Below are positions 1 through 64,000 of a DNA stretch of 64,000 nt, piece by piece (positions within the stretch are counted from its first letter, which is position 1; every line of letters begins with the position of its first letter). Position numbers and translations under genes: made by a program. The notes beneath the pieces were generated by a model. It was given only the letters and a program-made list of their open reading frames with translations, made no database searches and had not been told where the DNA came from. Origin of the DNA: Parcubacteria group bacterium Gr01-1014_8. GTDB lineage: Bacteria > Patescibacteriota > Minisyncoccia > Phycocordibacterales > UBA2100. The stretch is taken from contig VMGC01000004.1 of NCBI GenBank assembly GCA_007376385.1, positions 32,001-96,000 of the forward strand, written 5' to 3'.

Positions 1-99
1 ATTTTTTGGAGGGGAATGCAAATGCAAAATCCACTAAGGAGTGCATTGCCCCGCCCGCCCTTGCGCGCACAGGATTATTCTTCGCTTTGCGAAGCTCCC

Positions 100-810
100 T
101 TAAACTCCCAAATCCTTTTTCTTTTCTTCAAATTCGCTCTTATCAATTTCGCCTTTGGCGTATCGCTCCTTCAATATATCGAATGCTGATTTTCCTTGCA
201 CATCATTACCGTGACTGTGCCCTCCCATATGACCTGCTCCAAAATTCCCCCTTATCATGGAGACAATCATCCAGATTACGAAACCCCAAAAGAGAACCAT
301 AAAGATCCAGCCAAACCCACCAAAAGGCATTAATCCAAAATTCATCATAGAATTATTTGATTGATTAGTATTAAGAGGAGACGACCATCCTCCCCACATC
401 ATGTTCATCATCGGCATCCAGCCGCCGCTGATTGCGGGGAACGCCGCCGAGGTGTCGCAACCGGAAAGCCGTTTACCCATGACAATATGGATCTGCTCCT
501 CACCATCCGCGCCGTGCGCTTGAATCATCATGGCGTTCATGGCGGCGTGAGAATCACCAGCCATTTGACCCATAAAGTATTCACCAAGCACTCCATACTG
601 CTCATTGTTTAGATCAGCACAGGCGACCTCTTTTGCTTGCAGCTTACTCCGTAGCTCTTTTCCTTCCTGCTCTTCACGGGCAGTGTGCTCGACGACGGCG
701 TTCCAATCCGCAGCAGAATTGGAAAACCCACCCATCATTTGAGCATGTGCACTTTGAGCAAACGAACCGACGACAACTATAGAAAGAAAAGTTAAAATGA
801 GTTTTTTCAT
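100..810 (-). CDS. Secreted/membrane Met- and Gly-rich protein with C-terminal SHOCT domain
   Basis: N-terminal signal-like hydrophobic segment (MKKLILTFLSIVVVGSFAQSAHA). Met-rich stretches (MMNMMWGGW, HAAMNAMM). One hydrophobic TM segment. C-terminus AFDILKERYAKGEIDKSEFEEKKKDL matches the SHOCT consensus. Confidence 0.5.
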   Translation of the reverse strand: MKKLILTFLSIVVVGSFAQSAHAQMMGGFSNSAADWNAVVEHTAREEQEGKELRSKLQAKEVACADLNNEQYGVLGEYFMGQMAGDSHAAMNAMMIQAHGADGEEQIHIVMGKRLSGCDTSAAFPAISGGWMPMMNMMWGGWSSPLNTNQSNNSMMNFGLMPFGGFGWIFMVLFWGFVIWMIVSMIRGNFGAGHMGGHSHGNDVQGKSAFDILKERYAKGEIDKSEFEEKKKDLGV

Positions 811-822
811 AGTTTTTTTAAT

Positions 823-1170
823 TTAACCAAATACTAACACCTTGTCCGAACTCTCGACCATATTGAGTAAGTCGGACATGGTGGAAATAGGACACATGGC
901 GGTCTCTTTTTTGCCGCGAATTTCCAAGCAAGTACCGCATGCAAAGATTGTTCCTTTCAGTTCTTTATATTCTGCAATTCTCTTTGAAATATCAAAATGT
1001 TCGCCATCAGGAATAGAATCCAATTCCGAACCCTCATTCATCAAGAAAATCTCAACGTGGTGATTAGCTTTGAGTGCGGCGATACCGAGGCGGAACGTGT
1101 TCCATACGTGTTCGGGTTTATTGGATTGTAGGATGATGCCGAGCTTCATAGAGAGTATCTTCGTATCCAT
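823..1170 (-). CDS. DsrE/DsrF-like family small protein
   Basis: 115 aa; length and pattern (lone Cys in GTIFACGTC, alpha/beta layout) resemble the DsrE/YchN fold. Weak assignment. Confidence 0.45.
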   Translation of the reverse strand: MDTKILSMKLGIILQSNKPEHVWNTFRLGIAALKANHHVEIFLMNEGSELDSIPDGEHFDISKRIAEYKELKGTIFACGTCLEIRGKKETAMCPISTMSDLLNMVESSDKVLVFG

Positions 1171-1186
1171 TGATATAATACTTCAT

Positions 1187-2740
1187 ATGCGCTATTTCCT
1201 CTACGCCCGCAAAAGTACGGATGTCGAAGACAAACAGGTGATGTCCATCGAAGGACAGCTCGTTGAACTGCGGGCATTGGCTAAACGTGATGGATTAGAA
1301 ATTGCAGAAGAATTCATTGAAAAGCGAAGCGCGAAGATTCCAGGCCGCCCTGTATTTGAGGACATGTTAAAGCGGATCGAGAAAGACGAAGCGCACGGAA
1401 TTATCTGCTGGAAAATTGATCGTCTTTCACGCAATCCGGTTGATAGCGGGAGAATTAGTTGGCTACTTCAACAGAACATAATCCAGAAGATCGTAACGCA
1501 TGACAAGATATATCTTCCTCACGACAACGTACTCCTCATGTCTGTGGAATTCGGCATGGCGAATCAGTACATCCGAGACTTGAGTGTCAACGTGAAGCGC
1601 GGCCTCCGGCAAAAGGCACGACAAGGCGTATATCCAAGTACCGCGCCCTTGGGCTACCGCAACGACCCGTACACCAAGACCATCGTCGTGGATCGGCGCA
1701 AAGCGCCGCTCGTGCGTAAGGCATTTGAACTCTACGCAAAGAACGGCTCGCGGCTCGAAGACATTGCGCAGTTTCTTTTCGAGCACGGCATCAAGACGGG
1801 AGCGACGCGCGGATGGAGCAAGGGCGGCGGCAGGCCGCTCAAAAAAGACCAGATAACATTCCTGCTCTCTAATCCGTTTTACTTCGGCCACTTCGCCTAC
1901 AGCGGCGAGATGTACGAGGGCACGCATACGCCCATCGTGAGCAAGGAGCTTTTTGACGCGGTGCAAAAAGTCCTCGCGCTTCGCAGTCGTGCGCACCACA
2001 AAGTGGCGAACGAGCCGCAAGCGTATTGCGGCCTTTTGCATTGTGGCGAGTGCGGCTTTTCCATCACCGCCGAGGAGAAATCGAAGCGACAGAAGAACGG
2101 CAACGTACATCGCTACATTTACTATCGCTGTACGAAAAAGAAAGCCGCCGTTCATTGCTCACAGCCGTATGTGCGGGAAGAAGCGCTCGACTCGCAACTC
2201 TCCGGCTTGCTCGCAAAGTTTGTCATGCCCGCGCATTGGGCGAAGGAATTAGACGCAATGGCCGAGCGAGATGCGGCAAGCGCCTCTCAAACCACGGCGG
2301 CGTCCGTCCAAGCGATGCGGGCAAAGATTGCCGAGTTAGACGGCAAAATCGCCCGCATCACCGACCTCTTTGTCGAACAGGATATCGAGCGCGGCGACTA
2401 TCTCGAAAGGAAGCGCGCACTTATGTCCGAAAAGAAGTCGGTGCAGGAGCGAATCCTCCTGCTTGAACGGGACGCCGCCGTGTGGCTCGAACCGATGCAG
2501 AAGTGGATACAAGAGGCGCAAATGCTTGAAGAAATTGCGAAATCCAAAGACTACCCCTCCAAAAAATCCTCCCTCCAAAAAATCTTCGGCTCGAACCTCA
2601 CTCTCCACGCGCGCGAAGCGCGCGGCGTGCCGCAAAATCAGTGGTTTTCTTTGCTCACTGCCAAAGAAAACCACTCCGAAAATAACCTCGTTCCGATACT
2701 TGTGACCTCACGGGGAATCGAACCCCGGTTCCATCCTTGA
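1187..2740 (+). CDS. Large serine recombinase (resolvase/invertase N-terminal domain plus recombinase and zinc-ribbon domains)
   Basis: N-terminal YARKSTDVEDKQ..SIEGQ catalytic-serine motif. Central recombinase domain followed by a Cys cluster (CGLLHCGECG...CTKK..HC) and a C-terminal coiled coil. The start is taken at the internal ATG 1187; the ORF track begins at a TTG at 1070 that overlaps the upstream gene. The 3' end overlaps the tRNA-Glu gene. Confidence 0.8.
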   Translation: MRYFLYARKSTDVEDKQVMSIEGQLVELRALAKRDGLEIAEEFIEKRSAKIPGRPVFEDMLKRIEKDEAHGIICWKIDRLSRNPVDSGRISWLLQQNIIQKIVTHDKIYLPHDNVLLMSVEFGMANQYIRDLSVNVKRGLRQKARQGVYPSTAPLGYRNDPYTKTIVVDRRKAPLVRKAFELYAKNGSRLEDIAQFLFEHGIKTGATRGWSKGGGRPLKKDQITFLLSNPFYFGHFAYSGEMYEGTHTPIVSKELFDAVQKVLALRSRAHHKVANEPQAYCGLLHCGECGFSITAEEKSKRQKNGNVHRYIYYRCTKKKAAVHCSQPYVREEALDSQLSGLLAKFVMPAHWAKELDAMAERDAASASQTTAASVQAMRAKIAELDGKIARITDLFVEQDIERGDYLERKRALMSEKKSVQERILLLERDAAVWLEPMQKWIQEAQMLEEIAKSKDYPSKKSSLQKIFGSNLTLHAREARGVPQNQWFSLLTAKENHSENNLVPILVTSRGIEPRFHP

Positions 2741-2776
2741 GAAGGATGTGTCCTAGCCGCTAGACGATGAGGCCGT
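2705..2776 (-). tRNA. tRNA-Glu (anticodon CUC)
   Basis: The reverse complement folds as a 72-nt cloverleaf: acceptor GGCCTCA/TGAGGTC, D-arm GTCT-AGCGGCTA-GGAC, anticodon stem CATCC/GGATG with loop TTCTCAA (CTC), T-arm CGGGG-TTCGATT-CCCCG, discriminator A. CCA is not encoded. Confidence 0.8.
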
Positions 2777-2798
2777 CACGGCGAGTATAGAATATACT

Positions 2799-2823
2799 TG
2801 GTTCGATTCCAAGGGACTTACAG
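2799..2823 (+). other. Orphan tRNA 3'-half fragment (T-arm plus acceptor 3' strand) on the opposite strand
   Basis: CTTGG-TTCGATT-CCAAG followed by GGACTTAC. There is no room for a 5' half, because only about 22 nt separate it from the tRNA-Glu gene. Confidence 0.4.
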
Positions 2824-2929
2824 CTTCAAACATCATACGGGGAATCGGTCACGCATAATTTTCGAGTGAAAATTTGCGCGACCCCACCTCACTCGCCCTC
2901 GCTCGTTCCGGTCTTGCGGCGCTACGCTC

Positions 2930-3012
2930 ACTCGCGCCTCACCCCGCTCCATCCTTGAGATACTGGTATAAAGATGTGAATCAGTTTGTCCTAGCCGATA
3001 GCCTGCCCGGCC
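2930..3012 (-). pseudogene. Degenerate tRNA-Glu-like copy (pseudo-tRNA)
   Basis: It shares the anticodon arm and flanks with the tRNA-Glu at 2705-2776 (TCTCAAGGATGGA; CTAGGACA). It lacks the T-loop (CGGGG-TGAGG collapsed) and carries a 12-nt insertion in the anticodon region. Confidence 0.35.
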
Positions 3013-3101
3013 AGGGACGATAGGGCGTTCGAATGTCAAAAATAGCGATTTCGGCAACGACAAGCATGAGATGTTTCTCATTAACGTGCTACAGTTTTTG
3101 T

Positions 3102-3773
3102 ATGACGGATGACCGTAGCGGCTCCAGGCTCGACCAGATGACGAGAGCGCAACAGATAACTGCACTTTTTCCGAAGCTTACAGCGCTGGATGGGCAGTAC
3201 ACTGCGCTCTGGGATGAGATGCAGGGACTTTTTCTCGAGAAAAAGATAGGCGGCGCGTTTGCTCCCATTATCGAGCATCGCAGGCGGCAGTTGAAGACTC
3301 CTCGAAAAATGATACGGGAAAATATTCTTGGCGCTCGCACGACTCTCTTAAGCGGCGGCACGGCACCGCTTGCCCCGCTCTATCTTTCGGACCTGCAGCA
3401 CCGATTTGCAGGGATTGAAAGTATGATCCAGCGCGCACGTACGATCGCGCGGGACCTAACAGAACTTCTTGGTCTCGTGCGAAGTCAGGGTGACATCGGG
3501 CAGCTTATGCGGCATGCGGAGGCTTTTTGGACGGAGCATCAGCGCGCACAAGAGCATTTACTCGAAGACATACCGCATCGTGACACTATTTCGAGTGTTG
3601 TTGTTCTTGAACAGCGATTGAGGCACGCCACAAGAGAAATCCCGCTTGTTCGCTCATTTGCAGGAAGCGGGGCGCCGCGTGCCGAGATAGAAGCTGAAGT
3701 TACCAAGCTCACTAAAGCGATAGACTACACCGGCCGCCGGATACAGCGAGTAAAAAAAGAATTGGGATACTGA
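3102..3773 (+). CDS. Hypothetical protein (all-helical, no recognisable motif)
   Basis: Long ORF with coding-like composition. Start chosen at the internal ATG (MTDDRSG) downstream of the tRNA debris. Confidence 0.5.
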   Translation: MTDDRSGSRLDQMTRAQQITALFPKLTALDGQYTALWDEMQGLFLEKKIGGAFAPIIEHRRRQLKTPRKMIRENILGARTTLLSGGTAPLAPLYLSDLQHRFAGIESMIQRARTIARDLTELLGLVRSQGDIGQLMRHAEAFWTEHQRAQEHLLEDIPHRDTISSVVVLEQRLRHATREIPLVRSFAGSGAPRAEIEAEVTKLTKAIDYTGRRIQRVKKELGY

Positions 3774-3820
3774 CGTGTTTAAAAGTCGAGAATATAAGCG
3801 CCTCTCGCTCGGGCGGCCCG

Positions 3821-4993
3821 TCATTCTTCGGATTGTTTTCCCAATCGTTTTCCTGTCCTTTCGCGATTAACTGTTCTGCTATGGATCTTTTCATACGCGA
3901 GCCAAGCTTCCTCCAGGTCGTGCGAAGTAGCTGCAAGTTTAAAAGAGATGGGACGTCCCTGCTCGTCGGTCATTTCATTGAATGCCCGTATGACTTCCGT
4001 ATAGCCGCTAACATCTTTGCGATCACGCGGGTTCTCGTGCCAATGAGCTGCAAATATATCCGAATAGAATCGATTCTGCAGGTCGTGTATCTCATGCCAA
4101 TTGCTTTCCGGTTTATACGTAAAGCCGACATCAAGCATGGAAGCGGTGTAGTCTATTGGACTTTTTGATCCCTTGAGCAGAGAAATATCGGTTGCGCCCT
4201 GTGTTGACAGGCCTTTTGCGGAATCAAACCCAAGATCATGCCCCATTTGAAGAGCCAAAAAAAGCAGTAGCCGCTGGGGCGATACTTTGTACTTGTCTAA
4301 AAAATCATCGCGGATAGTTTTCAGCTCCTTCAGCCGCTCTTCTTTGCCATGACTCTTGTGACCGCTGCCGGTGCGGACTATCCGGAAGACGCGCTCGCCG
4401 GATGGTGTGATTTCCATATCAACGCCAACGCGCCACATCTCTCCGTGGGTGCTCTGGCTGACATTTCGCGGGTCATATCCGATGGCAAGATCGATGGAAA
4501 ATGTTCCTGACCCGCTTTGACCTTTTACAGAAAAATAGTACCCAGGCAGCGAAAGCTGGTTCTTTAATATGCGTCCACGCCATGATGGCTCATCACTCGT
4601 TGCGAACATGTCTTTTCCAAAAAGACCGGACCAAAAATTATAGTTCGCCTTCATGTTCGAGAACATCCTTTCAACAGGTGTGTCCTGGTCAGCCAGATAA
4701 ACCAAATTCCCCCGTCCGAAAAAATTATCCGGCAATTTGTCTTTTAGCCACGCGGCAAACGTCAATGCCTCCTCGAGGTCAGCACGTTTATTAGCCCAAC
4801 CGGCTCTGTTCATGAATAGGTTCAGACCATTCGCAGTAGCAGAATCAATATTTTGTCGTTCGCAGAATGTGCGAATGACGCGCCATCTTTCCTGCGGCGA
4901 TACATCCTGATCCCGCGACTGGAGCTCCGTACTCACGAACGTCCGTACTTGGAGAAGGGTAGCCTCCAATTGCCGTTGTTCCTCAAAAACCAT
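3821..4993 (-). CDS. Hypothetical protein (390 aa), contains a degenerate P-loop-like GQSGSGT segment
   Basis: Long ORF convergent with 3102-3773. No confident family assignment from sequence alone. Confidence 0.55.
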   Translation of the reverse strand: MVFEEQRQLEATLLQVRTFVSTELQSRDQDVSPQERWRVIRTFCERQNIDSATANGLNLFMNRAGWANKRADLEEALTFAAWLKDKLPDNFFGRGNLVYLADQDTPVERMFSNMKANYNFWSGLFGKDMFATSDEPSWRGRILKNQLSLPGYYFSVKGQSGSGTFSIDLAIGYDPRNVSQSTHGEMWRVGVDMEITPSGERVFRIVRTGSGHKSHGKEERLKELKTIRDDFLDKYKVSPQRLLLFLALQMGHDLGFDSAKGLSTQGATDISLLKGSKSPIDYTASMLDVGFTYKPESNWHEIHDLQNRFYSDIFAAHWHENPRDRKDVSGYTEVIRAFNEMTDEQGRPISFKLAATSHDLEEAWLAYEKIHSRTVNRERTGKRLGKQSEE

Positions 4994-5043
4994 ATGAAAA
5001 GTCTAGCAGGAAAAGAAGGCGCGAACCATGATACTCTGAGCGA

Positions 5044-7262
<2,219 letters not shown>

Positions 7263-7279
7263 TTCTCATATTTACTTAC

Positions 7280-8170
7280 ATGCGTCCGGCTTTTGTCGTT
7301 GAGTTTGCAACTCCAAAAAAATATCAGCTGAGAGGGTTGTGGTTTGGTCCAAGAAAACCGAAGTGTGCCATCGTGTGGATACATGGTCTCGGTGGTTCAG
7401 CGTTCAGTATGGGCTCGGTTGTTGAGAAATTAGTTAACAAAGACACGGCAGTTCTCACTTTTAATAACCGCGGATTTGAACGGGTTGCTGAAATAAAAAG
7501 AAAAATCGGCAAGAAAACAACATGGACGCGAGCGGGAGCCGCGCACGAGGTTTTTACGGATTGCCTCGATGATGTGCAAGGGGCCGTGAATGTTGCACGA
7601 AAGAGCGGCGCAAAAAATATCTATGTAGGCGGGCAATCTACAGGCTGCCAAAAATCAATCTATTGGGCGAGTACGGCAAAAGGCGGACAACGAATAAAGG
7701 GAATAATTCTCCTTGCACCAGTATCTGACTATGCCGGTGCGGCAAAGCGGCACGGAAAGAAAAAAATAGAGCGCGGTATCGCGTATGCTCGCCGGTTGAT
7801 CAAACAAGGCCGGAATCACGATTTGCTGCCACCATCTGTATGGTCTGAAGAATTGGATGATGCGCAGCGATTTTTGTCTCTCTATACGCCTGATAGCGTC
7901 GAAGAGATTTTTAGTTATGCGCTTCCCATGAAAGCCCCAAAAGTTCTGAAGTCCGTGAAAGTCCCAATTCTGACGCTGTGGGCGGGAAAAGATGAATATA
8001 CAGACAGGCCAGCGAAAAAAATTGAAGAATGGTTCAAAAAACATGTGAACGGCAACATTCTTACGTTTGCGACCATACAGGGCGCAACGCATGGATTCCG
8101 GAACAAAGAGAAGATAGTTGCACGAATGGTGCAACGATGGATGGCGCACAAGAGCGGGGCCAATTATTAA
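7280..8170 (+). CDS. Alpha/beta-hydrolase fold protein
   Basis: HGLGGS oxyanion-type motif and a GQSTG nucleophile elbow (GxSxG). Start taken at the ATG at 7280 after the ahcY stop. Confidence 0.65.
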   Translation: MRPAFVVEFATPKKYQLRGLWFGPRKPKCAIVWIHGLGGSAFSMGSVVEKLVNKDTAVLTFNNRGFERVAEIKRKIGKKTTWTRAGAAHEVFTDCLDDVQGAVNVARKSGAKNIYVGGQSTGCQKSIYWASTAKGGQRIKGIILLAPVSDYAGAAKRHGKKKIERGIAYARRLIKQGRNHDLLPPSVWSEELDDAQRFLSLYTPDSVEEIFSYALPMKAPKVLKSVKVPILTLWAGKDEYTDRPAKKIEEWFKKHVNGNILTFATIQGATHGFRNKEKIVARMVQRWMAHKSGANY

Positions 8171-8175
8171 TTGCT

Positions 8176-8544
8176 ATGAGTGAAATAGGTGAAAAGAACG
8201 GTGATAAGAACAATGATAAGAACGTTGACAAAGGGCCTGAAGATATCAAGGAAAGTTCACTCGTCGAGATTTTTATAGATGGCAAGGATGAAACTGGCGG
8301 AAAGCAGCCTTCCTTTGTGTACGGAATTGTGACAAACACGGCGGATAAAACACTAGAGGGTCGGCCTATCAGGGTCTGGGTTGCAGGACACAAAAGCAAA
8401 GATTACGCGTGCGCTCCATCAAGTATCAGACCGTGCCTGCCCGCGCGAAGGCGCATTGTTATCGATATGCTCCGACTGCGGCTTTCTGCAGAACCTAATG
8501 AATATGTACAGCAACTCTTAGATAGAGCTGAGGCACGAATGTGA
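8176..8544 (+). CDS. Hypothetical small acidic protein
   Basis: ORF starting at MSEIGEKNGDK immediately after the hydrolase stop. Low-complexity Lys/Asp-rich N-terminus. Confidence 0.35.
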   Translation: MSEIGEKNGDKNNDKNVDKGPEDIKESSLVEIFIDGKDETGGKQPSFVYGIVTNTADKTLEGRPIRVWVAGHKSKDYACAPSSIRPCLPARRRIVIDMLRLRLSAEPNEYVQQLLDRAEARM

Positions 8545-8560
8545 GTCTCTACAAGGCATG

Positions 8561-8696
8561 AAAGGTTTCAAACCCCTGGGCTAGCCCAGGACCCTCGCGA
8601 AAGAGCAGCGCTCTTTCGCGAACTTCCGCGGCCTGTCTGCGTGCATCGCACAGGCAGACAAGCCGCAGGGTTTTAAACCTTTGCTGTCTGCGTCGC
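8561..8696. repeat. Nested palindromic structured element (possible ncRNA or regulatory/terminator module)
   Basis: Outer imperfect inverted repeat AAAGGTTTCAAACCCCTG (8561-8578) ... CAGGGTTTTAAACCTTT (8666-8682). Inner perfect palindromes CCTGGGCTAGCCCAGG (8575-8590) and CGCGAAAGAG-cagc-CTCTTTCGCG (8596-8620). A further hairpin CTGTCTGCGTG...CACAGGCAGACAAG (8633-8662), plus a repeated CTGTCTGCGT at 8684-8693. Confidence 0.4.
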
Positions 8697-8755
8697 TCGG
8701 AAATGAGAAATCTACGCTTTTTCATTTCGCTCGCTATCCTCGACAGATAAATATG

Positions 8756-8764
8756 TGCTAGAAT
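8756..8764 (+). promoter_or_regulatory. Candidate extended -10 promoter element (TGcTAGAAT) upstream of atpB
   Basis: TGNTAnAAT-like extended -10, 11 nt upstream of the atpB ATG. No good -35 box. Confidence 0.25.
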
Positions 8765-8774
8765 CGCGTTTAAT

Positions 8775-9602
8775 ATGGCCATGGAATCGGCAGTGGAGCG
8801 TGCTGGCGAAGCGGCGGGCGCAGCTCACCTGCCTGCCGAAGCCTCGGCGCAGGCAGGCGAAACAGGTATTCACGTCGCTCTTGCCGCTGAACGGCTTGGC
8901 CACTTTCTCGGCATTCCGATAACGAATACGCTTGTTACAAGCCTTGCTGCGATGGGTATTCTCGTCATTCTATCATTTGTGATGCGAGGCCGTTTAAAAC
9001 TCATTCCTGGTAAATTCCAGACATTGCTCGAATACGCGTTCGAATTTGTGTACGACTACGTCGCCGAAACTCTTGAGAGCACCGAAATGGCGAGAAAATT
9101 CTTCCCGCTCCTTATGACAATATTCCTTTTCGTATTTACCGCAAATATTCTTGAATTTATCCCGGGCGTCGGCAGTCTCACGTTTGACCATCACCCGCTT
9201 TTCCGTGGCGCGAATACTGACCTCACAACCCCGCTTGTGCTCGCGTTGGTGTCTTTTTTCGTCATCGAGATAACCGGAATCTTGACGATTGGCATCTGGA
9301 AATACGGAAGTAAGTTCCTTCAGAATCCGCTTACAAATCCAGTCGGATTTGCGGTCGGGCTCATTGAGCTCATCGGCGAACTGGTGAGAGTCGTCTCGCT
9401 ATCGTTCCGGCTTTTCGGCAACATATTTGCCGGTGCGGTTGTTATCAGTGTCGCGACTTATTTCGCGCCGTATGGAGTTCCGGTATTGTTGATGCTGTTC
9501 GAGATATTCATCGGCTTTTTGCAGGCAGCCGTATTTGCGCTTCTCACGCTCTTTTTCATCAAACTCGCTATCGAGGAACCGCACCGCGAAGAAGCGCACT
9601 AA
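8775..9602 (+). CDS. atpB: F0F1 ATP synthase subunit a
   Basis: Multi-TM protein with the conserved SLSFRLFGNIFAG motif carrying the essential Arg. Confidence 0.9.
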   Translation: MAMESAVERAGEAAGAAHLPAEASAQAGETGIHVALAAERLGHFLGIPITNTLVTSLAAMGILVILSFVMRGRLKLIPGKFQTLLEYAFEFVYDYVAETLESTEMARKFFPLLMTIFLFVFTANILEFIPGVGSLTFDHHPLFRGANTDLTTPLVLALVSFFVIEITGILTIGIWKYGSKFLQNPLTNPVGFAVGLIELIGELVRVVSLSFRLFGNIFAGAVVISVATYFAPYGVPVLLMLFEIFIGFLQAAVFALLTLFFIKLAIEEPHREEAH

Positions 9603-9608
9603 GCCGAG

Positions 9609-10112
9609 CTACGGCTTGATAGGAATTTCTTGAAATATGTGTTCTGTACCGCTTGGCGCGAATGCGTAGTCTGCGAAGCGTATCCACGTGGGTCGTATCC
9701 AGATAACAGCAGTCTTTTCAGGGTTCAGTTTGGACACGGGCGCAAAGAAATATGGATTGGCGTTGTATACATCCAAGATCTTGCTCCGTGTGCTTTGCAT
9801 GTCAGCGTCAAGAGAGACGTCTTTTGCCATGCCCTCTATTTGTATTGTTTGCGGTACATCTTCTCGCATGACGGTGAAAGCGACCTGCGGGTGCGCCGAT
9901 AGCGATGCATACTTTCGGCTCGAGGGGAGTGTTAGGAAATACACGTTGAATTCATCGTCGGCATAGTAATGAATGGCACTTGCATGCGGAATGTTGTCGT
10001 GTCCTGCGGTAGCAAGCACGCCCGTTTTGTTACGCTTTAGGAATGCAAGGGCATCGGCTCGTGCCGCCTGGTCGCTCATGGTGCCTATACTACCATTTAA
10101 TACTCTATTCAA
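9609..10112 (-). CDS. Pyridoxamine 5'-phosphate oxidase-like FMN-binding split-barrel protein (general stress protein 26-like)
   Basis: 167 aa with a PNPOx-like split-barrel pattern (GVLATAG..., ..VYFLT...). Encoded antisense between atpB and atpE. Confidence 0.65.
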   Translation of the reverse strand: MNRVLNGSIGTMSDQAARADALAFLKRNKTGVLATAGHDNIPHASAIHYYADDEFNVYFLTLPSSRKYASLSAHPQVAFTVMREDVPQTIQIEGMAKDVSLDADMQSTRSKILDVYNANPYFFAPVSKLNPEKTAVIWIRPTWIRFADYAFAPSGTEHIFQEIPIKP

Positions 10113-10117
10113 AGGGA

Positions 10118-10145
10118 TTGAGACGTTGAAATACTGTGCTATTAT
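10118..10145 (+). promoter_or_regulatory. Candidate sigma70-like promoter (TTGAGA - 16 nt - TATTAT) for the atpE-atpC genes
   Basis: -35 TTGAGA at 10118-10123 and -10 TATTAT at 10140-10145. A GC hairpin CCGCGGC-tt-GCCGCGG lies at about 10236-10251 in the leader. Confidence 0.25.
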
Positions 10146-10282
10146 GCCGGCATTCGCATTTTATTGGCGGCGTAGAGCGAGGAAGGGAAAAGCATTCATT
10201 TTCATTTCCGAGCCGATGAGCCAAGATAGGATCGAATACCCCGCGGCTTGCCGCGGCATGAGTATCCTTTATTAATTACTAG

Positions 10283-10525
<243 letters not shown>

Positions 10526-10561
10526 ATCGGCGCACCATAGCGCCGAACGCTTTTTTGGCTC

Positions 10562-11011
10562 ATGTCTGAATTATTCGCAGCTTTTGGCATTAACTGGAAA
10601 CTCCTCTTGATCCAGGCGTTCAATTTCGGCATTTTGCTATTGGTGTTGTGGAAATACCTCTATACGCCTGTTCTGCGAATAATCGATGAACGACGGCAAA
10701 AAATGGCAGAAGGTGTAAAAAACGCAGAAGAGGCCGAAAAAAAACTAGCGTCAGCAGAAAGCGAAGGAAAAGATATAGTATCGAACGCTTCTCGCGAAGC
10801 AGAAGGAATGGTCGTTGCGGCACGAACTCGGGCGGGAGAAAAAGAAGATGAAATTATCAAGGAGGCTGAAAGCAGAGCGGACGTCATACTTCGGGAGGCA
10901 GCCGCGAGGGCGGAAGAAGTGAACCGTCAAATGCTTGCGACAAGCGCTCGTGACATTGCAAAGGCGGCGGTACTCGCCGCGGAGAAAATACTTCGACAAA
11001 AAAACGCATGA
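10562..11011 (+). CDS. atpF: F0F1 ATP synthase subunit b
   Basis: N-terminal TM helix followed by a long charged helix (AEEAEKKLASAESEGK...). Confidence 0.85.
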   Translation: MSELFAAFGINWKLLLIQAFNFGILLLVLWKYLYTPVLRIIDERRQKMAEGVKNAEEAEKKLASAESEGKDIVSNASREAEGMVVAARTRAGEKEDEIIKEAESRADVILREAAARAEEVNRQMLATSARDIAKAAVLAAEKILRQKNA

Positions 11012-11134
11012 TGCTGCTTCCTCGAACTATGAAAACCTTTCATCAAACCAATACGTATGCATCGGGTGGTACCATGAGGTCAAACGCTGTTTTATATTAC
11101 GCGCAAGAATAATTCGTCATTATACAAACCTGGT

Positions 11135-11521
11135 ATGGAAAAATCGTACGCGCAAGCTCTGTGGAATTGTGTCGAGAGGGGAATGGAGCCTGCGCATGCC
11201 GTGCGCTCGCTTCACCAAGGGCTTGAAAGACGAGGACGCGCTTCCCTGTGGCCGCAAATTGCGCGCGCATTTGAACGGCTCGCGTCGAGAGAGTCGCAAA
11301 AGAATCGCTCGGTCTTGATCGTCGCCGATAAAAGTCATGAGAAAGAAGCGCGTAAAGAGTCGGACGCGGAAGATGCCCGTCTCGTCGTTGATACAGGTTT
11401 GATCGGTGGATGGCGCTTTGAAAATAACGAGCAGTTGATTGATGCGAGTTTTAAGAAAAATCTTCTTGAATTGTATCAGCGGTCGACAAATGGTATGCAT
11501 TCGGCGGGCTACCAGCAGTAA
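11135..11521 (+). CDS. atpH: F0F1 ATP synthase subunit delta (short, 128 aa)
   Basis: C-terminal [11 protein letters not shown]...[12 protein letters not shown] matches the OSCP/delta C-terminal motif. An in-frame stop at 11075 precludes a longer N-terminus. Confidence 0.75.
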
Positions 11522-11538
11522 GTTGCGAGCTACCCACT

Positions 11539-13110
11539 ATGGATTCAAAAGTTGTTCAAAAAATAGTAAATGAGATAGAAAAGTATCAACCGAAGGTTGA
11601 GAGCACACACGTCGGGCATGTGACGGCTGTGGGGGATGGAGTCGTCGCAATTGACGGACTATCGAAAGCGGTCATGAGCGAGATCGTGGAATTCGAGGAG
11701 ACGGGAGGAAAATCTTTGAAGGATTCAATGGAGACAGGCGGCACATTGTATGGCCTTGTGCTCAACTTGGAAGAAGACAGTGTGCGTGCGACGATCCTCG
11801 GTGATTCTGCAAGGGTTAGCGAGGGCATGACCGTAAAGTCAACCGGCCGGATCTTGTCGGTACCATCCGGGGATGAGCTACTTGGCCGCGTTGTGAACGC
11901 GCTCGGCGAACCAATTGATGGCAAAGGCCCTTTCAAGAATCCGACCATGATGCCCGTTGAGCGCGAAGCGTATGGCGTTATCTTTCGAAAATCAGTTTCG
12001 GTGCCTCTGCAGACCGGTGTAAAAGCAATCGACGCGACGATCCCGATAGGCCGCGGACAGCGAGAACTCATCATCGGCGACCGCTCGACTGGAAAAACAA
12101 CTATTGCCATCGATACTATCATCAATCAGAAGAATGAACCTGCCGAAAAAAGGCCCATTTGCATCTATGTCGCCATCGGTCAAAAGGAATCAAAAACAGC
12201 GCGTATCGTTGCGCAGCTGAGCGGGGAGGGGGCAATGGGGTACACAATTATCGTGGATGCACCTGCGTCTGCTCCCGCGGCGCTGCAATTTCTTGCACCA
12301 TTCGCTGGAGCTGCTATTGGCGAATACTTCATGGACCGAGGGAAGGACGTCTTGATAATTTATGACGACCTTTCAAAGCAGGCCGTCGCATACCGCCAGC
12401 TCTCACTTCTCCTCCGCCGACCGCCTGGTCGCGAGGCATATCCGGGGGACATCTTTTACCTGCATTCGCGCCTTTTGGAGAGGGCAGCGCGGCTCTCTGA
12501 TGAAAAAGGAGGCGGTTCGCTTACCGCGCTTCCGATCATTGAAACTCTGGACGGCGACATTTCTGCCTACATTCCAACAAACGTCATTTCCATCACCGAC
12601 GGTCAGATATTCCTAACAGCAGATCTCTTCAACAAAGGAGTGCGTCCGGCAGTGGATGTTGGTACCTCCGTATCCCGTGTCGGTTCTGCGGCTCAGACGA
12701 AAGCGATGAAAAGCGTAGCAGGAACACTTCGATTGGAACTGGCTCAATTCCGCGAACTCGAAGCGTTCATGCAATTTGCGCAGGACCTGGACAAAGCAAC
12801 TGCGGAGAAGATCGAAACCGGCCGCCGTATGGTGGAAGTGTTGAAGCAAAAGAACGGCGAACCGATGCCTCTTGAGCGGCAAGTTGTTGCCATTTACGCG
12901 GCAGGACAGAGGTTTTTTGCGGATGCTCCGGCAGCAAAAGTGACGGCAGTAGAGAAGAGACTTCTTGAATTCTTTGATAATAGATATTCTGAAGTTTTTA
13001 AAGCTATTAAAGAAAGAGGCATTATCGGCGATGACACGAAGAAGTTGCTCGATAAGGGGCTTCAAGAATTCAAGCAAGCTCAAAAAGAACTCTTCTCCCT
13101 TGCGAAATAG
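11539..13110 (+). CDS. atpA: F0F1 ATP synthase subunit alpha
   Basis: Walker [10 protein letters not shown] and full-length alpha-subunit similarity. Confidence 0.95.
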
Positions 13111-13113
13111 AGT

Positions 13114-14028
13114 ATGGCGGGATTGAAGAACATCAAGTTGAAGATTCAATCCGTAAAGAAGACCTCCACGGTAACCCGTGCGATGGAGGCGGTTTCTGCC
13201 GTAAAGATGCGAAAGGCGCAGCAGCGCGCTTTGACGGCAAGGCCGTACGCACTTTCTGCTTTCCGCGTTCTTCGCGGACTTTCAGGGAGCGTTGACCTCT
13301 TGAGCCATCCCTTAATGACTGAAAGAAAGGAGGGGAGAATTGCGGTCTTGTTGATAACGAGCGACAAAGGCCTCGCGGGCAGTTTGAATAGCGCAGTCCT
13401 TAAGAAAGTGGAGAATTTCATTAAAGGCAGAAATCTTAAACGAGACGACCTTATTTTTCTCTGTCTCGGAAAGCGCGGCTACGAATTCGCGCAGGCGCGC
13501 GGGTACAAAGTCGCGCATCGCCATATAAATATTTCGGACGATATCGACCTTGAAGAATTCGAGCAGATAACGAAACAAATAACGACACTGTATAACGACG
13601 GGATCGTGCGCGATGTGCATGCTGCATATACGAACTATGTTTCAACCTTCGAACAGCGCGCCGCGATGCACAAGATCCTTCCACTTTCGAGACTCATCGT
13701 TGAGCACATAGTTGCAGATATTGCGACGCCACGAGGAAAACTGTTAGACAAATTTGAGGCTGACGCCGTCCCAACATACATGGTAGAGCCCGATGCATCG
13801 GAAGTATTCACAATGCTTTTGCCGTTGCTCGTGAATGTGGCCATCTTTCACAAGCTATTGGAATCGAAAGCATCAGAACACTCGGCACGCATGGTTGCCA
13901 TGAAGAGCGCAACCGATAAGGCAAAGGAAATGTCACAAATTCTTACTCGCAAATTCAACAAGATCCGCCAAGCGGCGATCACGCGTGAAGTTTCAGAAAT
14001 TACAAGCGGTATCGAGGCGATGAAATAG
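13114..14028 (+). CDS. atpG: F0F1 ATP synthase subunit gamma
   Basis: Conserved N-terminal (IKLKIQSVKKTSTVTRAMEAVSAVKMRKAQ) and C-terminal helices typical of gamma. Confidence 0.9.
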   Translation: MAGLKNIKLKIQSVKKTSTVTRAMEAVSAVKMRKAQQRALTARPYALSAFRVLRGLSGSVDLLSHPLMTERKEGRIAVLLITSDKGLAGSLNSAVLKKVENFIKGRNLKRDDLIFLCLGKRGYEFAQARGYKVAHRHINISDDIDLEEFEQITKQITTLYNDGIVRDVHAAYTNYVSTFEQRAAMHKILPLSRLIVEHIVADIATPRGKLLDKFEADAVPTYMVEPDASEVFTMLLPLLVNVAIFHKLLESKASEHSARMVAMKSATDKAKEMSQILTRKFNKIRQAAITREVSEITSGIEAMK

Positions 14029-14030
14029 AT

Positions 14031-14468
14031 ATGTCAGACTCCCCTGATTGGTTAGGCAAGCTGAAACATATCGGAAGCGATAGTCCGCTCGTGAAAGAGG
14101 GATTGAGCCGAATGCAAGGTACAATGAACACATTTACCGCACGTTTTTCGCCGATTTCTTCTGAGGTTAATCGAATCACCGCAACGAAACTTTGGAAAGA
14201 GCAAGTTATACCGATATTTGCTCGCGCGATCCACGAAATAAACTACCTCGACATCGTTAAAAACCGCGGTCTTGCCAATCCACTCCGGCATCAGGCATTG
14301 TCTGCCGCCGACGATAAGTTGAGGCAAGCGGAAGCCGAGTGTCGAAATATGAACACACAAAGCAGACTCGCGGCGCTTGTAGGTCCAGAGGATGAAATTC
14401 GGCGTTTGAGAATTGAACTCTGGGGATTCCTCCTAGCGTGGGACAAGGCTGAGCTTTCAAGTGATTAG
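14031..14468 (+). CDS. Hypothetical protein inserted between atpG and atpD
   Basis: 145-aa ORF starting 2 nt after the atpG stop. Soluble and helical, with no recognisable motif. Confidence 0.5.
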   Translation: MSDSPDWLGKLKHIGSDSPLVKEGLSRMQGTMNTFTARFSPISSEVNRITATKLWKEQVIPIFARAIHEINYLDIVKNRGLANPLRHQALSAADDKLRQAEAECRNMNTQSRLAALVGPEDEIRRLRIELWGFLLAWDKAELSSD

Positions 14469-14500
14469 GATTGAATTTATTTATAAAACCTGTAATCTAG

Positions 14501-15886
<1,386 letters not shown>

Positions 15887-15887
15887 T

Positions 15888-16136
15888 ATGGTTGCTGTGA
15901 GAACGTTTCGGCTCGTCATAACATCTGTTACGGGAGCACAATTCGATGGCGATGCTATTTCCGCGACGCTACCTGGTTCTGCCGGCGAAATGACGATCCT
16001 TGCGCATCACGAACCCCTCGTTAGCACGCTTCGAAAAGGTTCGATAAAAGTGAGGACAGAACAAGGCTCACAGGAGATAAAAGTGGAAAAGGGGGTTGTG
16101 GAGTGCTCAAGCAACCGCGTCACCATCTTAGTCTAG
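15888..16136 (+). CDS. atpC: F0F1 ATP synthase subunit epsilon (N-terminal beta-sandwich only, 82 aa)
   Basis: Starts 2 nt after atpD. Sequence is similar to the epsilon N-domain and the C-terminal helical hairpin is absent. Confidence 0.8.
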   Translation: MVAVRTFRLVITSVTGAQFDGDAISATLPGSAGEMTILAHHEPLVSTLRKGSIKVRTEQGSQEIKVEKGVVECSSNRVTILV

Positions 16137-16195
16137 TGCAGTTTTCAACATTAGAAAGCAGATGGGCGTCAAAGTAAAGGTACAATTGCCATATC

Positions 16196-17293
16196 ATGCG
16201 CGTACATGCGGTGTATACCGTTGGTTTTCTCGCCAGTGTGGTGATGATTCTTTTGATTCCCGGGTGGATCCTTGCAGCTCTGCCTACCGGTTTGACGCCG
16301 AAAGTAACATTTAGCGGAGCCGCTTCGACCTACAATCCGCAGTGCGAAGCTGAACAGTGGAATACATCAACAGGACAGAGATACAATCCGAATGAATGGG
16401 CCGCAGCGTTGCAACAAGGCTATGCGCAAAAATATCGATGCGGGTACGGCACGGGCAGAGTATGTTGTGCTGTTGTACAAGAACCCGGGGGTCGAGCTCT
16501 TATACTTAAGATAAATGATAATGGTCCTCTCAAACCGGGGAGGGTCATCGATTTGAATGAAAAATCAATGCGGTACCTTAGCTACGAAAAGTTCGGCAAT
16601 TGTAACGGATTGATCCCCCGTGTGAGCGTGGCGCTCCTAGACGGGTCGAGCTGTCCAATGGGTCCGGTCGAAGAAGCCGACAAGAAAGCTTGGAACGATA
16701 AAGTTGTAAGCGCACCTGCAGACACAGGACCGGTAGGTCCAAGCGCGGCTACCGGAGTCCCAGCACCGAGCGGTTTTCCAACAACCATCGGCCAGGCCTA
16801 TCAGGGGAATCAACCAACACAGGCGCAGCAGTATATGCCTTCACAGCCGGCGGTAGCGCAGAACCAGCCGGGGGGAATGCAACCGACGTCATACTTCAAC
16901 CCGCAACAGCCTGCGCAAAATCCATCAATGCCTTTGCCTTCCATGTCCCAACCCGCAGCGCAAGACAGTACGCAGATCGAGTCGGTCACAGAACGGATCT
17001 CGAATTTTCTAAAAGGTGGTACAACGGAAAAACCCATTGATACGAAGTCGCTCACGTTTGATTCACGTGTAAGTTCGAAAGTGATACTTTCTCCGGAGCA
17101 CCCAGCGTCCGGCAGTTCGGCAAGTACGAGCTCAAGCACGCCGCTGGCGCCGTCGCAAACCTTCGTTTCGCCCGACATGGCTTTCTCTGAGCCGAGTGAG
17201 CCCGTGAATCAGCGGCTGATCGCTATTCTCGAGACAATTCGCTTAGCCGCGCTCAAACTGTTGGCGAGGTTGAGACAACTAGTACCGCTCTGA
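16196..17293 (+). CDS. Membrane-anchored RlpA-like double-psi beta-barrel protein with Pro/Gln/Ser-rich tail
   Basis: N-terminal TM/signal. The segment SGAASTYNP...GYGTG...ILKINDNGPL..RVIDLNEKSMRYL resembles the RlpA/expansin-like DPBB fold, followed by a low-complexity PQ-rich linker. Confidence 0.5.
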   Translation: MRVHAVYTVGFLASVVMILLIPGWILAALPTGLTPKVTFSGAASTYNPQCEAEQWNTSTGQRYNPNEWAAALQQGYAQKYRCGYGTGRVCCAVVQEPGGRALILKINDNGPLKPGRVIDLNEKSMRYLSYEKFGNCNGLIPRVSVALLDGSSCPMGPVEEADKKAWNDKVVSAPADTGPVGPSAATGVPAPSGFPTTIGQAYQGNQPTQAQQYMPSQPAVAQNQPGGMQPTSYFNPQQPAQNPSMPLPSMSQPAAQDSTQIESVTERISNFLKGGTTEKPIDTKSLTFDSRVSSKVILSPEHPASGSSASTSSSTPLAPSQTFVSPDMAFSEPSEPVNQRLIAILETIRLAALKLLARLRQLVPL

Positions 17294-17362
17294 AGAACAG
17301 GAGAGCGTGTTTTCAACACCTTGGCGTCATGACAGGCATCTAAACGTTACAATGGAGCGAAT

Positions 17363-19276
17363 ATGCGGGCTATCCTAGGCCTTTGTTTTGTGTTGCTAGC
17401 GGCTTTACCGGTGTTCGCCATCACAGTGCCTGCAAATCCAACGACTGACGCAGAGCAGGCGGAAAGATCCTGCGCGGGCGAACAAACCGCAAAAACCGGT
17501 GAAGACGCAAAAGGAAAAATCGATTGTTCTCTAAAGTGCGGATCGAGAGTGATGAAGGTTGAGAAGGGAAAAGTTGTCATAACAAAAGACGAAAAAGGAA
17601 AGCAGTGCAGCGACCTTCAAAAAAATGTAATTTGCAAAACGTTGCCCAATAGTCCCGATTGCTGCACAGGCACCATCAGGTTTGTTTCGCCTGACATTCG
17701 AACGCCGGATAGGGTATTTTCTCGGTGCTCTCGCGATGATAAAGAGATCGAAAAGCAGGCTGAGCTGTTTGAAAATCTTGCAGGGAGGCAGCAGACTGCA
17801 ACAAATCTCAATGACCTTATTCAGTCAGTCGATCCGGATCTGCCATTGCCTGAAGGCATCCATCAAGAACTCAAGAACGGTCTTATGGAGCTCGGTTTTA
17901 CGCCCGGCCAGGCGGATGAGCTCATTCCTAAACTTGTCGGAAATCAGCAGAGTGCGGAAGATGCGCTCGATAAGATAGCGACGGGCAGAGCAGGATCTAT
18001 TACTGCAGACGAGCATGGTTTCAGCCTTTCTGACGCTGAGCGCTCGAATTTGCAGGCGCATATGGAAGCTTTGCAACCCGGTGAGCGTCCGCTCGACGAA
18101 GAACAGACTGACCCCGCCGTCGCGAGATGCAACGCTGGCGAAGAGTGTCCGGATAATACGTTCAAAGATGACGAAAAGGATGCATTGCTTCATCAGGCGG
18201 CGCTAAAAGATGATGTTGCAGACATGTGCGGGAAGCTCGACGGATGTTCCGTGGAATGCAGTGCAAGAAATCCGCTCGTATGCGTGACTCAGAATCCCGG
18301 TGCCGTCGTGTGCAGTCCTATTGCTAGAAGATTCGGTTGCAGTACGTGCGATCCCAACAATAACACTGCAATATGTCCGTCCATGGAAGCAGGAATTGCA
18401 TTGCAGGCTGTGCTCCTCCGTGAGAATGGTCGTTACTTCGGCTCCGGACAGAAATCAATACTTCAGGCATTTTGCAGCGGTTATTCGGCATCAAATTGCG
18501 GTCCGTATGCGCAATTCGTCGCCAGTCGAACGAGTATACCCATCAATCAAACTATTGACCCAAACAATACGGAACAGTTGGCGCGCATCATGATGGCGAG
18601 TTCTCGTTTTGAAAGCGGCCGGGGCGTGCTGTATTCGCCTGAACAGTTGCAACACGGTCTGGAGATCGCGTACGGTACGAGGGAACTCCCGCCCGCGACG
18701 CCAGGGTATGTCCCAAATTTCACTGCCGGCGGCTTGCCTAACGCTACGTCGCCATTCAACATTGGCTATGGAAATGATCCGTTCAGCACCGGCTTCGGGT
18801 CTCCCTTCGGCACGGGGACAAATGTGGGAACTCCGACAAATGTCGGGTACCCCACGAACACCGGGTATCCGGCCCAAAGTGGCTACGGCAGCGGGGGGAT
18901 CCCAGGGGGAACGGGGCCATCGCAAATCCCTGTTTCCCCGATCCCAATATCTCAGATCATTGATCCTCAAGGTCAGATGATGACCGTCGTGTCGATGCAG
19001 CCTGTGATAACGCTCATCGCAGAGCCAAATGAGATAGTACGAGGAAAAGGGGCTATCGTCTCATGGTCAGCGGTTGGTGTGAAGACGGAACCGAAATGTT
19101 CAATAACGAAAAGCGGTGTCGCAGGTTCGGGTACGTTTGCGGGGGGCAACGACGGCGCCAAACGTCTGAAAACGACGAAACAAATGTCGCCCGGCGTTGT
19201 TACACTTACAATGAAGTGTGTTTCAAGCGCAACAGGCCAAGTGCTCGAAAAAGGACAGCAAATCACCGTACGATGA
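17363..19276 (+). CDS. Large secreted cysteine-rich protein (637 aa), unknown function
   Basis: Signal peptide MRAILGLCFVLLAALPVFA. More than 30 Cys in the mature part, a G/T/P/Y-rich low-complexity segment, and a C-terminal beta-rich region. Confidence 0.6.
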   Translation: MRAILGLCFVLLAALPVFAITVPANPTTDAEQAERSCAGEQTAKTGEDAKGKIDCSLKCGSRVMKVEKGKVVITKDEKGKQCSDLQKNVICKTLPNSPDCCTGTIRFVSPDIRTPDRVFSRCSRDDKEIEKQAELFENLAGRQQTATNLNDLIQSVDPDLPLPEGIHQELKNGLMELGFTPGQADELIPKLVGNQQSAEDALDKIATGRAGSITADEHGFSLSDAERSNLQAHMEALQPGERPLDEEQTDPAVARCNAGEECPDNTFKDDEKDALLHQAALKDDVADMCGKLDGCSVECSARNPLVCVTQNPGAVVCSPIARRFGCSTCDPNNNTAICPSMEAGIALQAVLLRENGRYFGSGQKSILQAFCSGYSASNCGPYAQFVASRTSIPINQTIDPNNTEQLARIMMASSRFESGRGVLYSPEQLQHGLEIAYGTRELPPATPGYVPNFTAGGLPNATSPFNIGYGNDPFSTGFGSPFGTGTNVGTPTNVGYPTNTGYPAQSGYGSGGIPGGTGPSQIPVSPIPISQIIDPQGQMMTVVSMQPVITLIAEPNEIVRGKGAIVSWSAVGVKTEPKCSITKSGVAGSGTFAGGNDGAKRLKTTKQMSPGVVTLTMKCVSSATGQVLEKGQQITVR

Positions 19277-19584
19277 CACAAACACCTGCATTTCAGAAAA
19301 ACGTCGAGGACTTTACGTGCGAACACTGCGGCGCACTCGTGAGGGGTGATGGATATACGAATCATTGTCCAAAATGCCTATGGAGCAAGCATGTCGATAT
19401 GCATCCGGGCGATCGCTCAAACCCATGCCACGGCATGATGGAACCCGTTTCTATCGAGGGCGGTCCGCACGAATATAGGGTGGTTCACCGCTGTCAGAAA
19501 TGCTCCGCCAAAAAGCGCAATATTATCGGCCCTGAAGACGATATGAATATCGTGATAGCACTTGCCGGCAAGCAACATTCCTAA
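19273..19584 (+). CDS. RNHCP-like zinc-ribbon protein
   Basis: About 103 aa with CxxC...NHCPKC...C..C clusters (FTCEHCG, TNHCPKC, CQKCS). Its ATG overlaps the upstream stop (ATGA). Confidence 0.5.
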   Translation: MTQTPAFQKNVEDFTCEHCGALVRGDGYTNHCPKCLWSKHVDMHPGDRSNPCHGMMEPVSIEGGPHEYRVVHRCQKCSAKKRNIIGPEDDMNIVIALAGKQHS

Positions 19585-19625
19585 GTGAACAGGACAGGAA
19601 AAGTTGAAGGTGGTATTATTTAAAC

Positions 19626-20144
19626 ATGACGAAAATAAAACAAGAGCCCGAATCTGAGCTGGAACCGCCAGCTAATCTCTACTTTCCAAGGTTGAGTTTG
19701 GGTCCATCTCTCGCGCACTATCATGGCGACCACGTTCGGAGGCTCTTCATTGCCGCGGCAGGCGCGATGCTCGTCCTGGCTCCATTTCTTAGCAGTTACA
19801 TGCCGTATACACTCCCTTTCGAAATACTTGGTGCTGTCGTTATCGTTGTTCTCGCGGCTCTTACGAATCCGAAGAAGGAAATGGTAATGATGGCCAATGC
19901 GTTTGCTGCGGGTATAGGGGTCGTTGCAAATGAGACCATCGCACTCTTTGCATATTTTGACGGCTCTATATTTATTTTTTTCGGAAGGGAAGTTATCGCG
20001 TTCCTATTTATATTTGCTCTGTACTTTAGTTTAAAGACCGTTCGTGCGATGGAATTGGGGCAGATAGGGAAGCGCGAACCACCCGGAGAATTTCGCGAAC
20101 CGACGCTCGAAGAGATGTGGGAAGAAACACATCATCAGAAATAG
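19626..20144 (+). CDS. Hypothetical membrane protein (3-4 TM)
   Basis: Hydrophobic helices with an acidic N- and C-terminus. Confidence 0.5.
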   Translation: MTKIKQEPESELEPPANLYFPRLSLGPSLAHYHGDHVRRLFIAAAGAMLVLAPFLSSYMPYTLPFEILGAVVIVVLAALTNPKKEMVMMANAFAAGIGVVANETIALFAYFDGSIFIFFGREVIAFLFIFALYFSLKTVRAMELGQIGKREPPGEFREPTLEEMWEETHHQK

Positions 20145-20161
20145 TCTTTCATCGCAGCGGC

Positions 20162-23100
20162 CTATCGCACGGGGGAGGATCGCTGCACAACAGTGCTGTC
20201 TTGCCGCGCGATTTTCCACGAACCCGGCCATCGGTAGGTCAAAATCGGTATCATCACTAAGGTCAATATCATAGAGAATGCAAGCCCGAACATGATAGCG
20301 AACGCCAGCGGTCCCCATAGCGCTGAAGCGCCAGCAAGCGGCGCCATGCCGATAACGGTTGTCAGCGTCGTAAGGAATATCGGACGAAGGCGTGAGACGG
20401 CGGCCTCGACGATGATATCTCTATGGCTAAGGTCGTGCCGCGTCTGCAAAAGCCGATGTATTGAGTCAGTAAGAATAATTGCGTGATTAATGATAACCCC
20501 GGCGAGCGCAATGATGCCGATGACGGACGAGAACGACAGCGTTTGCGCCGTTAAGAACAATCCTCCGAAGACGCCGATCAAGGATAGGATGACCATCAAG
20601 ATGAGGTAGAGTGCGTGGCGCAGAGAATTGAATTGAAGGACCATGATGGCTATCATCAAAAGGAGGCCCGCAATGAACGCGATACCCATTTCCGCGAATG
20701 ACTTATTTACATCTTCAGTCTCACCGCCCGCTTTCCACGTGACGCCCTCTGGCAATTCGAGTTCATCTATACGCGCTTCGAATTCGTTTGTAACTTCAAC
20801 TGCTGTTTTACCGCCAGAAACCTGGCTAGAGACAGTCTCAATGCGCTTGCGATCGTCATGGCTGATGGAAGATTTTCCGCGATGAATTGATGTATCGAGA
20901 ACTGAACCGAGGAGTACCGGTCCACGGGGCGTTGGAATAGATATCGCGCGCAAAGCGTCTGGGCTAATGATAGTCGTTTCAGATGGGTCATCATAGAGGG
21001 GATTGAGGTCGAGTTTAACAACGACGTCTATATCGTCTTTAGCATTTCGTATCGTCGTAGCCGTTTGACCTTGTACAGCCGTGCGCAGTGTTTGCGCTAT
21101 CATCACCGGCGATAATCCTAAGGAAGCTGCTTTTGCCCTGTCGATAGAAAGTGAGAATTCGAGCCCGTTATCTTTCACGCTCGACTGAATGTCTGAGACT
21201 CCTTCAATGGAGGAAAGAATGTTTTCTGCCTTTAACGCGGCACTTTCCAGTTGGTCGAGGTCATCGCCGGAAAATGTGATGAGTACCGGCGAGCCCGACG
21301 GCGGGCCGTTATTCGGCTCCTGTATGCGAACATCCGTTCCCGGGATCGTGCCAACGCTTTTCCGAATATCCTCAACTACCTCGGACGAGGTCTTAGTCCT
21401 GTTTTTTTTGAGAAGTATAGTGATGTTCGCAAGATGGCCACCAGACGTTGGAGCGTCTCCAGTAAGAGCGCTCGAACCTCCCGTTGTCGTGGTGAATGCT
21501 TCAATATCAGGATTTCCATACAGCGATTCCTCAACGATGCGTACCGCAAGGTCGGTCTCTTCGAGAGCAGTGCCGCGCGGTTTCTCGATCTCAGCAAAAA
21601 TAAAATCTATGTCTTCCTGCGGGAAGAACGTTGTCCTCAAGAGGCCTGTAATAGGTAAGAGCATGGAGAGGATGAATGCGCCTGCTATTGACCACAGGAA
21701 AATATTCTGCGCCCGTCTGCTATCTAAGAGCCCGGATAGCTTCATCCGGTACCACTCTTGGAATCGATGCGTATACTCCTCTTGTTTTTGTTCGAGCCTG
21801 TTAGACTCTTTTGTCGTTAAAGCGATAGCTATGAGAGGAACAATGCCGAGAGCAACAAAAATTGACGCTACAAGAACGAAGATAAGCGTGAAAGGAATCG
21901 ATGCTATGAATTCGCCGACAATGCCGGATATGAAAAAAAGTGGAGCAAATACGGCGACGCTCGCCATCGTGCCGCTCATAAGCGGCCACGCATATTCCCG
22001 AAGCGACACGGCAGCTGCTTCATCCTTCGTAGGATAGCGGCGCATGCGGGTATGTATGGCCTCGGTGACAACGATGCCGGAATCAACCAGGATACCAATT
22101 GCAAGAATGAGCGCAAAAAGCGATACGAAGTTTATCGTATTGCCGGACGCTTGCAGGCCTATGAATGCTATAAGGAACGAAAGCGGAATAGAAGCTGCTG
22201 CAACGAGCGATTCACGCCAACCTATCGTTATAAAGAGAGTAAGCATCACCAATATCATGGTCTCGAATCCGACGCTGGTGAGCTCCGTTAAGTCTTTATT
22301 GACCTCTTCCCCTAAGTCGAGCGCAACGACAACCGTACTCCCCGCAAGCATGCCCGACTGCAATTCATCAAGCCGTTCTTTTATAGCGTCGGCAGTCGCG
22401 ACGATATTGCCGCCGGAACTTTTGAAGACGGAGAGCGTAAGGGAAGATTGCGACGGCTCACCCGCCTTCGACGCTCGGGAGATGCTCGTCGGTTTTTGTA
22501 ATCCATCCACAATGTCTGCGATATCGCGGATGTACACGATCGAGCCGCTTTGAGTCAATATCGCAACATCACGCACTTGGTCCGCTTTTGTAAGGTCTCC
22601 CTCAAAGTTCAGCGCGTATTCGACAGAATTGACGGTTATTGAACCTACCGGCAGCGAAGCATTTGATGCTTGTATGGCTCCCGTTACATCTCCTAGTCGG
22701 AGTCCATACTGCTCGAGTTTGTCTTTTTGAACTATGACGTGTATCTGGCGTTTCCGCACGCCTGACACTTCTACTCGGGAAACACCGTCCACATTTTGAA
22801 GCTCTTCTTTTATATCGTCGCCTAGTTTTGTGAGGATAGAAGGCGGATATTCACCGGTCACGGAAATAATAAGTACTGGTTGTTCGGAGAAATTTATCTC
22901 GCTCACGACCGGGTCATTTGCTTCTTCCGGCAGATTTGGTTTTACCTGGTCTATCGCGTCCTTCAAGTCCTGGATAGATTTGTCGAGGTCGGCACTCGCG
23001 TCGAATTGCACAGTAACGATCGAAATGCTCTCGCGAGAACTCGACGTGAGTGTGTCCAGGTTTTCAAGATTCGCGACAGCTGTTTCTATCTCATTCGTTA

Positions 23101-23290
23101 TGAGCTGCTCCACATCTTCAGCTGAACCGCCCGGCAGAACGACCGAGACGATGCCGACTGGGATACGAACCTCGGGCGCTGATTCCTTGGGGATCGAGAG
23201 AAGCGCGTAAGTACCAGCAGCAATGAGAGACACTACGAGAAGAACCGTGAATTGGCGCTTTTTAAGAAAAAATGTCCAGAGCGGTAACAT
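20162..23290 (-). CDS. RND efflux transporter, AcrB/HAE1-like inner-membrane permease
   Basis: 1042 aa with 12-TM topology, two large periplasmic loops and family-wide conserved segments. Confidence 0.9.
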   Translation of the reverse strand: MLPLWTFFLKKRQFTVLLVVSLIAAGTYALLSIPKESAPEVRIPVGIVSVVLPGGSAEDVEQLITNEIETAVANLENLDTLTSSSRESISIVTVQFDASADLDKSIQDLKDAIDQVKPNLPEEANDPVVSEINFSEQPVLIISVTGEYPPSILTKLGDDIKEELQNVDGVSRVEVSGVRKRQIHVIVQKDKLEQYGLRLGDVTGAIQASNASLPVGSITVNSVEYALNFEGDLTKADQVRDVAILTQSGSIVYIRDIADIVDGLQKPTSISRASKAGEPSQSSLTLSVFKSSGGNIVATADAIKERLDELQSGMLAGSTVVVALDLGEEVNKDLTELTSVGFETMILVMLTLFITIGWRESLVAAASIPLSFLIAFIGLQASGNTINFVSLFALILAIGILVDSGIVVTEAIHTRMRRYPTKDEAAAVSLREYAWPLMSGTMASVAVFAPLFFISGIVGEFIASIPFTLIFVLVASIFVALGIVPLIAIALTTKESNRLEQKQEEYTHRFQEWYRMKLSGLLDSRRAQNIFLWSIAGAFILSMLLPITGLLRTTFFPQEDIDFIFAEIEKPRGTALEETDLAVRIVEESLYGNPDIEAFTTTTGGSSALTGDAPTSGGHLANITILLKKNRTKTSSEVVEDIRKSVGTIPGTDVRIQEPNNGPPSGSPVLITFSGDDLDQLESAALKAENILSSIEGVSDIQSSVKDNGLEFSLSIDRAKAASLGLSPVMIAQTLRTAVQGQTATTIRNAKDDIDVVVKLDLNPLYDDPSETTIISPDALRAISIPTPRGPVLLGSVLDTSIHRGKSSISHDDRKRIETVSSQVSGGKTAVEVTNEFEARIDELELPEGVTWKAGGETEDVNKSFAEMGIAFIAGLLLMIAIMVLQFNSLRHALYLILMVILSLIGVFGGLFLTAQTLSFSSVIGIIALAGVIINHAIILTDSIHRLLQTRHDLSHRDIIVEAAVSRLRPIFLTTLTTVIGMAPLAGASALWGPLAFAIMFGLAFSMILTLVMIPILTYRWPGSWKIARQDSTVVQRSSPVR

Positions 23291-23310
23291 ACGCTACGTC
23301 GAGTTCAAAT

Positions 23311-24921
23311 TTACTGCGCGATTTCCACCTCTTGCCCTTCCTTTAAGCCGCGAACATCCACAACGATCTTAGTATCTGCATCGAGCCCGGAAGTTACTTG
23401 CACGTACTCGCCGGACAATTTGCCGATCGTAATTTCATGCGATACTGATTTATTTTCAACAACGGAAAAAATAATGGTACGACTAGCCTCGATCTTGAGG
23501 GCAGTTATAGGAATCGAAAGAGGGCCTTTTACTTCGGGTTTTGGTTTCTCGCCATTCGCGGTAAATTCTACTCTCAGCGATTGACCGTTCGTCAGCGTGT
23601 TTATCGCAGTTACAGGAAGCCCAATACGTACCTCTATCTTACGGGTCACAGGGTCAAGCGCAGGCGCTATTTTGGTAACGACGCCGGTGATGCCTCCCTC
23701 CAGCGCTACCTTCTGCCCGACTGATACGCGAGATTTATCCTCTTCTGTAAGAAATGCGATCGCTTCAAGTGCATTGTTGTTTGAAACAATAGCTATCTCT
23801 TGGGAAGGCGCAACCGTGTCGCCGAGCTTGATGGTGAAGTTATTCAACGTTCCTGAAATAGGGGAACGAATGATGGTTTTTTCAAGGTTTGCAAGTGCGG
23901 CGTTGTATGCTCCTTCGGCCTGCTTTACTACCGCTGCTGCAGCCGCGACGTCTTCCGACTGTGCGCCTGTCTCGCCTTGTTCGAGATTCTTTTCTGTAGT
24001 TTCAATTCCGCTTTTTGCTGAAGTGATCGCGGAAAGGGCGGTAGTGAGAGCAGTTCGAGAAGCAGTTGCATCGGAGCGGAATGCGGCAATGTCCGCCGAA
24101 TCAACGCCCGGTGAGTCGATGGCATCTGAGAGAGCGGCGAGAATGGTGTCGATAAATGTGCGTATATCACGCACCTCTGCTTCAGTAACTTGCAATTCGG
24201 TCTTCAGGTCGGAAGATGTAGAAATTGCATGGGATGCTGATTCTTGTCTTTTTAGAACAATAGCGAGTTCGCCACGTGTATATTCGAGAGCCACCTCTCG
24301 CTGCTGATTTGACGTTACCGGGGTGAATTGTATCTGGCCTATCTCAACGCCAGTGAACATTTGGTCCGCTGTATCGTTTACAGCGCTGTCCACTGTCCCG
24401 TATGCCGTAAGAAGTGAATTTACGGCAGTACCCTTCGCGGATGCGAGGACCGACTGGAGTATGGACAATTGTTCAGCCCGTGTACCGCCCTGGATCTTGT
24501 GGAGCGACGCTTTGGCGGCATCATATGCACCCTCAACTTGTAAGACTGTCGCGCGCTGCGAGCTATTCTCCAGTTCGGCAAGGACCTGGCCAGCCCCGAC
24601 GTGGTCTCCAAGAGATGCCTTTACGCGAACAACTCTGCCCCCGTTTTCGGGTGATATCTTCGCCTCGTTCACCGATTGGACTTCAGCGATAACTGAAAGG
24701 GTAGTACCCCCGTTCATGAGGTCGGCAACCCGTTTTACCACAACTGTTCGTATTTGTTTCTCTGCGAGCTCTGTTGAGCCGCCAGAGAGCGATATATAAG
24801 CAACAACAGCTATGAGGGCAATGACGAGCAGGAGAATGATGGATAGAGTTCTTCGAGAACGCCAGCTCACTCCGCGAAGAAGTCTTAGGAAAGGCACATT
24901 CTGAATGTTGAATGATGGCAT
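23311..24921 (-). CDS. RND efflux periplasmic adaptor (membrane fusion protein, HlyD-like)
   Basis: N-terminal TM anchor, long coiled-coil hairpin, and lipoyl/beta-barrel-like flanks. Immediately upstream of the RND permease. Confidence 0.85.
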   Translation of the reverse strand: MPSFNIQNVPFLRLLRGVSWRSRRTLSIILLLVIALIAVVAYISLSGGSTELAEKQIRTVVVKRVADLMNGGTTLSVIAEVQSVNEAKISPENGGRVVRVKASLGDHVGAGQVLAELENSSQRATVLQVEGAYDAAKASLHKIQGGTRAEQLSILQSVLASAKGTAVNSLLTAYGTVDSAVNDTADQMFTGVEIGQIQFTPVTSNQQREVALEYTRGELAIVLKRQESASHAISTSSDLKTELQVTEAEVRDIRTFIDTILAALSDAIDSPGVDSADIAAFRSDATASRTALTTALSAITSAKSGIETTEKNLEQGETGAQSEDVAAAAAVVKQAEGAYNAALANLEKTIIRSPISGTLNNFTIKLGDTVAPSQEIAIVSNNNALEAIAFLTEEDKSRVSVGQKVALEGGITGVVTKIAPALDPVTRKIEVRIGLPVTAINTLTNGQSLRVEFTANGEKPKPEVKGPLSIPITALKIEASRTIIFSVVENKSVSHEITIGKLSGEYVQVTSGLDADTKIVVDVRGLKEGQEVEIAQ

Positions 24922-25070
24922 AGGCTAAGCACTATAAATGATAATGTATTTGAGGCATGAGACGTACTCAGGGGGTTGACACTATCAAGAATTAATTGTC
25001 TGGTCAACTTTTAGCATTGTATAGAGAGCCAGTCGTCGCGACATCCTAGCATGTTACAATTCCACATTCC

Positions 25071-25661
25071 ATGACTAAAAAAATATTTCTCCTCCTCGGT
25101 CATCCGGACAAGATGGGATTATGCGGCGAACTTGCCGACGCATATGAGAAGGCGGCGCGAGATGCGGGACACACCATAGAGCGCATGAATTTAGGGGAAA
25201 TTAAATTTGACCCTATTCTTCACAAAGGATATCGCGAGAAACAAGAATTGGAGCCAGACCTGGTGCGCTTTCAGCAGCTCGTAACCGCGTCAGATCACTT
25301 TGTCGTTCTATACCCGGTCTGGTGGGTGGGCATGCCGGCGCTTCTCAAAGGTCTTTTTGATCGTGCGTGGCTTCCCGGTTCTGCGTTTCGCTATATAAAG
25401 ACAAAGGGCGGGCAGCGCACGGTGTTTTGGCACCGGCTATTTCGAGGGAAAACTGCCCGGATAATAATGACCAGCGGTACGGCGCCGTGGATTGTCCGCT
25501 TTTTGCCTGGCAACGTTAATGCGCAGTTGCGATGGGGAATCTTGTGGTTTGCAGGTTTCTCTGTCTGCACAACGTGGTTCGGTCCCGCAGAAAACCCGGA
25601 GCCCGCGACAAAGAAGCATTGGCTTGCGAAGATCAGCGCTTTAGGTAGAGGGGCGAGGTGA
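25071..25661 (+). CDS. Flavodoxin-like fold NAD(P)H-dependent oxidoreductase
   Basis: KIFLLLGHPD... N-terminal flavodoxin-like motif, typical of the NAD(P)H dehydrogenase (quinone)/KefF-like family. Confidence 0.7.
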   Translation: MTKKIFLLLGHPDKMGLCGELADAYEKAARDAGHTIERMNLGEIKFDPILHKGYREKQELEPDLVRFQQLVTASDHFVVLYPVWWVGMPALLKGLFDRAWLPGSAFRYIKTKGGQRTVFWHRLFRGKTARIIMTSGTAPWIVRFLPGNVNAQLRWGILWFAGFSVCTTWFGPAENPEPATKKHWLAKISALGRGAR

Positions 25662-25664
25662 CAT

Positions 25665-25904
25665 TTATTCAGCGTCGTATAAGTCCTTTCGCCACTTTTC
25701 AACCGAACCTGGCCCGTCCTTACCCTGAGGAGTATCCGATGGCGCGGGGGCCTTTTTTTTGAGTTCTTCATCAATAATGAACGGCTTATGTCTCGCCTTC
25801 TTACTCTCTTCCTCTTGGCGGTCACTCGGAGGTCCTTTCAACATGCTGCCGATTATAGCAAATTGCATGTAAAGGGCCGAGCGCCTAGAACAGTTTACAG
25901 TCAT
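25665..25904 (-). CDS. Small hypothetical protein (79 aa)
   Basis: ORF abutting the end of the oxidoreductase gene. Charged and Pro-rich; weak evidence. Confidence 0.25.
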   Translation of the reverse strand: MTVNCSRRSALYMQFAIIGSMLKGPPSDRQEEESKKARHKPFIIDEELKKKAPAPSDTPQGKDGPGSVEKWRKDLYDAE

Positions 25905-26092
25905 CTCACCGACCGCGCGGTTGGTGCCGCCTCTGGAGCGCGTCTTGTCTGTCCAGCATCGAGAGACAGGAGGTGTTCAGATGAATACTGTTGGTCGAGG
26001 TCAAGGAGTGGCATACTGTGCATAGGATGCTTTTAAAAAGCATGCAGAATGCGCCGAGCGCGCAAAAAAACAATCGTCTCACGTGACATATT

Positions 26093-26740
26093 TTGCCGGA
26101 TATGTTCAAAAATAGAAAAGAAGCGGGAAAAGAAATTGCGCAAAAACTCGCATCGTATCGAGGCATGAACGCTGTTGTTCTTGCGCTTCCGCGCGGCGGA
26201 GTTGTTGTCGGGCATGAGGTCGCAAAAGCGCTCTCGCTTCCTCTTGACATTGTTGCGGTGCGGAAAATTGGACATCCGTCATCGCCGGAATATGCAGTGT
26301 GCGCCCTCGATGAACACGGGACCCGTCTATGCAATGAAAGCGCTATTTGGGATATCGATCCAGCGTGGCTTGCTGCAGAGACAGAGCGGCAGACAATGGA
26401 GGCGTTGCGGCGGGCGCGTGTGTACCGGGGAAAACGGCTGCCGGTTGAGATAGCTGGCGCGACGGCTCTCTTGGTTGATGATGGAGCCGCGACTGGACTC
26501 ACGATGCGCGCCGCGATCGCGGCTGTTCGCGCGCGAGGAGTACAGAAAATAGTCGTTGCTGTTCCCGTCGCTTCCGTAGATGCCGTCAGAGATTTCACAA
26601 AGGAAGCGGACGAAGTGGTCATCCTCGAGCCCCCGGAGGAATTTAGGAGCGCAGTCGGAGCGCACTTTCGGCATTTCGACCAAGTCGAGGACAAGGAAGT
26701 TGTCCGTCTCCTTAAGGCATCTGTTCGGAACGCTTATTGA
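26093..26740 (+). CDS. Phosphoribosyltransferase-domain protein (type I PRTase fold)
   Basis: PRPP-binding motif LLVDDGAATGLT and overall length of about 215 aa, typical of standalone predicted PRTases. Confidence 0.75.
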   Translation: MPDMFKNRKEAGKEIAQKLASYRGMNAVVLALPRGGVVVGHEVAKALSLPLDIVAVRKIGHPSSPEYAVCALDEHGTRLCNESAIWDIDPAWLAAETERQTMEALRRARVYRGKRLPVEIAGATALLVDDGAATGLTMRAAIAAVRARGVQKIVVAVPVASVDAVRDFTKEADEVVILEPPEEFRSAVGAHFRHFDQVEDKEVVRLLKASVRNAY

Positions 26741-26832
26741 TACGAGATTTGTGCGAACCATCGCGAAAAGCGGGGTGTTGAAAGGAAGAAGAGGGGAGAA
26801 TATGCGGCTAATAAACACGGCAGAGAAATGAT

Positions 26833-27774
26833 ATGCGAGAGCAAAAATTACCAAAATATTTACAGCCGATGCTCGCGACGCTCATCGACGCGCCGTTTGA
26901 CGATGCTGAGTGGGTGTACGAAACCAAGTGGGACGGTTTTCGCATTGTTGCCGAGATAAAGCCCGGCGCGGTTACATTATATTCGCGTAACGGTCAGGTC
27001 ATGAGCGAACGATACAAGCCTGTAGCGATGGCGCTTTCAAAAATTCATCACGACGCGGTCATAGACGGCGAGCTGGTCGCGCTCGACAGGCAAGGCGTAT
27101 CGCGTTTTCAGCTGTTGCAAAATGCGTTGAAAACAAAAGTTGACCTGCACTATTGTATTTTTGACGTGATGTTCCTAGATGGTAAAGACCTTCGCGGCCT
27201 CTCTCTCGTCGAACGCAAGGAACAACTAAAAAGGATTATTCCGAATGATACGTTGTTGCGATATAGCGAACATCGTTTTGAACACGGAACAAGATACTTT
27301 AATGAGGCAAAAAAGAAAAAGGAGGAAGGCATCATGGCAAAACGGGCAGAGAGTAAGTATCTTTCTGGCAAGCGCTCAATGGCGTGGCTGAAGATCAAGA
27401 CTGGCTCGAGGCAGGAGGTCGTCATCGTCGGCTTTACTGCCCCCAAACGTTCTCGTAAATATTTCGGCTCCTTGGCGCTCGCAGTTCACGAAACCGGCCG
27501 GTCGAGCGGGAAAAAATGGCGCTATGTCGGGCATGTCGGCACAGGATTTGATGCAGCTGCCTTGAATGAGATACATGGGAAATTAGAACATTTGAGGACA
27601 CGGCATTCGCCGTTCGATACGGCGGTGAAATATGAGTCAACGACAACATGGGTGAAGCCAAAGCTTGTTGGCGAAGTGAAATTCACTGAATGGACGGACA
27701 AAGGGGAGATGCGGCATCCTGCGTTCATGGGGCTTAGAGAGGACAAGAAGCCTGAGGAAGTAGTGCGCGAATAG
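26833..27774 (+). CDS. ATP-dependent DNA ligase (LigD ligase-domain type)
   Basis: Motif I KWDGFR (adenylation lysine). Conserved ligase motifs follow (FDVMFLDG, EGIMAK, WLKIK). Confidence 0.85.
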   Translation: MREQKLPKYLQPMLATLIDAPFDDAEWVYETKWDGFRIVAEIKPGAVTLYSRNGQVMSERYKPVAMALSKIHHDAVIDGELVALDRQGVSRFQLLQNALKTKVDLHYCIFDVMFLDGKDLRGLSLVERKEQLKRIIPNDTLLRYSEHRFEHGTRYFNEAKKKKEEGIMAKRAESKYLSGKRSMAWLKIKTGSRQEVVIVGFTAPKRSRKYFGSLALAVHETGRSSGKKWRYVGHVGTGFDAAALNEIHGKLEHLRTRHSPFDTAVKYESTTTWVKPKLVGEVKFTEWTDKGEMRHPAFMGLREDKKPEEVVRE

Positions 27775-27780
27775 CATGAA

Positions 27781-28674
27781 ATGAATATGTTTGAACCGAC
27801 GCATCTGGACAAAATGTATTGGCCTGAAGCCGGATATACAAAGGGCGACATGCTCAAATATTATGAACGCATTTCCCCCTACCTATTGCCGTACCTTAAA
27901 GACAGACCAGTGGTATTGAAGCGTTTCCCCCACGGCATCTCAGGGCAGAGCTTTTTTCAGAAGAATGTCGAAGGCGATGTTCCAAAATTTGTGAAGCGCG
28001 TGACGATTCCTGCAGAAACCATCGAAAAGGATGTGCACTACATCGTCTGCAATAATGTGGAGACGCTCTCGTATCTGGCAAATTTAGGGACGATAGAGCT
28101 CCATCCATGGAATTCTCGCGTGAAAAAATTACATCACCCGGACTTCATGATATTCGATCTCGACCCAGGGGAGGGAACGACGTATAACGACGTTGTCGCT
28201 GCAGCGCTTCAGACGCGTGAATTATTGGATGAATTGGGCGTTTCGAGTTATCCCAAAACATCGGGGAAAAAAGGTATACACCTATACGTGCCGCTCGGAG
28301 CAAAATATTCGTATGACGAGGTGCGTGATTTTGCTCACCGAGTGTCGGGGACGCTCGCAACGCGTTATCCAAAGCTTCTCACGGCCAAGCGCGGTGAAGA
28401 ACACAGACACAAGAAGATATTTGTCGATTATCTGCGTAATTCTGTCGGGCAGACAGCAGTCGCTCCGTACTCCCTACGCGCATCGCCCGAGGCGACAGTC
28501 TCAACGCCGCTCAATTGGAGCGAAGTGAAAAAGGGTCTCAACCCGAAATTATTCACAATTGAGTCGGTGCTCAAGCGATTGAAGGTAAAAGGCGACTTGT
28601 GGGAGCCTGTTCTTAGCACTGGAGTCGAAATGAAAGCCGCGGCGAAGCAGCTTCGCGCATTGGCTTCAAAGTAG
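27781..28674 (+). CDS. LigD-type primase-polymerase (NHEJ polymerase domain) as a separate gene
   Basis: Conserved FDLDPGEG and KTSGKKGIHLYVPL motifs of the LigD Pol/PrimPol domain. Starts 7 nt after the ligase stop. Confidence 0.8.
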   Translation: MNMFEPTHLDKMYWPEAGYTKGDMLKYYERISPYLLPYLKDRPVVLKRFPHGISGQSFFQKNVEGDVPKFVKRVTIPAETIEKDVHYIVCNNVETLSYLANLGTIELHPWNSRVKKLHHPDFMIFDLDPGEGTTYNDVVAAALQTRELLDELGVSSYPKTSGKKGIHLYVPLGAKYSYDEVRDFAHRVSGTLATRYPKLLTAKRGEEHRHKKIFVDYLRNSVGQTAVAPYSLRASPEATVSTPLNWSEVKKGLNPKLFTIESVLKRLKVKGDLWEPVLSTGVEMKAAAKQLRALASK

Positions 28675-28687
28675 TTTTTCAGCTAGG

Positions 28688-29800
28688 ATGATTCGTGTCA
28701 TGAGCCTTTCTATTGGGATAGTAGGTTTGCCGAACGTTGGTAAATCCACGCTTTTTAACGCGCTTACGCAAAAGGGTGTCTTAATAGCCAACTATCCGTT
28801 TGCGACCATTGACCCTTCTGTCGGCGTTGTTGCCGTGCCGGACATCAGGCTTACTCGATTGAGCGAAATGTCGCATTCGGAAAAGACGGTTCCGGCGGCG
28901 GTTGAATTTGTTGATATCGCCGGGTTAGTTAAGGGGGCATCGGAGGGCGAGGGTTTAGGAAATCAATTCCTAACAAATATACGGGAAACAGATGCCATCG
29001 CAGAAGTCGTGCGCCTTTTTGATGATGAAGATATCCATCACGTTCATGGCGATGTGGACCCTCTCAGAGACATCGAGGTCATCAATTTAGAACTTGTTCT
29101 CGCTGATGAGGAGACAGCAGAGAAAAGGTTGGAGCGCGTTGAGCGAGATTCTAAAAACGGCGAGAAGGAGCTTGTACTTGAACGAGATGCTCTCCGGAAA
29201 ATAGTTTCTGTTCTAAAAAAAGGTACAGCAGCTCGTGAAGCTGAGCTTACTGATAAAGAGAGGGACGTTGTGAAAGGATTTCATCTCCTCACCATGAAGC
29301 CAATTTTGTACGTCCTGAATCGAAAGAGCGGCGCGGTCAACATGGATGCAGAGGGCGGGAACAGGTGGCGGGAATTAAAGAACTTTTTTGATACTACAAA
29401 AGCACAATACGTATTCGTAGACGCCGGAGTTGAAAACGAACTTCATGATGTGGGCGATGCAGAAAGGAATGACTTCCGCCGCGAACTCGGCGTATCAAGC
29501 GACGGAATAGATGACCTCATCAAAGGCGGATACGAACTCCTTGATTTGATCTCGTTCTTCACGACAGGACCGGATGAATCTCGTGCGTGGACAATCAAGC
29601 GCGGCTCGACTGCGCCCCATGCTGGCGCCGCCATCCACTCCGATTTCCGCGATAAATTCATCCGAACAGACGTCATCCAATGGGACAAGCTCCTGGAAGC
29701 AGGCTCTTGGAGCTTGGCACGGGACAAAGGTATACTGAGGACCGAAGGGAAAGAATATATAGTTCAAGATGGAGATGTAATGGAATTTAAACACAGTTGA
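28688..29800 (+). CDS. ychF: Ribosome-binding ATPase YchF (Obg-family)
   Basis: GIVGLPNVGKSTLFNALT G1 motif, a TGS-like C-terminus, and full-length similarity. Confidence 0.9.
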   Translation: MIRVMSLSIGIVGLPNVGKSTLFNALTQKGVLIANYPFATIDPSVGVVAVPDIRLTRLSEMSHSEKTVPAAVEFVDIAGLVKGASEGEGLGNQFLTNIRETDAIAEVVRLFDDEDIHHVHGDVDPLRDIEVINLELVLADEETAEKRLERVERDSKNGEKELVLERDALRKIVSVLKKGTAAREAELTDKERDVVKGFHLLTMKPILYVLNRKSGAVNMDAEGGNRWRELKNFFDTTKAQYVFVDAGVENELHDVGDAERNDFRRELGVSSDGIDDLIKGGYELLDLISFFTTGPDESRAWTIKRGSTAPHAGAAIHSDFRDKFIRTDVIQWDKLLEAGSWSLARDKGILRTEGKEYIVQDGDVMEFKHS

Positions 29801-29805
29801 TACAT

Positions 29806-30276
29806 ATGGGTCGGAAAGAAAGCAGTTTGGATAAAGGTGCAGGCCTTGATTCAAAAAAACTCTCGCAGATGCTGGTCGCGATTGCTGCCGGTGATGTTCC
29901 CGCGATCAAGAGCATGCAAATCCCAAATATGGTGGACACTTTCTTCGGCTACGTTCGTAACCTGGAGGACTCTCACGCGAAATACCAGGATTTGAAGACA
30001 TCACAGAACCCGAAAGCAGTGAAACTCGGGGAACATTTCAACCAATACGTGAACGCGTGGCTTGATAGCGGTGATTGGCAGACGCCATTCGTTAAGTTTC
30101 TAATTGAAAGCGATTTCCCACCCGGCGAAATTTCAAGGGGACTTGGAATGCGCTCATGGAAGGACCTCGAGAAACTGAATGCGGCGCTAGAGAACAATAA
30201 ACAGTTCCGAGTATTCAACGAAATAAAATCGCCGAAAGACTTGGAAGGCGCAACTGACGAGACTGACGAGACGTAA
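29806..30276 (+). CDS. Hypothetical protein
   Basis: ORF overlapping the ychF stop. The track start is a TTG at 29797; the first ATG is at 29806. Confidence 0.45.
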   Translation: MGRKESSLDKGAGLDSKKLSQMLVAIAAGDVPAIKSMQIPNMVDTFFGYVRNLEDSHAKYQDLKTSQNPKAVKLGEHFNQYVNAWLDSGDWQTPFVKFLIESDFPPGEISRGLGMRSWKDLEKLNAALENNKQFRVFNEIKSPKDLEGATDETDET

Positions 30277-30300
30277 AAAAATCGCGAAGTATCAATTTTG

Positions 30301-31353
30301 TTATTCAAGAGTTTTTATTGCGTTTGATTTCGCAGCCCACATCGCGAGATCCCATAAAACTCTCATTCCAACATTTTGATTCCACTCCGAATCTTCTGAC
30401 GGGCTTACTTCGTTGACATCAAAGCCGATAATGGTCTTCCCAGATCCGGCAACGGCTCGTATTAAATACGTGGCTTCTTGGAATTGAAGACCTCCCGGAA
30501 CAGGAGTGCCTGTGTGCGGGCAAAGCGCCGGATCGAGTCCATCTATATCGAGACTGATGTACACTTTTTCGGGCAATTTGCTCGCGATGTCGCTGACGAT
30601 ATTCACCCAGGTGTCGCCGCTGAATTGACGCTCCTTTATGTCCGCGTCGAAAAAAGTCACTATTCTGCCGTTCGAATTCTTTATGATCTCATTTTCGCCG
30701 ATGGAATAATCTCGGACGCCAACCTGTACTAATTTTTTGACTTGCGGCATTTTGAGCGCATTTGTCATTATTGACGCATGAGAATACGTGAATCCTTCGT
30801 ATGAATCTCGTAGGTCGCAATGAGCATCAATTTGGAGAATGCCGAAATCTCCGTGTTTTTTTGCAAGGGCACGCATAAGACCGAGCGGCGTAGAATGGTC
30901 GCCTCCGACGAGTCCCACGAGTTTTCCCCTCGCAAGCAATTCCGATGCCGTTTTCTCGATCCGCGCCATAAACAGCTCGCACCCCTCATTTATGACCGAC
31001 ATCGTATGTCCGTCATTTTTATCGATATCATGTTCGAGGTTTTCGATATGAGCCCTGGCTTTTTCGCGCAGCAAGAGGTTTTCCTTGTACGCGTCACCCC
31101 ACTCCTCGAGAGGGAGCATCGAGATGCCAAGTTTCCACGAATCGTTTCCGTAGCTTTCGTGAAAATAATCAATCTGGGGCGAGGCTTCGTATATTGCCTT
31201 CGGTCCATTATGCGTTCCGCCGCCGTACGAGACCGTGACGCCCCATGGGGCGGGGATAAGCACTACCTGCGAGTCGTCGGGCGAGAATGGGAGACCGAAG
31301 ATGCCTAAATCTTCTCGTCCGACTCCATTTGGATCGAAGTTCTCCCGTTTCAT
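30301..31353 (-). CDS. Ureohydrolase (arginase/agmatinase family); agmatinase suggested by polyamine context
   Basis: Mn-binding motifs GGDHS, DAHCD and SLDIDGLDP. Start taken at the internal ATG (MKRENFDP). Confidence 0.8.
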   Translation of the reverse strand: MKRENFDPNGVGREDLGIFGLPFSPDDSQVVLIPAPWGVTVSYGGGTHNGPKAIYEASPQIDYFHESYGNDSWKLGISMLPLEEWGDAYKENLLLREKARAHIENLEHDIDKNDGHTMSVINEGCELFMARIEKTASELLARGKLVGLVGGDHSTPLGLMRALAKKHGDFGILQIDAHCDLRDSYEGFTYSHASIMTNALKMPQVKKLVQVGVRDYSIGENEIIKNSNGRIVTFFDADIKERQFSGDTWVNIVSDIASKLPEKVYISLDIDGLDPALCPHTGTPVPGGLQFQEATYLIRAVAGSGKTIIGFDVNEVSPSEDSEWNQNVGMRVLWDLAMWAAKSNAIKTLE

Positions 31354-31784
31354 ATTCGCAGAATTATGTGCAGTGTAGCAGAATTTATAGAAGCACACAC
31401 TAGATTGCGGCATCAAAATCAACGCTATAATGGCAATCATGGTTGAACTAGAGCCGGAGCCAAGAGACCGAAGCAGCCTTTCTTGCTGGAAGGAAGAGTG
31501 CGGATAGTACCGATGCGATTGCTGATCAAGCGAGGATGATAACTTTCTTGAAAGGCCGAGCGGAACTTGATCAGAATGTCATTAACCGCCAAAAAGATAA
31601 AATTCAGAGATTGGAAGATAAGCAAATTGACCTTGAGCTAAAAATTAGAGAACTTGAGAGAAAAAATATTGATTAAGGGGTTGTCATTCGAAAATTAGAC
31701 GAAAAATTACGCCAGCTGCAACAATTCCCCCCGACGGCAAATCCTGAGAAATCGATATAATGTGGCGCGTTGCAAAGGGAATTT

Positions 31785-33002
31785 TTACCCCATTCTCGCC
31801 CTAAAGTCTTGGTAAGAGAATTCGCGTATGGGGATCGCCTGGCCGTCTTTCCATAAAACAATACTTGGGTGCTGGACACCATTGAACATGGTGCACTGAA
31901 CGAGGTTGTATTGAATTCCGTCTTCAATGACTATTTTATCGCCTGCCTTTAGAGGTTTTTTAAAGACGTGGTTAAAGGAAAGTCTGTCGCCCGTCAAACA
32001 TGTGCCTCCGCCAAGTCGATATAGATTCTTTGTATTTTTTGGCGTCTCGCTGCGATCGATCTTCGCACCTCGTATTCGCACGTCGTAGTCCGAGCTGAGT
32101 ATGAAATCCGGTGTATGAGCCGAAAACGACATGTCGAGCACCGCGATTTTGTACGGCACATCATCTCGATAGAGGACATCTAATACCGATGCTACGAGTG
32201 TTCCCGCGTTCCAAACGATAGCCGCGCCAGGCTCTAACTGAACACGAACATCGTATTTCTTTTGGAACGTTTTGATAAGCGCAATGATTCCATTTACGTC
32301 ATATGCATCATCGGTAATTTTCTGACCGCCGCCAAAGTTGATCCATTTCATGCCGGGGAAATACGTTGCAAATTTCTCTTCCACAAGAGTTACAGCAGTT
32401 TCTAGTTCGGAGAATTCCTTTTCAAAAAAGATATGAAAATGAAGTCCGCTAATGCCTTCGAGCGCCTTAGGGTCTTTCGCGAGGGCTTCTTTGAATTCGT
32501 TGATACGGATGCCAAGCCGTGAGCCTGGTGCGCAAGGGCTCCATAATCCGCCATGCTCATCGGGCCCCAGATATTCAGGATTGATACGTAACCCGCATTG
32601 TATCTTCATTCCCGTATTTTTTTCGTGTGCCCACACGCGTTCACGAAATTGATACCACTGGCTGAATGAATTAAATACGATGGTATTGCAATATTTCAAC
32701 ACATCCGCAAATTCCTCTTCTTTGTAGGCAGGAGCATACATGTGCACTTCCGACCCGAATTCATCGAAGCCAAGTCTAGCTTCATTCAGCGAACTCACTT
32801 CAGTACCGTCTAAATATTCTTTAGTGATATGAAAGAGGGGCCAGGTTGCCCATGTCTTCAAAGCTTGCAGCATGAAGCAACCCGTCTCGTCTTTCACGTG
32901 TTTCAGTATCGAGAGATTATGTCGAAGTAATTCTTCCTCGATAACAAATGCGGCGGTCTTTATTTTTGACGGATCAAGTGTGGAAGCAGGTCTTTTTTTC
33001 AT
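31785..33002 (-). CDS. nspC: Carboxynorspermidine/carboxyspermidine decarboxylase
   Basis: Fold-type III PLP decarboxylase with NspC-like length (405 aa) and conserved regions. Lies near the CANSDH gene. Confidence 0.8.
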   Translation of the reverse strand: MKKRPASTLDPSKIKTAAFVIEEELLRHNLSILKHVKDETGCFMLQALKTWATWPLFHITKEYLDGTEVSSLNEARLGFDEFGSEVHMYAPAYKEEEFADVLKYCNTIVFNSFSQWYQFRERVWAHEKNTGMKIQCGLRINPEYLGPDEHGGLWSPCAPGSRLGIRINEFKEALAKDPKALEGISGLHFHIFFEKEFSELETAVTLVEEKFATYFPGMKWINFGGGQKITDDAYDVNGIIALIKTFQKKYDVRVQLEPGAAIVWNAGTLVASVLDVLYRDDVPYKIAVLDMSFSAHTPDFILSSDYDVRIRGAKIDRSETPKNTKNLYRLGGGTCLTGDRLSFNHVFKKPLKAGDKIVIEDGIQYNLVQCTMFNGVQHPSIVLWKDGQAIPIREFSYQDFRARMG

Positions 33003-33060
33003 ATCAGCAATGTACTACGTATTCGTGAGAATGCGAGCATTTACAGTGTAGAATTTACCC

Positions 33061-33555
33061 ATGGAAGATAAAACAATTAATGCTTTGCGCTGGATTCTAG
33101 AAATTCTACATAGGAATGAAGTTGAATATCAGATCACAGGTGGTCTTGCGGCCAAAATATACGGATCTCCTAGGCCACTTAACGATATTGATATAGACCT
33201 ATCAGGAAAGTCGTTTCCAACGATAGTGCCTGAAATCTCAGAATATATAACATTTGGTCCCGCTCGTTTTAAAGATGGTAAATGGGATATGGATATGATC
33301 TCACTGAATTATCAGGGGCAGGAGATGGATTTAAGCGGTATAGACAATGATCCTCGCATCAGCAACAAGCCGAGAACAGAGTGGATCCCGTATCTCAGTG
33401 ATATTTCTAAAAAATTGAAACTTGATCATGAGGGAATGGACGTCTGGGTTATGCATCCTCGCGCATTGGCGGCATACAAGAAAGAACTCGACGGCGACCA
33501 CCAATCGATGGACATCGCAGCGGCAGAGAAATATGCCAGCGAACATGGATCGTAG
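33061..33555 (+). CDS. Nucleotidyltransferase-fold protein (minimal NTase, ANT/Lnu-like)
   Basis: GGLAAKIYGSPRPLNDIDIDL matches the hG[GS]...DhDh Pol-beta-type NTase motif. Confidence 0.55.
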   Translation: MEDKTINALRWILEILHRNEVEYQITGGLAAKIYGSPRPLNDIDIDLSGKSFPTIVPEISEYITFGPARFKDGKWDMDMISLNYQGQEMDLSGIDNDPRISNKPRTEWIPYLSDISKKLKLDHEGMDVWVMHPRALAAYKKELDGDHQSMDIAAAEKYASEHGS

Positions 33556-33560
33556 CACCT

Positions 33561-34472
33561 CTACGCTATGAGAAAAGAGCCAATGACCACAAGCAGGATC
33601 CCGGCGCTTTTTTGAATGACGGTTTCCTTCGTGAACACTTCTTCAAGATCGACTTTGAATTTCTGCTGCGCGAACATCGTGATCATAAGCAATATCAACG
33701 GATGGATGACTTTCATCGCAGCGACCTGAGTAACTGTCGCAAGAGTAAGCGCATGCAATGTGAAAAAGATATTCCCATAATCCGCCAGCTTCGCAAGGGA
33801 CGCCCCGCGTGCGTAGGAAAGAGCTCCCTGCAACTGTATACCCTTGCCGGCCCATGCAAAATGTATAGCAAGCATTACTGCGAGAAAGGCGCACATGTAC
33901 AGCATGCCACTCACCAGGAAAGACGCAGGAGAGAGCTCATACTGCTCGTAATAGCTCTTGAAAATATACCCCTCTGAACCGATGACGATCGCATCAAAAA
34001 TCAAGACACCGAGCATCATAAGTATGTATTTGGAATTTGAGAGTCTTTTTGACAGATCCTTGCGTGCAAAGAAGATCAACCCGCCGATAACCAACACTCC
34101 GACTCCGCCTATCTGCATCAACGTAAGCGACTCTTGCCGGAAAAAGATATCTATGGGCAGGAACACAAGGGGAAGAAGCGCGAACGTTACGCTGGCTGCC
34201 GTTATTTCAATGTACTTCAATATCCACGTATAGGAGATCGCTTGTATCGCATATACGAGTCCCCACCAAATTATCGGAAGAGAGAAGATTATCTCAGGCA
34301 CTGATCGGTAGATGAGAAATGCCACAACGATCGCAACACCAAGCACGATAATGTTCCGTATCAACGCGGCAACGAACGTGTCGAGCGTGCTTGAACCAAG
34401 CATCGCCGCTTTATCGATCGTTTCCTCAAGCGTGTTACAGAATATCGCGCCGAGGCTAAAGAGTTGCCACAT
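33561..34472 (-). CDS. DMT-superfamily (EamA-like) 10-TM transporter
   Basis: About 10 hydrophobic helices in two repeats of five. Confidence 0.55.
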   Translation of the reverse strand: MWQLFSLGAIFCNTLEETIDKAAMLGSSTLDTFVAALIRNIIVLGVAIVVAFLIYRSVPEIIFSLPIIWWGLVYAIQAISYTWILKYIEITAASVTFALLPLVFLPIDIFFRQESLTLMQIGGVGVLVIGGLIFFARKDLSKRLSNSKYILMMLGVLIFDAIVIGSEGYIFKSYYEQYELSPASFLVSGMLYMCAFLAVMLAIHFAWAGKGIQLQGALSYARGASLAKLADYGNIFFTLHALTLATVTQVAAMKVIHPLILLMITMFAQQKFKVDLEEVFTKETVIQKSAGILLVVIGSFLIA

Positions 34473-34475
34473 GGG

Positions 34476-35702
34476 CTATATCTTCGCGGGAAGCGGTTTG
34501 TAGTTGATGACCTTATGTGGCAAACCATTTTTTGCAAGTGTCTTCAAGAACGGCTCCGGGTCCAATTGTTCGACGTTCCATACACCTGCCCCTGTCCAAA
34601 AACCTTTCATGACCATCATGGCTGCAATTACTGGCGGTACGCCCGCCGTATATGAGACTGCTTGAGAACCGACTTCGCGGAAGCATTTTGCGTGGTCGCA
34701 GACGTTATAAATGTATTTAGTACTTTCTTTGCCATTTTTTACGCCGGTCACGATACAACCGATGACAGCCTTGCCGCTGTACCCGGTTGCTAGCGATGCC
34801 GGGTCCGGGAGAAGTGCTTTCAAGAATTGAATTGGCACGATAGGTCTCCCTTCAAACATTACAGGGTCAATCCGACTGATGCCAATCGACTCCATGACGC
34901 GAAGATGCGTGAGGTAATTCTCGCCAAATGTCATCCAGAATCGCATTCGTTCAACAGAAGGGAAATGTTTGACAAGAGATTCCATTTCTTCGTGGTAGAG
35001 AAGATAGCTCTCCCTCTTTCCAGCAACAGGATAGTTGAAGGTGAAGTGGGTGCTTTTTGGGTCCATGATCGGGGGGCTCTTTACCCACTTTCCTTTGTTC
35101 CAATGTTTAACCTCTTGCGTAACCTCGCGAATGTTGATTTCTGGATTAAAATTCGTTGCAAATGATTTGCCGTGGCTTCCAGCATTTGCGTCGAGAATAT
35201 CAACGTACTTTATCTTGTCGAAATATTTCTTTGCGATATATGCGATGAAGGCGTTCGTAACTCCAGGGTCGAAGCCAGCGCCAAGAACCGCCATGATGCC
35301 CTTTTTCTTGTAGCGCGCCTGGTATGCCCATTGCCAGCTGTATTCAAAGTGAGCCTCATCGATAGGTTCGTAGTTCGCGGTGTCTATATAGTGGACTCCC
35401 GTTTCGAGGCATGCATCCATGATGGAAAGATCTTGGTAGGGAAGGGCGAGGTTGATGACGACCTCGGGATCTACTTTACGAATGAGCGCCGCTACATCTT
35501 TAGCTTTGTCAGCGTCTACAACATGGGTCTCAATGTCCACCCCCCAGCGTTTTTTTACATTCTTCTGGATTGCGTTCGGCTTTGCTATCGAACGGCTGGC
35601 GAGGTGTATTTTTTTGAATACGTCTTTATTTATTGCGCACTTGTGTGCGGCGACACTTCCGACCCCTCCGGCTCCAATGATGAGTACAGTTCCTTTAGCC
35701 AT
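34476..35702 (-). CDS. Carboxynorspermidine dehydrogenase / saccharopine dehydrogenase family
   Basis: N-terminal Rossmann motif LIIGAGGVGSV and full-length CANSDH-like similarity. Start taken at MAKGTVLIIGAGG. Confidence 0.85.
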   Translation of the reverse strand: MAKGTVLIIGAGGVGSVAAHKCAINKDVFKKIHLASRSIAKPNAIQKNVKKRWGVDIETHVVDADKAKDVAALIRKVDPEVVINLALPYQDLSIMDACLETGVHYIDTANYEPIDEAHFEYSWQWAYQARYKKKGIMAVLGAGFDPGVTNAFIAYIAKKYFDKIKYVDILDANAGSHGKSFATNFNPEINIREVTQEVKHWNKGKWVKSPPIMDPKSTHFTFNYPVAGKRESYLLYHEEMESLVKHFPSVERMRFWMTFGENYLTHLRVMESIGISRIDPVMFEGRPIVPIQFLKALLPDPASLATGYSGKAVIGCIVTGVKNGKESTKYIYNVCDHAKCFREVGSQAVSYTAGVPPVIAAMMVMKGFWTGAGVWNVEQLDPEPFLKTLAKNGLPHKVINYKPLPAKI

Positions 35703-35759
35703 GGTTTCAATTTTATTGTATAGCCGGATGATAGGAGCGATAGGGGACAGCGTCAAGCA

Positions 35760-37595
35760 TCAGAAATTTCCCCACGCTGCCGGATGCCATGGTACTTTCG
35801 TAGAAATTTTTTCGGTCTTTTGCCGAAAGCCGTCATCCTTCATCAATTCTCGAATCGAAGGAAGAGTCTTGGGAGCGTTAGGCAATTTTTCTAGTACATA
35901 TACTTGCACAGGCGTACCAGAGGCAGTCATTTTTTTACGCAAAATAACATTCAGTATCTTTATGCGAGGAGCAATACCGCCTTCGTTGGGTTCTGAAAAT
36001 ATGGATTCGAGAAGCTCTAGTACGGAGGGGTAGACATAACGCGCCTCTATGAATATCTGCCCGTTTGTCGCAAGCCGTTCATAGAGTTCTCTCAAGACTC
36101 TGTCGTATAACGATTGAAATGCAGCTTTGTTTGCTATCTTCTCTTTCATTGCTCCGATCGGCCTGAAAAAAACGGTATCTAAAACAAATCCCCGAGATAT
36201 ATGGTCGTCGATTCTCGCAAGTAGGTTCTTGAGGCTTCCTCCTCTGCCCCGACGGAGAACATCCCCAGGGACAAATTCCAGTCCTGGACGGTGAGTCTGG
36301 GCGACGGCATTGGCATGAGGAGTATCACTTGGATCGATTGCTGTGGCCGCGATCATCGCGTCTTCACCTGCTTCAAATCCTAAATTTCCCTGGCCGAATA
36401 CATCTACGAAGAGGACTTTCTGTTTATTTCCATGTCGCTTTGCAATTCGTTCTTGGATACGTTGCGGAGACGAAAGCCCCCAGAAGGAGAGTTTATCAAC
36501 GCTCTCTTGCGAATTTATCTGTGTTGACCTTTTTACCTCATCTTCAATGTCGTCGGGGCTTCTCGCAAAATACGGAATATTACCCGCGTATGCATCCCAG
36601 TTTTTTTCTTTTAGCTTCTGTGCATCATGCATGTCGTATTTCAAGCTTTCTAACCCGCGGCGCATAACACCTTTTTTTAGGATTTTAAATTTGCGCACAG
36701 GTTTGGTGCGAAGTTTTGCCGTCTCTGAAATATAGTTCTCGTCCACTTGAGAATCTCCTGCTCGGTCGACATATATCTGCCGTTTGTAATAAGGTCTCAC
36801 AGTTTTTATGCTTATCAAATGACCGCCAACAATGGGCGCGTTTGACCCGAGTCTTTCGTCAAGACTAGTCTGGAGAGCGAAAATCTTTTCGGCTTGATTT
36901 TTGATGTTGCCGTTAGGTAACCGTGCGATATCGGCCGTTTTCATTCGAAGGATATAATCTTCATCTGTGAGAACCAAGCCTTCATTGCCTGATGGGAGAA
37001 GTGATTGGTCGGGAGCGAGTACATCGGTCCTACTCAAGTAATCAATGTCTAGTTTCCGAAGACGTTCAACCTCGGCAATTCCGGTGCCGGTTGTTCCATA
37101 ATACGTCGTAAAACCTTTGGTTTTTCCTACCGCGATCCGACTCATTATCGCCGCCAACGTTGTCGAAGCGCTGATTATTGAGTTAAACGAAGGCTCCGAA
37201 AATATCGTTGTATAGAGATCCTTCCCGATACCTTTCTGCTGGTGTTCTTTGCCCACGATAATGTCACGAAGAATCGCGACGGAGGCGTCGCTTGCGTCGC
37301 GCTCGATGCAACAAAATCCGAGTACGCGAGAATCGGAAGTTTTAATGAAAACCTTATCAACGCTCTCGAATGTTATCTGCAATTGTCGCTCAAATTCCGC
37401 TTCATCACGATCGTATGCCTCCTTAATGAGGGGCCAAAACAGATCCTTAAGTTGGACAATGTTCTCGTTCCACATCTCTTTGTCTTTAACGGTAAGGACG
37501 AGACTAGCACTTGAGATATCCATCGAGGCGCCTTTGAAATTCTCAAGCTTTAGTTTGAGCTCATTTGGACAATCACTCCCGATATCCCGTATCAT
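35760..37595 (-). CDS. Multidomain protein: N-terminal GNAT acetyltransferase domain fused to uncharacterised middle region and C-terminal Rossmann-like (GxGxxG) domain
   Basis: GNAT motif A (ILRDIIVGKEHQQKGIGKDLY). C-terminal KVLFVDVFGQGNLGFEAGED resembles a dinucleotide/SAM-binding motif. Confidence 0.6.
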   Translation of the reverse strand: MIRDIGSDCPNELKLKLENFKGASMDISSASLVLTVKDKEMWNENIVQLKDLFWPLIKEAYDRDEAEFERQLQITFESVDKVFIKTSDSRVLGFCCIERDASDASVAILRDIIVGKEHQQKGIGKDLYTTIFSEPSFNSIISASTTLAAIMSRIAVGKTKGFTTYYGTTGTGIAEVERLRKLDIDYLSRTDVLAPDQSLLPSGNEGLVLTDEDYILRMKTADIARLPNGNIKNQAEKIFALQTSLDERLGSNAPIVGGHLISIKTVRPYYKRQIYVDRAGDSQVDENYISETAKLRTKPVRKFKILKKGVMRRGLESLKYDMHDAQKLKEKNWDAYAGNIPYFARSPDDIEDEVKRSTQINSQESVDKLSFWGLSSPQRIQERIAKRHGNKQKVLFVDVFGQGNLGFEAGEDAMIAATAIDPSDTPHANAVAQTHRPGLEFVPGDVLRRGRGGSLKNLLARIDDHISRGFVLDTVFFRPIGAMKEKIANKAAFQSLYDRVLRELYERLATNGQIFIEARYVYPSVLELLESIFSEPNEGGIAPRIKILNVILRKKMTASGTPVQVYVLEKLPNAPKTLPSIRELMKDDGFRQKTEKISTKVPWHPAAWGNF

Positions 37596-37607
37596 GATAG
37601 AAGTCTA

Positions 37608-38036
37608 TTAGCCTTCAAAAAGTAGAATAATTCCAATAGCGGAAAACAGAAAACCAACAGCCTTCGTGATAGACAACGGCTCTTTTAGAAAAATGATTCC
37701 AACAAACGCGACTATCGCAATTGCGACCACTTCCGTCAGAATGCCAGCGACGCTCAGTTGTGCGCCACGGCTATACATAAAGAAAATAGCGAGATCTGCA
37801 ATAGCTATAGAAGCACCTGCAAATAGGGCGGCACCGATGCCATAACGAGTGTACGTTAGATGTCCGTCGTATAAACGATAGAAAAATAAAAGGCAAAGGC
37901 TTACAGCCAGCGCCGACGACGTCATAATAATCACCGCAAGGAGAGGAGAGATTTTTTCGCCGGTCAATTTAGCACCGATGGCGTATCCAGCGGTACCCAG
38001 TGTGTAGAGCACGGCGAATATTTTCCACGACTGCAT
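37608..38036 (-). CDS. Small 4-TM EamA/SMR-like transporter
   Basis: About 140-aa hydrophobic protein with four predicted helices. Start taken at the internal ATG (MQSWKIF). Confidence 0.5.
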   Translation of the reverse strand: MQSWKIFAVLYTLGTAGYAIGAKLTGEKISPLLAVIIMTSSALAVSLCLLFFYRLYDGHLTYTRYGIGAALFAGASIAIADLAIFFMYSRGAQLSVAGILTEVVAIAIVAFVGIIFLKEPLSITKAVGFLFSAIGIILLFEG

Positions 38037-38183
38037 CGCTCCAGTATATACTTCTGTAGCCTTTCGGTTGTCCACACTGTTGACAAAAAGATGCATATTT
38101 TGAAAAACGTGGTATGGTATCGGTCTATCCGAATACTGCAAGAGCGCAACCCGCGCATACGGCATCGGTAAGAAACATCAGAG

Positions 38184-39599
38184 ATGAGCACGGAATCCGC
38201 AACGCCTAAAAAGCGTGCGAAAACAAAAAAGAAAAAGAAGAAAAACGGTTTTAAAAAATTCTGGCGCCTCGGAATGGAGGAGTTTAATACGGGGGGCTTT
38301 GATATTAGTTCCGACGGCGAACTTGTCGCGCGCGAGGGCAATTATCAATACAATATTTTCGATATTGTAAAGAAATACGGCTCTCCGACGGAAATATTCT
38401 TTCCAACCGTCGTTGAGAACCGTGTGCGTGACCTTATCGAGACATTCAACGCGTACATAAAAGTCCTCGGATACAAGGGGAAATTTCACTACCATTATCC
38501 AATGAAAGTGAACCAAAACAAGGAATTTGTCTTACCTGCGGTAGCCGAGGGCTCCAACCTTGATGTTGCATCTGCAAACGAGCTGTATCTGGTAAAGCGA
38601 ATGTTGGAACAGGAAAGGTTCCACAACAAGATGCGCGTCATATGCAATGGTCCGAAAACAGCGCGGTACATGGACCTCATAGAAGAGCTGCGGGGGAAAG
38701 GACTCACGGTCATTCCGATAATCGAGGATCCGGTGGAGCTCGAGCGGATGCAAAAATTCAAAGGTCCTGTCGGCATTCGCGTCGATTTGAACGTTAAAGT
38801 GAAAAGTCATTGGGATAAGAAATTCAACCGCTTCGGCTTTACTGAAGATGAGTTGCTCGACATAGGGAAAATACGAAATCTTTCGGTATTGCACTATCAC
38901 ATTTCAAGCCAAATAGAGCAGATGAACGGATTTATTGAGCCGCTCAAAAGGGCAATTCAACTATTTGCAAAAATGAAGGAAAAGAATCCTGGATTGGACA
39001 CGCTCGATATCGGCGGGGGAGCAGGAGTTCCGTACAACAAGCAAAAGAAATTTTATTCGGGAAAAAGCCTCATTCAAAAGATCGTTAAAACAGCAAAAAC
39101 GCAAGCTGATGCGCTTGGGATAAAGCACCCGAATCTCATCGCCGAGTGGGGGCGTTACGTTGTCGCACCAGCCCAGATGACAATTTACAGGGTCATCGCC
39201 GAAAAGAGCGTGCAAAATAAAGGAGGCAATAAATGGTACGTCGTTGACGGAAGTTTTATGAACGACCTCACTGATACGTGGGCGCTCAAACAGAAGTGGC
39301 ACGTGATACCGATAAACAACTTACATCATCCGAAGTTGGAGCGGGTCTGGTTTGCCGGCAGTTCCTGCGACAGTGATGACAAGTACACTCACGGCGGCGT
39401 TCATGTTTTAGTGCCTAAGTTGTCAGATATAGACGAGCTGTTTGTCGGTATCCTCGATACCGGTGCATACCAGGACTCGCTTGCCTCGCATCATTGTCTT
39501 CTTTCATCGCCTTTGAAACTTATGGCTGCAAACGGCGAGATAAAAGTTGTGCGCAAGAGGGAGACACCAGAAGAGGTTGGGCGTCAGTTCGGGTGGTAG
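38184..39599 (+). CDS. speA: Biosynthetic arginine decarboxylase-like PLP enzyme (fold type III, short SpeA-like)
   Basis: YPMKVNQ PLP-lysine motif and LDIGGGAGVPY glycine-rich motif. Unusual Lys-rich N-terminal tail (PKKRAKTKKKKKKNGFKKFW). Confidence 0.75.
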   Translation: MSTESATPKKRAKTKKKKKKNGFKKFWRLGMEEFNTGGFDISSDGELVAREGNYQYNIFDIVKKYGSPTEIFFPTVVENRVRDLIETFNAYIKVLGYKGKFHYHYPMKVNQNKEFVLPAVAEGSNLDVASANELYLVKRMLEQERFHNKMRVICNGPKTARYMDLIEELRGKGLTVIPIIEDPVELERMQKFKGPVGIRVDLNVKVKSHWDKKFNRFGFTEDELLDIGKIRNLSVLHYHISSQIEQMNGFIEPLKRAIQLFAKMKEKNPGLDTLDIGGGAGVPYNKQKKFYSGKSLIQKIVKTAKTQADALGIKHPNLIAEWGRYVVAPAQMTIYRVIAEKSVQNKGGNKWYVVDGSFMNDLTDTWALKQKWHVIPINNLHHPKLERVWFAGSSCDSDDKYTHGGVHVLVPKLSDIDELFVGILDTGAYQDSLASHHCLLSSPLKLMAANGEIKVVRKRETPEEVGRQFGW

Positions 39600-39611
39600 G
39601 ACACAGACTAG

Positions 39612-39705
39612 GCATATGTTCGGTACCGTCGCTGTCTGTCGCTGCTGCGACAGCGCTGACTCTCGATCCGGTCGGCCTGCGAGACACGGCACCGAACACA
39701 TGCCC
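39612..39705. terminator. Long imperfect inverted repeat / hairpin downstream of speA (possible terminator)
   Basis: CATATGTTCGGTACCGTC ... GACACGGCACCGAACACATG with inner CGCTGTC...GACAGCG. No poly-T tail. Confidence 0.25.
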
Positions 39706-39784
39706 ACGCTCGTTAAGGGGTGAATACAAAATGCAAATTCCACAGACTCGCTTATGATATACTTCTCGCATTAGACAATAATTA

Positions 39785-40744
39785 TTGTATATGCCAAGTT
39801 CACCGAAAGTCACGCCGAAAGATTTCTTCCTCTGGGCAGGAGCGATGGTTGCCCTCTATGGGGGAGTCATTTCCTTCGTCACCCTATTATTTCAATACAT
39901 TGATTACGCGTATCCTGATCCTCTTTCCAACTATTCATACAGCGACCCGTTCTCAGGCAGCATGCGGTTTGCTATGGCGACTCTCATTGTGCTCGTGCCC
40001 GTAGCTCTCGTCATCATGCGCTTCATACGCAAAGACATCGCGCGCATTCCTGAAAAAAATGAACTGTGGGTACGACGATGGGCGCTCGTACTCACCGTCT
40101 TTATCGCTGGGGCTGCAGTAGTGGGGGACTCGATCGCGCTCATTAATTCGTTCCTGGGCGGTGATCTTACGACTCCATTTCTTCTCAAGGTTGTTGCGCT
40201 TCTTCTCGTTGCCGGTGCCGCATTCTTGCATTTTCTCGCTGACTTGCGTGGATACTGGACGGCAAATCGGGGACGGGCACAGATGGTCGGTTACGGAGCA
40301 GGAACCGTTGTACTTCTTACCGTCGTCGCAGGATTCTTCATCATGGGAACGCCGGGCGATGTGCGATTGATGCGTTATGACTCGCAAAAAGTGACTGACC
40401 TCCAGAACATACAATGGCAAGTGGTGAACTATTGGCAACAGAAACAAATGCTCCCGACAGCATTATCGCAACTTGAGGATCCTATCTCTGGTTGGAAGGC
40501 ACCGCTCGATCCAGAGGACAAGAGAGAGTATACGTATGAGAAAACAGGCGATATGTCTTTCAAACTCTGCGCGGAGTTCAACTTCGAAGTCACCGAAGAA
40601 ATGAATGGGGTGAAGGTTGCATATCCGGAATACGGCGTTAGTACGGACAATTGGCTGCATGGGCAGGGTGAGCACTGCTTTGACCGAACTATCGATCCGG
40701 ACCTGTATCCAGTCTATCCCAAAGGCGTTCCCATCCGCGAGTAA
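39785..40744 (+). CDS. Hypothetical membrane protein (about 5 TM, DUF-like)
   Basis: Hydrophobic N-terminal two-thirds and a soluble C-terminal domain. Confidence 0.5.
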   Translation: MYMPSSPKVTPKDFFLWAGAMVALYGGVISFVTLLFQYIDYAYPDPLSNYSYSDPFSGSMRFAMATLIVLVPVALVIMRFIRKDIARIPEKNELWVRRWALVLTVFIAGAAVVGDSIALINSFLGGDLTTPFLLKVVALLLVAGAAFLHFLADLRGYWTANRGRAQMVGYGAGTVVLLTVVAGFFIMGTPGDVRLMRYDSQKVTDLQNIQWQVVNYWQQKQMLPTALSQLEDPISGWKAPLDPEDKREYTYEKTGDMSFKLCAEFNFEVTEEMNGVKVAYPEYGVSTDNWLHGQGEHCFDRTIDPDLYPVYPKGVPIRE

Positions 40745-40747
40745 TTT

Positions 40748-41002
40748 CTACGAGTCTGACTCGTAATGATCGAGTCGCCAGCGTTGGTAGGCGAGTAGCG
40801 CCCACTCTGAGCCTAGGATGAGCGACGAGATGGTTGCCGACCACAGATCGAGTGTCGCGTAGGTCGCAGCAAACACAAATAGTCCGCCAGCAGAAGCAAG
40901 TGAGGTGAGTAGTGCTGGCTTTTGTGCTCGATCAAATATCGTCGGTAAGATCGTCAAAATAAATCCCCACTGAATGATCGAGATAGCCCAATCTTGCCAC
41001 AT
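40748..41002 (-). CDS. Small hypothetical membrane protein (84 aa)
   Basis: Two or three hydrophobic helices, tightly packed between neighbours. Confidence 0.35.
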   Translation of the reverse strand: MWQDWAISIIQWGFILTILPTIFDRAQKPALLTSLASAGGLFVFAATYATLDLWSATISSLILGSEWALLAYQRWRLDHYESDS

Positions 41003-41043
41003 GATTGTTAGTATATCGTATATAGTATATCGTATCTCGTATT

Positions 41044-41127
41044 ATGAAGAGATACGATCATCGCAAAATTGAGAAAAAATGGGCCTCCTTCGCTAAGGCT
41101 ACGGACGGGCAAACAGCAGAAGTATGA
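41044..41127 (+). other. Upstream ORF (27 aa) mimicking the LeuRS N-terminus, stop overlapping the leuS ATG (ATGA)
   Basis: Encodes MKRYDHRKIEKKW..., versus LeuRS MKSYDHKRIERKW... Its ATG sits in the loop of a 10-bp perfect hairpin (41029-41058). Confidence 0.3.
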
Positions 41128-44081
41128 AAAGTTACGATCATAAACGTATAGAACGAAAGTGGCAGGCACGCTGGAAGAAATCGAAGCTGTACAAGACTGC
41201 CGATACGGTAAAAGGTAAGAAAAATTATTATTTGCTAACTGAATTTCCGTATCCGTCTGGCAATTTGCACGTCGGACACTGGTACGCTTTTTCTGTACCG
41301 GACATTTTAGCAAGAGCGCTCCGCATGCAAGGCAAGAATGTGATGTATCCGTTCGGCTTTGATGCATTCGGATTGCCTGCGGAAAACGCAGCCATAAAAA
41401 ATAAGTTGAATCCTCGAAAATGGACCCTCGGCAACATCAAGTACATGAAAAAACAGATAACCTCGATGGGTGCATCGTTTGATTGGTCTCGAGAACTCGC
41501 TACGTGCGATCCTGAATACTACAAGTGGACGCAGTGGCAGTTTTTGCAATTTTTTAAGGCAGGACTCGCATATCGAAAAGAGACAGCAGTCAATTGGTGC
41601 CCTTCGTGCAAGACAGTGCTTGCGAACGAGCAGGTAGTGGATGGAAAATGCGAACGATGCGGAACGGAAGTGATTCAGAAGCAAATGCTTCAATGGAACT
41701 TAAAAATCACCGACTATGCGGACCGTCTTATTGACGATTTGAGCACGCTGGATTGGCCTGAACAGATAAAGGAATCGCAGAAAAATTGGATAGGACGTTC
41801 TGAAGGCGCCGAGATAGATTTCAGGCTCACAGGAAATGTAGGCGATGACTCACGGTATCTGATCCTCCACGGCAGAGAAGGGAAGCCCACGAGCGTCTTT
41901 ATTCCATGGCTCAAAGAAGAACTGGAAAAAGCTGGACATGAAGTGGAAGTGCCACAGCTTCCCAACACGAATGAACCGAATGCATATGAACAGGCAGAAT
42001 ACATCCTCAAGAACTGCACCGTAGATGAAAAAACAGTTGTGATAGGCCACTCGATAGGAGGAGTTACAGCGCTGCGTCTCTTGGAGAAGGGCGCAAAGGT
42101 TAGGCGCGTTATATTGGTCGCGACACCGTACTCAGGAAGATTTTTGGATGGTAAGAAACGGCCGAGCGTCACAGATTCCGTGAAGAAGGGGTTCGATTTC
42201 GAGACGATACGGAACAATACAAAGAGCATCATTGTTATGCCGGATGTAAAAGATGACAGAGTTCCATTTTCCGACGCCGAGAGCTATGCGCAGAAACTGG
42301 CCGGGATGCTGGTCCATGGCAGGGGAGAGGAGAAGCATTTTATGGGTAAGATAGAGCCGGATGTATTGATGTGCCTTTGCCCCACTATCCGCGTTTTTAC
42401 GACGCGAGCCGACACGCTTTTCGGGGCGACCTACATGGTCTTGTCCCCGGAACATCCATGGGTACGGTTAGCGATAGATGATGATCACAAAGTTTTAGAA
42501 AATAAGGATGAGGTAAAGGAATACGTCACAGCGGCGAATAAAAAAACTGAGCTGGAACGCCTCACGGAACAAAAAGAAAAGACCGGGGTGAGGCTGAAAG
42601 GCGTTGAGGGAGTAAACCCCGCTACGGGCGAGAAGATACCGATATTCGTAGCAGACTACGTGCTTGCGCACTACGGGACAGGGGCCATCATGGCGGTCCC
42701 GGCGCACGATGAGCGCGACTTTGCATTTGCCAAGAAATTTGAGCTGCCGATACGAGATGTGATCTCTACTGGAAAGATGGAATCCGGCGTGTTCGCAGGA
42801 GAAGGAGTGTTGGTGAATTCCGGCGCGTTCAATGGGCTAAAAAGTATCGAGGCTAAGAGCACGCTCACCGATAAATTTGGCCGCAGTAAAATCACGTACA
42901 AACTCCGCGATTGGATAGTTTCGCGCCAGCGTTACTGGGGAGTTCCAATACCCATCGTCCACTGCGAAAGGTGTGGAGACGTCGCTATTCCTGATCCACA
43001 GCTTCCCGTTACATTGCCGGAAATCAAAGATTATTTGCCAACCGGAGACGGAAAATCGCCTCTCGCAAAAGCCAAAAAGTGGGTCAAAGTGAAATGTCCG
43101 CAGTGCAAAGGGACGGCAGAAAGAGAAACAGATACTCTCGATACGTTCGTCGATTCATCCTGGTACTTTTTGCGGTACGCGGACACAATAAACAAAAAAA
43201 AGTTTGCCGATATGAAAAAGATGGATGCATGGATGCCGGTAGATCTCTATTCCGGAGGAGCAGAACACACAACGATGCACCTCCTCTATTCTCGCTTCTG
43301 GCAGAAGGCGCTCTACGATCTAAAGCTCGTTAAGGACAGCGAGCCGTACACGCGAAGGATGAATCGTTCCATCATTCTTGGTCCAGACGGGCAAAAGATG
43401 TCGAAATCCCGAGGCAACGTGATAGACCCGGATGCTGTTGTCGCGAAACTCGGCGCAGACACCGTGCGTATGTACCTTGCCTTCATAGGTCCGTATAATG
43501 AGGTTTCGAACTATCCGTGGAATCCGGATGGTGTGGTAGGTATTCGCCGTTTTCTCGAGCGTGTTTGGCGCCTCCGCGACCGACTTACGATATCGGTCAA
43601 GAAAAGTGACGGACATACGATATCGAACATCGAACGGATGCTGCATGTAACGATTAAAAAGGTGGGGGACGATATCACTGCCCTGAAATTCAATACTGCC
43701 ATCGCGCAGATGATGTCGTTTATGAACGAAGCAGAGAGTAAAGGGATCACAAAGGCGCAATACGAGACACTGCTTCGGCTTCTTGCCCCGTTCGCTCCTC
43801 ATATTGCAGACGAACTTTGGAGCATGATGGGACACAAGAAGTCGGTTCATATTGAAAAATGGCCCGCATTCGATCCGCATAAACTCGCGTCGTCGTCGTT
43901 TACAATTGCGGTACAAGTGAATGGCAAGACACGAACTCAAATCACCATACCTGCTGCAGTGAAGGAAGACGCCGTGAAGGAACAGGCTGAAACAGCTGCA
44001 GGAAAATGGTTGGAGGGAAAGGCTATAAAAAAGATCATCTACGTGCCCGGCCGCATCGTCAACATCGTCGCGGGCGAATAG
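41124..44081 (+). CDS. leuS: Leucyl-tRNA synthetase with inserted YdeN/RBBP9-like alpha/beta-hydrolase domain
   Basis: HIGH motif (HVGHWY) and KMSKS; CP1 editing motifs TTRADTLFGATY and GTGAIMAVPAHDERD. A roughly 185-aa insertion at aa 236-420 has YLILHG...GHSIGG... Confidence 0.9.
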   Translation: MKSYDHKRIERKWQARWKKSKLYKTADTVKGKKNYYLLTEFPYPSGNLHVGHWYAFSVPDILARALRMQGKNVMYPFGFDAFGLPAENAAIKNKLNPRKWTLGNIKYMKKQITSMGASFDWSRELATCDPEYYKWTQWQFLQFFKAGLAYRKETAVNWCPSCKTVLANEQVVDGKCERCGTEVIQKQMLQWNLKITDYADRLIDDLSTLDWPEQIKESQKNWIGRSEGAEIDFRLTGNVGDDSRYLILHGREGKPTSVFIPWLKEELEKAGHEVEVPQLPNTNEPNAYEQAEYILKNCTVDEKTVVIGHSIGGVTALRLLEKGAKVRRVILVATPYSGRFLDGKKRPSVTDSVKKGFDFETIRNNTKSIIVMPDVKDDRVPFSDAESYAQKLAGMLVHGRGEEKHFMGKIEPDVLMCLCPTIRVFTTRADTLFGATYMVLSPEHPWVRLAIDDDHKVLENKDEVKEYVTAANKKTELERLTEQKEKTGVRLKGVEGVNPATGEKIPIFVADYVLAHYGTGAIMAVPAHDERDFAFAKKFELPIRDVISTGKMESGVFAGEGVLVNSGAFNGLKSIEAKSTLTDKFGRSKITYKLRDWIVSRQRYWGVPIPIVHCERCGDVAIPDPQLPVTLPEIKDYLPTGDGKSPLAKAKKWVKVKCPQCKGTAERETDTLDTFVDSSWYFLRYADTINKKKFADMKKMDAWMPVDLYSGGAEHTTMHLLYSRFWQKALYDLKLVKDSEPYTRRMNRSIILGPDGQKMSKSRGNVIDPDAVVAKLGADTVRMYLAFIGPYNEVSNYPWNPDGVVGIRRFLERVWRLRDRLTISVKKSDGHTISNIERMLHVTIKKVGDDITALKFNTAIAQMMSFMNEAESKGITKAQYETLLRLLAPFAPHIADELWSMMGHKKSVHIEKWPAFDPHKLASSSFTIAVQVNGKTRTQITIPAAVKEDAVKEQAETAAGKWLEGKAIKKIIYVPGRIVNIVAGE

Positions 44082-44084
44082 TCC

Positions 44085-45509
44085 CTATTTTTGGGAGATA
44101 CGAGGACCTTTGGTCGAGTCTTCGAGGTTGAATCCATGCGCAGCGACCATGCTGCGTAATTCGTCGGCCCGTTTCCAATCTTTTGCACCTCGGGCCGTCT
44201 CGCGTTCATCGACAAGTGCGCGAACTTCCGGCGGCAGCTCATCAATAGATACGTTGTTCGCTGCGCTGCCGGATTCAAGTTTCAGTCCTAATACCGCATC
44301 AAAATCTTTGAGAGCGTTGTATTTTTTGACGGCACTGACGTTTGGGTCTTTTACAAGCTCCCACACAACTGCGAGCGCTCCAGGAGTGTCCACGTCATCA
44401 TTAATTCGCTTTCTGAACATATCTATATATGGATCAGCGTTCTTGCCAGTGTCTTTATTATCCCTGAACGAACCATACAAATTGTATAGGCGATTCAAAG
44501 ACGTCTGCGCTGCAGTCATTCCGTCCCACGAAAAACTTGCTGGCGTGCGGTAGTGAGCGCCGAGGAGAAGATATCGGAATACGAGGGGAGAGAACCCGCG
44601 TTCGACGACATTTGATACATAGATGGTATTGCCTTCCGACTTTGCAATTTTGGCGCCCTCTATCTGTACGTGGGCGCGATGAAGCCAGAAGCGTGAAAAT
44701 GGCTTTTTACCTGTCGCAGATTCAGATTGAGCTATTTCGTTATTGTGGTGAATTGGAATGTGCTCTATTCCACCAGTATGAATATCTATCTGGTCGCCTA
44801 AGAGCTCTCTACTCATCACTGAGCACTCGATATGCCAGCCGGGATAGCCCTTTCCCCATGGCGAATCCCAGCCCAACGTATCCTGACTGCTAAGTTTCCA
44901 AAGCAAAAAATCGGTGGGATTTTTTTTGTCCGAAGTCGATGAGACACGTGCGCCTTCGCGAATGCCAGATAGGTCGATGTTGCCCAATGTTCCGTACGCC
45001 GGGAATTTCGACGAATCAAAATACATGCCTTGTTTCCCGCGATACGCGAATCCTTTTTTTTCGAGGGTTTTTACCATCTCTATCTGCTGCGGAATATAGT
45101 CTGACGCGCGCGGGAATGAAGTGCTGGCAGTATTGATGTTCAGAAGTTTTAGGTCCTCCAGAAACAAGTCAGCATATTTCTTGCCAAGTGCGCGCATGTT
45201 CTCGAGCGTGAGTTCCATGCCCTCTCGTTTCAATCCTTTTGTCATGCGGTCTTCTCCCTCGTCCGCATCGCCCTGGTTATCTCCGGTCAAATGGCCGACA
45301 TCGGTAAAATTTATTGCTTGTTTGACCTTGTAGCCGTTGAATTCGAGAGTGCGCCGCAATAGATCTACGAATACGAACATAGACAAGTTTCCGATATGTT
45401 GAGGACCGTAGACGGTCGGACCGCAGTTGTACATTTTTACTTCTCCTCTCTGCAGCATCGTAAACTCTTGCTTTTTACCGGTCAGCGTGTTGTAAAAGAA
45501 AAGCGGCAT
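44085..45509 (-). CDS. cysS: Cysteinyl-tRNA synthetase
   Basis: HIGN motif (PQHIGNL) and KIAKSEGN (KMSKS variant); Zn-binding Cys/His present. Start taken at the conserved MPLFFYNTLT. Confidence 0.9.
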   Translation of the reverse strand: MPLFFYNTLTGKKQEFTMLQRGEVKMYNCGPTVYGPQHIGNLSMFVFVDLLRRTLEFNGYKVKQAINFTDVGHLTGDNQGDADEGEDRMTKGLKREGMELTLENMRALGKKYADLFLEDLKLLNINTASTSFPRASDYIPQQIEMVKTLEKKGFAYRGKQGMYFDSSKFPAYGTLGNIDLSGIREGARVSSTSDKKNPTDFLLWKLSSQDTLGWDSPWGKGYPGWHIECSVMSRELLGDQIDIHTGGIEHIPIHHNNEIAQSESATGKKPFSRFWLHRAHVQIEGAKIAKSEGNTIYVSNVVERGFSPLVFRYLLLGAHYRTPASFSWDGMTAAQTSLNRLYNLYGSFRDNKDTGKNADPYIDMFRKRINDDVDTPGALAVVWELVKDPNVSAVKKYNALKDFDAVLGLKLESGSAANNVSIDELPPEVRALVDERETARGAKDWKRADELRSMVAAHGFNLEDSTKGPRISQK

Positions 45510-45661
45510 ATTCGCCGATGCTGAACCGCTTCTGTTCATACGAAACGGAAATGCAGACAGGATGTCTGAGATCACCTGCCCGACGACATCAGCGAGAGAC
45601 CGCATGACCAAAAGTATGCCTGCATTTGCTTCAGACTACAAGCGGAGAATGGCTCGTTGTC

Positions 45662-46573
45662 CTACAGCCATTTGCGCCGTTTGAAATACCACACCATAAG
45701 CGCGCCCGCAGTTGCGACTATGCCGACAATGATCCAGAAATCGTAGGGCAGACCTACGATCGGATTGGATCTCGCATTGATGTCGAAAATAGCAACGAAA
45801 AGCGAAAGAGGGAATGTAAGGAGTGCCATGATGGTAAGAACGCGCATTGTCTCGTTCTCTTTCGTCGAAAGAAGAGAGTTATTGGTTTCGCGCAATTCGT
45901 GGAGGACCTCTGTAAGTCTCATGACATGATTGTGTACTCGATAATATTCGTTCGACAAGGCGCGCAAATAACTGACGAATTCTTCTCCAAAGAACATCTG
46001 ACCGTCTTTATCGAGCGTGTGGAGTACGTCTCTGTGCGGTTCAATAGTTTGCCTTAAATTCAGCAGGTCTCTTGCGCTTCTTGAAAGCCGCTCGACCATG
46101 CCAACTTCGTGGCCGGAAAATATGTTCTCTTCAATATGCGAAAGGTCGCTTCGCACGAAATCAATTTCATGCTCAACGGCCTTATAGAGACGCTTGAGCA
46201 TGTAGTAAAAAAGAAAGCCGGCATGATCTCCCATGACGCTTTTATCAAGAATTGAATTCACTTCAAAAAGCTTGGAAAATGTATGCAGCGGGTCAATGGT
46301 GTCGTAGTGAGTAGTGATGATGAATGACTTGCCTATGACAAAATCTATTTCTTGCTCGATGGTTCTGTGCGTGTGTCGTAGAGCAGGGAAGTGGAGAATA
46401 GCGTAGATGTAATCGTTATAGAATTCGACTCGAGGTTTCGCAGTCGGTAGAAGAAGTTCTTCCGCGATAAGGTGGGCAAGGCCGAATTCATCCATAACAG
46501 CGCGGACCTCTTCGCGGGTAGGGGATTCGAGGTCTATCCACACGAGCGATGAATGCTCATGGCGTGACAACAT
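45662..46573 (-). CDS. CorA-family divalent cation transporter-like protein (divergent signature loop)
   Basis: Soluble N-domain plus two C-terminal TM helices and a KRRKWL-type end. The canonical YGMNF loop is replaced by FDINA. Confidence 0.65.
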   Translation of the reverse strand: MLSRHEHSSLVWIDLESPTREEVRAVMDEFGLAHLIAEELLLPTAKPRVEFYNDYIYAILHFPALRHTHRTIEQEIDFVIGKSFIITTHYDTIDPLHTFSKLFEVNSILDKSVMGDHAGFLFYYMLKRLYKAVEHEIDFVRSDLSHIEENIFSGHEVGMVERLSRSARDLLNLRQTIEPHRDVLHTLDKDGQMFFGEEFVSYLRALSNEYYRVHNHVMRLTEVLHELRETNNSLLSTKENETMRVLTIMALLTFPLSLFVAIFDINARSNPIVGLPYDFWIIVGIVATAGALMVWYFKRRKWL

Positions 46574-46636
46574 GTGCTGAATTCTAGCACAAAAGCGACG
46601 TCATTTTTTCATCGTCTATGATAGAATACTGCCACT

Positions 46637-47887
46637 ATGTTATTTCAAAGAGAGGGTCAGCCGAGTGGAACTGTACGCTTCGGAACGGCATTCGCCATCG
46701 CACTTGTGGTGGGTGCGCTCGGCTTCACCGGGGGTATTTTTGCAGGTAATCGTACCTATGCGAATGGACCCCTGCTCGGCGACTCTCCGCCAGAAGGGGT
46801 CGACATGACCCCCGTATGGAAAGCGTGGCGCATCATTGATGAAAAATTCGTTCCCGCAGCCGTTGCTACCACGAGCATAGCTGCAGCATCAACAACCGAT
46901 GCGGAGCAAAGACGAGTCTGGGGCATGATCGAAGGACTGGCCAATTCATTGGACGATCCCTACACATATTTCATGCCGCCCGCAGAGCAAAAGCAATTTT
47001 CAGAGGACATGACTGGCGCATTCGAAGGAGTAGGGATGGAAATAGCCGTTCGAGACGAAGTGCTCGTTATCGTCTCGCCCCTTAAAGGCACGCCTGCTGA
47101 ACGGGCAGGACTTCGAGCAGGAGACAAGATATTGAAAATAGACGGCGATGACACGCGTGGCGTAGATATTACGTCTGCAGTCCAGCGCATCCGCGGACCA
47201 AAGGGAAGTACCGTTACTTTCTCTATATTTAGAGATGGATGGTCCGAACCCAAGGATGTACAAGTCGTACGCGACGTCATCAACGTCCCGATCGTCACGA
47301 CGGAAATAAAAGAGGGAGTCTTCGTTATTGAGGTGGCAAGCTTTACGGCAAATTCGCCAGGACTATTTCGAAATGCTCTTCGTGAATTTGTGGATTCAGG
47401 CACGTCGAGACTCATCATTGACCTTCGTGGAAATCCGGGAGGATATCTGGATGCCGCCGTGGACATGGCAAGTTGGTTCCTTCCTTCTGGAAAAATCGTG
47501 GTTGTGGAAGATTATGCTGGGCACGAGACCAATATAACGCATCGCTCGCGCGGCTATAACGTATTCAACGATAATTTGCGCATGGTCATTCTCGTTGATA
47601 AAGGCTCTGCATCCGCCTCTGAAATTCTCGCACTCGCGCTTAATAGCCACGGCAAGGCTCGGCTCATCGGTTCTCCTACCTTCGGCAAAGGTTCAGTCCA
47701 GGAGCTGATAGACATAACGCCTGATACGGGTTTGAAGCTCACGGTCGCGAGGTGGCTCGGGCCTAACGGAGAGCATATACCGCACTCTGGCATCATTCCC
47801 GACATTCAAGTTGAAAGAACTGAAGACGATATTAAAAGCGACAAGGACCCGCAGATTGATGCGGCTATCAAGGCAGTCAATGAGTAG
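46637..47887 (+). CDS. C-terminal processing peptidase (S41 family, tail-specific protease)
   Basis: PDZ domain plus S41 catalytic region with the GNPGGYL motif. N-terminal TM anchor. Confidence 0.85.
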   Translation: MLFQREGQPSGTVRFGTAFAIALVVGALGFTGGIFAGNRTYANGPLLGDSPPEGVDMTPVWKAWRIIDEKFVPAAVATTSIAAASTTDAEQRRVWGMIEGLANSLDDPYTYFMPPAEQKQFSEDMTGAFEGVGMEIAVRDEVLVIVSPLKGTPAERAGLRAGDKILKIDGDDTRGVDITSAVQRIRGPKGSTVTFSIFRDGWSEPKDVQVVRDVINVPIVTTEIKEGVFVIEVASFTANSPGLFRNALREFVDSGTSRLIIDLRGNPGGYLDAAVDMASWFLPSGKIVVVEDYAGHETNITHRSRGYNVFNDNLRMVILVDKGSASASEILALALNSHGKARLIGSPTFGKGSVQELIDITPDTGLKLTVARWLGPNGEHIPHSGIIPDIQVERTEDDIKSDKDPQIDAAIKAVNE

Positions 47888-47893
47888 CGTATG

Positions 47894-48029
47894 CCCGCAC
47901 ACCAATGGTGGCATAATGTTTTTGTTGCAAATATACTATCTGACATGTATCCAGATTCGGAAACTCGTACTGCGACTACGGATAATATTCTGAAAACACG
48001 TGGCAACCATGCCACCATTGGTGTGCGGG
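47894..48029. mobile_element. MITE-like element: 21-bp perfect terminal inverted repeats flanking a 94-nt core
   Basis: CCCGCACACCAATGGTGGCAT (47894-47914) is the exact reverse complement of ATGCCACCATTGGTGTGCGGG (48009-48029). It is flanked by (G)TATG on both sides; the right copy supplies the rplI ATG. Confidence 0.55.
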
Positions 48030-48030
48030 T

Positions 48031-48480
48031 ATGAAGGTCATCATGCTTCGTGATGTCGCAGGTGTGGGACAAAAGGGAACCATAGCGCGCGTATCGGATG
48101 GCTATGCCATGAATTTTCTTATTCCTCAAAAATTTGCAGAAATGGCTACAGAAGAGAAGGTCAATGAGACGCATAAACGAAAAGCCGAAGCTGAAGCCAT
48201 GGTGGTGAAGCAGATGGCAGAATGGAAGGAGCAAGCAACACGGCTTGCTAATGCATCAGTGACAGTTCGCATGGAGGCAAATGAAAAGGGACAGCTGTAT
48301 AGTCAGATACCTCACGCCAAAATTCTTGAACGCATATCGAAGGAGCTCGGCATCAACGTTAAGGAGGAATGCCTGGTCGATGTAAGGCCGATAAAATCAC
48401 TCGGCCGTACTGAAATAGACCTTACGCTGGGCGGGAAACGGATCCCATTCACTGTTTTTGTGGAGAGAAAAGAGGATTAA
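48031..48480 (+). CDS. rplI: 50S ribosomal protein L9
   Basis: N-terminal [30 protein letters not shown] matches the L9 N-domain. Confidence 0.9.
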
Positions 48481-48749
48481 ACAACCTCTGCCATTCGGCG
48501 GATATTTCTGCGACCGTCGAAATTTATCTTACGCACTGTGCGGAATTTTACGATCCCTTTGATGAGTGAAAAGATGGTGTGGTCTTTACCGAGTCCGACG
48601 TTCTTGCCGGCCATTATTTTTGTGCCTCTCTGGCGAACGATTATCTCGCCCGGATTTACCGAGCTTCCATCAGAACGCTTGATGCCGAGGTATTTCGGAT
48701 TCGAATCGTTCAGGTTTTTTGCTGTTCCAGCGGCTTTCGTTGTTGCCAT
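48477..48749 (-). CDS. rpmA: 50S ribosomal protein L27
   Basis: NPKYLGIK...RQRGTK...[14 protein letters not shown]27 signature. Its stop codon overlaps the rplI stop (TTAA). Confidence 0.85.
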
Positions 48750-48800
48750 AGTTGTATCTTTAGAGCCTTCCTACGCCCTTTTCTAGGGTATTATTGAGGC

Positions 48801-49163
48801 ATGCAGAGTATACCGGAGATGACTGGTAGTATCAAGGGCTACGTTGACAAGGGGACAGGGGAGTGGGGTATTCCAGTTATCGTCATTTTGGTAGGCATCG
48901 CCTCATTTGGATTAGGACGATTGTCGACGCTTGAAGGCTCTACATCCGCAGTATCGGTCAGTTCTATCCCTATGCAGGCAGCTTCCGCATCGCTTGCGGT
49001 AGGAGGGCTTGTGGTGGCTTCAAGAACGGGCACTGCATATCATTACCCATGGTGTGCCGGCGCGACGACAATAAAGGAGAGTAATAAAGTGTGGTTCAAA
49101 GATGAGGAGGCAGCCAGAAAAGCAGGCTATACCCCTGCTAAAAACTGTAGGGGATTGAAATAG
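48801..49163 (+). CDS. Membrane-anchored hypothetical protein with C-terminal Cys-containing Ada-like metal-binding motif
   Basis: One TM helix, a Ser/Ala-rich linker, and a C-terminus YHYPWCAGATTIKESNKVWFKDEEAARKAGYTPAKNC. Confidence 0.4.
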   Translation: MQSIPEMTGSIKGYVDKGTGEWGIPVIVILVGIASFGLGRLSTLEGSTSAVSVSSIPMQAASASLAVGGLVVASRTGTAYHYPWCAGATTIKESNKVWFKDEEAARKAGYTPAKNCRGLK

Positions 49164-49303
49164 GAAACATAACGGGGGCAACTGTGCTTCGTACCATAAT
49201 GGTGCCGGTCGGCACCATTATGGTACGCATATAAATCAAAAGGAGACAGAAAATCCCCGAAACAAACACGACAGCTGGTATATCATGGGATATACTTATC
49301 GTC

Positions 49304-49906
49304 ATGTTGGTCGTCGATGTTGAAGCCTCGGGGACAGAGGCGCATACACACTCCATTGTGAGTGTTGGCGCACTGGACCTTTCAAACCCGACCAATCGTT
49401 TTTATGAAGAGTGCCGCGTATGGGACGGCGCGCACATCATGGATGAGGCGCTTGTCGTTAATGGTTTTACGCGAGAACAGATAATCGACCCAAAAAAGTT
49501 ATCGGAAGCAGACCTTGTCCATAAATTTCTGCATTGGAGTGAAGATTTGACTAACCGCACTCTAGCTGGACAGAACGTGTCATTCGACAGAGATTTCTTA
49601 AAATATGCATCGCAAAGGGCGGGGCATACGGATTGGCCATTCGCATATCGCACCATAGACACTCATACGCTCTGCTGGGCTCATATGGTGAATCGGGGAT
49701 TGAAACCGCCAATAGACCCGAAGCACCGGCGCTCTGCGCTCGATTTGGACGCTGTACTGAACTATTGCGGGATTCCGAACGAGCCAGAACCGCATAATGC
49801 TCTTACGGGAGCGTTGTCGCATGGAGAAGTAATCTCAAGATTGTTGTATGGAAGGAAATTACTGCCAGAATTCACGCAGTTCGATATTCCGTGGAAAAAA
49901 GTGTAG
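49304..49906 (+). CDS. DEDDh 3'-5' exonuclease domain protein
   Basis: Exo I VVDVEASG (DxE) and Exo III HNALTGAL-like motifs. Confidence 0.7.
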   Translation: MLVVDVEASGTEAHTHSIVSVGALDLSNPTNRFYEECRVWDGAHIMDEALVVNGFTREQIIDPKKLSEADLVHKFLHWSEDLTNRTLAGQNVSFDRDFLKYASQRAGHTDWPFAYRTIDTHTLCWAHMVNRGLKPPIDPKHRRSALDLDAVLNYCGIPNEPEPHNALTGALSHGEVISRLLYGRKLLPEFTQFDIPWKKV

Positions 49907-49915
49907 AGGGTTTAT

Positions 49916-50512
49916 ATGACTGATAATGGAAACTTCGGCGGTCCAGATAAAAATCATACACCAGACGATACAAAACGAATGATTGAGGAGGCAGTCCGCA
50001 GAGCTCAAGAGCGACTGCAAAAGAATTTGCAGAGAACGGTGGATCAAGCTGGCGCAGACGTACGGAAGCAAGATGCAGAAGAGAAGGCTCGTACAGAAGA
50101 AACGCTAAAAGCACCCATTGAGGAGCGCGTTGCATATGCTGCAGGTGCCGTCATGAATTATTTTTATTTTACGATGGGTTTTCAACCGGACAAAGCAAAG
50201 AGGGCGCAGGATAGCGTGAGTCTTATTTCTGCAGCGATCACGACGGCACAGCGCGCGTCTGAAGATCTCTTCAAGACAAACCCGCAAGGATACAAAACGC
50301 CAGAGGAGCAAATTCAGCGCGTAACAGAGATGGAGGAGGTTATATCAAATACAGTTCTTAAATGGTACGAACGCGAGCGCGATACTCTTGTCGCAAGCGG
50401 TCACAAGCCGAAGGGGTATGCCAGTATGGAGGGGGCGTGGGCGACATTTGTAGAAGGCTATAGAGATTCCTTTAACACCTACGCGTTCCCGAAAACGAAG
50501 CCCTCGAAGTAG
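49916..50512 (+). CDS. Hypothetical protein
   Basis: 198-aa ORF starting 10 nt after the exonuclease gene. Helical and charged, with no motif recognised. Confidence 0.45.
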   Translation: MTDNGNFGGPDKNHTPDDTKRMIEEAVRRAQERLQKNLQRTVDQAGADVRKQDAEEKARTEETLKAPIEERVAYAAGAVMNYFYFTMGFQPDKAKRAQDSVSLISAAITTAQRASEDLFKTNPQGYKTPEEQIQRVTEMEEVISNTVLKWYERERDTLVASGHKPKGYASMEGAWATFVEGYRDSFNTYAFPKTKPSK

Positions 50513-50551
50513 CTAGACTAGCCAGAAACTTGTGGCACACTGTGCCTATAT

Positions 50552-51301
50552 ATGTTTGAACTACTCGCAGGCGTTGTTGTACTCATCGTGGTCGCGGTTC
50601 TTGTTTTGCGCCAGGTAAACCAATACGAAGGGGGAGTGATGTTCACCATGGGCAAATTTGTCGGCGTAAAAGCGCCGGGCTGGAGAATTGTCGTCCCGAT
50701 ATTTCAGCAGATGAAGAAAGTGGACATGCGCGTGAAAGCCGTGGACGTGCCAGAACAAAAGGCGATAACGAAAGACAATATCGCAGTCGGAGTAAATGCA
50801 GTCATCTATTATCGCGTGATAGACGCCGCGAAAGCAATACTCGAAGTCGAGAATTTTATTTATGCGATGAGCCAGCTAGCGCAGACAACGATGCGAAATG
50901 CGGTTGGTGAAGTCGAACTCGACGACCTGCTTTCCCAACGCGACAAAATTTCAGAACGCATAAGCAATGTCGTGGATAGCGCGAGCGAGTTATGGGGCAT
51001 CAAAGTTTCGAACGTGGAGTTGAAAGATATTGCGCTCCCGGCCGATATGGAACGAACCATCGCAAAGCAAGCAGAGGCAGAACGTGAGAAGCGCGCCGTT
51101 ATCATCAAGGCAGAAGGGGAGGTAATGGCGGCAGAGAATATGGCAAAAGCAGCCACTATGCTGGCTGCGGCCCCTGGGGCATTGCATTTGCGAACGCTCC
51201 AGTCCATTAACGATATTTCATCTGACCAATCCAACACTGTTGTATTCGCAGTGCCGCTTGAAGTTTTGCGTGCGCTTGATGTGTTGGGCAAGAAATCATA
51301 A
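50552..51301 (+). CDS. SPFH/Band-7 (stomatin/prohibitin-like) membrane protein
   Basis: N-terminal TM helix, SPFH core, and a C-terminal Ala/Glu-rich coiled coil (AKQAEAEREKRA). Confidence 0.8.
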   Translation: MFELLAGVVVLIVVAVLVLRQVNQYEGGVMFTMGKFVGVKAPGWRIVVPIFQQMKKVDMRVKAVDVPEQKAITKDNIAVGVNAVIYYRVIDAAKAILEVENFIYAMSQLAQTTMRNAVGEVELDDLLSQRDKISERISNVVDSASELWGIKVSNVELKDIALPADMERTIAKQAEAEREKRAVIIKAEGEVMAAENMAKAATMLAAAPGALHLRTLQSINDISSDQSNTVVFAVPLEVLRALDVLGKKS

Positions 51302-51349
51302 GGGGGATAGGATCTATCCCAATAATGGCAATGTCGCACAATATATCTT

Positions 51350-52054
51350 TTGCGACACGTAGCCTGGGCAAACGGCTGCCCTGGGGTCTCCCCCGGGTTC
51401 CGGTATAATTTCGAGGTGACGTATGCCATACGTGTCAGAGACGTTCTTTCAACATCTGAACGTCGGATATTTTCCCGCCTCTCTTCCCCGCGGAAGCTTC
51501 AGGATTTCTTAGAATCTATTCCGATCAATTTTGAGCAAAAAGGAGAAACCAACCACTCCCCCGAAAACGTCCTAAAAACCGGGGAAGCCCATTGTTTTGA
51601 AGCGGCTGTATTTGCCGCCGCGGTACTTGCCTACCATGGCCGGAAGCCTCTCCTCATGGATTTTGCGACTGCATATGACGATGAAGACCATACAGTTGCC
51701 CTTTTTCGAGAAAGCGGCCTCTGGGGCGCGATCAGTAAGACAAACCATGCAGTACTACGCTACCGAGATGCTGTTTATAGGACTCCGCGCGAACTCGCAC
51801 TGTCTTATTTCCACGAATACTATATGTGGGATGGCAGAAAGTCTTTGCGCGCTTTTTCTAAGCCGTTTGACGTATCTCGCTATGCGCCTGAAAAATGGAT
51901 AACGACGGAAACGAGCCTAGACTGGCTCATGGATAGAATTTCCAAGTCTCCCTATTATGCGATGGCGCCGGAAAAAGCTCTTAAAAAGCTTCGACCTGCC
52001 TCGCCTATCGAACTTCGTGCGCTGAAACTGACAGAATGGAAAAAGAAAGTCTAG
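51350..52054 (+). CDS. Hypothetical protein with possible transglutaminase-like Cys-His core
   Basis: GEAHCFEAAVFAAAVL ... H ... D arrangement resembles the papain/transglutaminase-like fold. N-terminal extent is uncertain. Confidence 0.35.
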   Translation: MRHVAWANGCPGVSPGFRYNFEVTYAIRVRDVLSTSERRIFSRLSSPRKLQDFLESIPINFEQKGETNHSPENVLKTGEAHCFEAAVFAAAVLAYHGRKPLLMDFATAYDDEDHTVALFRESGLWGAISKTNHAVLRYRDAVYRTPRELALSYFHEYYMWDGRKSLRAFSKPFDVSRYAPEKWITTETSLDWLMDRISKSPYYAMAPEKALKKLRPASPIELRALKLTEWKKKV

Positions 52055-53316
52055 AGATAATCCAATGGATTCAAATACCCTCCTACAGCTGAAACCGGAA
52101 TGGTTGCCTTCCCACATGGAGTATTCGTACCAAGCTGGCGTACCTGCACCGCGTCAGAAGCATATACGGTGAAGTGCAAGTGCGGGCCGGTCGCATATCC
52201 CGTATTGCCAGAGTACCCTATCGCCTGCCCGGTAGAAACGGATTGTCCTTGACTCACATTTATTTGCGACAGGTGCGCATAGAGCGTCGTAAGTCCGTTG
52301 CCATGTTTTATCAGCACCCATTTTCCATATGAGTAACAACCTCTTACAGCGTCAGAATTGCCAGTTCCGATAACGTCTCCCGAAAGAGCGGTTTTTACAG
52401 GCGTACCGATAGATGCACGAAAATCCACACCGTTGTGGCCTTTTCCGCTGTATGCTCCGCTGCGTGCGAAATCCGTATTTCCGAAGTTTTGCGTGATTGT
52501 CACGCTATCCAGGGGCCAGCGCAGGATTCCCTTCCCGGATGGTGGCAAAAGCTTCGGGTTCAGTGTGTATTGGAGTTTTGATTCCAGTTCGTTCAGAGAT
52601 TTCTCGAACGTTGCTTTGGCTGTACGTTTTGCTTCCAGAATTGCTTGGTAGTTTGCCTCTTGTGATTTTGTTTGCGCGAGAAGCGCGTTCTGCTCGCGTC
52701 TCGTCACGTCCAAGGATTCCTGTTGCGAGGCCAACGTCTCCTTCTGACTGACAAGTTGCTGACGTTTTTTGTCAGATTCATCACGCGATACAGTCAGTTC
52801 TTCCTTGGCTGCCATCATTGAATCAATATGTTCGTTCACGGCATCCTGGAACGAACGGTTGGTCTCCAAGTCGTCCCACAGAGCGGATATAGAGTCGCTC
52901 GTAAGCACTTGTTCAATAAGCGTCACGTTTTCTTGTTGATTCATGGACTGAATGGCCTGAGTCAAACCCTCTTCATCCCGATGTATCGCGGTCTCTTTAT
53001 CAACGATAGAACCGTCGAGCCGTTTGATCTCCAACTCTGTCGTAGCAATGTTTGCCTTAGTAACGTTTATCTTTGCGTTTAATTGTTTACGCTGAAGGTC
53101 AAGGATAGAGACTGTATTTTGCAGTGTTTGTTTCTTCGCACCGACTTCCTGCAGCTGCTTTTCAAAAGCGGCAATTTCTCTGTTGAGTTGTTGAATGTGC
53201 GAATTTTGCGAATTTATCTGGTTCTGCAATTGATCGGCCGTTTGAGCAGACAACACGAAAGGCGTACTGGCAAGTACCGCCAGTGCAAGCATGAAGATAC
53301 CGCCTCGTACGTGCAT
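52051..53316 (-). CDS. M23-family peptidoglycan metalloendopeptidase with N-terminal coiled coil (EnvC-like)
   Basis: Signal peptide and a long coiled coil. C-terminal M23 motifs HNGVDF and HLHFTVY. Confidence 0.8.
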   Translation of the reverse strand: MHVRGGIFMLALAVLASTPFVLSAQTADQLQNQINSQNSHIQQLNREIAAFEKQLQEVGAKKQTLQNTVSILDLQRKQLNAKINVTKANIATTELEIKRLDGSIVDKETAIHRDEEGLTQAIQSMNQQENVTLIEQVLTSDSISALWDDLETNRSFQDAVNEHIDSMMAAKEELTVSRDESDKKRQQLVSQKETLASQQESLDVTRREQNALLAQTKSQEANYQAILEAKRTAKATFEKSLNELESKLQYTLNPKLLPPSGKGILRWPLDSVTITQNFGNTDFARSGAYSGKGHNGVDFRASIGTPVKTALSGDVIGTGNSDAVRGCYSYGKWVLIKHGNGLTTLYAHLSQINVSQGQSVSTGQAIGYSGNTGYATGPHLHFTVYASDAVQVRQLGTNTPCGKATIPVSAVGGYLNPLDYL

Positions 53317-53318
53317 AA

Positions 53319-54650
53319 TTACGAAAGAGAAGCTATGGCTTTGCTGACGCGCCGCACTGTCTCATCCTTACCGAGGATCGAAGCAACAAGAAAAGGGTCC
53401 GGTGACTGTTCTTTGCCGGTAAGAGAGTATCGAAAAGGCCAAAGAACTGCTCCCCTTCCCTCTTTAGTGGCGTAGGGCCAAAGCGCATCTTTTATCGAGG
53501 ATACGTCGAATACATTCAACGCTTCAAGCAGAGTCTTGATATCCCTAAGATGCTCGGCAGTTTTTGCGGCGCTGATCTTCTTCATTGGAATGAGATGTGC
53601 CTCTACTGAGGGCTGAACGAAGAAATAGTCGTATTCGCCGTTCATTGATTGTTCGTGAATGTCGCTCCATACAGAAATTCGCTCGCGAACAAGCGGAATG
53701 ATCTTTTTTGCAATGGATTCGTTCCAGTTCAAATGCGTAAGTGAATTTTCAAGCCACGACAGAGCCTCTGATGCGAACGCACTATCTGATAGTTTCAACA
53801 TATATTCGCGATTGAACCATCGCAATTTCTCAACATCGAAGACTGCTCCGCTTTTGTGCAGATCTGATAGTTCGAATTCCTGTACCATCTCATCGAGCGA
53901 CAATACTTCCCTTCCTGACGGCGCAGTCCACCCCAGCGTCGCTAGGTAGTTCAAGAGCGCTTGGGGCAGATATCCCTTTTCCCTGTAATTCTTTACAGCA
54001 ACGTCGCCCTTTCGCTTGGATAATTTTGCCCGGTCGAGGCTCAGGTGCAGAGGATAATGGGCGTACATGGGTCTTTTCGCGCCGAGTGCTTCTTGAATGA
54101 GAATTTGACGCGGCGTATTAGATATATGGTCCTCCCCTCTGATAACGTGCGTAATTCCCATAGCCGCATCGTCAACCACGACGGCAAGATGATACAGCGG
54201 GTCGTCCTTGGAGCGAGCGATGACAAAGTCTTTAAGCTCCGTTGTGTCAAACGATATATCGCCGCGTATGACATCAGTAAACGTGATAGTTTTGCCGGAA
54301 TTCCGCAATCGAATAACGCTCACCATTGTACCGGGGTCCTTCTTACTCTCTTCGTCCGATACGTATGCTTTATCTTCATCAATAAGTTTTTCTATTTCAG
54401 CGCGATACACGTCGATCCTCTCGGATTGTCTATGAAATTCGTCCCATGAAAGCCCAAGCCACGTGAGCGAATCTTTGATGTCATCCTCGAATTCTCGGGT
54501 ACTTCGTTCTTTGTCCGTATCCTCTGAGCGAAAAATGATGGTGCCATTGTTTTTTCGCGCAAACAAATAATTCACGATGGCCATACGCGCAGTACCTACG
54601 TGGCAGAACCCGGTCGGGCTCGGCGGAAATCTAACCCGCACGGAATTCAT
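53319..54650 (-). CDS. gltX: Glutamyl-tRNA synthetase
   Basis: RFPPSPTGFCHVGTAR (HIGH-type) and KLSKRKG (KMSKS). Confidence 0.9.
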   Translation of the reverse strand: MNSVRVRFPPSPTGFCHVGTARMAIVNYLFARKNNGTIIFRSEDTDKERSTREFEDDIKDSLTWLGLSWDEFHRQSERIDVYRAEIEKLIDEDKAYVSDEESKKDPGTMVSVIRLRNSGKTITFTDVIRGDISFDTTELKDFVIARSKDDPLYHLAVVVDDAAMGITHVIRGEDHISNTPRQILIQEALGAKRPMYAHYPLHLSLDRAKLSKRKGDVAVKNYREKGYLPQALLNYLATLGWTAPSGREVLSLDEMVQEFELSDLHKSGAVFDVEKLRWFNREYMLKLSDSAFASEALSWLENSLTHLNWNESIAKKIIPLVRERISVWSDIHEQSMNGEYDYFFVQPSVEAHLIPMKKISAAKTAEHLRDIKTLLEALNVFDVSSIKDALWPYATKEGRGAVLWPFRYSLTGKEQSPDPFLVASILGKDETVRRVSKAIASLS

Positions 54651-54749
54651 ACCCCGTGAGAGAGATTACGCGAGCTTATGCAACAAACTCTCGGGATATT
54701 GAATTGAATGAATAGTATTGTCATATCTATTATTTTTTCTCTCATGGGG

Positions 54750-55889
54750 TCATAGCGGCTCGTGGGAGAGCGCGGTCTCGAGAAGAATGGTCGCAAGCTT
54801 CCCTCCCGCATCGGGTCGTGCAAATTGTGCGGCCGCGGCGGACATCTTCGCCCGAGTCATCTCATCGTTCATTACTCTGTCTATTTCTGCAGCAAGGAGA
54901 TGCGGCGTCAAATTCTTTTGATCAACGACAACAGATGCTCCCGTTCTTGCATATGAGAACGCATTCTCCGTCTGATCATTTGAGATCTCCTTTGGGAGAG
55001 GAATAATGATGCTCGGCAATTTCCACGATGCTATTTCAAAAATGGTGCCGGACCCCGCTCGGGCAACAACGAGCGATGCAATTCCCGCTGTCATTCGCAG
55101 AGCAAGCGTGTTTAGCAGTCCGAATGTACGGTAGCGTTCTTTGTACGGCGAATCTTTGAGGATGACGTTAGCTATCCCATTCAATTCTTCAAGATTAGAT
55201 TTTCCGGTTTGGTGAACGACATTATATTTAGAGAGCAAGTCGGGGAGAGCGTTGAGTACGGCCTCATTTATTGCCTGTGCTCCCTGCGAGCCTCCCATGA
55301 TAAAGACTGTCGCTCGCGGCTGAAGTTTGAGAAATTCATATCCGCCCTCTTTCGTCGGATTCTCTATCTCTTTTCGTATCGGGTGTCCAATGAGAGCAAT
55401 GCGCGACTTCACTTTCGATGAATATTGCGCAACAGCTTCTGGATGAGCAACGGCGACCCATTTGGCGAATTTCGATGACCACAACGAGACTCGTCCGGGC
55501 TTTGCGTCTGCGTCGTATATGACAACCGGAATGTTTAAGGTGCGCGCTGCGTAGAGAGTCGGAAACGCCGCGTAACCGCCGGTAGAAAAGACGACATCAG
55601 GATAGATTGAAAATAATTGGAAAATTGATTTGATTATGCCGACGAACGTCTTGAAAACGTCAAACACGTTAAGAATGCTCGGATATGTGCGCAACTTTCC
55701 TGCAGGCGAAGGCCGATAGGAAATATCATGCTCGACAAGCGCTGCGTCATCAAACGCAGGCGGACCAATGTAGAAAAATTCAGGCGAAACAAGCCGCCGC
55801 GCATCCACGAGATCCTCAATGTGCTCCGCAACTGCAATGAGGGGATAAAAATGTCCGCCAGAGCCCCCTCCCGTGAAGACGATGCGCAT
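54750..55889 (-). CDS. murG: Undecaprenyl-PP-MurNAc-pentapeptide N-acetylglucosaminyltransferase
   Basis: N-terminal GGGSGGHFYP motif and C-terminal GT-B domain. Confidence 0.9.
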   Translation of the reverse strand: MRIVFTGGGSGGHFYPLIAVAEHIEDLVDARRLVSPEFFYIGPPAFDDAALVEHDISYRPSPAGKLRTYPSILNVFDVFKTFVGIIKSIFQLFSIYPDVVFSTGGYAAFPTLYAARTLNIPVVIYDADAKPGRVSLWSSKFAKWVAVAHPEAVAQYSSKVKSRIALIGHPIRKEIENPTKEGGYEFLKLQPRATVFIMGGSQGAQAINEAVLNALPDLLSKYNVVHQTGKSNLEELNGIANVILKDSPYKERYRTFGLLNTLALRMTAGIASLVVARAGSGTIFEIASWKLPSIIIPLPKEISNDQTENAFSYARTGASVVVDQKNLTPHLLAAEIDRVMNDEMTRAKMSAAAAQFARPDAGGKLATILLETALSHEPL

Positions 55890-55928
55890 AGTGGCTTAAA
55901 GTTTACCACGTTCCTCTCTCCTGAGGAC

Positions 55929-57023
55929 TTATTTCTTTGGCCTATATCTGGATATACCGAGCAAAATGCCGGCACTGCCCAGAGAGACAAGCATGGCAGA
56001 ACCACCCTGACTTATAAACGTCAACGGAATCCCGGTTAACGGGGCAAGACCAAGCATTGAACCAATATTTATAAATGCCTCGCTGACGAAATATGTTGAA
56101 ATGCCGACGGCAGCAAGCGCTCCGAAATAATCAGGCGCACGAGCAGCTACCGCAAAACCGCGCAGGGCGAGTAGTAAAAATACTCCTATGATGGCGCTTC
56201 CGCCGATAAAACCGATCTCCTCGGCCGCAACAGCAAATATTGAATCCCCCATCGGTTCAGGCAGATACGTAAATTTCTGAACGCTCTGGCCAAATCCGCG
56301 TCCAAAGACGCCGCCCGAACCTATCGCAATGAGGGACTGTTTTATTTGATAGCCTTCCGCGAGAGGATTTTCAGCGGGATTAATGAATGTCGTAACCCTA
56401 TCGAGCATGTACGGTCTTAGGTATGCAAGGCCCCCGAGCATGATGACGCCGATTGCGCCGATAATCGCGATATCACGTAATCGTGCGCCTGCCGCTACAT
56501 ATACTGCAAGTGCAGCGATACAGATGACGCCGAGCGTGCCTATATCGGGCTGTATGACAAGCAATAGAGTCGGCGGCGCAAGTATCGCCGCAAACGCGGC
56601 AAGACCTCGCCATGAACCGCTCTCCCCTCTCAATGTCGAGAAGTAGGAAGCAACCATAAGAATAGTCGCAATTTTAAGCGCTTCCGAAGGTTGAAACGTG
56701 AAGCCGAGTATCTCAATCCACCGTCTCCCGCCGCCGTGCATAAAGCCGACGTGCGGCACGAAAACGAGTGCCGTCAGCAACAGCGCACATCCATACAGAT
56801 ATGGCGCCCATACCCGCCATCTGCGATATTCAATGAACGTGGTAGCCGCGAGCGCTGCGAGACCAAGACTCACCCCAAGAACTAAGTGGTTAAAAACGAC
56901 TGACGAAATGTGCGATGCTCCGCGTGCGAGAAGACCGAACGCCGCTGATATGAATACGCCAGCGCCGCCGACTACGAGTACAGCAATAATACTAGCGAGA
57001 GGTTTGTCGATATGTGCTTTCAT
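55929..57023 (-). CDS. ftsW: SEDS-family peptidoglycan glycosyltransferase (FtsW/RodA)
   Basis: 10-TM SEDS pattern. Start taken at the ATG overlapping the upstream gene's stop. Confidence 0.8.
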   Translation of the reverse strand: MKAHIDKPLASIIAVLVVGGAGVFISAAFGLLARGASHISSVVFNHLVLGVSLGLAALAATTFIEYRRWRVWAPYLYGCALLLTALVFVPHVGFMHGGGRRWIEILGFTFQPSEALKIATILMVASYFSTLRGESGSWRGLAAFAAILAPPTLLLVIQPDIGTLGVICIAALAVYVAAGARLRDIAIIGAIGVIMLGGLAYLRPYMLDRVTTFINPAENPLAEGYQIKQSLIAIGSGGVFGRGFGQSVQKFTYLPEPMGDSIFAVAAEEIGFIGGSAIIGVFLLLALRGFAVAARAPDYFGALAAVGISTYFVSEAFINIGSMLGLAPLTGIPLTFISQGGSAMLVSLGSAGILLGISRYRPKK

Positions 57024-57024
57024 G

Positions 57025-58533
57025 TCATCCGAGTGATTTTCGATACTTTGCCGCTGCAAGAGCATCGTCAGCGAATTCACTATTACCTTTCCAGAGATGG
57101 TAGATGTTCGATGTGTGGTTTCGATGCAGGAAATGCCGCTGCTTCTCCGGGCCAAGATCTTTTTCCACATACTCTTCAATGAGGGAAATATCTTCCGCGA
57201 GTACATTAAATCGAGCATCTCCGCCCATAAGCAGTTCTAAGTTTTCCTTATTCAAAAACTTACCCGCGTGGACGAGGTCCTTTTTAAGATTTACATACAA
57301 CCGCTCTAATAAGTTCATGATGCCCATCTCACGAGCGATCTTTAGCGCTCTTCCCGTAGCTATCAGCTCTGGCGGAATACCAAGGGAATAGAATGCGCCG
57401 GTGAATTTAATGGCTCTCGGCAGTTGAATCCCGCCAACACCGCGTGAATATCCGAAGAGTCCGATGTGCTGCGCCCTCTCACGATGACTCGGCAGTGCAG
57501 ACGCTACATCGTTTATGACATCCGCAAGCGGCGTTATTGTGTCAGTAAAAAAACGAGCTGCCCGAGCATTGAACAGAGAGATTTTTTCGCTGTCCTTCTC
57601 GTTCACTTTTTCATACCTGTCGATATTCTTAGGGATTTCTTTGTTGAGTTTTCGTATGGCTTTTTTCACGTCATCCAGCGGGTAATCCGAGCGAAAGGCT
57701 GATTGGATCGTCAACGACTGGGCACCTGTATACTGCTCTATGGTTTCGTCAACATATTCCGGGTTTATCCCTCCTCTGAACGGTAAGCTGCCGCCGCCAA
57801 CCCACGGATACATGCGTATACCTCGTTTTTCTCCTAGCTCATGTGAATCTGCAATAAGTTTCTTGACTGCGAGCACGGTCGGCAAAAGCCCCGCGTTCAT
57901 TGCCGGATCGGAGCGCGCTATAAAGACGCGAAAGTACTCTGGGACAAGAGCATGAGTGTCTCGCAGATAATCGAGATAATCACTCATGATGCGGGGAGCC
58001 TCTTCCATGGTCTCAACGCTTTCAAATAGCGGTATAACGTCGAGAAATTTGAATTCGCTTGGCATATCAAAAATACTTTCTGCAGCTTCCGCTATTCTAT
58101 GGAATCGCTCCTGCATCTGTTTGAGTTGCTCTGCAGAAGTCGTCATGGGCAAGATGAGTTCAAATATCGGAGGAATATGGAAACCGTATTGCCTCGCGGC
58201 ATGTTCGGCCGCAAATACGTTGATAAGGCTCCGCGGAAGCCGGTGTGTTTTCTCGACCCAAACATTTGGAATGCGAAACGTGAGAAATATGTTCTTGCCA
58301 ATTTGATGTTTCTTGAAATAGTCAAAATAGTTTTGGTACAGCCGGTCAATAACCGCCTCATCAACCAACTTTCCTTCCCAATCCCACATGTACTCGTGCA
58401 CTCCGAGCTCGGAAAAACATCGGTAGCATTCATCAATTTCCTCACTTGACGCAACAAACCGCTTCCCCGTAAAGGGTGACGGGCATGCGTTATCAGGATG
58501 CTGGGTGGCCATCGTGACGGGGATAGTGCGCAT
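57025..58533 (-). CDS. Archaeal-type phosphoenolpyruvate carboxylase
   Basis: N-terminal IPVTMATQHPDN matches the atPEPC signature start (…MSTQHPDN). Length is about 500 aa. Confidence 0.75.
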   Translation of the reverse strand: MRTIPVTMATQHPDNACPSPFTGKRFVASSEEIDECYRCFSELGVHEYMWDWEGKLVDEAVIDRLYQNYFDYFKKHQIGKNIFLTFRIPNVWVEKTHRLPRSLINVFAAEHAARQYGFHIPPIFELILPMTTSAEQLKQMQERFHRIAEAAESIFDMPSEFKFLDVIPLFESVETMEEAPRIMSDYLDYLRDTHALVPEYFRVFIARSDPAMNAGLLPTVLAVKKLIADSHELGEKRGIRMYPWVGGGSLPFRGGINPEYVDETIEQYTGAQSLTIQSAFRSDYPLDDVKKAIRKLNKEIPKNIDRYEKVNEKDSEKISLFNARAARFFTDTITPLADVINDVASALPSHRERAQHIGLFGYSRGVGGIQLPRAIKFTGAFYSLGIPPELIATGRALKIAREMGIMNLLERLYVNLKKDLVHAGKFLNKENLELLMGGDARFNVLAEDISLIEEYVEKDLGPEKQRHFLHRNHTSNIYHLWKGNSEFADDALAAAKYRKSLG

Positions 58534-58542
58534 ACAGATCGT

Positions 58543-59604
58543 TTATAGTGCTGATAGCGCCAAAATGACCCCAAGGAACGCAAATACGATGGAGAGTACC
58601 CAGTAACGCATGGCAACCTTATAGCCCGGCCAACCGATGGCTTCAAAGTGATGATGGAGAGGCGCGACGCGGAATATCTTCTTTCCGAGAAAGTATTTCG
58701 AGGTAACTTGGAGCACATTTGACCCCACAGTAATAACAAGAAGCCCTCCTATAATGGGAAGAACGGCGACGCCGACTCCTTCGCCCAAGCTATCTGTCAT
58801 GAATACGACAACAGCGAGCGCGAGTGTGAGCGCCATTGTTCCCGTATCGCTCATATAAAAACGCGCAGGCGGGATGTTGAACCACAAAAATGCGAGAAGT
58901 CCCCCGACCACGGACGCCGTAAATGCTGCGAGGTCTATCTGATTTTGCGCAAAAGCGATGACCGAATACGCCGCAAACACAGACATAAAAACACCGCCCG
59001 AGAGTCCGTCAATGCCATCAATGACCCCCGAGGCAAACAGAGCGAGGGAAAGCAGAACGAAAAAAGGAATAACAAGCCAGCCGATCTCGAGTGGTGAAGA
59101 GAAAGGAATATTTATCGTGTGAACATCAAGTTTTGCAAAAAACCATACGCCTATCATGGTCGACATGATGAGTACGACAACAAGTCGCACATTGAGAGGC
59201 AGCCCATCGCCAGACGGGCGTATGACAAGCACATCGTCGATGAATCCGGCGATACCGCCTATAACGAGCGCCGCGAGAGGTATCCACGTTTGATTTCGAC
59301 TTAAGAAATTGAGACTCGTTGTCACCGAGTCTTGAAAAAGACCTGCGAGACCAGCAAGACCAAGTATGGTAATAACGACGCTCCCCCACACGACGAGCCC
59401 GCCCATGCGCGGCGCTCTCTGTTCGTGGGCTTCGTGAAGCCTATTGAACTCAGATGCGACATTGCCATCAAGACCATTTTTCCCGGGTTTTTTTTTCCAC
59501 ATCCTGTGCTTGTAGAGATAGTGTGTCAGGATAGGTGTAATTGCCATCCCAACAACGAAGGTGGCGGCAGCCGGAACAAGAATGCGTACCGTATCGGACA
59601 ACAT
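58543..59604 (-). CDS. mraY: Phospho-N-acetylmuramoyl-pentapeptide transferase
   Basis: 10-TM MraY pattern with conserved DD and HHH-type loops. Confidence 0.9.
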   Translation of the reverse strand: MLSDTVRILVPAAATFVVGMAITPILTHYLYKHRMWKKKPGKNGLDGNVASEFNRLHEAHEQRAPRMGGLVVWGSVVITILGLAGLAGLFQDSVTTSLNFLSRNQTWIPLAALVIGGIAGFIDDVLVIRPSGDGLPLNVRLVVVLIMSTMIGVWFFAKLDVHTINIPFSSPLEIGWLVIPFFVLLSLALFASGVIDGIDGLSGGVFMSVFAAYSVIAFAQNQIDLAAFTASVVGGLLAFLWFNIPPARFYMSDTGTMALTLALAVVVFMTDSLGEGVGVAVLPIIGGLLVITVGSNVLQVTSKYFLGKKIFRVAPLHHHFEAIGWPGYKVAMRYWVLSIVFAFLGVILALSAL

Positions 59605-59624
59605 ATTTTCATTGTACCTCGCTG

Positions 59625-60599
59625 CTACAAGCTTTGCGCGATGGCTTTCGTGGCCCGGTCAACGAGACTGCGCATATCCTTAAATCGACCATCGTAGGAT
59701 GAGCCAAGCACCACAACAACAACGGGGTGACCCGGTCCCACCTCAAACACGACCACAACATTACCGCCTGCCAGATCCGTGTACCCTGTCTTGCCGAGCA
59801 CCAGCCCAGGAATATCCGGCAGAGCGTCATTCGTGTTAATAGTGGCGCTCGGACTGCCATTGAGCGGCCCAAGATCAGCATTCGGGTCGCTTGTCCCGGA
59901 AAATAGGTCCTGATCCACGGCCACAGCATGAGCAAAAAGTGTTGCGACATCTCGTGCTGAACCCATAGCGCCTGGCTGTGTCGTACCGATGTCCAGTCCG
60001 CTTGGATTAGCAAAGTATGTTTTTGCGAGGCCAAGTTCCTGAGCAAGTTTGTTCATCCTCCATACGGCGGTATTAGTATCCGGAGCGTCTGGATATTTTG
60101 CACGAAGCAGCGGCTCAGCGGCCTCCGCCAGGGCCTCTGCGCCCGCGTTCGATGAGCGTATAAGTGTAAAATCCACGAGGTCGCGAACTCTCCAGCTATC
60201 GCCCGTGCCGAGTCCGCCGCCCTCTCCTTTTTCCACTGCGTCTCGCGATATCGTAACCGTATCAAATGGCTGCAAGACTTCGGAAACTACAAGCATGAGG
60301 GGCACTTTCGTCAAAGACGCAAGCGGTAGCTGTGTCTCAGCATTTTTTTCGAAAAGCACGGCACGTTCATGCATGTCGTATACAAGAGCCGCCTTGGCCT
60401 CGAGCGAAACATCGCGAAATAGAGCGTGTGGCATCGCAACAGCTGCAGTTTGGTCAATACGAGTCTCTGAGGATCCAATTGACTGCATACCAACCAATAT
60501 CACAATGGTAGCCGTCAAAAAAAGAGATATGCTGGCAAGCCATTTCTCACGAGCTATTTCCATCGTTTTGCGAATGAGCGTTTTCATTGAAAATTTCAT
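59625..60599 (-). CDS. D-alanyl-D-alanine carboxypeptidase (S11, PBP5/6-like)
   Basis: SxxK (SLTK), SxN (SSN) and KTG (GKTGYT) motifs in the correct order. Confidence 0.75.
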   Translation of the reverse strand: MKFSMKTLIRKTMEIAREKWLASISLFLTATIVILVGMQSIGSSETRIDQTAAVAMPHALFRDVSLEAKAALVYDMHERAVLFEKNAETQLPLASLTKVPLMLVVSEVLQPFDTVTISRDAVEKGEGGGLGTGDSWRVRDLVDFTLIRSSNAGAEALAEAAEPLLRAKYPDAPDTNTAVWRMNKLAQELGLAKTYFANPSGLDIGTTQPGAMGSARDVATLFAHAVAVDQDLFSGTSDPNADLGPLNGSPSATINTNDALPDIPGLVLGKTGYTDLAGGNVVVVFEVGPGHPVVVVVLGSSYDGRFKDMRSLVDRATKAIAQSL

Positions 60600-61122
60600 T
60601 CTTGCTCTTAAAAGCCTTTAGTTCGCGAGCGATTGTATCATAGTCGGGTAATTTTTCCGTGTTTGCTACACCGAGATGGGCAAGAAGCTCGACTGTCGGC
60701 CGATACAGGTATTCTCTGCCGTCCTCGGGATTTCCTGCTCGTTCGGCAAGGCCCCGCGAAAGCAGCGTTCGGAGTGTTGACGAAGAATTCACGCCTCGAA
60801 TGTAATCAATGTCGGCTCGGGTGGACGGACCGTCGTATAAAAGGATCGTCAATACTTCGAGCCCCGCATCGCCTATTTCTCGTTCCTGCTCTTTCAGCTG
60901 GGCAGCAGCTACGGTGTCACGTATGCCGGCAGAAACGGCCAGCGCGACTTCTTTGTCAGTCCTGACGACAGTGAGCGGCGTATTCTTGAGCGTCTGTTCA
61001 AGTACGTTCAATGCACCAAGAAGCTCAGCCTGATCGCAGTCTAAGAATTGTGCCAATTTCTTCAGCGTCAGGGAATCGCCTTCTGCAAACAATAGTGCGT
61101 GAATTTTAGAAGCAAGGTCCAT
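60547..61122 (-). CDS. scpB: Segregation and condensation protein B
   Basis: Two winged-helix ScpB repeats (LLFAEGDSLTLKKLA...; ILLYDGPSTRADIDYIRGV). Confidence 0.8.
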   Translation of the reverse strand: MDLASKIHALLFAEGDSLTLKKLAQFLDCDQAELLGALNVLEQTLKNTPLTVVRTDKEVALAVSAGIRDTVAAAQLKEQEREIGDAGLEVLTILLYDGPSTRADIDYIRGVNSSSTLRTLLSRGLAERAGNPEDGREYLYRPTVELLAHLGVANTEKLPDYDTIARELKAFKSKNEIFNENAHSQNDGNSS

Positions 61123-61126
61123 ATGT

Positions 61127-61903
61127 TCAATATTTTGGCGCGCCAAGAGCTTCGGTTTCGAGAAGAATATCACTAAAAAGCTTCTCCTGCGTTGCGCTAA
61201 TGCTGCCGCTGCGTATTAGTTCCAAGACCGCGAGAAAATGGACTATCATTTCGTGCCTTCCGGATGCCTTGGTTAATTCGCTCCACTTTGTGCGGATAGA
61301 GGATGCCAAACGGCGTCGCAGAGTCCCGATGACCTCTTCGAGTTGGAGAATGGGGACGACAGTCGCTTCTGCCAGGCGTTCGGGTTTTGGAAGAGTATTT
61401 ACCAGTCTTTTTGCGGCGCCGAGCAGCATGGCAAGCGTCGTTTCTCCAGGATTGAAGGCCACCGCACGTCCTCCCGTATGCTCCGGCGTAGGCTGTCGTT
61501 TTGCGAATTGCAGAGGCTTTTTCCTCCATATCTGCCGCAATGACTTTGACGACTTTCGTACCAACGCATACGCGGCAAGTCTCCTTTCCAATTCTCCGAT
61601 GCTTTGCGATTCCTCTTCGGACAAATCGACCGACGGAAGCAATGTTCTGGACTTGATAAGCAGCAGAGTGGATGCAATGAGTATGAACTGCGCGGTCTCC
61701 GCGAGAGGCAATTGCGGCAAACTCTCAACGTATGCGAGGTATGCGTCGGTTACTTCCGCAAGAGAAACTTCGGATATCGAAAGCTTTCTCTCTTCTATCA
61801 AGCTAAGAAGAGCATCAAGCGGTCCAGAATATGTATGTGTAGCTACGGCAAAGGCGCTCATGCCCGCCACTCGAAATGGCATCGCAAGAGAGAACATTGC
61901 CAT
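61127..61903 (-). CDS. scpA: Segregation and condensation protein A
   Basis: N-terminal F.GPLDALLSLIEERK kleisin motif. The start may be the internal ATG. Confidence 0.8.
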   Translation of the reverse strand: MAMFSLAMPFRVAGMSAFAVATHTYSGPLDALLSLIEERKLSISEVSLAEVTDAYLAYVESLPQLPLAETAQFILIASTLLLIKSRTLLPSVDLSEEESQSIGELERRLAAYALVRKSSKSLRQIWRKKPLQFAKRQPTPEHTGGRAVAFNPGETTLAMLLGAAKRLVNTLPKPERLAEATVVPILQLEEVIGTLRRRLASSIRTKWSELTKASGRHEMIVHFLAVLELIRSGSISATQEKLFSDILLETEALGAPKY

Positions 61904-61992
61904 TTATTACGTCCTGCTGATAATTGCTCGATCATATATTTGTTCTGTATTTTATATCTGCTAAATTCCAAATGCCATTTCGCATGCTCGGA

Positions 61993-63387
61993 TTACACTT
62001 TCTTCTTTTTTATCTCAATGCCCAGTTCATTCAGCTGTTTGCCCTGAAGCGGCTTAGGTGCGTTCATAACTGCGGTTTGGCCGCCCCTCGTCATCGGGAA
62101 TGCCTGCACCTCGCGAAGATAGCTCTCCCCCGTCAGGTTCATCAGAACGCGTTCAATGCCGATTGCGATGCCTCCGTGCGGCGGGGCGCCATAGGTAAAG
62201 GCTTTCAACATGTGCCCGATGCTATCTTCGATGCGTTCATCGCTGTAGCCCATTGTCTTATACACAGCACGTAATATGCCTGGTCTATGGGCGCGAATAG
62301 AACCCCCAGCGGTCTCGAAGCCGTTACAAACAAGATCATATTGCGCTGTCAAAATGTGTTCGATATTGCGGCCGTGCAACAGGTCATCCGCATGCTCTGG
62401 AAGCGGCGCAGAAAATGGATTGTGAGTGAACGTCCAACCGCCCTCAGGCGTTTTCTCAAAGAACGGGAATTTGTGGACCCACGCATACGCAAGAACCCCG
62501 GTTTTCTTCTCATCGTCTGTTCGAAGGTCGAATTTATCAGCGCCGAATTTTTCCATTGCTTCAGCATAGGTAAATCGCGGAAATGGTTTTTCACGAACTT
62601 TAAACCCGAGCTTTTCCACCGTCTCAGTCATCATGTCCTCCACGATGGCCATCACATCTTCTTGTTCGACGAATGACATCTCTATATCGATCTGCGAGTG
62701 TTCAAAGCCCCGGTCAGCCCGCAGGTCTTCATCGCGGACGGCGCGCGCAATCTGAAAATATCGCTCCATGCCTGCAACCATCAGAAGCTGCTTGTACTGC
62801 TGTGGGGACTGCGGAAGAGCATAAAATGAGCCTGGATGGAGCCGCGATGGAACGACAAAATCCCTCGAACCTTCCGGTGTTGACTCTGTGAGGAGAGGTG
62901 TTTCAATTTCGGTGAATTTCTTTGCAAATAAATACTCTCTGCACGCTCTGACAAATTCGCTCCGCAATCGAATATTCTTTTGCATTCGTTCACTTCGAAG
63001 ATCTAAATAGCGGTACTGCAATCGAGTTTTCTCATCGACCATTGAGGTATCTTCAGTAATTTCAAATGGCGGCACATCGGATGCACCGAGAACATCGAGT
63101 GATCCAACTGATACTTCTATATCGCCGTTCTCTACCCCGACGGTTATATTTTTTCCAGGTCGTTTGTTAACAGTGCCCATGATGGAGATAGCCGACTCGC
63201 GTGTCGTCGTCTTAGCGACTTCAAGAGCAGGACTTTTGGTCAAGACAACGGTTTGGACCGATCCGGTCATGTCTCGCACGTCAAAAAAGACCATTTTACC
63301 TTGGTCTCTCCGTACTGATATCCAGCCGCGTATGCAAACGCTTTCCCCGACATGATCTTTAAGATCTTTAATGTAGGTACGTTCCAT
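61993..63387 (-). CDS. aspS: Aspartyl-tRNA synthetase (short form without GAD insertion)
   Basis: N-terminal OB fold. Class II motifs YRYLDLR, QSPQQYKQLLM and FRDEDLRADR..FEHSQIDIEMSF. Confidence 0.85.
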   Translation of the reverse strand: MERTYIKDLKDHVGESVCIRGWISVRRDQGKMVFFDVRDMTGSVQTVVLTKSPALEVAKTTTRESAISIMGTVNKRPGKNITVGVENGDIEVSVGSLDVLGASDVPPFEITEDTSMVDEKTRLQYRYLDLRSERMQKNIRLRSEFVRACREYLFAKKFTEIETPLLTESTPEGSRDFVVPSRLHPGSFYALPQSPQQYKQLLMVAGMERYFQIARAVRDEDLRADRGFEHSQIDIEMSFVEQEDVMAIVEDMMTETVEKLGFKVREKPFPRFTYAEAMEKFGADKFDLRTDDEKKTGVLAYAWVHKFPFFEKTPEGGWTFTHNPFSAPLPEHADDLLHGRNIEHILTAQYDLVCNGFETAGGSIRAHRPGILRAVYKTMGYSDERIEDSIGHMLKAFTYGAPPHGGIAIGIERVLMNLTGESYLREVQAFPMTRGGQTAVMNAPKPLQGKQLNELGIEIKKKKV

Positions 63388-63391
63388 AGTG

Positions 63392-64000
63392 CTAGATCGA
63401 AACTCCAATCTTTTCACGAACGTCATACATCTTCTTGGATGCATATTCTCGCGCGTTCGCGCTCCCCTTTTCAAGTATTGTTGCTACATCTGAATCGCTG
63501 ATCGATGCATATTTCTCTCTCATCGGTTTTACAACGGCATCAATGTCCTCGATAAGCGCCTCTTTCAGGACCTTGTATTTTCCTTTATGTGCGCTATAGA
63601 GCGACTCAAGTTCTGCCTCAGCGCGAAAATGCCGGTGTACTTGGTACACATTCTCAGGTCTTTCTCCGGATGAGTCAGTGACAATGGACATCACCGCTTT
63701 TACGAGAACATCCTTTGGCTCAAAGAGAGGTATCGTATTTCCATAGCTCTTGCTCATTTTCTTGCCATCCGTGCCTGGAACGATAGCGACAGAATCCAAT
63801 ATCTTTGCTTGCGGTTCTTTAAATGTTTGGCCGAACGCAATGTTGAATTTCGACGCCGCTTCACGCGCGTACTCGAGATGCTGCCGCTGGTCAGCGCCCA
63901 CTGGTACAACATCGGTATCGTACAGCAAAATATCTGCGGCCATAAGCATCGGATAGTTAAAAAGTCCCACGTTCGCTTCGAGTCCTTTCGCAAGTTTGTC
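63392..64000 (-). CDS. trpS: Tryptophanyl-tRNA synthetase (C-terminal part; N-terminus beyond window edge)
   Basis: KMSKS motif and PVGADQRQHLE. The ORF runs off the right end of the window. Confidence 0.85.
   Translation of the reverse strand, partial: DKLAKGLEANVGLFNYPMLMAADILLYDTDVVPVGADQRQHLEYAREAASKFNIAFGQTFKEPQAKILDSVAIVPGTDGKKMSKSYGNTIPLFEPKDVLVKAVMSIVTDSSGERPENVYQVHRHFRAEAELESLYSAHKGKYKVLKEALIEDIDAVVKPMREKYASISDSDVATILEKGSANAREYASKKMYDVREKIGVSI

Follow-up and report, generated by a model that had tools for sequence, protein, structure and literature searches.

The end-joining (NHEJ) machinery of the methanogen Methanocella paludicola consists of separate Ku, ligase (Lig), polymerase (Pol) and 3′-phosphoesterase (PE) proteins, the last three encoded in an operon, and is a documented case of a split operon (PMC4797286). 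Split systems of this kind form the "nonconventional NHEJ" class, while conventional NHEJ is defined by Lig, Pol and PE in one polypeptide and a Ku gene, usually within 10 kb of LigD (PMC7719229). The three-domain LigD proteins of M. tuberculosis and P. aeruginosa are fused with PE and accompanied by Ku. In Bacillus subtilis, LigD (YkoU) has a ligase N-terminal to a polymerase and no PE (domain order, PMC13201618); both domains belong to one polypeptide and the ku gene (YkoV) is adjacent. Finally, mycobacterial LigC and Prim-PolC, a pair acting in Ku-independent repair of short gaps, are encoded by adjacent separate genes with no linked Ku.

We analysed a stretch of 64,000 nucleotides (the window) from the metagenome-assembled genome (MAG) of Parcubacteria group bacterium Gr01-1014_8, a member of the candidate phyla radiation (CPR). 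The host is a groundwater Parcubacterium with a tiny genome. The locus is laid out as follows.

26093 to 26740, plus strand: phosphoribosyltransferase (PRTase)-domain gene, type I, of the TT1426/COG1926 kind (PF00156, 1wd5 alignment)
26741 to 26832, no strand: spacer between PRTase and ligase, 92 nt
26833 to 27774, plus strand: stand-alone LigD-type ATP-dependent DNA ligase, 313 aa (TIGR02779, PF01068 and PF04679)
27781 to 28674, plus strand: stand-alone LigD-type primase-polymerase (AEP fold, PolDom), 297 aa (PF21686, TIGR02778)
28688 to 29800, plus strand: YchF-type GTPase/ATPase gene (PF06071 and PF01926)

The initial annotation had described three co-oriented ORFs, and they were found at exactly the positions it gave. 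The PRTase-domain gene lies directly upstream in the same orientation, and the ligase and polymerase are distinct co-oriented ORFs 6 nt apart, as it had held, with the ligase stop ending at 27774 and the polymerase starting at 27781. As in Methanocella, a stand-alone ligase and a primase-polymerase stand side by side, and the catalytic and 5′-phosphate-pocket residues of the Methanocella polymerase (5dmu) are the same as in the polymerase here. Thus the separate, adjacent and co-oriented Lig and Pol genes of a Methanocella-type split AP-NHEJ system are present but its clustered PE is not: Methanocella has PE in the cluster whereas this window has none, though relatives carry PE upstream of the ligase. 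Methanocella, moreover, is a methanogen with Ku, whereas the host here is a CPR bacterium. The gene order is that of the Bacillus LigD domains, but in two genes and with no linked Ku. In comparison with the M. tuberculosis and P. aeruginosa enzymes, the ligase (1vs0) and polymerase (2iru, 2fao) are homologous and their active sites conserved, but here they are unfused, with no PE. The single Lig/Pol/PE polypeptide of conventional NHEJ is therefore absent, as is its Ku gene within 36 kb on the upstream and 47 kb on the downstream side. The layout also resembles that of LigC and Prim-PolC, in that the genes are adjacent, separate and without linked Ku; the mycobacterial pair differs in that here the ligase is LigD-type and the polymerase scores above the cut-off of the LigD-pol equivalog.

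The ligase stop codon (TAG, 27772 to 27774) is followed by 6 nt (CATGAA) and the polymerase ATG at 27781, so that the two ORFs share a reading frame and are parted by the TAG plus two codons. One altered base would be enough to join them, and in one non-CPR relative (L098) the ligase is broken into two frames, as might be expected if a fused LigD gene had been broken by sequencing or assembly error or if the genes were a decaying pseudogene pair. We consider such an artefact extremely improbable. Every close relative's ligase, solo ligases included, ends at ...EEVVRE, and the TAG falls at precisely this point. In three relatives (L002, L005 and L006) the polymerase lies in a different frame (+2, +1 and +2). 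Each ORF spans its domain model from one end to the other and retains every catalytic residue, and identical proteins occur in the NCBI, ENA and Logan assemblies, which are independent of one another. The absence of a frameshift is thus upheld by the position of the TAG at the conserved ligase C-terminus and by the other frames used in relatives. Separate adjacent Lig and Pol ORFs were found in seven related Patescibacterial loci (L002, which equals L012, L005, L006, L013, L018, L019 and L020). From the sequence comparisons, ligase and polymerase are two genuine, separately translated genes, very probably forming a split (nonconventional) version of the bacterial/archaeal end-joining kit. Given the seven related loci, the shared ...EEVVRE end and the other polymerase frames, the split is ancestral.

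Assignment of the Lig and Pol domains by HMM passed the cut-offs of TIGR02779 and TIGR02778, with no significant match to the PE model, and the E-values place the assignments far beyond chance; sequence alone also linked both proteins unambiguously to solved structures. The ligase scores 307.1 bits against TIGR02779 (NHEJ_ligase_lig, cut-off 227.75), spanning model positions 1 to 301 of 302, and comprises an adenylation domain (PF01068, E 1.7e-32) and an OB domain (PF04679, E 9e-30). It matches the M. tuberculosis LigD ligase domain (PDB 1vs0) at E 1.5e-52. Both nucleotidyltransferase hallmarks, the motif I lysine (KxDG) and an OB domain with motif VI, are present; motif I reads ETKWDGFR with the lysine at K32. 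K32-W-D-G, EGIMAKR, WLKIK and RHPAFMGLREDK align with M. tuberculosis LigD, and K32 of KWDG, EG...AKR, WxKxK and RxDK are invariant across the ligase homologues. The N-terminus MREQKLPKYLQPMLAT is kept in relatives, which favours a start at 26833 over the public call at 26869.

The polymerase covers all of PF21686 (LigD_Prim-Pol; positions 1 to 254 of 254, E 9e-99, 330.6 bits) and scores 291.5 bits against the equivalog TIGR02778 (ligD_pol, cut-off 214.7). Both FDLDPGEG and KTSGKKGIHLYVPL occur in it. Its best PDB match is the Methanocella NHEJ polymerase (5dmu, E 2.5e-61, 210.6 bits), followed by Prim-PolC (5op0) and then by the P. aeruginosa (2fao) and M. tuberculosis (2iru) domains. Residues with described catalytic or DNA-binding roles in PolDom (PMC4797286) could be traced by alignment to the M. 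tuberculosis domain: the catalytic Asp triad D126/D128 (FDLDP) and D216 (FVDYLRN), the NTP-binding S/K/H residues in KTSGKKGIH, the 5′-phosphate pocket lysine K11 (LDK), the displacement arginine R48 (KRFP) and the Phe-Phe pair F58/F59 (SFFQK).

The pair sits in an ordinary Parcubacterium chromosome. The flanks hold housekeeping genes (ATP synthase, aminoacyl-tRNA synthetases, MurG, MraY and ScpAB), with a flavodoxin-like reductase and YchF as nearest neighbours, and an Rfam scan of the window returned a single tRNA only. GC and GC3 of the ligase and polymerase genes equal the window mean, giving no compositional sign of recent horizontal transfer. The ligase is 60–69% identical, by identity clustering rather than in a rooted tree, to solo ligases on contigs with alphaproteobacterial names or context, a hint of what may have been an older cross-phylum exchange. 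The YchF gene starts 13 nt 3′ of the polymerase and is possibly co-transcribed with Lig-Pol; in none of the related loci examined was YchF found beside Lig-Pol, and it is a mere neighbour. A promoter and terminator consensus scan, which included the 26741 to 26832 spacer, gave hits at shuffle level and speaks neither for nor against an operon. A mobile element or anti-phage defence system was also considered, as a gene for a large serine recombinase, overlapping one for tRNA-Glu, lies at 1070 to 2774, far to the left in the window. However, 23 kb that include ATP synthase and further housekeeping genes separate the recombinase from the locus, the composition is native, and PADLOC-DB 2.0 gave no match at E <= 0.01 for PRTase, Lig, Pol or two neighbouring ORFs, leaving this origin with next to no probability.

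The PRTase ORF extends over 215 aa from a TTG at 26093; the public call starts at ATG 26102 (212 aa), which is the likely start. It matches PF00156 (Pribosyltran) at E 2e-17 (63.4 bits, cut-off 26.3) and Thermus thermophilus TT1426 (PDB 1wd5) at E 6e-37 over 203 of 215 residues. The PRPP loop is intact, LLVDDGAATG aligning to VLVDDGVATG of 1wd5. Its scores stay below the cut-off of every equivalog model, and the models thus assign no substrate. TT1426, an uncharacterised PRTase fold of the COG1926 kind, shares this fold and loop but is known from structural genomics only and carries no reported tie to DNA repair.

We compared the neighbourhood with that of related loci. In relatives, an island on one strand carries HSP20, YjbQ, the ribosome hibernation factor HPF, PRTase, DLH and UPRTase, then separate PE, Lig and Pol genes; some islands add RtcB, Archease and a 2H/LigT phosphoesterase. 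HPF, HSP20 and RtcB are absent from the window. PRTase orthologues (E 1e-55 to 4e-82) lie upstream of PE-Lig-Pol on the same strand in L002, L006, L018 and L020, and beside HPF in L099 and L101. PE is directly upstream of the ligase in L002, L018 and L020, and in L006 with two small intervening ORFs; L005 has Lig-Pol with neither PRTase nor PE upstream. Of the ORFs in the surrounding 12 kb or so, none but PRTase, Lig and Pol recur in the relatives' loci. The interval between PRTase and ligase in relatives is 0.7–4.6 kb of other genes including PE, as against 92 nt here, and the PRTase abuts the ligase in this genome because these intervening genes, PE included, are missing.

One might take PRTase, ligase and polymerase for a functional three-gene unit in which, for example, the PRTase supplies ribonucleotides (base + PRPP to NMP) to the ribonucleotide-preferring polymerase in a cell without de novo nucleotide synthesis. 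These are the sole genes kept between the window and its relatives despite wholly different flanks, five of six informative loci have the PRTase upstream in the same orientation (0.09–4.6 kb away), and its PRPP-binding loop is intact. Yet in L099 and L101 the orthologue directly follows HPF, with no Lig-Pol in the stretch examined. It is missing upstream of Lig-Pol in L005 and was found in no soil relative examined, most of whose contigs are short, and TT1426, the nearest structure, is uncharacterised and offers no substrate to point to. Descent from a single island explains the linkage equally well, and we regard the three-gene unit as quite unlikely. Since the orthologue adjoins HPF even in islands without Lig-Pol in the stretch examined, the PRTase does not belong to the ligase alone, and its adjacency reflects shared ancestry of the neighbourhood.

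A stress island ending in PE-Lig-Pol in the relatives suggests that Lig-Pol may serve non-growing cells in the repair of breaks and gaps. In Bacillus, LigD and Ku are tied to the spore, itself a non-growing state; the parallel between the spore and the relatives' hibernation-factor island is one of analogy. In a broader version of this idea, the PE-Lig-Pol genes of Patescibacteria of the Parcubacteria/Paceibacteria type would be the Ku-less terminal module of a co-regulated dormancy island healing RNA and DNA ends, with the PRTase feeding the polymerase. The setting would be ultra-small cells that lack de novo synthesis of nucleotides, with a polymerase that prefers ribonucleotides and with joining or gap repair independent of Ku. 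We hold this broader version to be rather unlikely.

The initial annotation had noted neither Ku nor a nuclease (PE) domain in the window, and Pfam, tblastn/phmmer and PE HMM searches agree. A Pfam scan of 46 window ORFs gave no Ku (PF02735) or LigD_N/PE (PF13298), nor did the recorded Pfam matches of other called genes between 16869 and 37774. By tblastn and phmmer, three Ku proteins (two from Agrobacterium, one from soil contig L057) found nothing in all six frames of the window, and two PE proteins no significant match. An HMM built from five PE domains reached a best E of 2.6 in the window, which is not significant. Its first-ranked segment (25626 to 25838, minus strand, overlapping a small ORF at 25665 to 25904; tblastn E 0.3–0.4) was considered as a PE relic and rejected as a chance match, given E = 2.6 and the absence of the PE catalytic His/Asp motif. 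The 92-nt spacer holds no PE remnant by tblastn or the PE HMM. No PE of Gr01-1014_8 appeared among the best 120 PE homologues, a weak observation as most of these have no source name.

Ku was likewise not found in the 10 kb beyond either end of the window, so the locus is not a canonical operon with Ku just outside it, an arrangement that would have overturned the initial annotation. In total, 84 kb of contig, reaching 36 kb upstream and 47 kb downstream of Lig-Pol, are without Ku, as are about 109 kb of related Patescibacterial loci (~10 loci; six frames, three Ku queries). Ku was seen only in L057, a soil-type relative, where it adjoins a homologous ligase. The lack of Ku holds for the contig region examined, and in this lineage Ku is not genetically linked to Lig-Pol. 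Whether it is encoded elsewhere in the genome or absent is roughly an even choice.

The proposed end-joining or gap-repair function seems reasonable from sequence. By comparison with characterised homologues, the polymerase would dock on the 5′-phosphate at a break or short gap, its Phe-Phe pair would splay the template, and the 3′ end would be extended, preferably with ribonucleotides; the ligase would adenylate on K32 and then seal the nick. No 3′-phosphoesterase is at hand here that would trim over-extended or 3′-phosphate ends, and without PE the enzyme content equals that of Bacillus LigD, though in two genes. With Ku encoded elsewhere, the pair could carry out classical Ku-dependent joining as in Methanocella; without it, the pair would be limited to nicks, short gaps and ends held by base pairing.

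We give a somewhat less than even chance to canonical Ku-dependent NHEJ, in which a Ku homodimer encoded elsewhere would recruit both enzymes to ends, as in Methanocella paludicola. None of the PolDom features that act at double-strand breaks is missing from the polymerase, its best structural relative is the Methanocella NHEJ polymerase, the ligase is LigD-type, and functional split systems have been described (PMC4797286). Within the Patescibacteria, a Saccharimonadales MAG is listed with two LigD genes and a Ku domain protein (PMC10876117 Table S5), and the soil relative L057 has Ku beside its homologous ligase. However, no Ku was found in the contig or the related Patescibacterial loci, while Ku is within 10 kb of LigD in 75% of conventional NHEJ genomes, and 10.3% of complete bacterial genomes have LigD without Ku (PMC7719229). 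That same absence of Ku from all Patescibacterial loci examined, together with the gene-level layout, would fit Ku-independent excision or gap repair, in which the pair would work like mycobacterial LigC and Prim-PolC, filling gaps of 1–3 nt (base or ribonucleotide excision) and then sealing them. In the PDB, Prim-PolC structures (5op0 and 6sa0, E about 3e-48) rank second among the matches of the polymerase. The protein families, however, differ: the ligase passes the LigD-ligase model with 307 bits but reaches only 121.7 on NF006078 (cut-off 296), which we take to be the LigC-type ligase model, and the polymerase passes ligD_pol and scores 210 bits with the NHEJ polymerase against 167.6 with Prim-PolC 5op0. 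These scores place the pair outside the LigC/Prim-PolC family and leave only a likeness in how it works, which we consider a tenable reading but a clearly less than even one.

The initial annotation had called the arrangement uncommon, which does not stand: all of the best 120 ligase homologues are ligase-only proteins, and about 100 of the best 120 polymerase and 120 of the best 120 PE homologues are stand-alone. Stand-alone polymerase homologues include some recorded under Paceibacterota, Kaiserbacteria and Yanofskybacteria, while a polymerase-ligase fusion is recorded under Buchananbacteria. In public records both genes are already named as a ligase or NHEJ ligase; the split layout is common and already annotated, and is no new system. 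A literature search on LigD or NHEJ in Patescibacteria, Parcubacteria and CPR returned incidental mentions and no dedicated study.

Large genomes and slow growth have been linked with the possession of end-joining genes (PMC7719229). The modest interest of this locus lies in its host, in that end-joining genes occur in a reduced CPR genome. Should the lineage truly lack Ku, it would provide a natural system for studying how LigD-type enzymes function without it. The repeated linkage to a hibernation-factor/RNA-repair island in relatives suggests that such reduced organisms may invest in break and gap repair for the non-growing state.

Comparison with curated family models and solved structures identified a LigD-type ligase gene (Lig) and a primase-polymerase gene (Pol) that lie next to each other, behind a phosphoribosyltransferase gene (PRTase) on the same strand:

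26093-26740, + strand: PRTase, PF00156 (E 2e-17)
26833-27774, + strand: Lig, PF01068 and PF04679, passing TIGR02779
27781-28674, + strand: Pol, PF21686 LigD_Prim-Pol (E 9e-99), passing TIGR02778

Lig scored 307 bits against TIGR02779, the curated NHEJ ligase-domain model (cut-off 228), over model positions 1-301 of 302, and its closest solved structure is the ligase domain of M. tuberculosis LigD (1vs0, E 1.5e-52). The motif I lysine is present (K32 in KWDG), and EG..AKR, WxKxK and RxDK show no variation among the homologues. The public call starts at a Met at 26869 and gives a protein of 301 aa. Because the N-terminal residues upstream of this Met are conserved, both the N-terminus MREQKLPKYLQPMLAT and the 12 residues MREQKLPKYLQP preceding the public start (26833-26869) being kept in homologues, Lig probably starts at 26833, which is the better supported of the two positions. 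Pol scored 291 bits against TIGR02778 (cut-off 215). Its top structural match is the NHEJ polymerase of Methanocella paludicola (5dmu, 2.5e-61), followed by the mycobacterial Prim-PolC (5op0/6sa0, ~3e-48), P. aeruginosa LigD-pol (2fao) and M. tuberculosis PolDom (2iru). In alignment with M. tuberculosis PolDom, Pol has matching residues for the metal-binding aspartates D126/D128 (FDLDP) and D216 (FVDYLRN), K11 of the 5'-phosphate pocket, R48 (strand displacement), F58/F59 (base stacking) and the S, K and H of KTSGKKGIH, with roles as given in PMC4797286. Since these active-site residues are aligned or conserved, both Lig and Pol look catalytically competent at the level of sequence.

The PRTase passed none of the NCBIfam equivalog models at cut-off. 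It is matched over nearly its full length by the uncharacterised Thermus protein TT1426 (PDB 1wd5, E 6e-37), with the PRPP-binding loop kept between the two, and its public gene call begins at ATG 26102. The 430-nt gap upstream of it holds a small annotated ORF of 67-79 aa (25665-25904, - strand). We considered this ORF as a relative of the LigD 3'-phosphoesterase/nuclease domain (PE, PF13298) on account of its KGP... and P.G..G.G.VE.W.K..Y patterns; with E values of 0.3 (tblastn) and 2.6 (HMM) and no catalytic motif, we attribute the likeness to chance.

Lig and Pol had been described in the initial annotation as distinct, adjacent and co-oriented ORFs separated by 6 nt, and this is what we observe: Lig ends in a TAG stop at 27772-27774 and the ATG of Pol follows 6 nt further on. 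The two are in phase (an offset of 948 nt), with TAG CAT GAA as their sole separation, so that a wrongly called stop, not a frameshift, is the artefact to consider; one substitution in the Lig stop codon would yield a Lig-Pol fusion (27772-27783). We consider a fused LigD with a miscalled stop very unlikely on several grounds. The residue ending ...EEVVRE is the C-terminus of all close ligase homologues, stand-alone soil-bacterial ligases included, and the Pol ORF is offset from Lig by +2, +1 and +2 in three related metagenome loci (L002, L005 and L006, respectively). Moreover, Lig and Pol match TIGR02779 and TIGR02778 end to end, and identical proteins are found in NCBI, ENA and Logan assemblies. 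The common C-terminus and the frames of the relatives equally bear out a junction at 27775-27780 that is free of frameshift. A broken ligase does occur elsewhere, on a non-CPR contig with PE, ligase and Pol (L098, 6296-6956), where the gene is split over two overlapping frames and the OB domain alone is called, which probably reflects gene decay or a faulty assembly.

The same annotation had considered a split LigD without a visible Ku uncommon. This view does not hold, given the homologue counts and published figures. All of the best 120 ligase homologues are ligase-only proteins of ~270-400 aa, and the best 120 PE homologues all stand alone (120/120). About 100 of the best 120 Pol homologues stand alone, with named sources in Paceibacterota, Kaiserbacteria and Yanofskybacteria, the remainder being Pol-PE or Pol-Lig fusions (one Pol-Lig fusion is named from Buchananbacteria). 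In 80 metagenome loci, ligases of a soil type (60-69% identity) are mostly solo, without an adjacent polymerase; at one such locus (L057) Ku adjoins the ligase. Split systems have been classed as nonconventional NHEJ, Ku lies within 10 kb of LigD in 75% of conventional systems, and LigD occurs without Ku in 10.3% of ~6,000 complete genomes (PMC7719229).

No Ku (PF02735) or PE gene was found in Pfam scans of 46 window ORFs and the recorded Pfam hits of the other called genes at 16869-37774, nor in any of the six frames when three Ku and two PE proteins were searched by tblastn and phmmer --max, and the best match of the PE HMM reached only E = 2.6. The reported absence of Ku and nuclease from the window is thus confirmed. 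Ku is equally missing from the 10 kb of contig past each window end, where GrpE/DnaK/DnaJ lie on one side and MraZ/Mur/PBP on the other; a canonical operon with Ku just outside is therefore not what we find, and the Ku-free contig span covers 36 kb on the upstream side and 47 kb on the downstream side of Lig-Pol. Two explanations present themselves. A Ku encoded by an unlinked gene could serve Lig and Pol, and we put the chances of this close to even: split systems with unlinked Ku are already established, and two LigD genes and Ku have been reported in one Saccharimonadales MAG (PMC10876117 Table S5). That the pair is truly Ku-independent is also about evenly balanced in our judgement, every Patescibacterial locus examined being without Ku (none in ~109 kb of related loci). 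Lig and Pol may possibly work in the manner of LigC/Prim-PolC. However, the model scores do not place them in that family: Lig scores as LigD-type and reaches 122 bits against NF006078, which we take to be the LigC-type ligase model, below its cut-off of 296, and Pol passes TIGR02778 and is closer to 5dmu than to Prim-PolC.

The pair sits in ordinary chromosome (F-type ATP synthase, several aminoacyl-tRNA synthetases, MurG, MraY, ScpA/B, ribosomal protein L9 and a polyamine cluster), its GC and GC3 equal the window mean, and PADLOC returned no matches for PRTase, Lig, Pol or two neighbouring ORFs. The sole Rfam match there is a tRNA. Other features are listed here:

1187-2740 (public call), + strand: large serine recombinase (Resolvase + Recombinase + Zn ribbon)
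30301-39599: polyamine-type cluster, including an arginase-family (agmatinase-like) enzyme, a 611-aa GNAT protein and the next three genes
31785-33002: carboxynorspermidine-decarboxylase-like gene
34476-35756: saccharopine-dehydrogenase-like gene
38184-39599: Orn/Arg decarboxylase

The recombinase 3' end overlaps tRNA-Glu(CTC) (2702-2774, - strand) by ~38 nt, and this site (1070-2774) is a possible edge of an integrated element; immediately past it come a SHOCT protein (100-810) and a DsrE-like gene. The leucyl-tRNA synthetase (41124-44081, + strand, 985 aa) carries, between catalytic core and editing domain, an unusual alpha/beta-hydrolase-like insert (residues ~245-398; PF06821 Ser_hydrolase, E 6e-8, and three further hydrolase families). 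Somewhat unexpected in a Parcubacterium are a PEP carboxylase of the PEPcase_2 family (PF14010, E 1e-128; 57025-58533, - strand), the archaeal type of this enzyme, and an RND efflux pump with periplasmic adaptor (20162-24921, - strand).

Identity clustering of the best 120 ligase homologues set ~14 proteins at 72-80% apart from a large group at 60-69%. Within the close group, the proteins with inspected contigs come from Patescibacterial MAGs or have the gene neighbourhood of those MAGs. In all seven loci inspected (L002, identical to L012, from Hainich groundwater MAG H51-bin041_1; L005; L006 (Rifle); L013 from Paceibacterota WC_15; L018; L019; L020) Lig and Pol are adjacent yet separate ORFs. 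A separate PE gene immediately precedes the ligase in L002, L018 and L020, and in L006 with two small ORFs between; neither L005 nor the window has one. PRTase orthologues (E 1e-55 to 1e-82) lie upstream on the same strand at 0.7 kb (L020), 3 kb (L002 and L006) and 4.6 kb (L018), the window distance being 92 nt, and the hibernation factor HPF (PF02482) directly precedes PRTase in L002, L006 and L020. Within ~12 kb of the pair, all-against-all comparison found only PRTase, Lig and Pol in common, the flanks being wholly different. Related Patescibacteria have a conserved gene island, all on one strand, seen in L006 and in two further loci (L099, L101):

L099, 1373-10444, same strand: island
L101, 1400-10444, same strand: island
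L006, 2496-9481, same strand: island

The fuller island of L099 and L101 holds HSP20, YjbQ, DUF7670, HPF, PRTase, DLH (dienelactone hydrolase), UPRTase, PBP, Archease, a 2H/LigT phosphoesterase, RtcB and others (the RtcB RNA ligase is called in L099 and L100). It ends in a solo PE, without Lig-Pol in the stretch examined; in some genomes Lig-Pol is added after PE. Most simply, Lig-Pol together with PE would be a variable end module of a stress/hibernation/RNA-repair island of Patescibacteria, from which the intervening genes would have been lost or relocated in the Gr01-1014_8 genome. Our literature search found no description of this island.

The solo LigD-type ligases of soil metagenomes (L021-L097, L008, L014) form a very abundant family, 60-69% identical to the Parcubacterial Lig, in which the members that carry a name or have telling neighbours are indicative of Alphaproteobacteria (one is from a Hyphomicrobiaceae MAG, and L008 has a Ros/MucR neighbourhood). 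Because identity is so high across phyla, the sequences suggest past horizontal exchange of the ligase.

By homology, Pol would bind a break or short gap by its 5'-phosphate and lengthen the 3' end, preferring ribonucleotides, and Lig would then seal the nick. As the window lacks PE, the set of activities is the same as in Bacillus LigD (ligase and polymerase, no PE), here in two genes, and ends with a 3'-phosphate or over-extended with ribonucleotides would have no trimming enzyme dedicated to them. We think it unlikely that these genes form a Ku-less DNA/RNA end-repair kit for dormancy with a functionally coupled PRTase. The genes are already known, under the public names 'DNA ligase (ATP)' or 'non-homologous end-joining DNA ligase', and we found no study of LigD-type repair in the CPR lineage in the literature searched. 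What is mildly unexpected is the reduced-genome CPR host and the recurring linkage to the hibernation/RNA-repair island; the neighbourhood of the relatives (HPF, HSP20, RtcB) suggests that Lig-Pol may be used in non-growing cells.

Follow-up and report, generated by a model that had tools for sequence, protein, structure and literature searches.

Which polyamine the groundwater bacterium Parcubacteria bacterium Gr01-1014_8, a member of the CPR, would produce from a compact set of eight genes, by which route it would do so, and why carriers and a GNAT fusion protein are embedded among the biosynthetic genes, are the questions raised by this locus, which lies within the 64-kb stretch of DNA that we analyzed (the window). 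A sequence-only reading had described positions 30301-39599 as a complete route from arginine via agmatine and putrescine to (nor)spermidine, with the extra genes modifying and exporting a polyamine derivative. An ORF check recovered its eight open reading frames at the same positions (Table 1), and Pfam and NCBIfam profiles, together with transmembrane (TM) counts derived from hydropathy, placed them in the superfamilies that had been claimed. Enzyme families, gene order and signature residues bear out a polyamine biosynthesis cluster, and several embedded genes are indeed linked to it; the proposed putrescine/(nor)spermidine route is not supported. With a probability of roughly 60%, we read the locus as a CAPA-type (carboxyaminopropylagmatine) spermidine biosynthesis operon in a CPR genome that is furnished with acetylation and transport extras; that the core pathway itself is of the CAPA type appears, judged from its sequence, highly probable.

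Table 1. Genes of the polyamine locus, in coordinates of the window.
Feature	Position	Strand	Basis
APAUH-type arginase-family ureohydrolase, 379 aa	30301..31440	-	Pfam Arginase; DAHCDLR; best PDB match 3PZL
CAPA/carboxyspermidine decarboxylase family, 405 aa	31785..33002	-	TIGR01047 nspC, 401 bits vs cut-off 409
Minimal nucleotidyltransferase, 164 aa	33061..33555	+	GSPRPLNDIDID motif; weak Aminoglyc_resit and TM1012 matches
DMT-superfamily carrier, ~10 TM, 303 aa	33561..34472	-	Hydropathy; weak EamA match
CAPADH-type saccharopine-dehydrogenase-family enzyme	34476..35756	-	Sacchrp_dh_NADP + C-terminal domain; signature residues
611-aa fusion (GNAT611), GNAT + class I methyltransferase fold	35760..37595	-	
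Half-size EamA carrier (EamA185), first minus-strand operon gene	37608..38165	-	Pfam EamA
Probable arginine decarboxylase, alanine-racemase-fold PLP, 471 aa	38184..39599	+	Orn_Arg_deC_N + C-terminal domain

The dehydrogenase had been named a carboxynorspermidine dehydrogenase (CANSDH), an identity that its sequence does not support; it carries residues specific to CAPADH, and its score against the NCBIfam carboxynorspermidine-synthase equivalog, 389 bits versus a cut-off of 800, amounts to less than half of that threshold. In the excerpted text of Xi et al. (PMC10599626), the CAPADH signature is defined as N104/F113/E228, and the corresponding residues of CASDH/CANSDH are given as I/W/D or V/E/D. 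All three signature residues are present in the enzyme from Gr01-1014_8, where TANYEPIDEAHFEY and LLYHEEMESL provide the N-x-E-x6-F (read as N-Y-E-x6-F) and H-E elements, and the signature is kept in 85/85 of the homologues retrieved. The best PDB matches are 4INA, 8DEB, 4RL6 and 8H4Z, with the H. pylori enzyme among the closest; the same excerpt reassigns both 4RL6 and the H. pylori enzyme to CAPADH (PMC10599626). The true start of the protein is likely to be M19, an ATG at 35702, since alignments with homologues begin only around residue 19-22.

The arginase-family enzyme, previously taken for an agmatinase, contains the APAUH arginine within DAHCDLR (motif DAHxDxR), a residue that agmatinase, guanidinobutyrase and proclavaminate amidinohydrolase lack in the alignment. 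Our assignment rests on this signature arginine, E60 being a further APAUH signature residue; the TIGR01230 agmatinase equivalog is not reached (160 bits versus a cut-off of 174), and the best solved relative, 3PZL, was assayed as an APAUH according to the excerpt of Xi et al. (PMC10599626). Linked ureohydrolases keep the DAHCDLR motif in 51 of 52 loci. Taken together, the CAPADH signature and the APAUH arginine therefore point to a route via carboxyaminopropylagmatine, without putrescine or norspermidine; nothing points to norspermidine, and diaminopropane-forming genes are absent. A classical pathway, in which an agmatinase provides putrescine, CASDH/CANSDH and nspC generate (nor)spermidine, and the extra genes acylate or nucleotidylate the product so that it can be exported, would draw on the same gene families, with strong nspC-family and arginase-family matches, and such a derivatization would be compatible with the linked GNAT and carriers. 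We nevertheless hold it to be quite improbable in view of the residues that replace those of CASDH/CANSDH, the two equivalog scores, the ureohydrolase arginine with its kinship to 3PZL, and the missing source of diaminopropane; moreover, polyamines lack a hydroxyl group for typical ANT-type nucleotidyl transfer.

The nspC-like decarboxylase comes after CAPADH in nearly all of 80 loci, and its PDB matches are carboxynorspermidine/carboxyspermidine decarboxylases (E 6e-89). Its proposed family can be retained (Table 1), and the partner genes suggest CAPA as its substrate. The PLP decarboxylase, transcribed divergently from the main operon, is shorter than SpeA (471 aa versus 630 aa), stays below the NCBIfam cut-offs for both biosynthetic arginine decarboxylase (192 bits) and lysA (166 bits), and has diaminopimelate decarboxylase and SpeA as its closest solved structures, at about equal distance. 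Its homologues in CPR clusters (66-86% identity) adjoin CAPADH, a context that suggests arginine as the substrate and makes it a probable arginine decarboxylase. In the pathway that we propose, this enzyme would convert arginine to agmatine, the dehydrogenase would use agmatine and aspartate beta-semialdehyde to form CAPA in an NADPH-dependent reaction, the nspC-like enzyme would decarboxylate CAPA to aminopropylagmatine, and the arginase-family enzyme would remove urea from the latter to yield spermidine, thereby bypassing putrescine.

The order of arginine decarboxylase, CAPADH, decarboxylase and ureohydrolase is the arrangement conserved among Desulfobulbia, Deferribacteres and Planctomycetota; the phyla listed for the CAPA pathway in the excerpt of PMC10599626 include Proteobacteria (delta class), Deferribacteres and Planctomycetes. 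CAPADH proteins from CPR and from Aenigmatarchaeota MAGs are 72-77% identical. The route is nonetheless incomplete in the interval 30301-39599, contrary to what had been claimed, because the genes for aspartokinase and aspartate-semialdehyde dehydrogenase (ASD), needed for aspartate semialdehyde, are found nowhere in the 64-kb window; in most CPR relatives they flank CAPADH, and no ASD assigned to the Gr01-1014_8 MAG appeared among the best 120 matches. CPR genomes depend on external metabolites. The carriers might accordingly import arginine, agmatine or an aspartate-derived precursor into a reduced episymbiont, with the GNAT being regulatory or unrelated, a proposal that would fit the missing aspartokinase and ASD genes and a transport direction that cannot be told from sequence. 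We consider it improbable: the DMT carrier is no substitute for aspartokinase/ASD because it co-occurs with both in two related loci (L090 and L092), and characterized EamA/SMR-type polyamine carriers are exporters (MdtJI; PMC11998418).

The CAPA route is a recent description, and in its three enzyme families, CAPADH signature residues and APAUH arginine the locus resembles the pathway of Synechocystis, whose enzymes are given in the excerpted text as CAPADH Slr0049, CAPADC Sll0873 and APAUH Sll0228 (Xi et al., Sci Adv 2023, PMC10599626). For the Synechocystis CAPADH, kcat/Km with agmatine was found to be orders of magnitude higher than with putrescine. As in the delta-proteobacterial examples, the genes are clustered with that for arginine decarboxylase. 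Unlike the described CAPA pathway, the present one resides in a CPR host, a group absent from the phyla named in the excerpt of PMC10599626; its upstream decarboxylase is not the 630-aa SpeA; and genes for carriers, for a nucleotidyltransferase and for a fusion of GNAT and methyltransferase fold are embedded in it. With the CASDH/CASDC (CANSDH/NspC) route of Vibrio cholerae and Agrobacterium tumefaciens it shares homologous superfamilies and an aspartate-semialdehyde-dependent chemistry, whereas the signature residues differ and agmatine is predicted to be the amine acceptor in place of putrescine or diaminopropane. Horizontal spread of polyamine gene clusters has been reported for CPR bacteria and DPANN archaea (Li et al., J Biol Chem 2023, PMC10407285), and like those clusters the present genes are polyamine genes common to CPR and DPANN of subsurface water; in its excerpted portion, that report covers decarboxylases derived from SpeD, together with speY, hss or casdh/casdc, and does not describe the accessory carriers or the GNAT. 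What the Gr01-1014_8 lineage adds are carriers and an acetyltransferase-methyltransferase-like fusion of predicted function.

The embedded genes do not behave as unrelated housekeeping genes would, because several of them show conserved linkage to the polyamine genes in independent contigs, although the contexts found by the accessory-gene searches are few and stem from short contigs. The DMT carrier begins 3 bp past CAPADH and possesses the ~10 hydrophobic segments attributed to it; its homologues carry PF00892, even though its own EamA match is weak. Within this small family (29 clusters), homologues with 54-70% identity are flanked by CAPADH and the decarboxylase in 3/3 readable contexts (L090, L091 and L092), each from a different genomic background, whereas 39% homologues (L093, L094) lack polyamine linkage. 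EamA185 scores 28.6 bits against the Pfam EamA cut-off of 28.2. It had been described as a 4-TM EamA/SMR-like transporter, of which the single EamA domain stands; hydropathy gives 4-5 TM, the true start is probably M44 (about 38036, giving ~142 aa), and the protein does not belong to Pfam SMR. Its homologues (50-58% identity) adjoin CAPADH or GNAT611-type genes in L006, L082, L083 and L086; in L006 CAPADH is the next gene downstream, and in L083 the order is EamA, GNAT, x, CAPADH. Conservation of the cluster as a whole is limited: all accessory genes are absent from 23/26 CPR/DPANN species-representative loci and from 54/54 non-CPR loci, and because most loci do without them they must be dispensable for the pathway. 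The embedded genes are neither random passengers nor widely conserved.

The 611-aa protein is a GNAT fusion, as had been recognized, with an N-module (about aa 10-265) consisting of a GNAT acyltransferase and a ~100-aa C-terminal extension; its second half, previously left undefined, is a C-module (about aa 330-590) with a class I methyltransferase fold. The acidic residue usual at the end of beta-strand 2 of SAM-methyltransferases is not conserved in the C-module family, and any methyltransferase activity is putative. Profile comparison places the N-module nearest to solved GNATs that acetylate small amines, among them EctA, aminoglycoside AACs and a polyamine acetyltransferase, although the matches are weak; those to polyamine acetyltransferases span only the acetyl-CoA motif, and membership in SpeG, PaiA or BltD is not detectable by sequence. 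The closest standalone homologues of the C-module lie between pilB-like and pilC-like genes, away from polyamine genes, and GNAT611 might be a protein-modifying enzyme that acetylates and methylates pilins, other surface proteins or ribosomal proteins, its adjacency to CAPADH having no metabolic meaning. This, too, is improbable. The fusion was seen only in the Gr01-1014_8 genome, and the context of the C-module therefore need not apply to the N-module; homologues of the latter adjoin the operon in two loci (L083, L085) and in a third (L086) are oriented divergently from EamA, and this recurrence beside the polyamine operon and an EamA carrier at 33-49% identity argues for a long-standing linkage, with one homologue (L088) lacking it. 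Related clusters contain at least three further, unrelated GNAT types, of 162-164 aa (L015, L090, L092), 236 aa (L090) and 322 aa (L006), which we read as repeated independent recruitment.

We tentatively interpret the extras as an add-on for polyamine acetylation and transport, in which the GNAT would transfer an acyl group to a nitrogen of spermidine or of an intermediate, while transmembrane passage of a polyamine would fall to the EamA and DMT carriers. Spermidine acetylation and export are established homeostasis mechanisms (PMC11998418), and the logic would be analogous to acetylation by SpeG, BltD or PaiA combined with export by the SMR-type spermidine exporter MdtJI, in that a GNAT and a small multi-TM carrier would handle excess polyamine; in contrast to those systems, the carriers belong to the EamA/DMT type rather than to Pfam SMR or MFS, they sit inside the biosynthetic operon, and the GNAT has extra domains. 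Alternatively, an AAC-type GNAT, an ANT-like nucleotidyltransferase and DMT exporters could resemble a resistance cassette directed at polycationic antibiotics or other toxins, lodged in a variable hot spot of a horizontally mobile operon and not acting on the pathway products. The accessory content varies by contig and is missing from most relatives, the weak family matches lead to aminoglycoside-modifying enzymes, and the GC content of 0.455-0.473 across 30-40 kb of the window is lower than that of the flanks, all of which would suit such passengers. We regard them as unlikely, however, given that the DMT subfamily, in its 3/3 readable contexts, occurs only in the CAPADH-decarboxylase slot despite differing flanks, that EamA185, GNAT611, CAPADH and the DMT carrier are tightly packed on one strand (gaps of 12, 3 and 3 bp, respectively), and that four GNAT families converge on one operon, which would be hard to obtain by chance insertion.

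The minimal nucleotidyltransferase, whose GS...DIDID motif can be read directly and confirms the earlier description, has a weak Pfam Aminoglyc_resit match and a putative activity. It lies on the opposite strand, with the DMT carrier on one side and the decarboxylase on the other, and the variable occupancy of this slot is a further trait expected of passengers: a 64% homologue holds the equivalent position in L001, a small GNAT does so in L015, L090 and L092, and an unknown 170-aa gene in L091.

The locus is read here, at a probability of about 0.8, as a spermidine operon of the carboxyaminopropylagmatine (CAPA) type. Many enzymes annotated as CASDH or CANSDH condense agmatine with aspartate semialdehyde (Xi et al., PMC10599626), and the corresponding dehydrogenases (CAPADH) possess a signature, N104, F113 and E228 in Synechocystis numbering, that is conserved in CAPADH orthologues only and is replaced by I/W/D in true CASDH and by V/E/D in true CANSDH (PMC10599626). 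The dehydrogenase of the window reads TANYEPIDEAHFEY and LLYHEEMESL, and thus displays the N, F and E in the correct spacing (TA-N-Y-E-PIDEAH-F-EY and LLY-H-E-EMESL); these residues are kept in all 85 homologues that we fetched. Against the CANSDH equivalog NF043000, the protein scores 388.8 bits at a cut-off of 800. Its closest solved structures are 4INA, 8DEB, 4RL6 and 8H4Z, with E-values of about 1e-144 to 1e-151 for the latter two. Both 4RL6 and the H. pylori enzyme have been reassigned to CAPADH, 8H4Z is likewise treated as such, and the same work sets minimum values of 47% identity and 70% coverage to Synechocystis Slr0049 for an orthologue (PMC10599626).

The arginase-family enzyme scores 160.1 bits with the agmatinase SpeB equivalog TIGR01230 (cut-off 174.3), and its nearest solved relative, 3PZL, has been assayed as an aminopropylagmatine ureohydrolase (APAUH; PMC10599626). 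We relied on R151, an arginine that follows the final Asp of the metal motif DAHxD by two residues and is conserved in APAUH only. It is present in the window enzyme (DAHCDLR) and in 3PZL (DAHSDFR), and its position is taken by Y in the agmatinase 7LOL and by N in the guanidinobutyrase 3NIO and the proclavaminate amidinohydrolase 1GQ6; among the linked ureohydrolases of the fetched loci, 51 of 52 keep it. In the region of APAUH E60, a residue of the neighbouring subunit, the N-terminus aligns weakly to 3PZL, and an E-S-Y stretch occurs in both proteins at an unmapped position.

With regard to the decarboxylases, the nspC-like enzyme attains 401.4 bits with TIGR01047, just under the equivalog cut-off of 409, and matches solved CANSDC/CASDC structures over its full length (6e-89 to 9e-78). 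By sequence it is probably a member of the carboxy(nor)spermidine/CAPA decarboxylase family, within which PMC10599626 offers no residue to tell CAPADC and CASDC apart. The 471-aa PLP decarboxylase (ADC) stays well short of SpeA, both with TIGR01273 (169.8 bits, cut-off 624) and with NF003763 (192.3 bits, cut-off 369); SpeA proteins are about 630 aa long, and the N-terminal half alone aligns to their profiles. Because ADC is as close to LysA as it is to SpeA, we infer its activity as an arginine decarboxylase from the constancy with which it adjoins the operon.

The sequence-only reading had arrived at a putrescine-type route by way of CANSDH and agmatinase, and the labels CANSDH, nspC and agmatinase are indeed the best NCBIfam/TIGRFAM matches of the three enzymes. 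The N/F/E signature of the dehydrogenase and the APAUH arginine, together with the missed equivalogs of CANSDH and agmatinase, speak against that route; the labels are likely mis-annotations, the CAPA route being the one that the residues indicate. The pathway would then likely proceed from arginine via agmatine, CAPA and aminopropylagmatine to spermidine, and nothing indicates norspermidine.

All of the genes named in the earlier reading were recovered in their places by ORF listing and Pfam/NCBIfam profile annotation, and their arrangement is summarized in the table.

Genes of the probable CAPA-type cluster and their arrangement (window numbering)
Gene product	Coordinates	Strand	Arrangement
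EamA185, half-size EamA carrier	38165-37608	minus	first in minus-strand run
GNAT611, 611-aa fusion protein	37595-35760	minus	second in run
Saccharopine-dehydrogenase-family enzyme (CAPADH)	35756-34476	minus	third in run
DMT303, DMT carrier	34472-33561	minus	fourth in run
164-aa putative nucleotidyltransferase	33061-33555	plus	after DMT303
nspC-like decarboxylase	33002-31785	minus	minus-strand continuation past nucleotidyltransferase
Arginase-family enzyme (ureohydrolase)	31440-30301	minus	345-bp gap after nspC-like decarboxylase
471-aa PLP decarboxylase (ADC)	38184-39599	plus	divergent transcription

The first four open reading frames of the run are separated by 12, 3 and 3 bp, respectively; alignments with homologues suggest that the true starts of the dehydrogenase (M19) and of EamA185 (M44) lie within these frames, yielding shorter proteins. 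Over 30-40 kb the GC content is 0.455-0.473, vs. 0.49-0.52 on either side. The decarboxylase and ureohydrolase genes nearly abut in relatives, whereas the 345-bp gap of the window (31441-31784) contains as its sole ORF a plus-strand frame of 46 aa (31536-31676) with a coiled-coil-like sequence. No riboswitch or other RNA element was detected in the cluster, and the Rfam scan of the whole window returned one tRNA only. Promoter and terminator scans gave counts at chance expectation; hence, these scans do not define the transcription units.

When 185,579 species genomes were queried with the dehydrogenase, 80 loci were retrieved, whose gene content we tabulated by tblastn. In Desulfobulbia, Deferribacteres, Planctomycetota and Opitutales the usual gene order is ADC, CAPADH, decarboxylase and ureohydrolase, and the dehydrogenase is 58-65% identical to that of the window. 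Identities rise to 70-90% in MAGs labelled Kaiser-, Nomura- and Saccharibacteria, Peribacteria and Minisyncoccia, and are 73-77% in Aenigmatarchaeota and other archaeal MAGs. The archaeal-labelled loci (Aenigmatarchaeota, "uncultured archaeon", Methanosarcinales; L008, L009, L010, L012 and L014, with the match at about 10001-11230 in most) group with Peribacteria loci and have in common a second decarboxylase type of 43-46% identity; a transfer between bacteria of the CPR and archaea of the DPANN is thereby suggested. These findings place the CAPA route in CPR bacteria, with closely similar dehydrogenases in DPANN archaea. Such organisms have minimal genomes, and their retention of a polyamine pathway of five steps suggests that they have a need for spermidine. 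Publication of the CAPA pathway dates from 2023, and the phyla named in the accessible text of that report (PMC10599626) do not include CPR; polyamine genes and their horizontal spread among CPR/DPANN are discussed for other enzymes in the corresponding text of PMC10407285, beyond which our full-text literature searches found nothing that links carboxyspermidine-type genes to Patescibacteria.

The locus had also been called a complete route. In most CPR loci, aspartokinase and aspartate-semialdehyde dehydrogenase (ASD) are encoded directly upstream of CAPADH (Pfam annotation and tblastn table; also L090 and L092), and in the two loci L006 and L090, which are syntenic with the window from a DUF5671 gene and ADC (in L006 also the leucyl-tRNA synthetase gene, LeuRS) through YchF, these two genes occupy the slot that EamA185 and GNAT611 take in the window. 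We found neither of them in the 64-kb window by tblastn, by Pfam annotation of most of its remaining ORFs, or in about 10 kb beyond the window start, and no ASD labelled as this MAG is among the best 120 ASD matches; "complete" is therefore too strong a word. Three CPR loci encode a homoserine dehydrogenase beside aspartokinase, ASD and CAPADH (L017, 6427-7458; L023, 6377-7399; L024), an enzyme that can make aspartate semialdehyde from homoserine and was used in vitro in this manner by Xi et al. (PMC10599626). The CPR ASD that accompanies the operon (L090, 3909-4901, and relatives) is about 72-74% identical to Verrucomicrobia enzymes, a degree of relatedness that hints that the genes for aspartate-semialdehyde supply were also horizontally acquired. 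An archaeal-type PEP carboxylase (PEPcase_2) encoded in the window (57025-58533, minus strand) could feed oxaloacetate and aspartate.

The core operon is an ordinary one; the set of accessory genes is new and as yet uncharacterised. All of the extras are missing from 23 of the 26 CPR/DPANN species representatives and from all 54 non-CPR loci. The three exceptions are L001, with a nucleotidyltransferase 64% identical to that of the window in the same slot; L006, with a 50% identical EamA homologue directly upstream of CAPADH and a 322-aa GNAT; and L015, in which a small GNAT occupies the opposite-strand slot. DMT303 belongs to a small family of 29 clusters. All three homologues with readable context (54-70% identity) lie between CAPADH and the decarboxylase, in differing genomic settings: L090 shares its synteny with the window, L091 has ftsK and ribosomal protein genes on its flanks, and L092 represents a third setting. 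A more distant homologue (39%) is found elsewhere, adjoining MurJ and LeuRS. Homologues of EamA185 are positioned upstream of a GNAT611-type gene in L082, L083 and L086. A metagenome scan with a five-sequence alignment of the N-terminal GNAT module of GNAT611 yielded five loci; the module is found in L083 in the order EamA, GNAT, a 285-aa gene, CAPADH and decarboxylase, in L085 1.6 kb upstream of ADC, ureohydrolase, CAPADH and decarboxylase, in L086 divergent from EamA, and in L088 beside nth, unlinked to the operon. Related clusters contain another three unrelated types of GNAT, of 162-164 aa, 236 aa and 322 aa. The L006 322-aa GNAT and the 285-aa nucleotidyltransferase-like protein of L083 were considered as homologues of the respective window proteins and rejected, as BLASTP gave no significant similarity. 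The metagenome cluster L085 also encodes an arginine-deiminase-family protein (489 aa, 3025-4494, minus strand) and a ureohydrolase (281 aa, 5996-6841, plus strand) that is 30% identical to the window enzyme and keeps DAHxDxR.

The extras are thus dispensable and patchy, and they might be passengers, or genes of a resistance-like kind, at a hot spot of variable content; the putative nucleotidyltransferase has the catalytic motif G-S-x(n)-D-x-D (GSPRPLNDIDID) and weak family matches to Aminoglyc_resit (18.5 bits, cut-off 21) and TM1012 (E 0.08). A functional tie to the operon is nonetheless favoured over chance by the DMT subfamily, by the pairing of EamA with GNAT and by the recruitment of GNATs on repeated occasions. 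Should the extras be unrelated after all, the locus would be an ordinary member of the pathway described in 2023.

Both membrane proteins fit the DMT/EamA carriers, which have two EamA domains in the 10-TM members and one in those of half size. EamA185 scores 28.6 bits with Pfam EamA (cut-off 28.2); DMT303, with about 10 hydrophobic segments, reaches 20 bits only, many of its homologues carry PF00892, and their JGI name is DMT permeases. EamA185 resembles the SMR proteins (MdtJI; about 110 aa, 4 TM) in size and superfamily; however, the Pfam SMR domain (Multi_Drug_Res) was not found in it, and the scan of the 185-aa protein gave EamA and DUF6688 only.

GNAT611 is identical to the hypothetical protein G01um10148_806 of Gr01-1014_8, encoded on a contig of 135 kb. 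The same sequence is present in NCBI, Logan and ENA sources, so that an artefact of a single assembly is an unlikely origin for the long ORF. A word-indexed homologue search returned the protein itself only, and its two modules became visible in a HMMER scan of 1.84 billion representatives, which uncovered 52 relatives, each covering residues of about 10-265 or about 330-590, and none both. A single-sequence AlphaFold model of the whole protein was unusable (pLDDT 32). The N-module is a GNAT by its Acetyltransf_1 match (24.8 bits, cut-off 20.7, aa 52-131) and its intact acetyl-CoA motif A (Q/R-x-x-G-x-G/A; QQKGIGKDL in GNAT611, RGxGxG as the family consensus), and it carries an extension of roughly 100 residues. 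The nearest solved proteins by profile are small-amine acetyltransferases, namely EctA (E 6e-4), aminoglycoside AACs and the polyamine acetyltransferase 8A9O (E 0.046); these matches are weak and confined to the cofactor motif, and neither NCBIfam nor Pfam assigns GNAT611 to SpeG, PaiA or BltD. A less likely rival reading is a protein-modifying role of GNAT611.

The C-module has the Rossmann-like, seven-stranded fold of class I SAM-dependent methyltransferases. It features a motif-I-like D-x-x-G-Q-G (motif I, GxGxG) that is nearly invariant in the family and, closing strand beta-2, an acidic residue (AIDPSD in the window protein) that is not conserved across it, and no Pfam methyltransferase matches it. 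The two closest standalone C-module genes directly follow a pilB-like ATPase gene (L081, 103-966; L084, 352-1179), with a pilC-like gene thereafter in L084, and a third protein, P0008, is encoded downstream of an EamA homologue; these settings imply that the C-module is not specific to polyamine loci. There appears to be an uncharacterised methyltransferase-like family in CPR type IV pilus loci. The idea that the N- and C-modules exist as adjacent split genes in relatives was rejected: in L081 and L084 the C-module gene is preceded by the end of a pilB/GspE-like ATPase gene, and in L084 a pilC-like gene comes after it.

These observations lend themselves to a tentative model, to which we accord somewhat less than an even chance, in which the CAPA operon gained a handling module in this lineage: the GNAT would N-acylate spermidine or a pathway intermediate, and the DMT/EamA carriers would transport a polyamine across the membrane. 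Acetylation by SpeG, PaiA or BltD combined with export via MdtJI serves as the model for this logic (review PMC11998418); less probably, the carriers of the window import rather than export. A more elaborate version, in which the GNAT with its methyltransferase-like domain makes an N-acylated, possibly N-methylated polyamine from spermidine or aminopropylagmatine that DMT/EamA carriers export toward a host or community, seems unlikely to us; if true, the carrier subfamily would constitute a novel polyamine transporter class. Candidate proteins of polyamine transport and modification, of which we know none in these lineages, are provided by the embedded carriers and acyltransferases; the foremost candidate is the DMT subfamily, which in all of its readable contexts lies between CAPADH and the decarboxylase.

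Several other features of the window were recorded. A large serine recombinase gene (Resolvase, Recombinase and zinc-ribbon domains; 1070-2774) ends within tRNA-Glu(CTC) (2702-2774), an arrangement typical of the edge of an integrated mobile element. Genes for a PfkB kinase and S-adenosylhomocysteine hydrolase are direct neighbours (5044-7262, plus strand), a pair that fits methyl-cycle recycling, and a split LigD (26833-28674, plus strand) consists of an ATP-dependent DNA ligase followed by the LigD primase-polymerase. An AcrB-type RND pump (1042 aa), accompanied by a HlyD-type membrane-fusion protein (20162-24921, minus strand), is unexpected, as Parcubacteria are commonly regarded as having no outer membrane. 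Finally, the 985-aa LeuRS (41124-44081, plus strand) contains a serine-hydrolase/alpha-beta-hydrolase domain (aa 245-398) between its catalytic N-part and the editing domain; the L006 orthologue (1012-aa ORF, 64% identical) aligns over its full length, so that the insertion seems conserved, and L093 and L094 possess a free-standing Ser_hydrolase gene (181-190 aa) two genes away from an ordinary 827-aa LeuRS.

Follow-up and report, generated by a model that had tools for sequence, protein, structure and literature searches.

A GNAT acyltransferase module fused to a methyltransferase-like domain within a polyamine gene cluster of a Parcubacteria bacterium

The 64,000-nucleotide stretch of DNA analysed here (the window) carries, within a polyamine gene cluster, a 611-aa ORF that is well supported as a genuine two-module fusion protein of a CPR (Parcubacteria) bacterium: an N-terminal GNAT acyltransferase module (N-module) is linked to a C-terminal module with a methyltransferase-like fold (C-module) (Table 1). 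The conserved component of the cluster is the GNAT module only; the C-module is a facultative add-on in the lineage of the query. Architecture, fold class, synteny and the facultative nature of the C-module are the established parts of this account. The product is identical to the database entry “hypothetical protein G01um10148_806” of Parcubacteria group bacterium Gr01-1014_8, and the full-text literature that we searched contains no description of such a family or of the fusion. The novelty of the fusion is modest: it offers a lead on polyamine modification and does not amount to a new kind of system.

Table 1. Coordinates of the fusion gene, its parts and the neighbouring genes in the window.
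Feature	Residues	Position	Strand	Basis
Whole ORF, 611 aa, fusion of N-module and C-module		35760..37595 (including stop codon)	−	ATG start, ORF listing
N-module: GNAT core to about residue 170, family-specific extension about 170-265	1-265	36801..37595	−	phmmer, alignment A1, Pfam, PDB profile search
Pfam Acetyltransf_1 (PF00583) match	52-131	37203..37442	−	24.8-26.8 bits against a cut-off of 20.7
GNAT motif A region VGKEHQQKGIGKDLY, Q119-x-x-G122-x-G124	114-128	37212..37256	−	Family alignment
Linker, poorly conserved, beginning with the junction motif RPYYKRQIY	266-330	36606..36800	−	phmmer, BLASTP against P0008
C-module: divergent class I methyltransferase-like Rossmann fold	331-611	35763..36605	−	Predicted structure, fold comparison
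β1 and glycine-rich loop KVLFVDVFGQGNLGFEAGED, family motif D-x-x-G-Q-G-x-x-G…G-x-D	393-412	36360..36419	−	Alignment, secondary structure
FFRPIGA, right after β4, at the methyltransferase motif IV position	476-482	36150..36170	−	Alignment, secondary structure
Half-size EamA/DMT transporter gene, adjacent on the upstream side, spacer of 12 nt		37608..38165	−	PF00892, 28.6 bits
CANSDH/CASDH-like dehydrogenase, directly downstream		34476..35756	−	Sacchrp_dh domains; NF043000 389 bits, under the 800-bit cut-off
NspC-like carboxy(nor)spermidine decarboxylase		31785..33002	−	TIGR01047, 401 bits against a cut-off of 409
Agmatinase-family ureohydrolase		30301..31440	−	Profile matches
Short alanine-racemase-fold arginine-decarboxylase-like gene, divergent		38184..39599	+	Profile matches

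The two-module architecture emerges from homology searches. Word-index searches gave a self-match or a handful of members, and an exhaustive HMMER search was needed for both families. Exhaustive phmmer yielded 52 matches to the 611-aa query, with two sets of standalone proteins, one aligned with query residues 10-265 only and the other with residues 330-590 only. The standalone counterparts of each module are about 270 aa long (260-300 aa for the N-module homologues), and no standalone homologue in this search spans the linker. The ORF and both motifs quoted in the original prediction are present, but the middle of the protein, which had been taken as one unrecognised block of about 250 residues, comes apart into the rest of the N-module (about 135-265), the linker (about 266-330) and the C-module from about residue 331. 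As for the same fusion in other genomes, one more was found: P0008, a divergent protein of 647 aa from a different assembly, colinear with query residues 175-586 (E 3e-44 to 7e-45) and sharing with the query, by BLASTP, the motif RPYYKRQIY at the start of the linker. At the locus of P0008 (L008), a half-size EamA orthologue of the 50-67% identical group lies upstream, with two small ORFs in between. The N-terminal half of P0008 was considered as a recognisable GNAT, which could not be established (hhalign probability 3%); with the GNAT core undetectable in P0008, the two activities are therefore not co-conserved. We also considered a foreign composition of the C-module, which is not evident from its GC3 (0.43 versus 0.45-0.59 in neighbouring genes).

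The location of the gene within a polyamine cluster, as originally proposed, is borne out by the CANSDH-like, NspC-like, agmatinase-like and arginine-decarboxylase-like genes around it; bacterial polyamine pathways are still under revision, those of CPR included (PMC10599626, PMC13625781, PMC10407285). Orthologues suggest that the true start of the half-size EamA gene is near M45. PADLOC defence models gave no matches, Rfam found nothing inside 28-42 kb, and promoter-like and terminator-like sites are not enriched over shuffled sequence.

Standalone N-module genes occupy the same operon slot (half-size EamA, then GNAT, then CANSDH) or adjoin other polyamine genes in six of the eight informative loci. 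The closest syntenic cluster, L017 (Ca. Kaiserbacteria), keeps the gene order of the window around its standalone N-module gene (9953-10786), and its flanking proteins share 71-93% identity with those of the query locus. The order is ArgDC / EamA-half / N-module / 154-aa ORF / CANSDH in L007 and EamA-half / P0011 / 285-aa ORF / CANSDH / NspC in L012; half-size EamA orthologues, 50-67% identical, adjoin the N-module gene in these three loci and in L002. At L001, the N-module adjoins ArgDC-agmatinase-CANSDH-NspC, and at L006 it adjoins a deoxyhypusine-synthase homologue and an agmatinase, a type of cluster known for homospermidine production (PMC13625781). No polyamine genes lie within about 8-10 kb of the distant N-module members at L018 (39% identity) and L015/L016 (27%). 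The C-module is absent from L017, where no remnant is left, as well as from L001, L006, L007 and L012; unrelated orphan genes occupy its slot in L007 and L012. Standalone C-modules are found after lepA, beside GT2 and peptidoglycan-binding genes, and flanked by a pilB-type ATPase fragment on one side and, on the other, by a start resembling PilC when judged by eye. The linkage to polyamine genes holds for the GNAT module only and not for the C-module. Among candidate split partners, the ORFs following the standalone N-modules (154 aa in L007, 285 aa in L012) and the genes preceding standalone C-modules (L009, L011) were rejected, none being the missing module.

Our main explanation, to which we give about an even chance, is an acyl-CoA-dependent N-acylation of polyamines coupled to the adjacent transporter, with an added methyltransferase-fold domain. 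The N-module would most likely N-acylate (probably acetylate) a polyamine or a pathway intermediate, the adjoining half-size EamA/DMT transporter would probably take care of the acylated product, and the two could form a homeostasis or export pair like blt-bltD of B. subtilis; the C-module would be fused on as a facultative extra, its cofactor probably being SAM or a related nucleotide. The function is inferred from gene context; acyl-CoA and a polyamine as substrates, a link with the transporter and the use of SAM are likewise inferences. An unannotated GNAT family with a half-size DMT transporter recurs as an accessory in the polyamine operons of CPR, and this pairing may point to a layer of acylation and export in the polyamine homeostasis of CPR. 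The fusion, for its part, is a hint that the GNAT family and the methyltransferase-fold family can work together.

The close pairing of a small GNAT gene with a gene for a membrane exporter, in connection with polyamines, has a precedent in the blt-bltD operon of B. subtilis, which combines an efflux transporter with a GNAT spermidine/spermine N1-acetyltransferase (PMC11808394), and MdtJI is a spermidine exporter (PMC11998418). Both blt-bltD and E. coli SpeG with MdtJI resemble our locus in combining a GNAT gene with an exporter gene and in the proposed logic, which is to acylate and/or export excess polyamine. Blt is an MFS transporter and MdtJI an SMR pair, whereas the transporter of the query operon is a half-size EamA/DMT protein. 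Furthermore, the N-module falls outside the SpeG, SSAT, PaiA and BltD sequence families and has an additional extension of about 95 aa, the GNAT-transporter pair lies within a biosynthetic operon, and a methyltransferase-fold domain is fused on in the genome of the query.

One may instead read the protein as an obligate bifunctional enzyme, both domains acting sequentially on the same polyamine, for example by N-acetylation then N-methylation, before the transporter exports the product. Two catalytic-looking modules in one chain within a polyamine operon, the recurrence of the fusion in P0008, conserved residues of active-site type in each half of the query, and structural neighbours of the C-module that include the small-molecule N-methyltransferase NodS (its top Foldseek match) and spermidine/spermine synthases would all fit. 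We nevertheless hold it unlikely, given the absence of the C-module from L017 and the four other loci, the non-polyamine contexts of standalone C-modules and the undetectable GNAT core of P0008. The suggestion in the original prediction that the protein acetylates and then methylates a polyamine is thus possible for the query itself, but is without comparative support, since only the GNAT module is conserved in the cluster and the C-module is missing from L017. The specific outcome of a doubly modified polyamine (e.g. N-acyl-N-methyl), exported by the co-transcribed half-size DMT transporter, appears quite unlikely to us. If the bifunctional reading were true, CPR episymbionts would have a secreted or surface polyamine derivative, and the N-module family would be a previously unrecognised module of polyamine modification and export across Patescibacteria. 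It is also unlikely that the protein acts, by acetylation and methylation, on a macromolecule, be it RNA (tRNA or rRNA) or protein (ribosomal, pilin or other), the position in the operon then coming from the compactness of the CPR genome and not from a common substrate.

Returning to acyl-CoA-dependent polyamine acylation, the N-module is, judging by its sequence, an unannotated GNAT family with an extension of about 95 aa of its own. The predicted GNAT identity of the N-terminus is confirmed, PF00583 exceeding its cut-off in the query and matching 24 of the 26 family members (best E 6.5e-11). Motif A, the acyl-CoA pyrophosphate-binding loop, reads Q119-Q-K-G122-I-G124 in the query; across the 26 sequences, position 119 is R/Q in all, G122 is found in 20, and position 124 is G/A/S in 24. 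Other constants of the family are W42 (26/26), Q71 (25/26) and D/E111 (25/26). The family alignment also has a motif-B-like segment, A149…G161-F162; the single-sequence AF2 model of the whole protein has a pLDDT of 32. A PDB profile search brought 47 matches, GNAT acetyltransferases only, and the first was the diamine-acid acetyltransferase EctA (E 6e-4). With EctA (L-2,4-diaminobutyrate acetyltransferase, PDB 6sjy/6sk1), the N-module shares a recognisable β-strand core and motif A, but only about 60-80 residues align with EctA or the GNAT superfamily, and the long C-terminal extension is without known relatives. DpA polyamine acetyltransferase was matched at E 0.046 and a diamine acetyltransferase at E 0.27; such values (0.05-0.3) are no better than those of the other GNAT matches. 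SpeG, SSAT and PaiA chains are absent among the 47 matches, and no NCBIfam model supports membership of the SpeG, SSAT, PaiA or BltD subfamilies at E ≤ 1.

N-modules of the operon type of the query are 52-59% identical (72% for one pair), compared with 63-93% for the flanking polyamine enzymes; such a divergence rate, much above that of the neighbours, would be unusual for a core metabolic enzyme. This faster divergence could indicate that the GNAT module is not a transferase but binds a ligand in a non-catalytic or regulatory role, for example as a sensor of polyamine or acyl-CoA levels that serves the transporter or the pathway. The same could be said of the apparent loss of the GNAT core in P0008 and of the arginine found at position 153 in 22 of the 26 members, where we presume, having aligned the family by eye with the consensus of GNAT motif B, that the tyrosine general acid would be placed. 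Such a role is nonetheless improbable in our opinion: the pyrophosphate-binding loop is kept family-wide, as are W42, Q71 and D/E111, a pattern typical of an active CoA-binding enzyme.

The C-module represents a family that has neither an annotation nor a Pfam or NCBIfam model, and its fold is like that of class I methyltransferases. Its family homology spans about residues 331-590, and the structure model used for fold comparison was that of the C-module only. The model has a seven-stranded Rossmann-like fold with a β6-β7 hairpin, and methyltransferase-fold proteins sharing this hairpin make up nearly all of its top structural neighbours. With class I methyltransferases (FtsJ/RrmJ/Spb1, NodS, TrmR, KsgA, COMT), it shares the fold, the strand order, the hairpin, a glycine-rich loop after β1 and “GD” after β3; the “LYERL..GG” helix-strand before β5 is like that of many small-molecule methyltransferases. 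Sequence identity to these enzymes is nonetheless 8-17%, with TM scores of 0.3-0.5 and no HMM match: at E ≤ 0.1, Pfam methyltransferase families match none of 24 C-module members, the FtsJ Pfam family has no match in the same 24, and NCBIfam methyltransferase models gave only one chance-level match (E 0.023, a single member). The PDB profile search reached E 0.86, and a search for related loci based on the C-module alignment (A6) was negative in genome contigs and in viral contigs.

The family differs from class I methyltransferases in several details. Strands β1 (residues 393-399) and β2 (413-418) have no predicted helix between them, and the motif I position holds a variant loop, D398-V-F-G401-Q402-G403-x-x-G406, with a spacing unlike (D/E)-x-G-x-G-x-G and a near-invariant glutamine (24 of 25 sequences). 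In the same alignment, conservation amounts to 24/25 for D398, 25/25 for G401, 18/25 for both G403 and G406, 23/25 for G410 and 24/25 for D412. At the end of β2, a position taken from the secondary structure of the model and not from superposition, the acidic ribose-contact residue is replaced by T/S at 418 (25/25), and D/E occurs at 421 in only 10/25. R478 (24/25) and P479 (22/25) stand out in FFRPIGA; R478 and the conserved K570 are the family's own. By alignment inspection only, the K-D-K-E catalytic tetrad of the FtsJ/RrmJ 2'-O-ribose methyltransferases is not reproduced by the conserved D398, Q402, D412, R478 and K570. A putative active site could be formed by the strongly conserved D398, G401, Q402, D412, G444-D445, R478 and K570. 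In this second unannotated family, a methyltransferase-like fold goes with a D-x-x-G-Q-G-x-x-G…R…K signature that is unusual and strongly conserved. The cofactor of the C-module is probably SAM or a related nucleotide, SAM binding itself being putative: the glycine loop departs from the canonical form, and no acidic residue is conserved after β2.

The presence of spermidine/spermine synthases among the neighbours raises the idea that the C-module makes polyamines with decarboxylated SAM in the manner of an aminopropyltransferase, which we find very improbable: these structural matches are no better than those to dozens of ordinary methyltransferases, the Pfam and NCBIfam spermidine-synthase models match 0/24 members, the operon already has the aspartate-semialdehyde (CANSDH/NspC) route, and no polyamine genes lie near standalone C-modules.

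Methyltransferase-GNAT didomains do occur in polyketide loading modules of the AprA and CurA type, which are giant PKS modules with carrier proteins. They resemble the query in having methyltransferase-fold and GNAT-fold domains in one polypeptide and a small-molecule substrate, but their domain order differs, and the query is without ACP or PKS context.

A dehydrogenase domain with GxGxxG as its NAD(P)-binding motif is barely credible, no NAD(P) dehydrogenase being found among the top structural neighbours of the C-module. Equally hard to credit is a fusion produced artificially from two adjacent genes by misassembly or a frameshift: most family members do have separate genes and the protein is known from one MAG contig, but the ORF is uninterrupted, no locus has N-module and C-module genes side by side, and the independent, divergent fusion P0008 carries the same junction motif in another assembly.

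The 611-aa ORF (ATG start; 100% match to a "hypothetical protein" from a Parcubacteria-group MAG) lies, as originally predicted, inside a polyamine cluster: a half-size EamA transporter gene sits 12 nt upstream of it and a CANSDH/CASDH-like dehydrogenase gene directly downstream, together with a full-size EamA protein, an NspC-like decarboxylase, an agmatinase-family enzyme and a divergently transcribed arginine-decarboxylase-like gene. The CANSDH-like gene scores 389 bits, far under the 800-bit equivalog cut-off, and the NspC-like gene falls slightly under that of its model; the arginine-decarboxylase-like gene is short and AR-fold, and the agmatinase-family protein is long (379 aa). On sequence grounds, the pathway of this cluster (30301-39599) may be the carboxyaminopropylagmatine route (CAPADH/CAPADC/APAUH; PMC10599626) instead of the putrescine-based one.

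Coordinates of the 611-aa ORF, its neighbours and related features (L-numbers: related loci in other genomes)
Feature	Locus	Position	Strand
Agmatinase-family enzyme	window	30301-31440	
NspC-like decarboxylase	window	31785-33002	
164-aa ORF, opposite strand within cluster	window	33061-33555	+
CANSDH/CASDH-like dehydrogenase	window	34476-35756	
611-aa ORF	window	35760-37595	-
Variable slot: fused C-module, in frame	window	35763-36800	
Half-size EamA transporter	window	37608-38165	
Short arginine-decarboxylase-like gene	window	38184-39599	
DUF5671 protein	window	39785-40744	+
DUF5671 protein	L017	6935-7873	
DUF5671 protein	L018	6552-7570	
Leucyl-tRNA synthetase, 985 aa	window	41124-44081	+
Arginine-deiminase-superfamily protein, 489 aa	L001	3025-4494	-
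PF04909 amidohydrolase	L004		
PF04909 amidohydrolase	L005		
PF04909 amidohydrolase	L006	2197-2997	
PF04909 amidohydrolase	L018	7572-8378	
P0011 residues 1-295	L012	475-1359	
Variable slot: 154-aa orphan	L007	2332-2796	
Variable slot: 285-aa orphan	L012	2150-3007	
Variable slot: small ORF only	L017	10787-11042	
Conserved 57/61-aa ORF	L017	10826-10999	-
Conserved 57/61-aa ORF	L008	1353-1538	+

Judged by its relatives, the protein reads as two modules, not three parts. In Pfam, residues 52-131 match GNAT marginally and no match lies C-terminal of them, and PDB sequence searches return no match. When 1.84 billion representatives were searched exhaustively with HMMER, 52 relatives emerged, which separate cleanly into two groups: about 30 standalone proteins (220-311 aa) align to residues ~10-265, the N-module, and about 23 (160-300 aa) to residues ~330-590, the C-module; none of them covers residues 266-330. 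Because of this split, the 250 unrecognised residues originally taken as one block turn out to comprise the latter half of the N-module family, a linker of about 65 aa and the start of the C-module. The only other long proteins among the 52 are P0008 (647 aa), with the C-module at its C-terminus, and P0011 (554 aa), with the N-module at its C-terminus, preceded by an unrelated 290-aa region that has neither a precomputed Pfam match nor a PADLOC match; this different partner means that the GNAT module has taken part in more than one fusion.

The GNAT motif A recognised in the first of two peptides (residues 114-128 and 393-412) proved to be a family trait: PF00583 matches 24 of 26 N-module members (best E 6.5e-11), and motif A is conserved (R/Q119 26/26, G122 20/26, G/A/S124 24/26). 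A PDB search with the family profile returned GNAT acetyltransferases only, the best being the diamino-acid acetyltransferase EctA (E 6e-4). Other conserved positions are family-specific (W42, Y61, Q71, G93, A149, R153, P201, G206, Q242); position 153 is Arg in 22/26 members, where a visual alignment with the motif B consensus of GNATs would lead one to expect tyrosine. No match to SpeG, SSAT, PaiA or BltD models was obtained, and a single-sequence structure model of the whole protein reached a pLDDT of only 32. By profile score and motif A, the N-module is assigned to the GNAT superfamily, but outside every characterised polyamine-acetyltransferase subfamily.

Linkage of the N-module to polyamine genes holds at six of eight informative loci. 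In a Ca. Kaiserbacteria MAG (L017), the synteny of the window is kept throughout (DUF5671, ArgDC, EamA-half, N-module, CANSDH, EamA, NspC, agmatinase), with flanking proteins 71-93% identical; the N-module is there a standalone 277-aa gene (54% identity), with no C-module or remnant in the 256-bp gap. The order is ArgDC, EamA-half, N-module, 154-aa orphan and CANSDH in L007, and EamA-half, P0011, 285-aa orphan, CANSDH and NspC in L012; in L001, 1.6 kb separate the N-module from ArgDC-agmatinase-CANSDH-NspC. In L006, it adjoins an amidohydrolase, a deoxyhypusine-synthase homologue and agmatinase, which fits SpeY-type homospermidine clusters (PMC13625781). The linkage is not universal: a Ca. Uhrbacteria locus (L018, 39% identity) has the amidohydrolase-N-module pair and no polyamine gene in 9.8 kb, and the N-modules of L015 and L016 (27% identity) have housekeeping-gene surroundings. 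Operon-type N-modules share 52-59% identity (one pair 72%), versus 63-93% for the flanking polyamine enzymes, and at the DNA level the N-module region is not alignable while CANSDH is, at 76%; the N-module is a fast-evolving accessory.

Two further neighbours deserve mention. In four loci, the N-module gene is immediately preceded by a PF04909 (Amidohydro_2) gene, whose copies are 54-67% identical; this second recurring arrangement suggests a functional pair distinct from that with EamA-half. In L001, an arginine-deiminase-superfamily protein (PF02274, E 6e-19), a putative further guanidino-group enzyme, is encoded between ArgDC and the standalone N-module.

A second, divergent fusion was found elsewhere: P0008, from a different assembly, is 31% identical to residues 175-586 in a colinear alignment (E 3e-44 to 7e-45). 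The C-module and the junction motif K-x-x-RPY-x-x-R-x-Y are common to both, and P0008 too is preceded by an EamA gene. Its GNAT core is undetectable; the simplest reading is a single old fusion event followed by decay of the N-half in the P0008 lineage.

C-module members match nothing in Pfam, NCBIfam, PADLOC or PDB sequences. AlphaFold modelled residues 296-611 confidently from 25 family sequences (pLDDT 78.4, pTM 0.79), with the predicted order α-β1-β2-α-β3-α-β4-α-β5-α-β6-β7, and all 34 Foldseek PDB matches at E<=1e-3 are class I methyltransferase-fold, including NodS, TrmR, KsgA, RsmD/YhhF and COMT; the predicted fold class is therefore secure. The GxGxxG loop of the original prediction exists, after β1, in a methyltransferase-class and not an NAD(P)-class fold. 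Family-wide it reads D398-x-x-G401-Q402-G403-x-x-G406…G410-x-D412 (24, 25, 24, 18, 18, 23 and 24 of 25 for the named residues), and G444-D445 (after β3), R478-P479 (after β4), Y505 and K570 (on β7) are near-invariant; conservation this strong favours a functioning active site over a decayed domain. Non-canonical features are the absence from the prediction of the helix between β1 and β2, a T or S ending β2 in 25/25 members versus the usual acidic residue, and a different motif I spacing. Sequence-family tests do not place the C-module, and one of the canonical SAM-contact features is missing from it; SAM binding is no more than plausible, and placement in any particular methyltransferase subfamily is not established.

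The operon has a variable slot, which follows the N-module gene and precedes CANSDH. Its orphans in L007 and L012 have no Pfam match and no mutual similarity. The 57/61-aa ORF (37 aa aligned at 49% identity, E 1e-7; no Pfam match, not present in the window) is a neighbour of the Ca. Kaiserbacteria N-module gene and lies immediately upstream of P0008. Standalone C-modules have no consistent neighbour: in L009 the copy is flanked by a pilB-type ATPase fragment and by what resembles, by eye, a PilC start; in L011 and L014 it directly follows such a fragment and lepA, respectively; and in L013 it has a GT2 glycosyltransferase on one side and a peptidoglycan-binding protein on the other.

On the best-supported reading, the N-module would use acyl-CoA to N-acylate a polyamine or pathway amine and would work together with the half-size DMT transporter, with which it is co-transcribed; the C-module may methylate that substrate as well, or have an unrelated role. 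The closest analogies are E. coli MdtJI, a spermidine exporter (PMC11998418), and B. subtilis blt-bltD, co-transcribed genes of which BltD N1-acetylates spermidine (PMC11808394). An enzyme obligately acetylating and then methylating would suit the in-frame fusion but is less likely, the C-module being facultative in the polyamine cluster. Also less likely are a macromolecule modifier and a regulatory GNAT; the fast divergence of the N-module and its Arg153 would suit the latter, and the conserved motif A speaks against it. An aminopropyltransferase is improbable: spermidine synthase appears among the fold matches, at rank 30, but scores no better than ordinary methyltransferases. An artefact is hard to reconcile with the uninterrupted ORF and P0008, and in the loci examined no C-module adjoins a standalone N-module; an NAD(P) domain is hard to reconcile with the predicted fold. 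Full-text literature searches returned no description of either family or of their fusion. The fusion should be of moderate interest to polyamine and CPR specialists and is not categorically new.

Inside the cluster, the 164-aa ORF, whose Kaiserbacteria counterpart is 88% identical, has a weak, sub-threshold aminoglycoside-2''-adenylyltransferase match (PF10706, E 0.0023) and so may have a nucleotidyltransferase fold. In three genomes, a DUF5671 protein recurs as neighbour of the cluster or of the N-module; one of them is the Uhrbacteria locus, which has no polyamine genes. The leucyl-tRNA synthetase carries an α/β-hydrolase insertion (PF06821 Ser_hydrolase, residues 245-398, E 5.8e-8) between the start of its catalytic core and the CP1 editing domain (421-584), which is unusual for a LeuRS.

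Follow-up and report, generated by a model that had tools for sequence, protein, structure and literature searches.

The leuS gene for leucyl-tRNA synthetase (LeuRS) analysed here is preceded by a diverged, out-of-frame copy of its own first 13 codons, and this decoy opens a short upstream open reading frame (uORF) whose stop codon overlaps the genuine leuS start. The layout is that of uORF-mediated translational coupling, in a form previously uncatalogued for leuS or in Rfam, and it recurs at leuS in other Patescibacteria. We give a probability of about 0.5 to the reading that a translated, promoter-proximal uORF delivers ribosomes to leuS by termination-reinitiation. Of greater interest than this one atypical locus is the class as a whole.

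The leuS locus and its neighbours

The window, by which we mean the whole stretch of 64,000 nt that was analysed, belongs to a Kaiserbacteria-like genome of the Parcubacteria within the Patescibacteria. Among species-representative genomes, the nearest LeuRS proteins are those of Candidatus Kaiserbacteria (L001) and Parcubacteria GW2011_GWA2_51_10 (L004). The genes of the locus are:

39785-40744, plus strand: DUF5671 gene, upstream of leuS
40748-41002, minus strand: divergent neighbour gene from the ORF list, encoding a small predicted membrane protein of 84 aa (MWQDW...)
41124-44081, plus strand: leuS, 985 aa, a class I tRNA-synthetase with LeuRS editing and anticodon-binding domains

The start of the divergent small ORF lies 41 nt from the decoy ATG, a TATACT -10-like box is present on the minus strand 7 nt before its own ATG, and its 84-aa product (40748-41002, minus strand) matches no Pfam family. 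The gene order DUF5671, small divergent ORF, leuS is common to the window and the relative L235, where a homologue of the 84-aa protein, likewise beginning MWQDW..., has the same position and orientation beside leuS.

The LeuRS protein carries an inserted serine-hydrolase/alpha-beta-hydrolase domain at aa 245-398 (41856-42317; PF06821, E=5.8e-8), located between the catalytic core and the editing domain and common to relatives, some of which also harbour a NUDIX domain (PF00293) in LeuRS, e.g., L004 with 1125 aa. In L233, L234, L235 and many of P0001-P0120, leuS is called as at least two ORFs of about 230-330 aa. These split calls break near the site of the window's hydrolase insert and may represent split genes, insertions or assembly errors. 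L202 contains a low-coverage frameshift.

An out-of-frame copy of the leuS start

The region between the divergent gene and leuS contains the following features:

41011-41042: tandem repeat of the heptanucleotide GTATATC, 4.6 copies with 88% matches (Tandem Repeats Finder)
41029-41038/41049-41058, plus strand: perfect 10-bp hairpin ATCGTATCTC/GAGATACGAT with a 10-nt loop, GUAUUAUGAA, containing the ATG at 41044
41044-41082, plus strand: decoy copy of leuS codons 1-13 (MKRYDHRKIEKKW), out of frame with leuS, from sequence comparison
41044-41127, plus strand: uORF of 27 codons from the ORF list (MKRYDHRKIEKKWASFAKATDGQTAEV), made up of the decoy and 14 unrelated codons and ending in TGA
41083-41123, plus strand: spacer of 41 nt (GCCUCCUU...), 59% G+C, flanked by the two copies with 33% G+C
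41124-41127, plus strand: ATGA, overlap of uORF stop and leuS start, candidate termination-reinitiation site

The decoy peptide MKRYDHRKIEKKW and the LeuRS N-terminus MKSYDHKRIERKW are identical at 9 of 13 residues, and three of the four differences are swaps between lysine and arginine. At the DNA level, the copies at 41044-41082 and 41124-41162 (offset 80) agree in just 26 of 39 positions (67%). The initial annotation had pointed to this mimicry, to the 27-codon ORF that starts in a hairpin loop and ends in ATGA, and to the perfect 10-bp hairpin itself. All of these are present, and its proposal of a partial 5' duplication of leuS is supported by the comparison of decoy and real copy. A simple tandem duplication of 80 nt was considered and rejected: positions 41083-41122 and 41163-41202 match at only 14 of 40 sites. 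The uORF (41044-41127) yields no Pfam match, and MKRYDHRKIEKKWASFAKATDGQTAEV is encoded without a single Leu codon.

The 3' arm of the hairpin is formed by decoy codons 3-5 (AGA TAC GAT), while its 5' arm is supplied by the heptamer repeat (41011-41042). The predicted stability is -13.2 kcal/mol (z=-2.95), a value reached by 2 of 200 shuffled sequences, and a hairpin caging the upstream start is thus statistically unusual for its composition. The 11-bp direct repeat described initially, GTATATCGTAT, does occur at 41011-41021 and 41025-41035, but it is part of the longer heptanucleotide array; the full repeat has 14 nt, TAGTATATCGTAT followed by A or C, and spans 41009-41036. The array holds the only TAnnnT -10-like boxes of the region upstream of leuS, and no such repeat was found in the relatives L001, L004 and L235.

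The spacer opens with an anti-SD-like CCUCCUU and has no second occurrence in the 64 kb. It folds at -8.8 kcal/mol (z=+0.77) into a weak hairpin, leaving no significant structure after the UGG of codon 13. On the minus strand, positions 41083-41099 resemble a terminator, in which the spacer contributes the stem GCCTT..AAGG and the complement of the decoy Lys-Lys codons the T-run.

Chance, frameshift and assembly artefact

All window ORFs of at least 100 aa, on both strands, were scanned for an upstream copy of their own N-terminus at a threshold of 30. The sole case was leuS, with a score of 56, and the same scan of 1.43 Mb of other loci returned another leuS as the sole out-of-frame match. 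Since the scans matched leuS alone, the resemblance of the decoy to LeuRS exceeds chance. The divergence between the copies is constrained at the protein level: when 13 substitutions were placed at random, the observed similarity of decoy and real peptides was reached in none of 20,000 trials. The corresponding P value is <5e-5 for the window and for the loci L043 and L094 described below, and <=0.011 in the remaining decoy loci. Changes between decoy and real copy are synonymous or conservative in 8/8 loci.

Beyond Trp13 of the upstream copy, no frame contains LeuRS-like sequence, and the second N-terminus is complete. Therefore, a single indel cannot restore one ORF, which disposes of 41044 as the true LeuRS start hidden by a sequencing frameshift. 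As a general mechanism, a frameshift or an in-frame fusion of decoy and LeuRS was rejected as well, given a real-frame stop in the spacer of the window, L094 and L130. An artefact in the wider sense, i.e., two strains joined into a chimera or a true start at 41044 hidden by a frameshift, deserves mention for a genome from an uncultured lineage, yet the 67% DNA identity between the copies is far under strain-level variation, the 41-nt spacer is LeuRS-like in no frame, and the layout is repeated in independent assemblies from different studies. We regard such an origin as very improbable.

Start signals at the two starts

The window genome shows a leaderless signature. A -10 box (at least 5/6 matches) ends 5-12 nt before the ATG in 12 of 49 window ORFs, compared to 3 of 49 in a control zone, and only 4 of the 49 large ORFs show an SD core at the proper distance. 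In many leuS genes of the Patescibacteria, the ATG follows a few nt after TATAAT, TACAAT or TAGAAT. Within the decoy class, TATAAT or TAGAAT is found 7-12 nt before the decoy ATG of L084, L103 and L128, and no -10 box precedes the real start in these three loci; in L043, metG ends in a stop codon that overlaps the decoy ATG.

The true leuS start of the window (41124) has neither a -10 box nor an SD before it. The best -10-like box ahead of the decoy is TATAGT (5/6), which ends 17 nt upstream of 41044, the usual distance being 5-12 nt. The real start region of the window (-20 to +45) folds at -4.3 kcal/mol (z about +1) and is unusually unstructured; real start regions are unstructured in all decoy loci.

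Recurrence in other Patescibacteria

A motif scan of 80 leuS loci uncovered two further decoy cases. L043, from a Patescibacteria bin, has MKYNPQKIEKKW followed by SRF..., and then MKYNPNKIERKWQ 130 nt downstream, while L064, from the Moraniibacteriota, has MEKYNPKEIEKKW followed by SRE..., and then MENKYNPGKIEPKWQ; the sequence of L085 is identical to L064. A metagenome scan for K or E before IEKKW and then KCC covered 120 stretches and added five more distinct loci (L084, L094, L103, L128 and L130/L135), the pattern biasing this sample toward intact decoys.

In all eight loci, the decoy runs exactly from the start codon to Trp13, where similarity ends, and the two Trp codons lie 79-130 nt apart, a distance not divisible by 3 in any of the loci. 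The uORFs comprise 22-47 codons, with 0-2 Leu codons in the loci other than the window, and stop between -43 and +9 of the true start, which they overlap in 5/8 loci. In the window, stop and start overlap as ATGA. The spacer has no stop in the real frame either in 5/8 loci (in L043 this frame is open for 42 codons upstream), and the openness of the uORF across the spacer is not clearly above chance. A DNA-level scan of about 75 leuS loci found decoys either intact or absent, with no intermediates at z>3.1 except L235.

The seven other loci, which are independent, have in common the junction TGG/TCCCG and fall into two spacer types. Type A spacers contain one conserved hairpin (UCCCGC-loop-GCGGGA UUUCG ... 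CUCAAC). Type B spacers form two long tandem hairpins from four mutually complementary segments, with compensatory changes in 14 of 37 predicted pairs, as judged from three sequences only. Stem pairing starts from the second base of UGG, and a compact stable stem-loop starting within UGG is present in 7/8 loci, the window being the exception. Comparison of sense and antisense folding revealed a slight sense preference of the spacers in 5/8 loci. At type A loci, the hairpin and the A-run before it likewise read as a terminator on the minus strand.

At the gathering score, Rfam contains no relevant family for the seven sister loci. Their spacers are single-copy, with one occurrence per locus; a dispersed repeat or REP/MITE was rejected on these grounds and on the uniqueness of the window spacer in 64 kb. 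Viral contigs scanned for the type B block gave chance matches only, and neither a nearby integrase nor a full-size insertion was found in the 3-kb flanks.

The window shares with this class an intact out-of-frame copy of ATG to Trp13 at an offset within 79-130 nt. Its spacer starts with GCCTCC... and folds weakly, where the other loci have a TCCCG-initial spacer with a hairpin starting inside UGG, and it shows no significant similarity to spacers of type A or B. The strong hairpin of the window covers the decoy start, where no other decoy locus has one. The window is therefore an atypical member with the same architecture, and may be an independent or a strongly diverged instance; its link by descent to the other loci is unproven, because its spacer is neither significantly structured nor similar to theirs.

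LeuRS genes with decoys do not form a clade. The L128 decoy is similar to the N-termini found in L046 and L146, the relatives of its LeuRS, whereas the L128 spacer and the first about 60 nt of the real ORF are L043-like and the rest of the gene is again L046/L146-like. This pattern suggests that recombination brought the spacer together with a new 5' end into L128. The two metagenome alleles L130 and L135 form a sharp mosaic, in which stretches of >1 kb with 100% identity stand beside about 1 kb of divergent sequence after the catalytic core, where up to 25 columns differ in an aligned window of 30. This mosaic indicates recombination within leuS among related populations. The identical spacer of the two loci was dropped as evidence for a mobile tract, the whole gene being mosaic.

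In-frame tandem duplications of the N-terminus, about 57 nt before the usual N-terminus, occur in L048, L060, L062, L068, L071 and L074, and are recognized by RYNGK..W..W followed by RYNF..IE.KWQ..W. The six loci bear the labels gut Alphaproteobacteria, Rhodospirillaceae or Azospirillum and, for L074, Bacteroidaceae. Judging by these cases, the N-terminal segment of leuS is prone to duplication and tolerates an in-frame copy.

Close relatives and the ancestral copy

None of six close relatives (L001, L004 and L232-L235) has an intact decoy. In L235, the 44 nt between the divergent starts contain ATGAAGAGAGTATACACCGCAAAAAACTTGCGCTAGGATGTGCGG (L235:556-600), which aligns to the window decoy (p=0.002) and to the N-terminus of L235 itself (p=0.001). 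This sequence has the decoy-specific CGC codon, is frame-broken and includes a TAGGAT -10 box 7 nt before the real ATG; it is read here as a probable decayed decoy turned promoter. As L235 has only a frame-broken remnant, the layout is dispensable and can decay. A comparison of leuS leaders thus gives a divided answer: most close relatives are without the feature, but distant relatives have it, and only because of these and the one decayed remnant is it not absent from all relatives.

The decoy peptide agrees at 13/13 residues with the genuine N-terminus of P0025, which has the highest identity among the LeuRS proteins found (82% across the aligned 60% of the query). In codons 4-13, the decoy matches the real 5' ends of the six relatives at 22-25 of 30 nt and the real copy matches them at 19-22. 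The decoy is probably the ancestral, promoter-proximal start, and occupies the place of the relatives' start, itself probably leaderless.

The real start of L001 has a related structure: a near-palindrome of 13-15 bp (L001:2966-3012; -21.8 kcal/mol, z=-3.4) encloses the leuS ATG. An 11-codon uORF, MVRWYDHAVRP, ends 13 nt into leuS and arises from a 13-nt tandem duplication of Tyr-Asp-His codons.

Proposed mechanism and alternative explanations

The overlap of uORF stop and true start makes a translationally coupled leader ORF the most economical interpretation of the locus. The initial annotation had proposed a coupled leader or an attenuator; its first half is supported, while for the second neither a terminator nor an attenuator-like switch was found. 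In the mechanism considered here, the genome would produce mostly leaderless or very short-leader mRNAs, and ribosomes would load, downstream of a putative transcription start, on the promoter-proximal decoy AUG (41044), which immediately follows the sole promoter-like sequence. They would translate the 27-codon uORF and stop at the UGA that overlaps the true AUG (AUGA), and LeuRS would be made by termination-reinitiation at this AUG in an open, A-rich stretch. Reinitiation is invoked because the true start lacks both a promoter and an SD of its own and is situated in this open stretch. The 10-bp hairpin, whose loop contains the decoy AUG, would set the number of entering ribosomes, and in other lineages hairpins right after codon 13 would take this gating role. 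We infer that ribosomes translate the uORF at 41044-41127 and reach leuS by reinitiation, and that the layout serves regulation and is not just tolerated.

The recurrence of the layout, its exact boundaries, the covariation of the hairpins and the intactness of the decoys speak for a function; its patchy distribution, the remnant in L235 and the ascertainment bias of the metagenome pattern speak for a by-product of 5'-end replacement that is tolerated. In the latter case, the decoy would be the native 5' end, left over when that end was duplicated or when the gene recombined with a diverged leuS allele or cassette; it might still be translated, would play no regulatory role and would decay or be deleted. 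The distribution, with most relatives lacking a decoy, and the decayed remnant in L235 are consistent with such a relic, as are the L128 mosaic, which suggests import of spacer and new 5' end by recombination, and the window decoy, which is identical to P0025 at 13/13 residues, is nearer to the relatives than is the real copy and would fit a young stub of the native gene. A relic, however, does not account for a copy that ends at Trp13 in 8/8 loci and is never longer, nor for hairpin spacers that are conserved, with covariation, in LeuRS lineages unrelated to one another. Among about 75 loci there is no partly decayed decoy except L235, and if the window and L235 share an ancestral decoy, the unselected window copy should have decayed too. 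We consider a tolerated relic possible, although we lean against it. More doubtful is an explanation at the DNA level, in which repeat, palindrome and untranslated decoy constitute a promoter/operator for the small ORF and leuS, the TAYRAT of the Tyr-Asp/Asn codons serves as a -10 box, and slippage of the repeat possibly confers phase variation. The 4.6 copies of the 7-nt repeat between two divergent starts would suit this explanation, as would the several TAnnnT boxes in the repeat, the TATACT 7 nt before the minus-strand ATG, the decoy remnant of L235 that is now a TAGGAT -10 box, and the TATAAT or TACAAT contained in decoys at several loci. Yet every leuS has the same TAYRAY codons, third codon positions of the decoys vary freely while amino acids are kept, which is a coding and not a binding-site pattern, and the terminal stems of the hairpins covary, pointing to a folded single strand. 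A DNA-level element thus appears unlikely.

Translational bypassing would involve take-off at the decoy UGG and landing on the UGG at 41160-41162, yielding a LeuRS with either N-terminus. A UGG after AAR is matched in all loci, no gap has a length divisible by 3, a compact, stable stem-loop begins inside the take-off codon in 7/8 loci as in T4 gene 60, and in 7/8 loci the two copies of one genome change together at the variable third position; both copies evolve conservatively, and bypassing would explain why both stay LeuRS-like. Against these points, the window itself has no stable stem-loop after UGG, the second copy always retains its own start codon, additional UGG triplets lie inside the gap in 4/8 loci, no stop codon follows the take-off codon, and gaps of 79-130 nt exceed known cases at a nascent chain of just 13 residues. 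Bypassing is thus highly improbable. Even less credence is given to a leucine- or charging-responsive attenuator or T-box, as had been suggested for the leader initially. Given leuS T-boxes in Firmicutes and Leu-codon leaders in Streptomyces (PMC1262725), this was a reasonable prior, but the window uORF has no Leu codons and the others 0-2, and Rfam searched at E<=10 across 40600-41400 produced no T-box (RF00230) or other relevant family. The same interval has no intrinsic terminator on the plus strand, ARAGORN detected no tRNA-like fold in the leaders, and no alternative-pairing switch emerged. An ermC-like switch was rejected after constrained folds, in which blocking the decoy plus 13 nt freed no real-start bases at any locus.

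Beyond translational coupling at the individual locus, we tentatively consider, as a rather unlikely extension, that a leuS leader cassette spreads laterally through the Patescibacteria. It would consist of the hairpin(s), a replacement start and about 13-20 N-terminal codons, and would be installed by recombination with the conserved N-terminal coding sequence of leuS as homology arm. The resident start would thereby be demoted to a translated decoy uORF, on whose translation LeuRS synthesis would then depend, and the window would be a diverged member.

Implications

Leaderless genes have no 5' UTR where regulation could evolve, and a uORF derived from the first codons of the gene itself would offer a simple way to bring them under post-transcriptional control. 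If real, the cassette would represent an undescribed way to add translational control to a gene without a 5' UTR in leaderless, SD-poor hosts, and the hairpin versions, if mobile between lineages, would constitute a new kind of small element targeting an essential gene. For annotation, the layout implies that gene callers may choose the wrong leuS start or extend LeuRS through the spacer (cf. L043). Patescibacteria are uncultured, and to our knowledge almost nothing has been learned about their gene regulation; a cis-element that recurs at a core gene and can be tested offers a useful starting point for its study.

Comparison with known systems

The literature yielded no description of a uORF that copies the N-terminus of its own gene at leuS, and a protein database queried with the uORF peptide returned no candidates, uORFs not being called as genes there. 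Among established leuS leaders, those of Firmicutes are controlled by T-box riboswitches, and the Streptomyces leuS has a leader peptide with Leu codons, a classical attenuator (PMC1262725). The locus described here resembles both in having a cis-acting leader with a small ORF before leuS, but the window has no T-box fold, no Leu codons and no terminator/antiterminator.

Attenuation at ermC/ermB relies on a leader peptide and alternative hairpins that mask the RBS. Similar to these genes, the decoy loci have a leader ORF and then strong hairpins before the regulated start, with four complementary segments in type B. Unlike in ermC, the real leuS start is not sequestered, blocking segment 1 frees nothing before the start, the leader has no known stalling signal, and the window is without a strong spacer hairpin. 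With T4 gene 60 and the mitochondrial "byp" elements, the class shares matched codons that flank a non-coding gap, a take-off stem-loop in most sister loci and an inserted element that is apparently laterally mobile. In contrast to those systems, the gap contains a full second start and N-terminal codons, so that no bypass is needed, the gaps are longer, and the window has no stem-loop.

Integrative elements with attL/attR sites carry a diverged copy of the end of their target gene and thereby restore it. The decoy loci likewise have two diverged, protein-conserving copies flanking foreign sequence, with the native-like copy displaced; yet the "element" comprises merely 40-95 nt, and there is no integrase nearby.

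Closest in working to the window layout are the 5'-terminal AUG uORFs of E. coli, which bind 70S ribosomes and affect the downstream cistron (Beck, Fleming & Janssen 2016, PMC4965119), taken together with stop-start (AUGA) coupling by termination-reinitiation. In both cases, a short ORF near the (here putative) mRNA 5' end has a stop that overlaps the next start, and the downstream start is without a strong RBS of its own. Unlike in those systems, the decoy repeats the N-terminal codons of the gene that it precedes and is maintained at the protein level; across a phylum, it is found repeatedly at a single essential gene, mostly with a conserved hairpin within the uORF.
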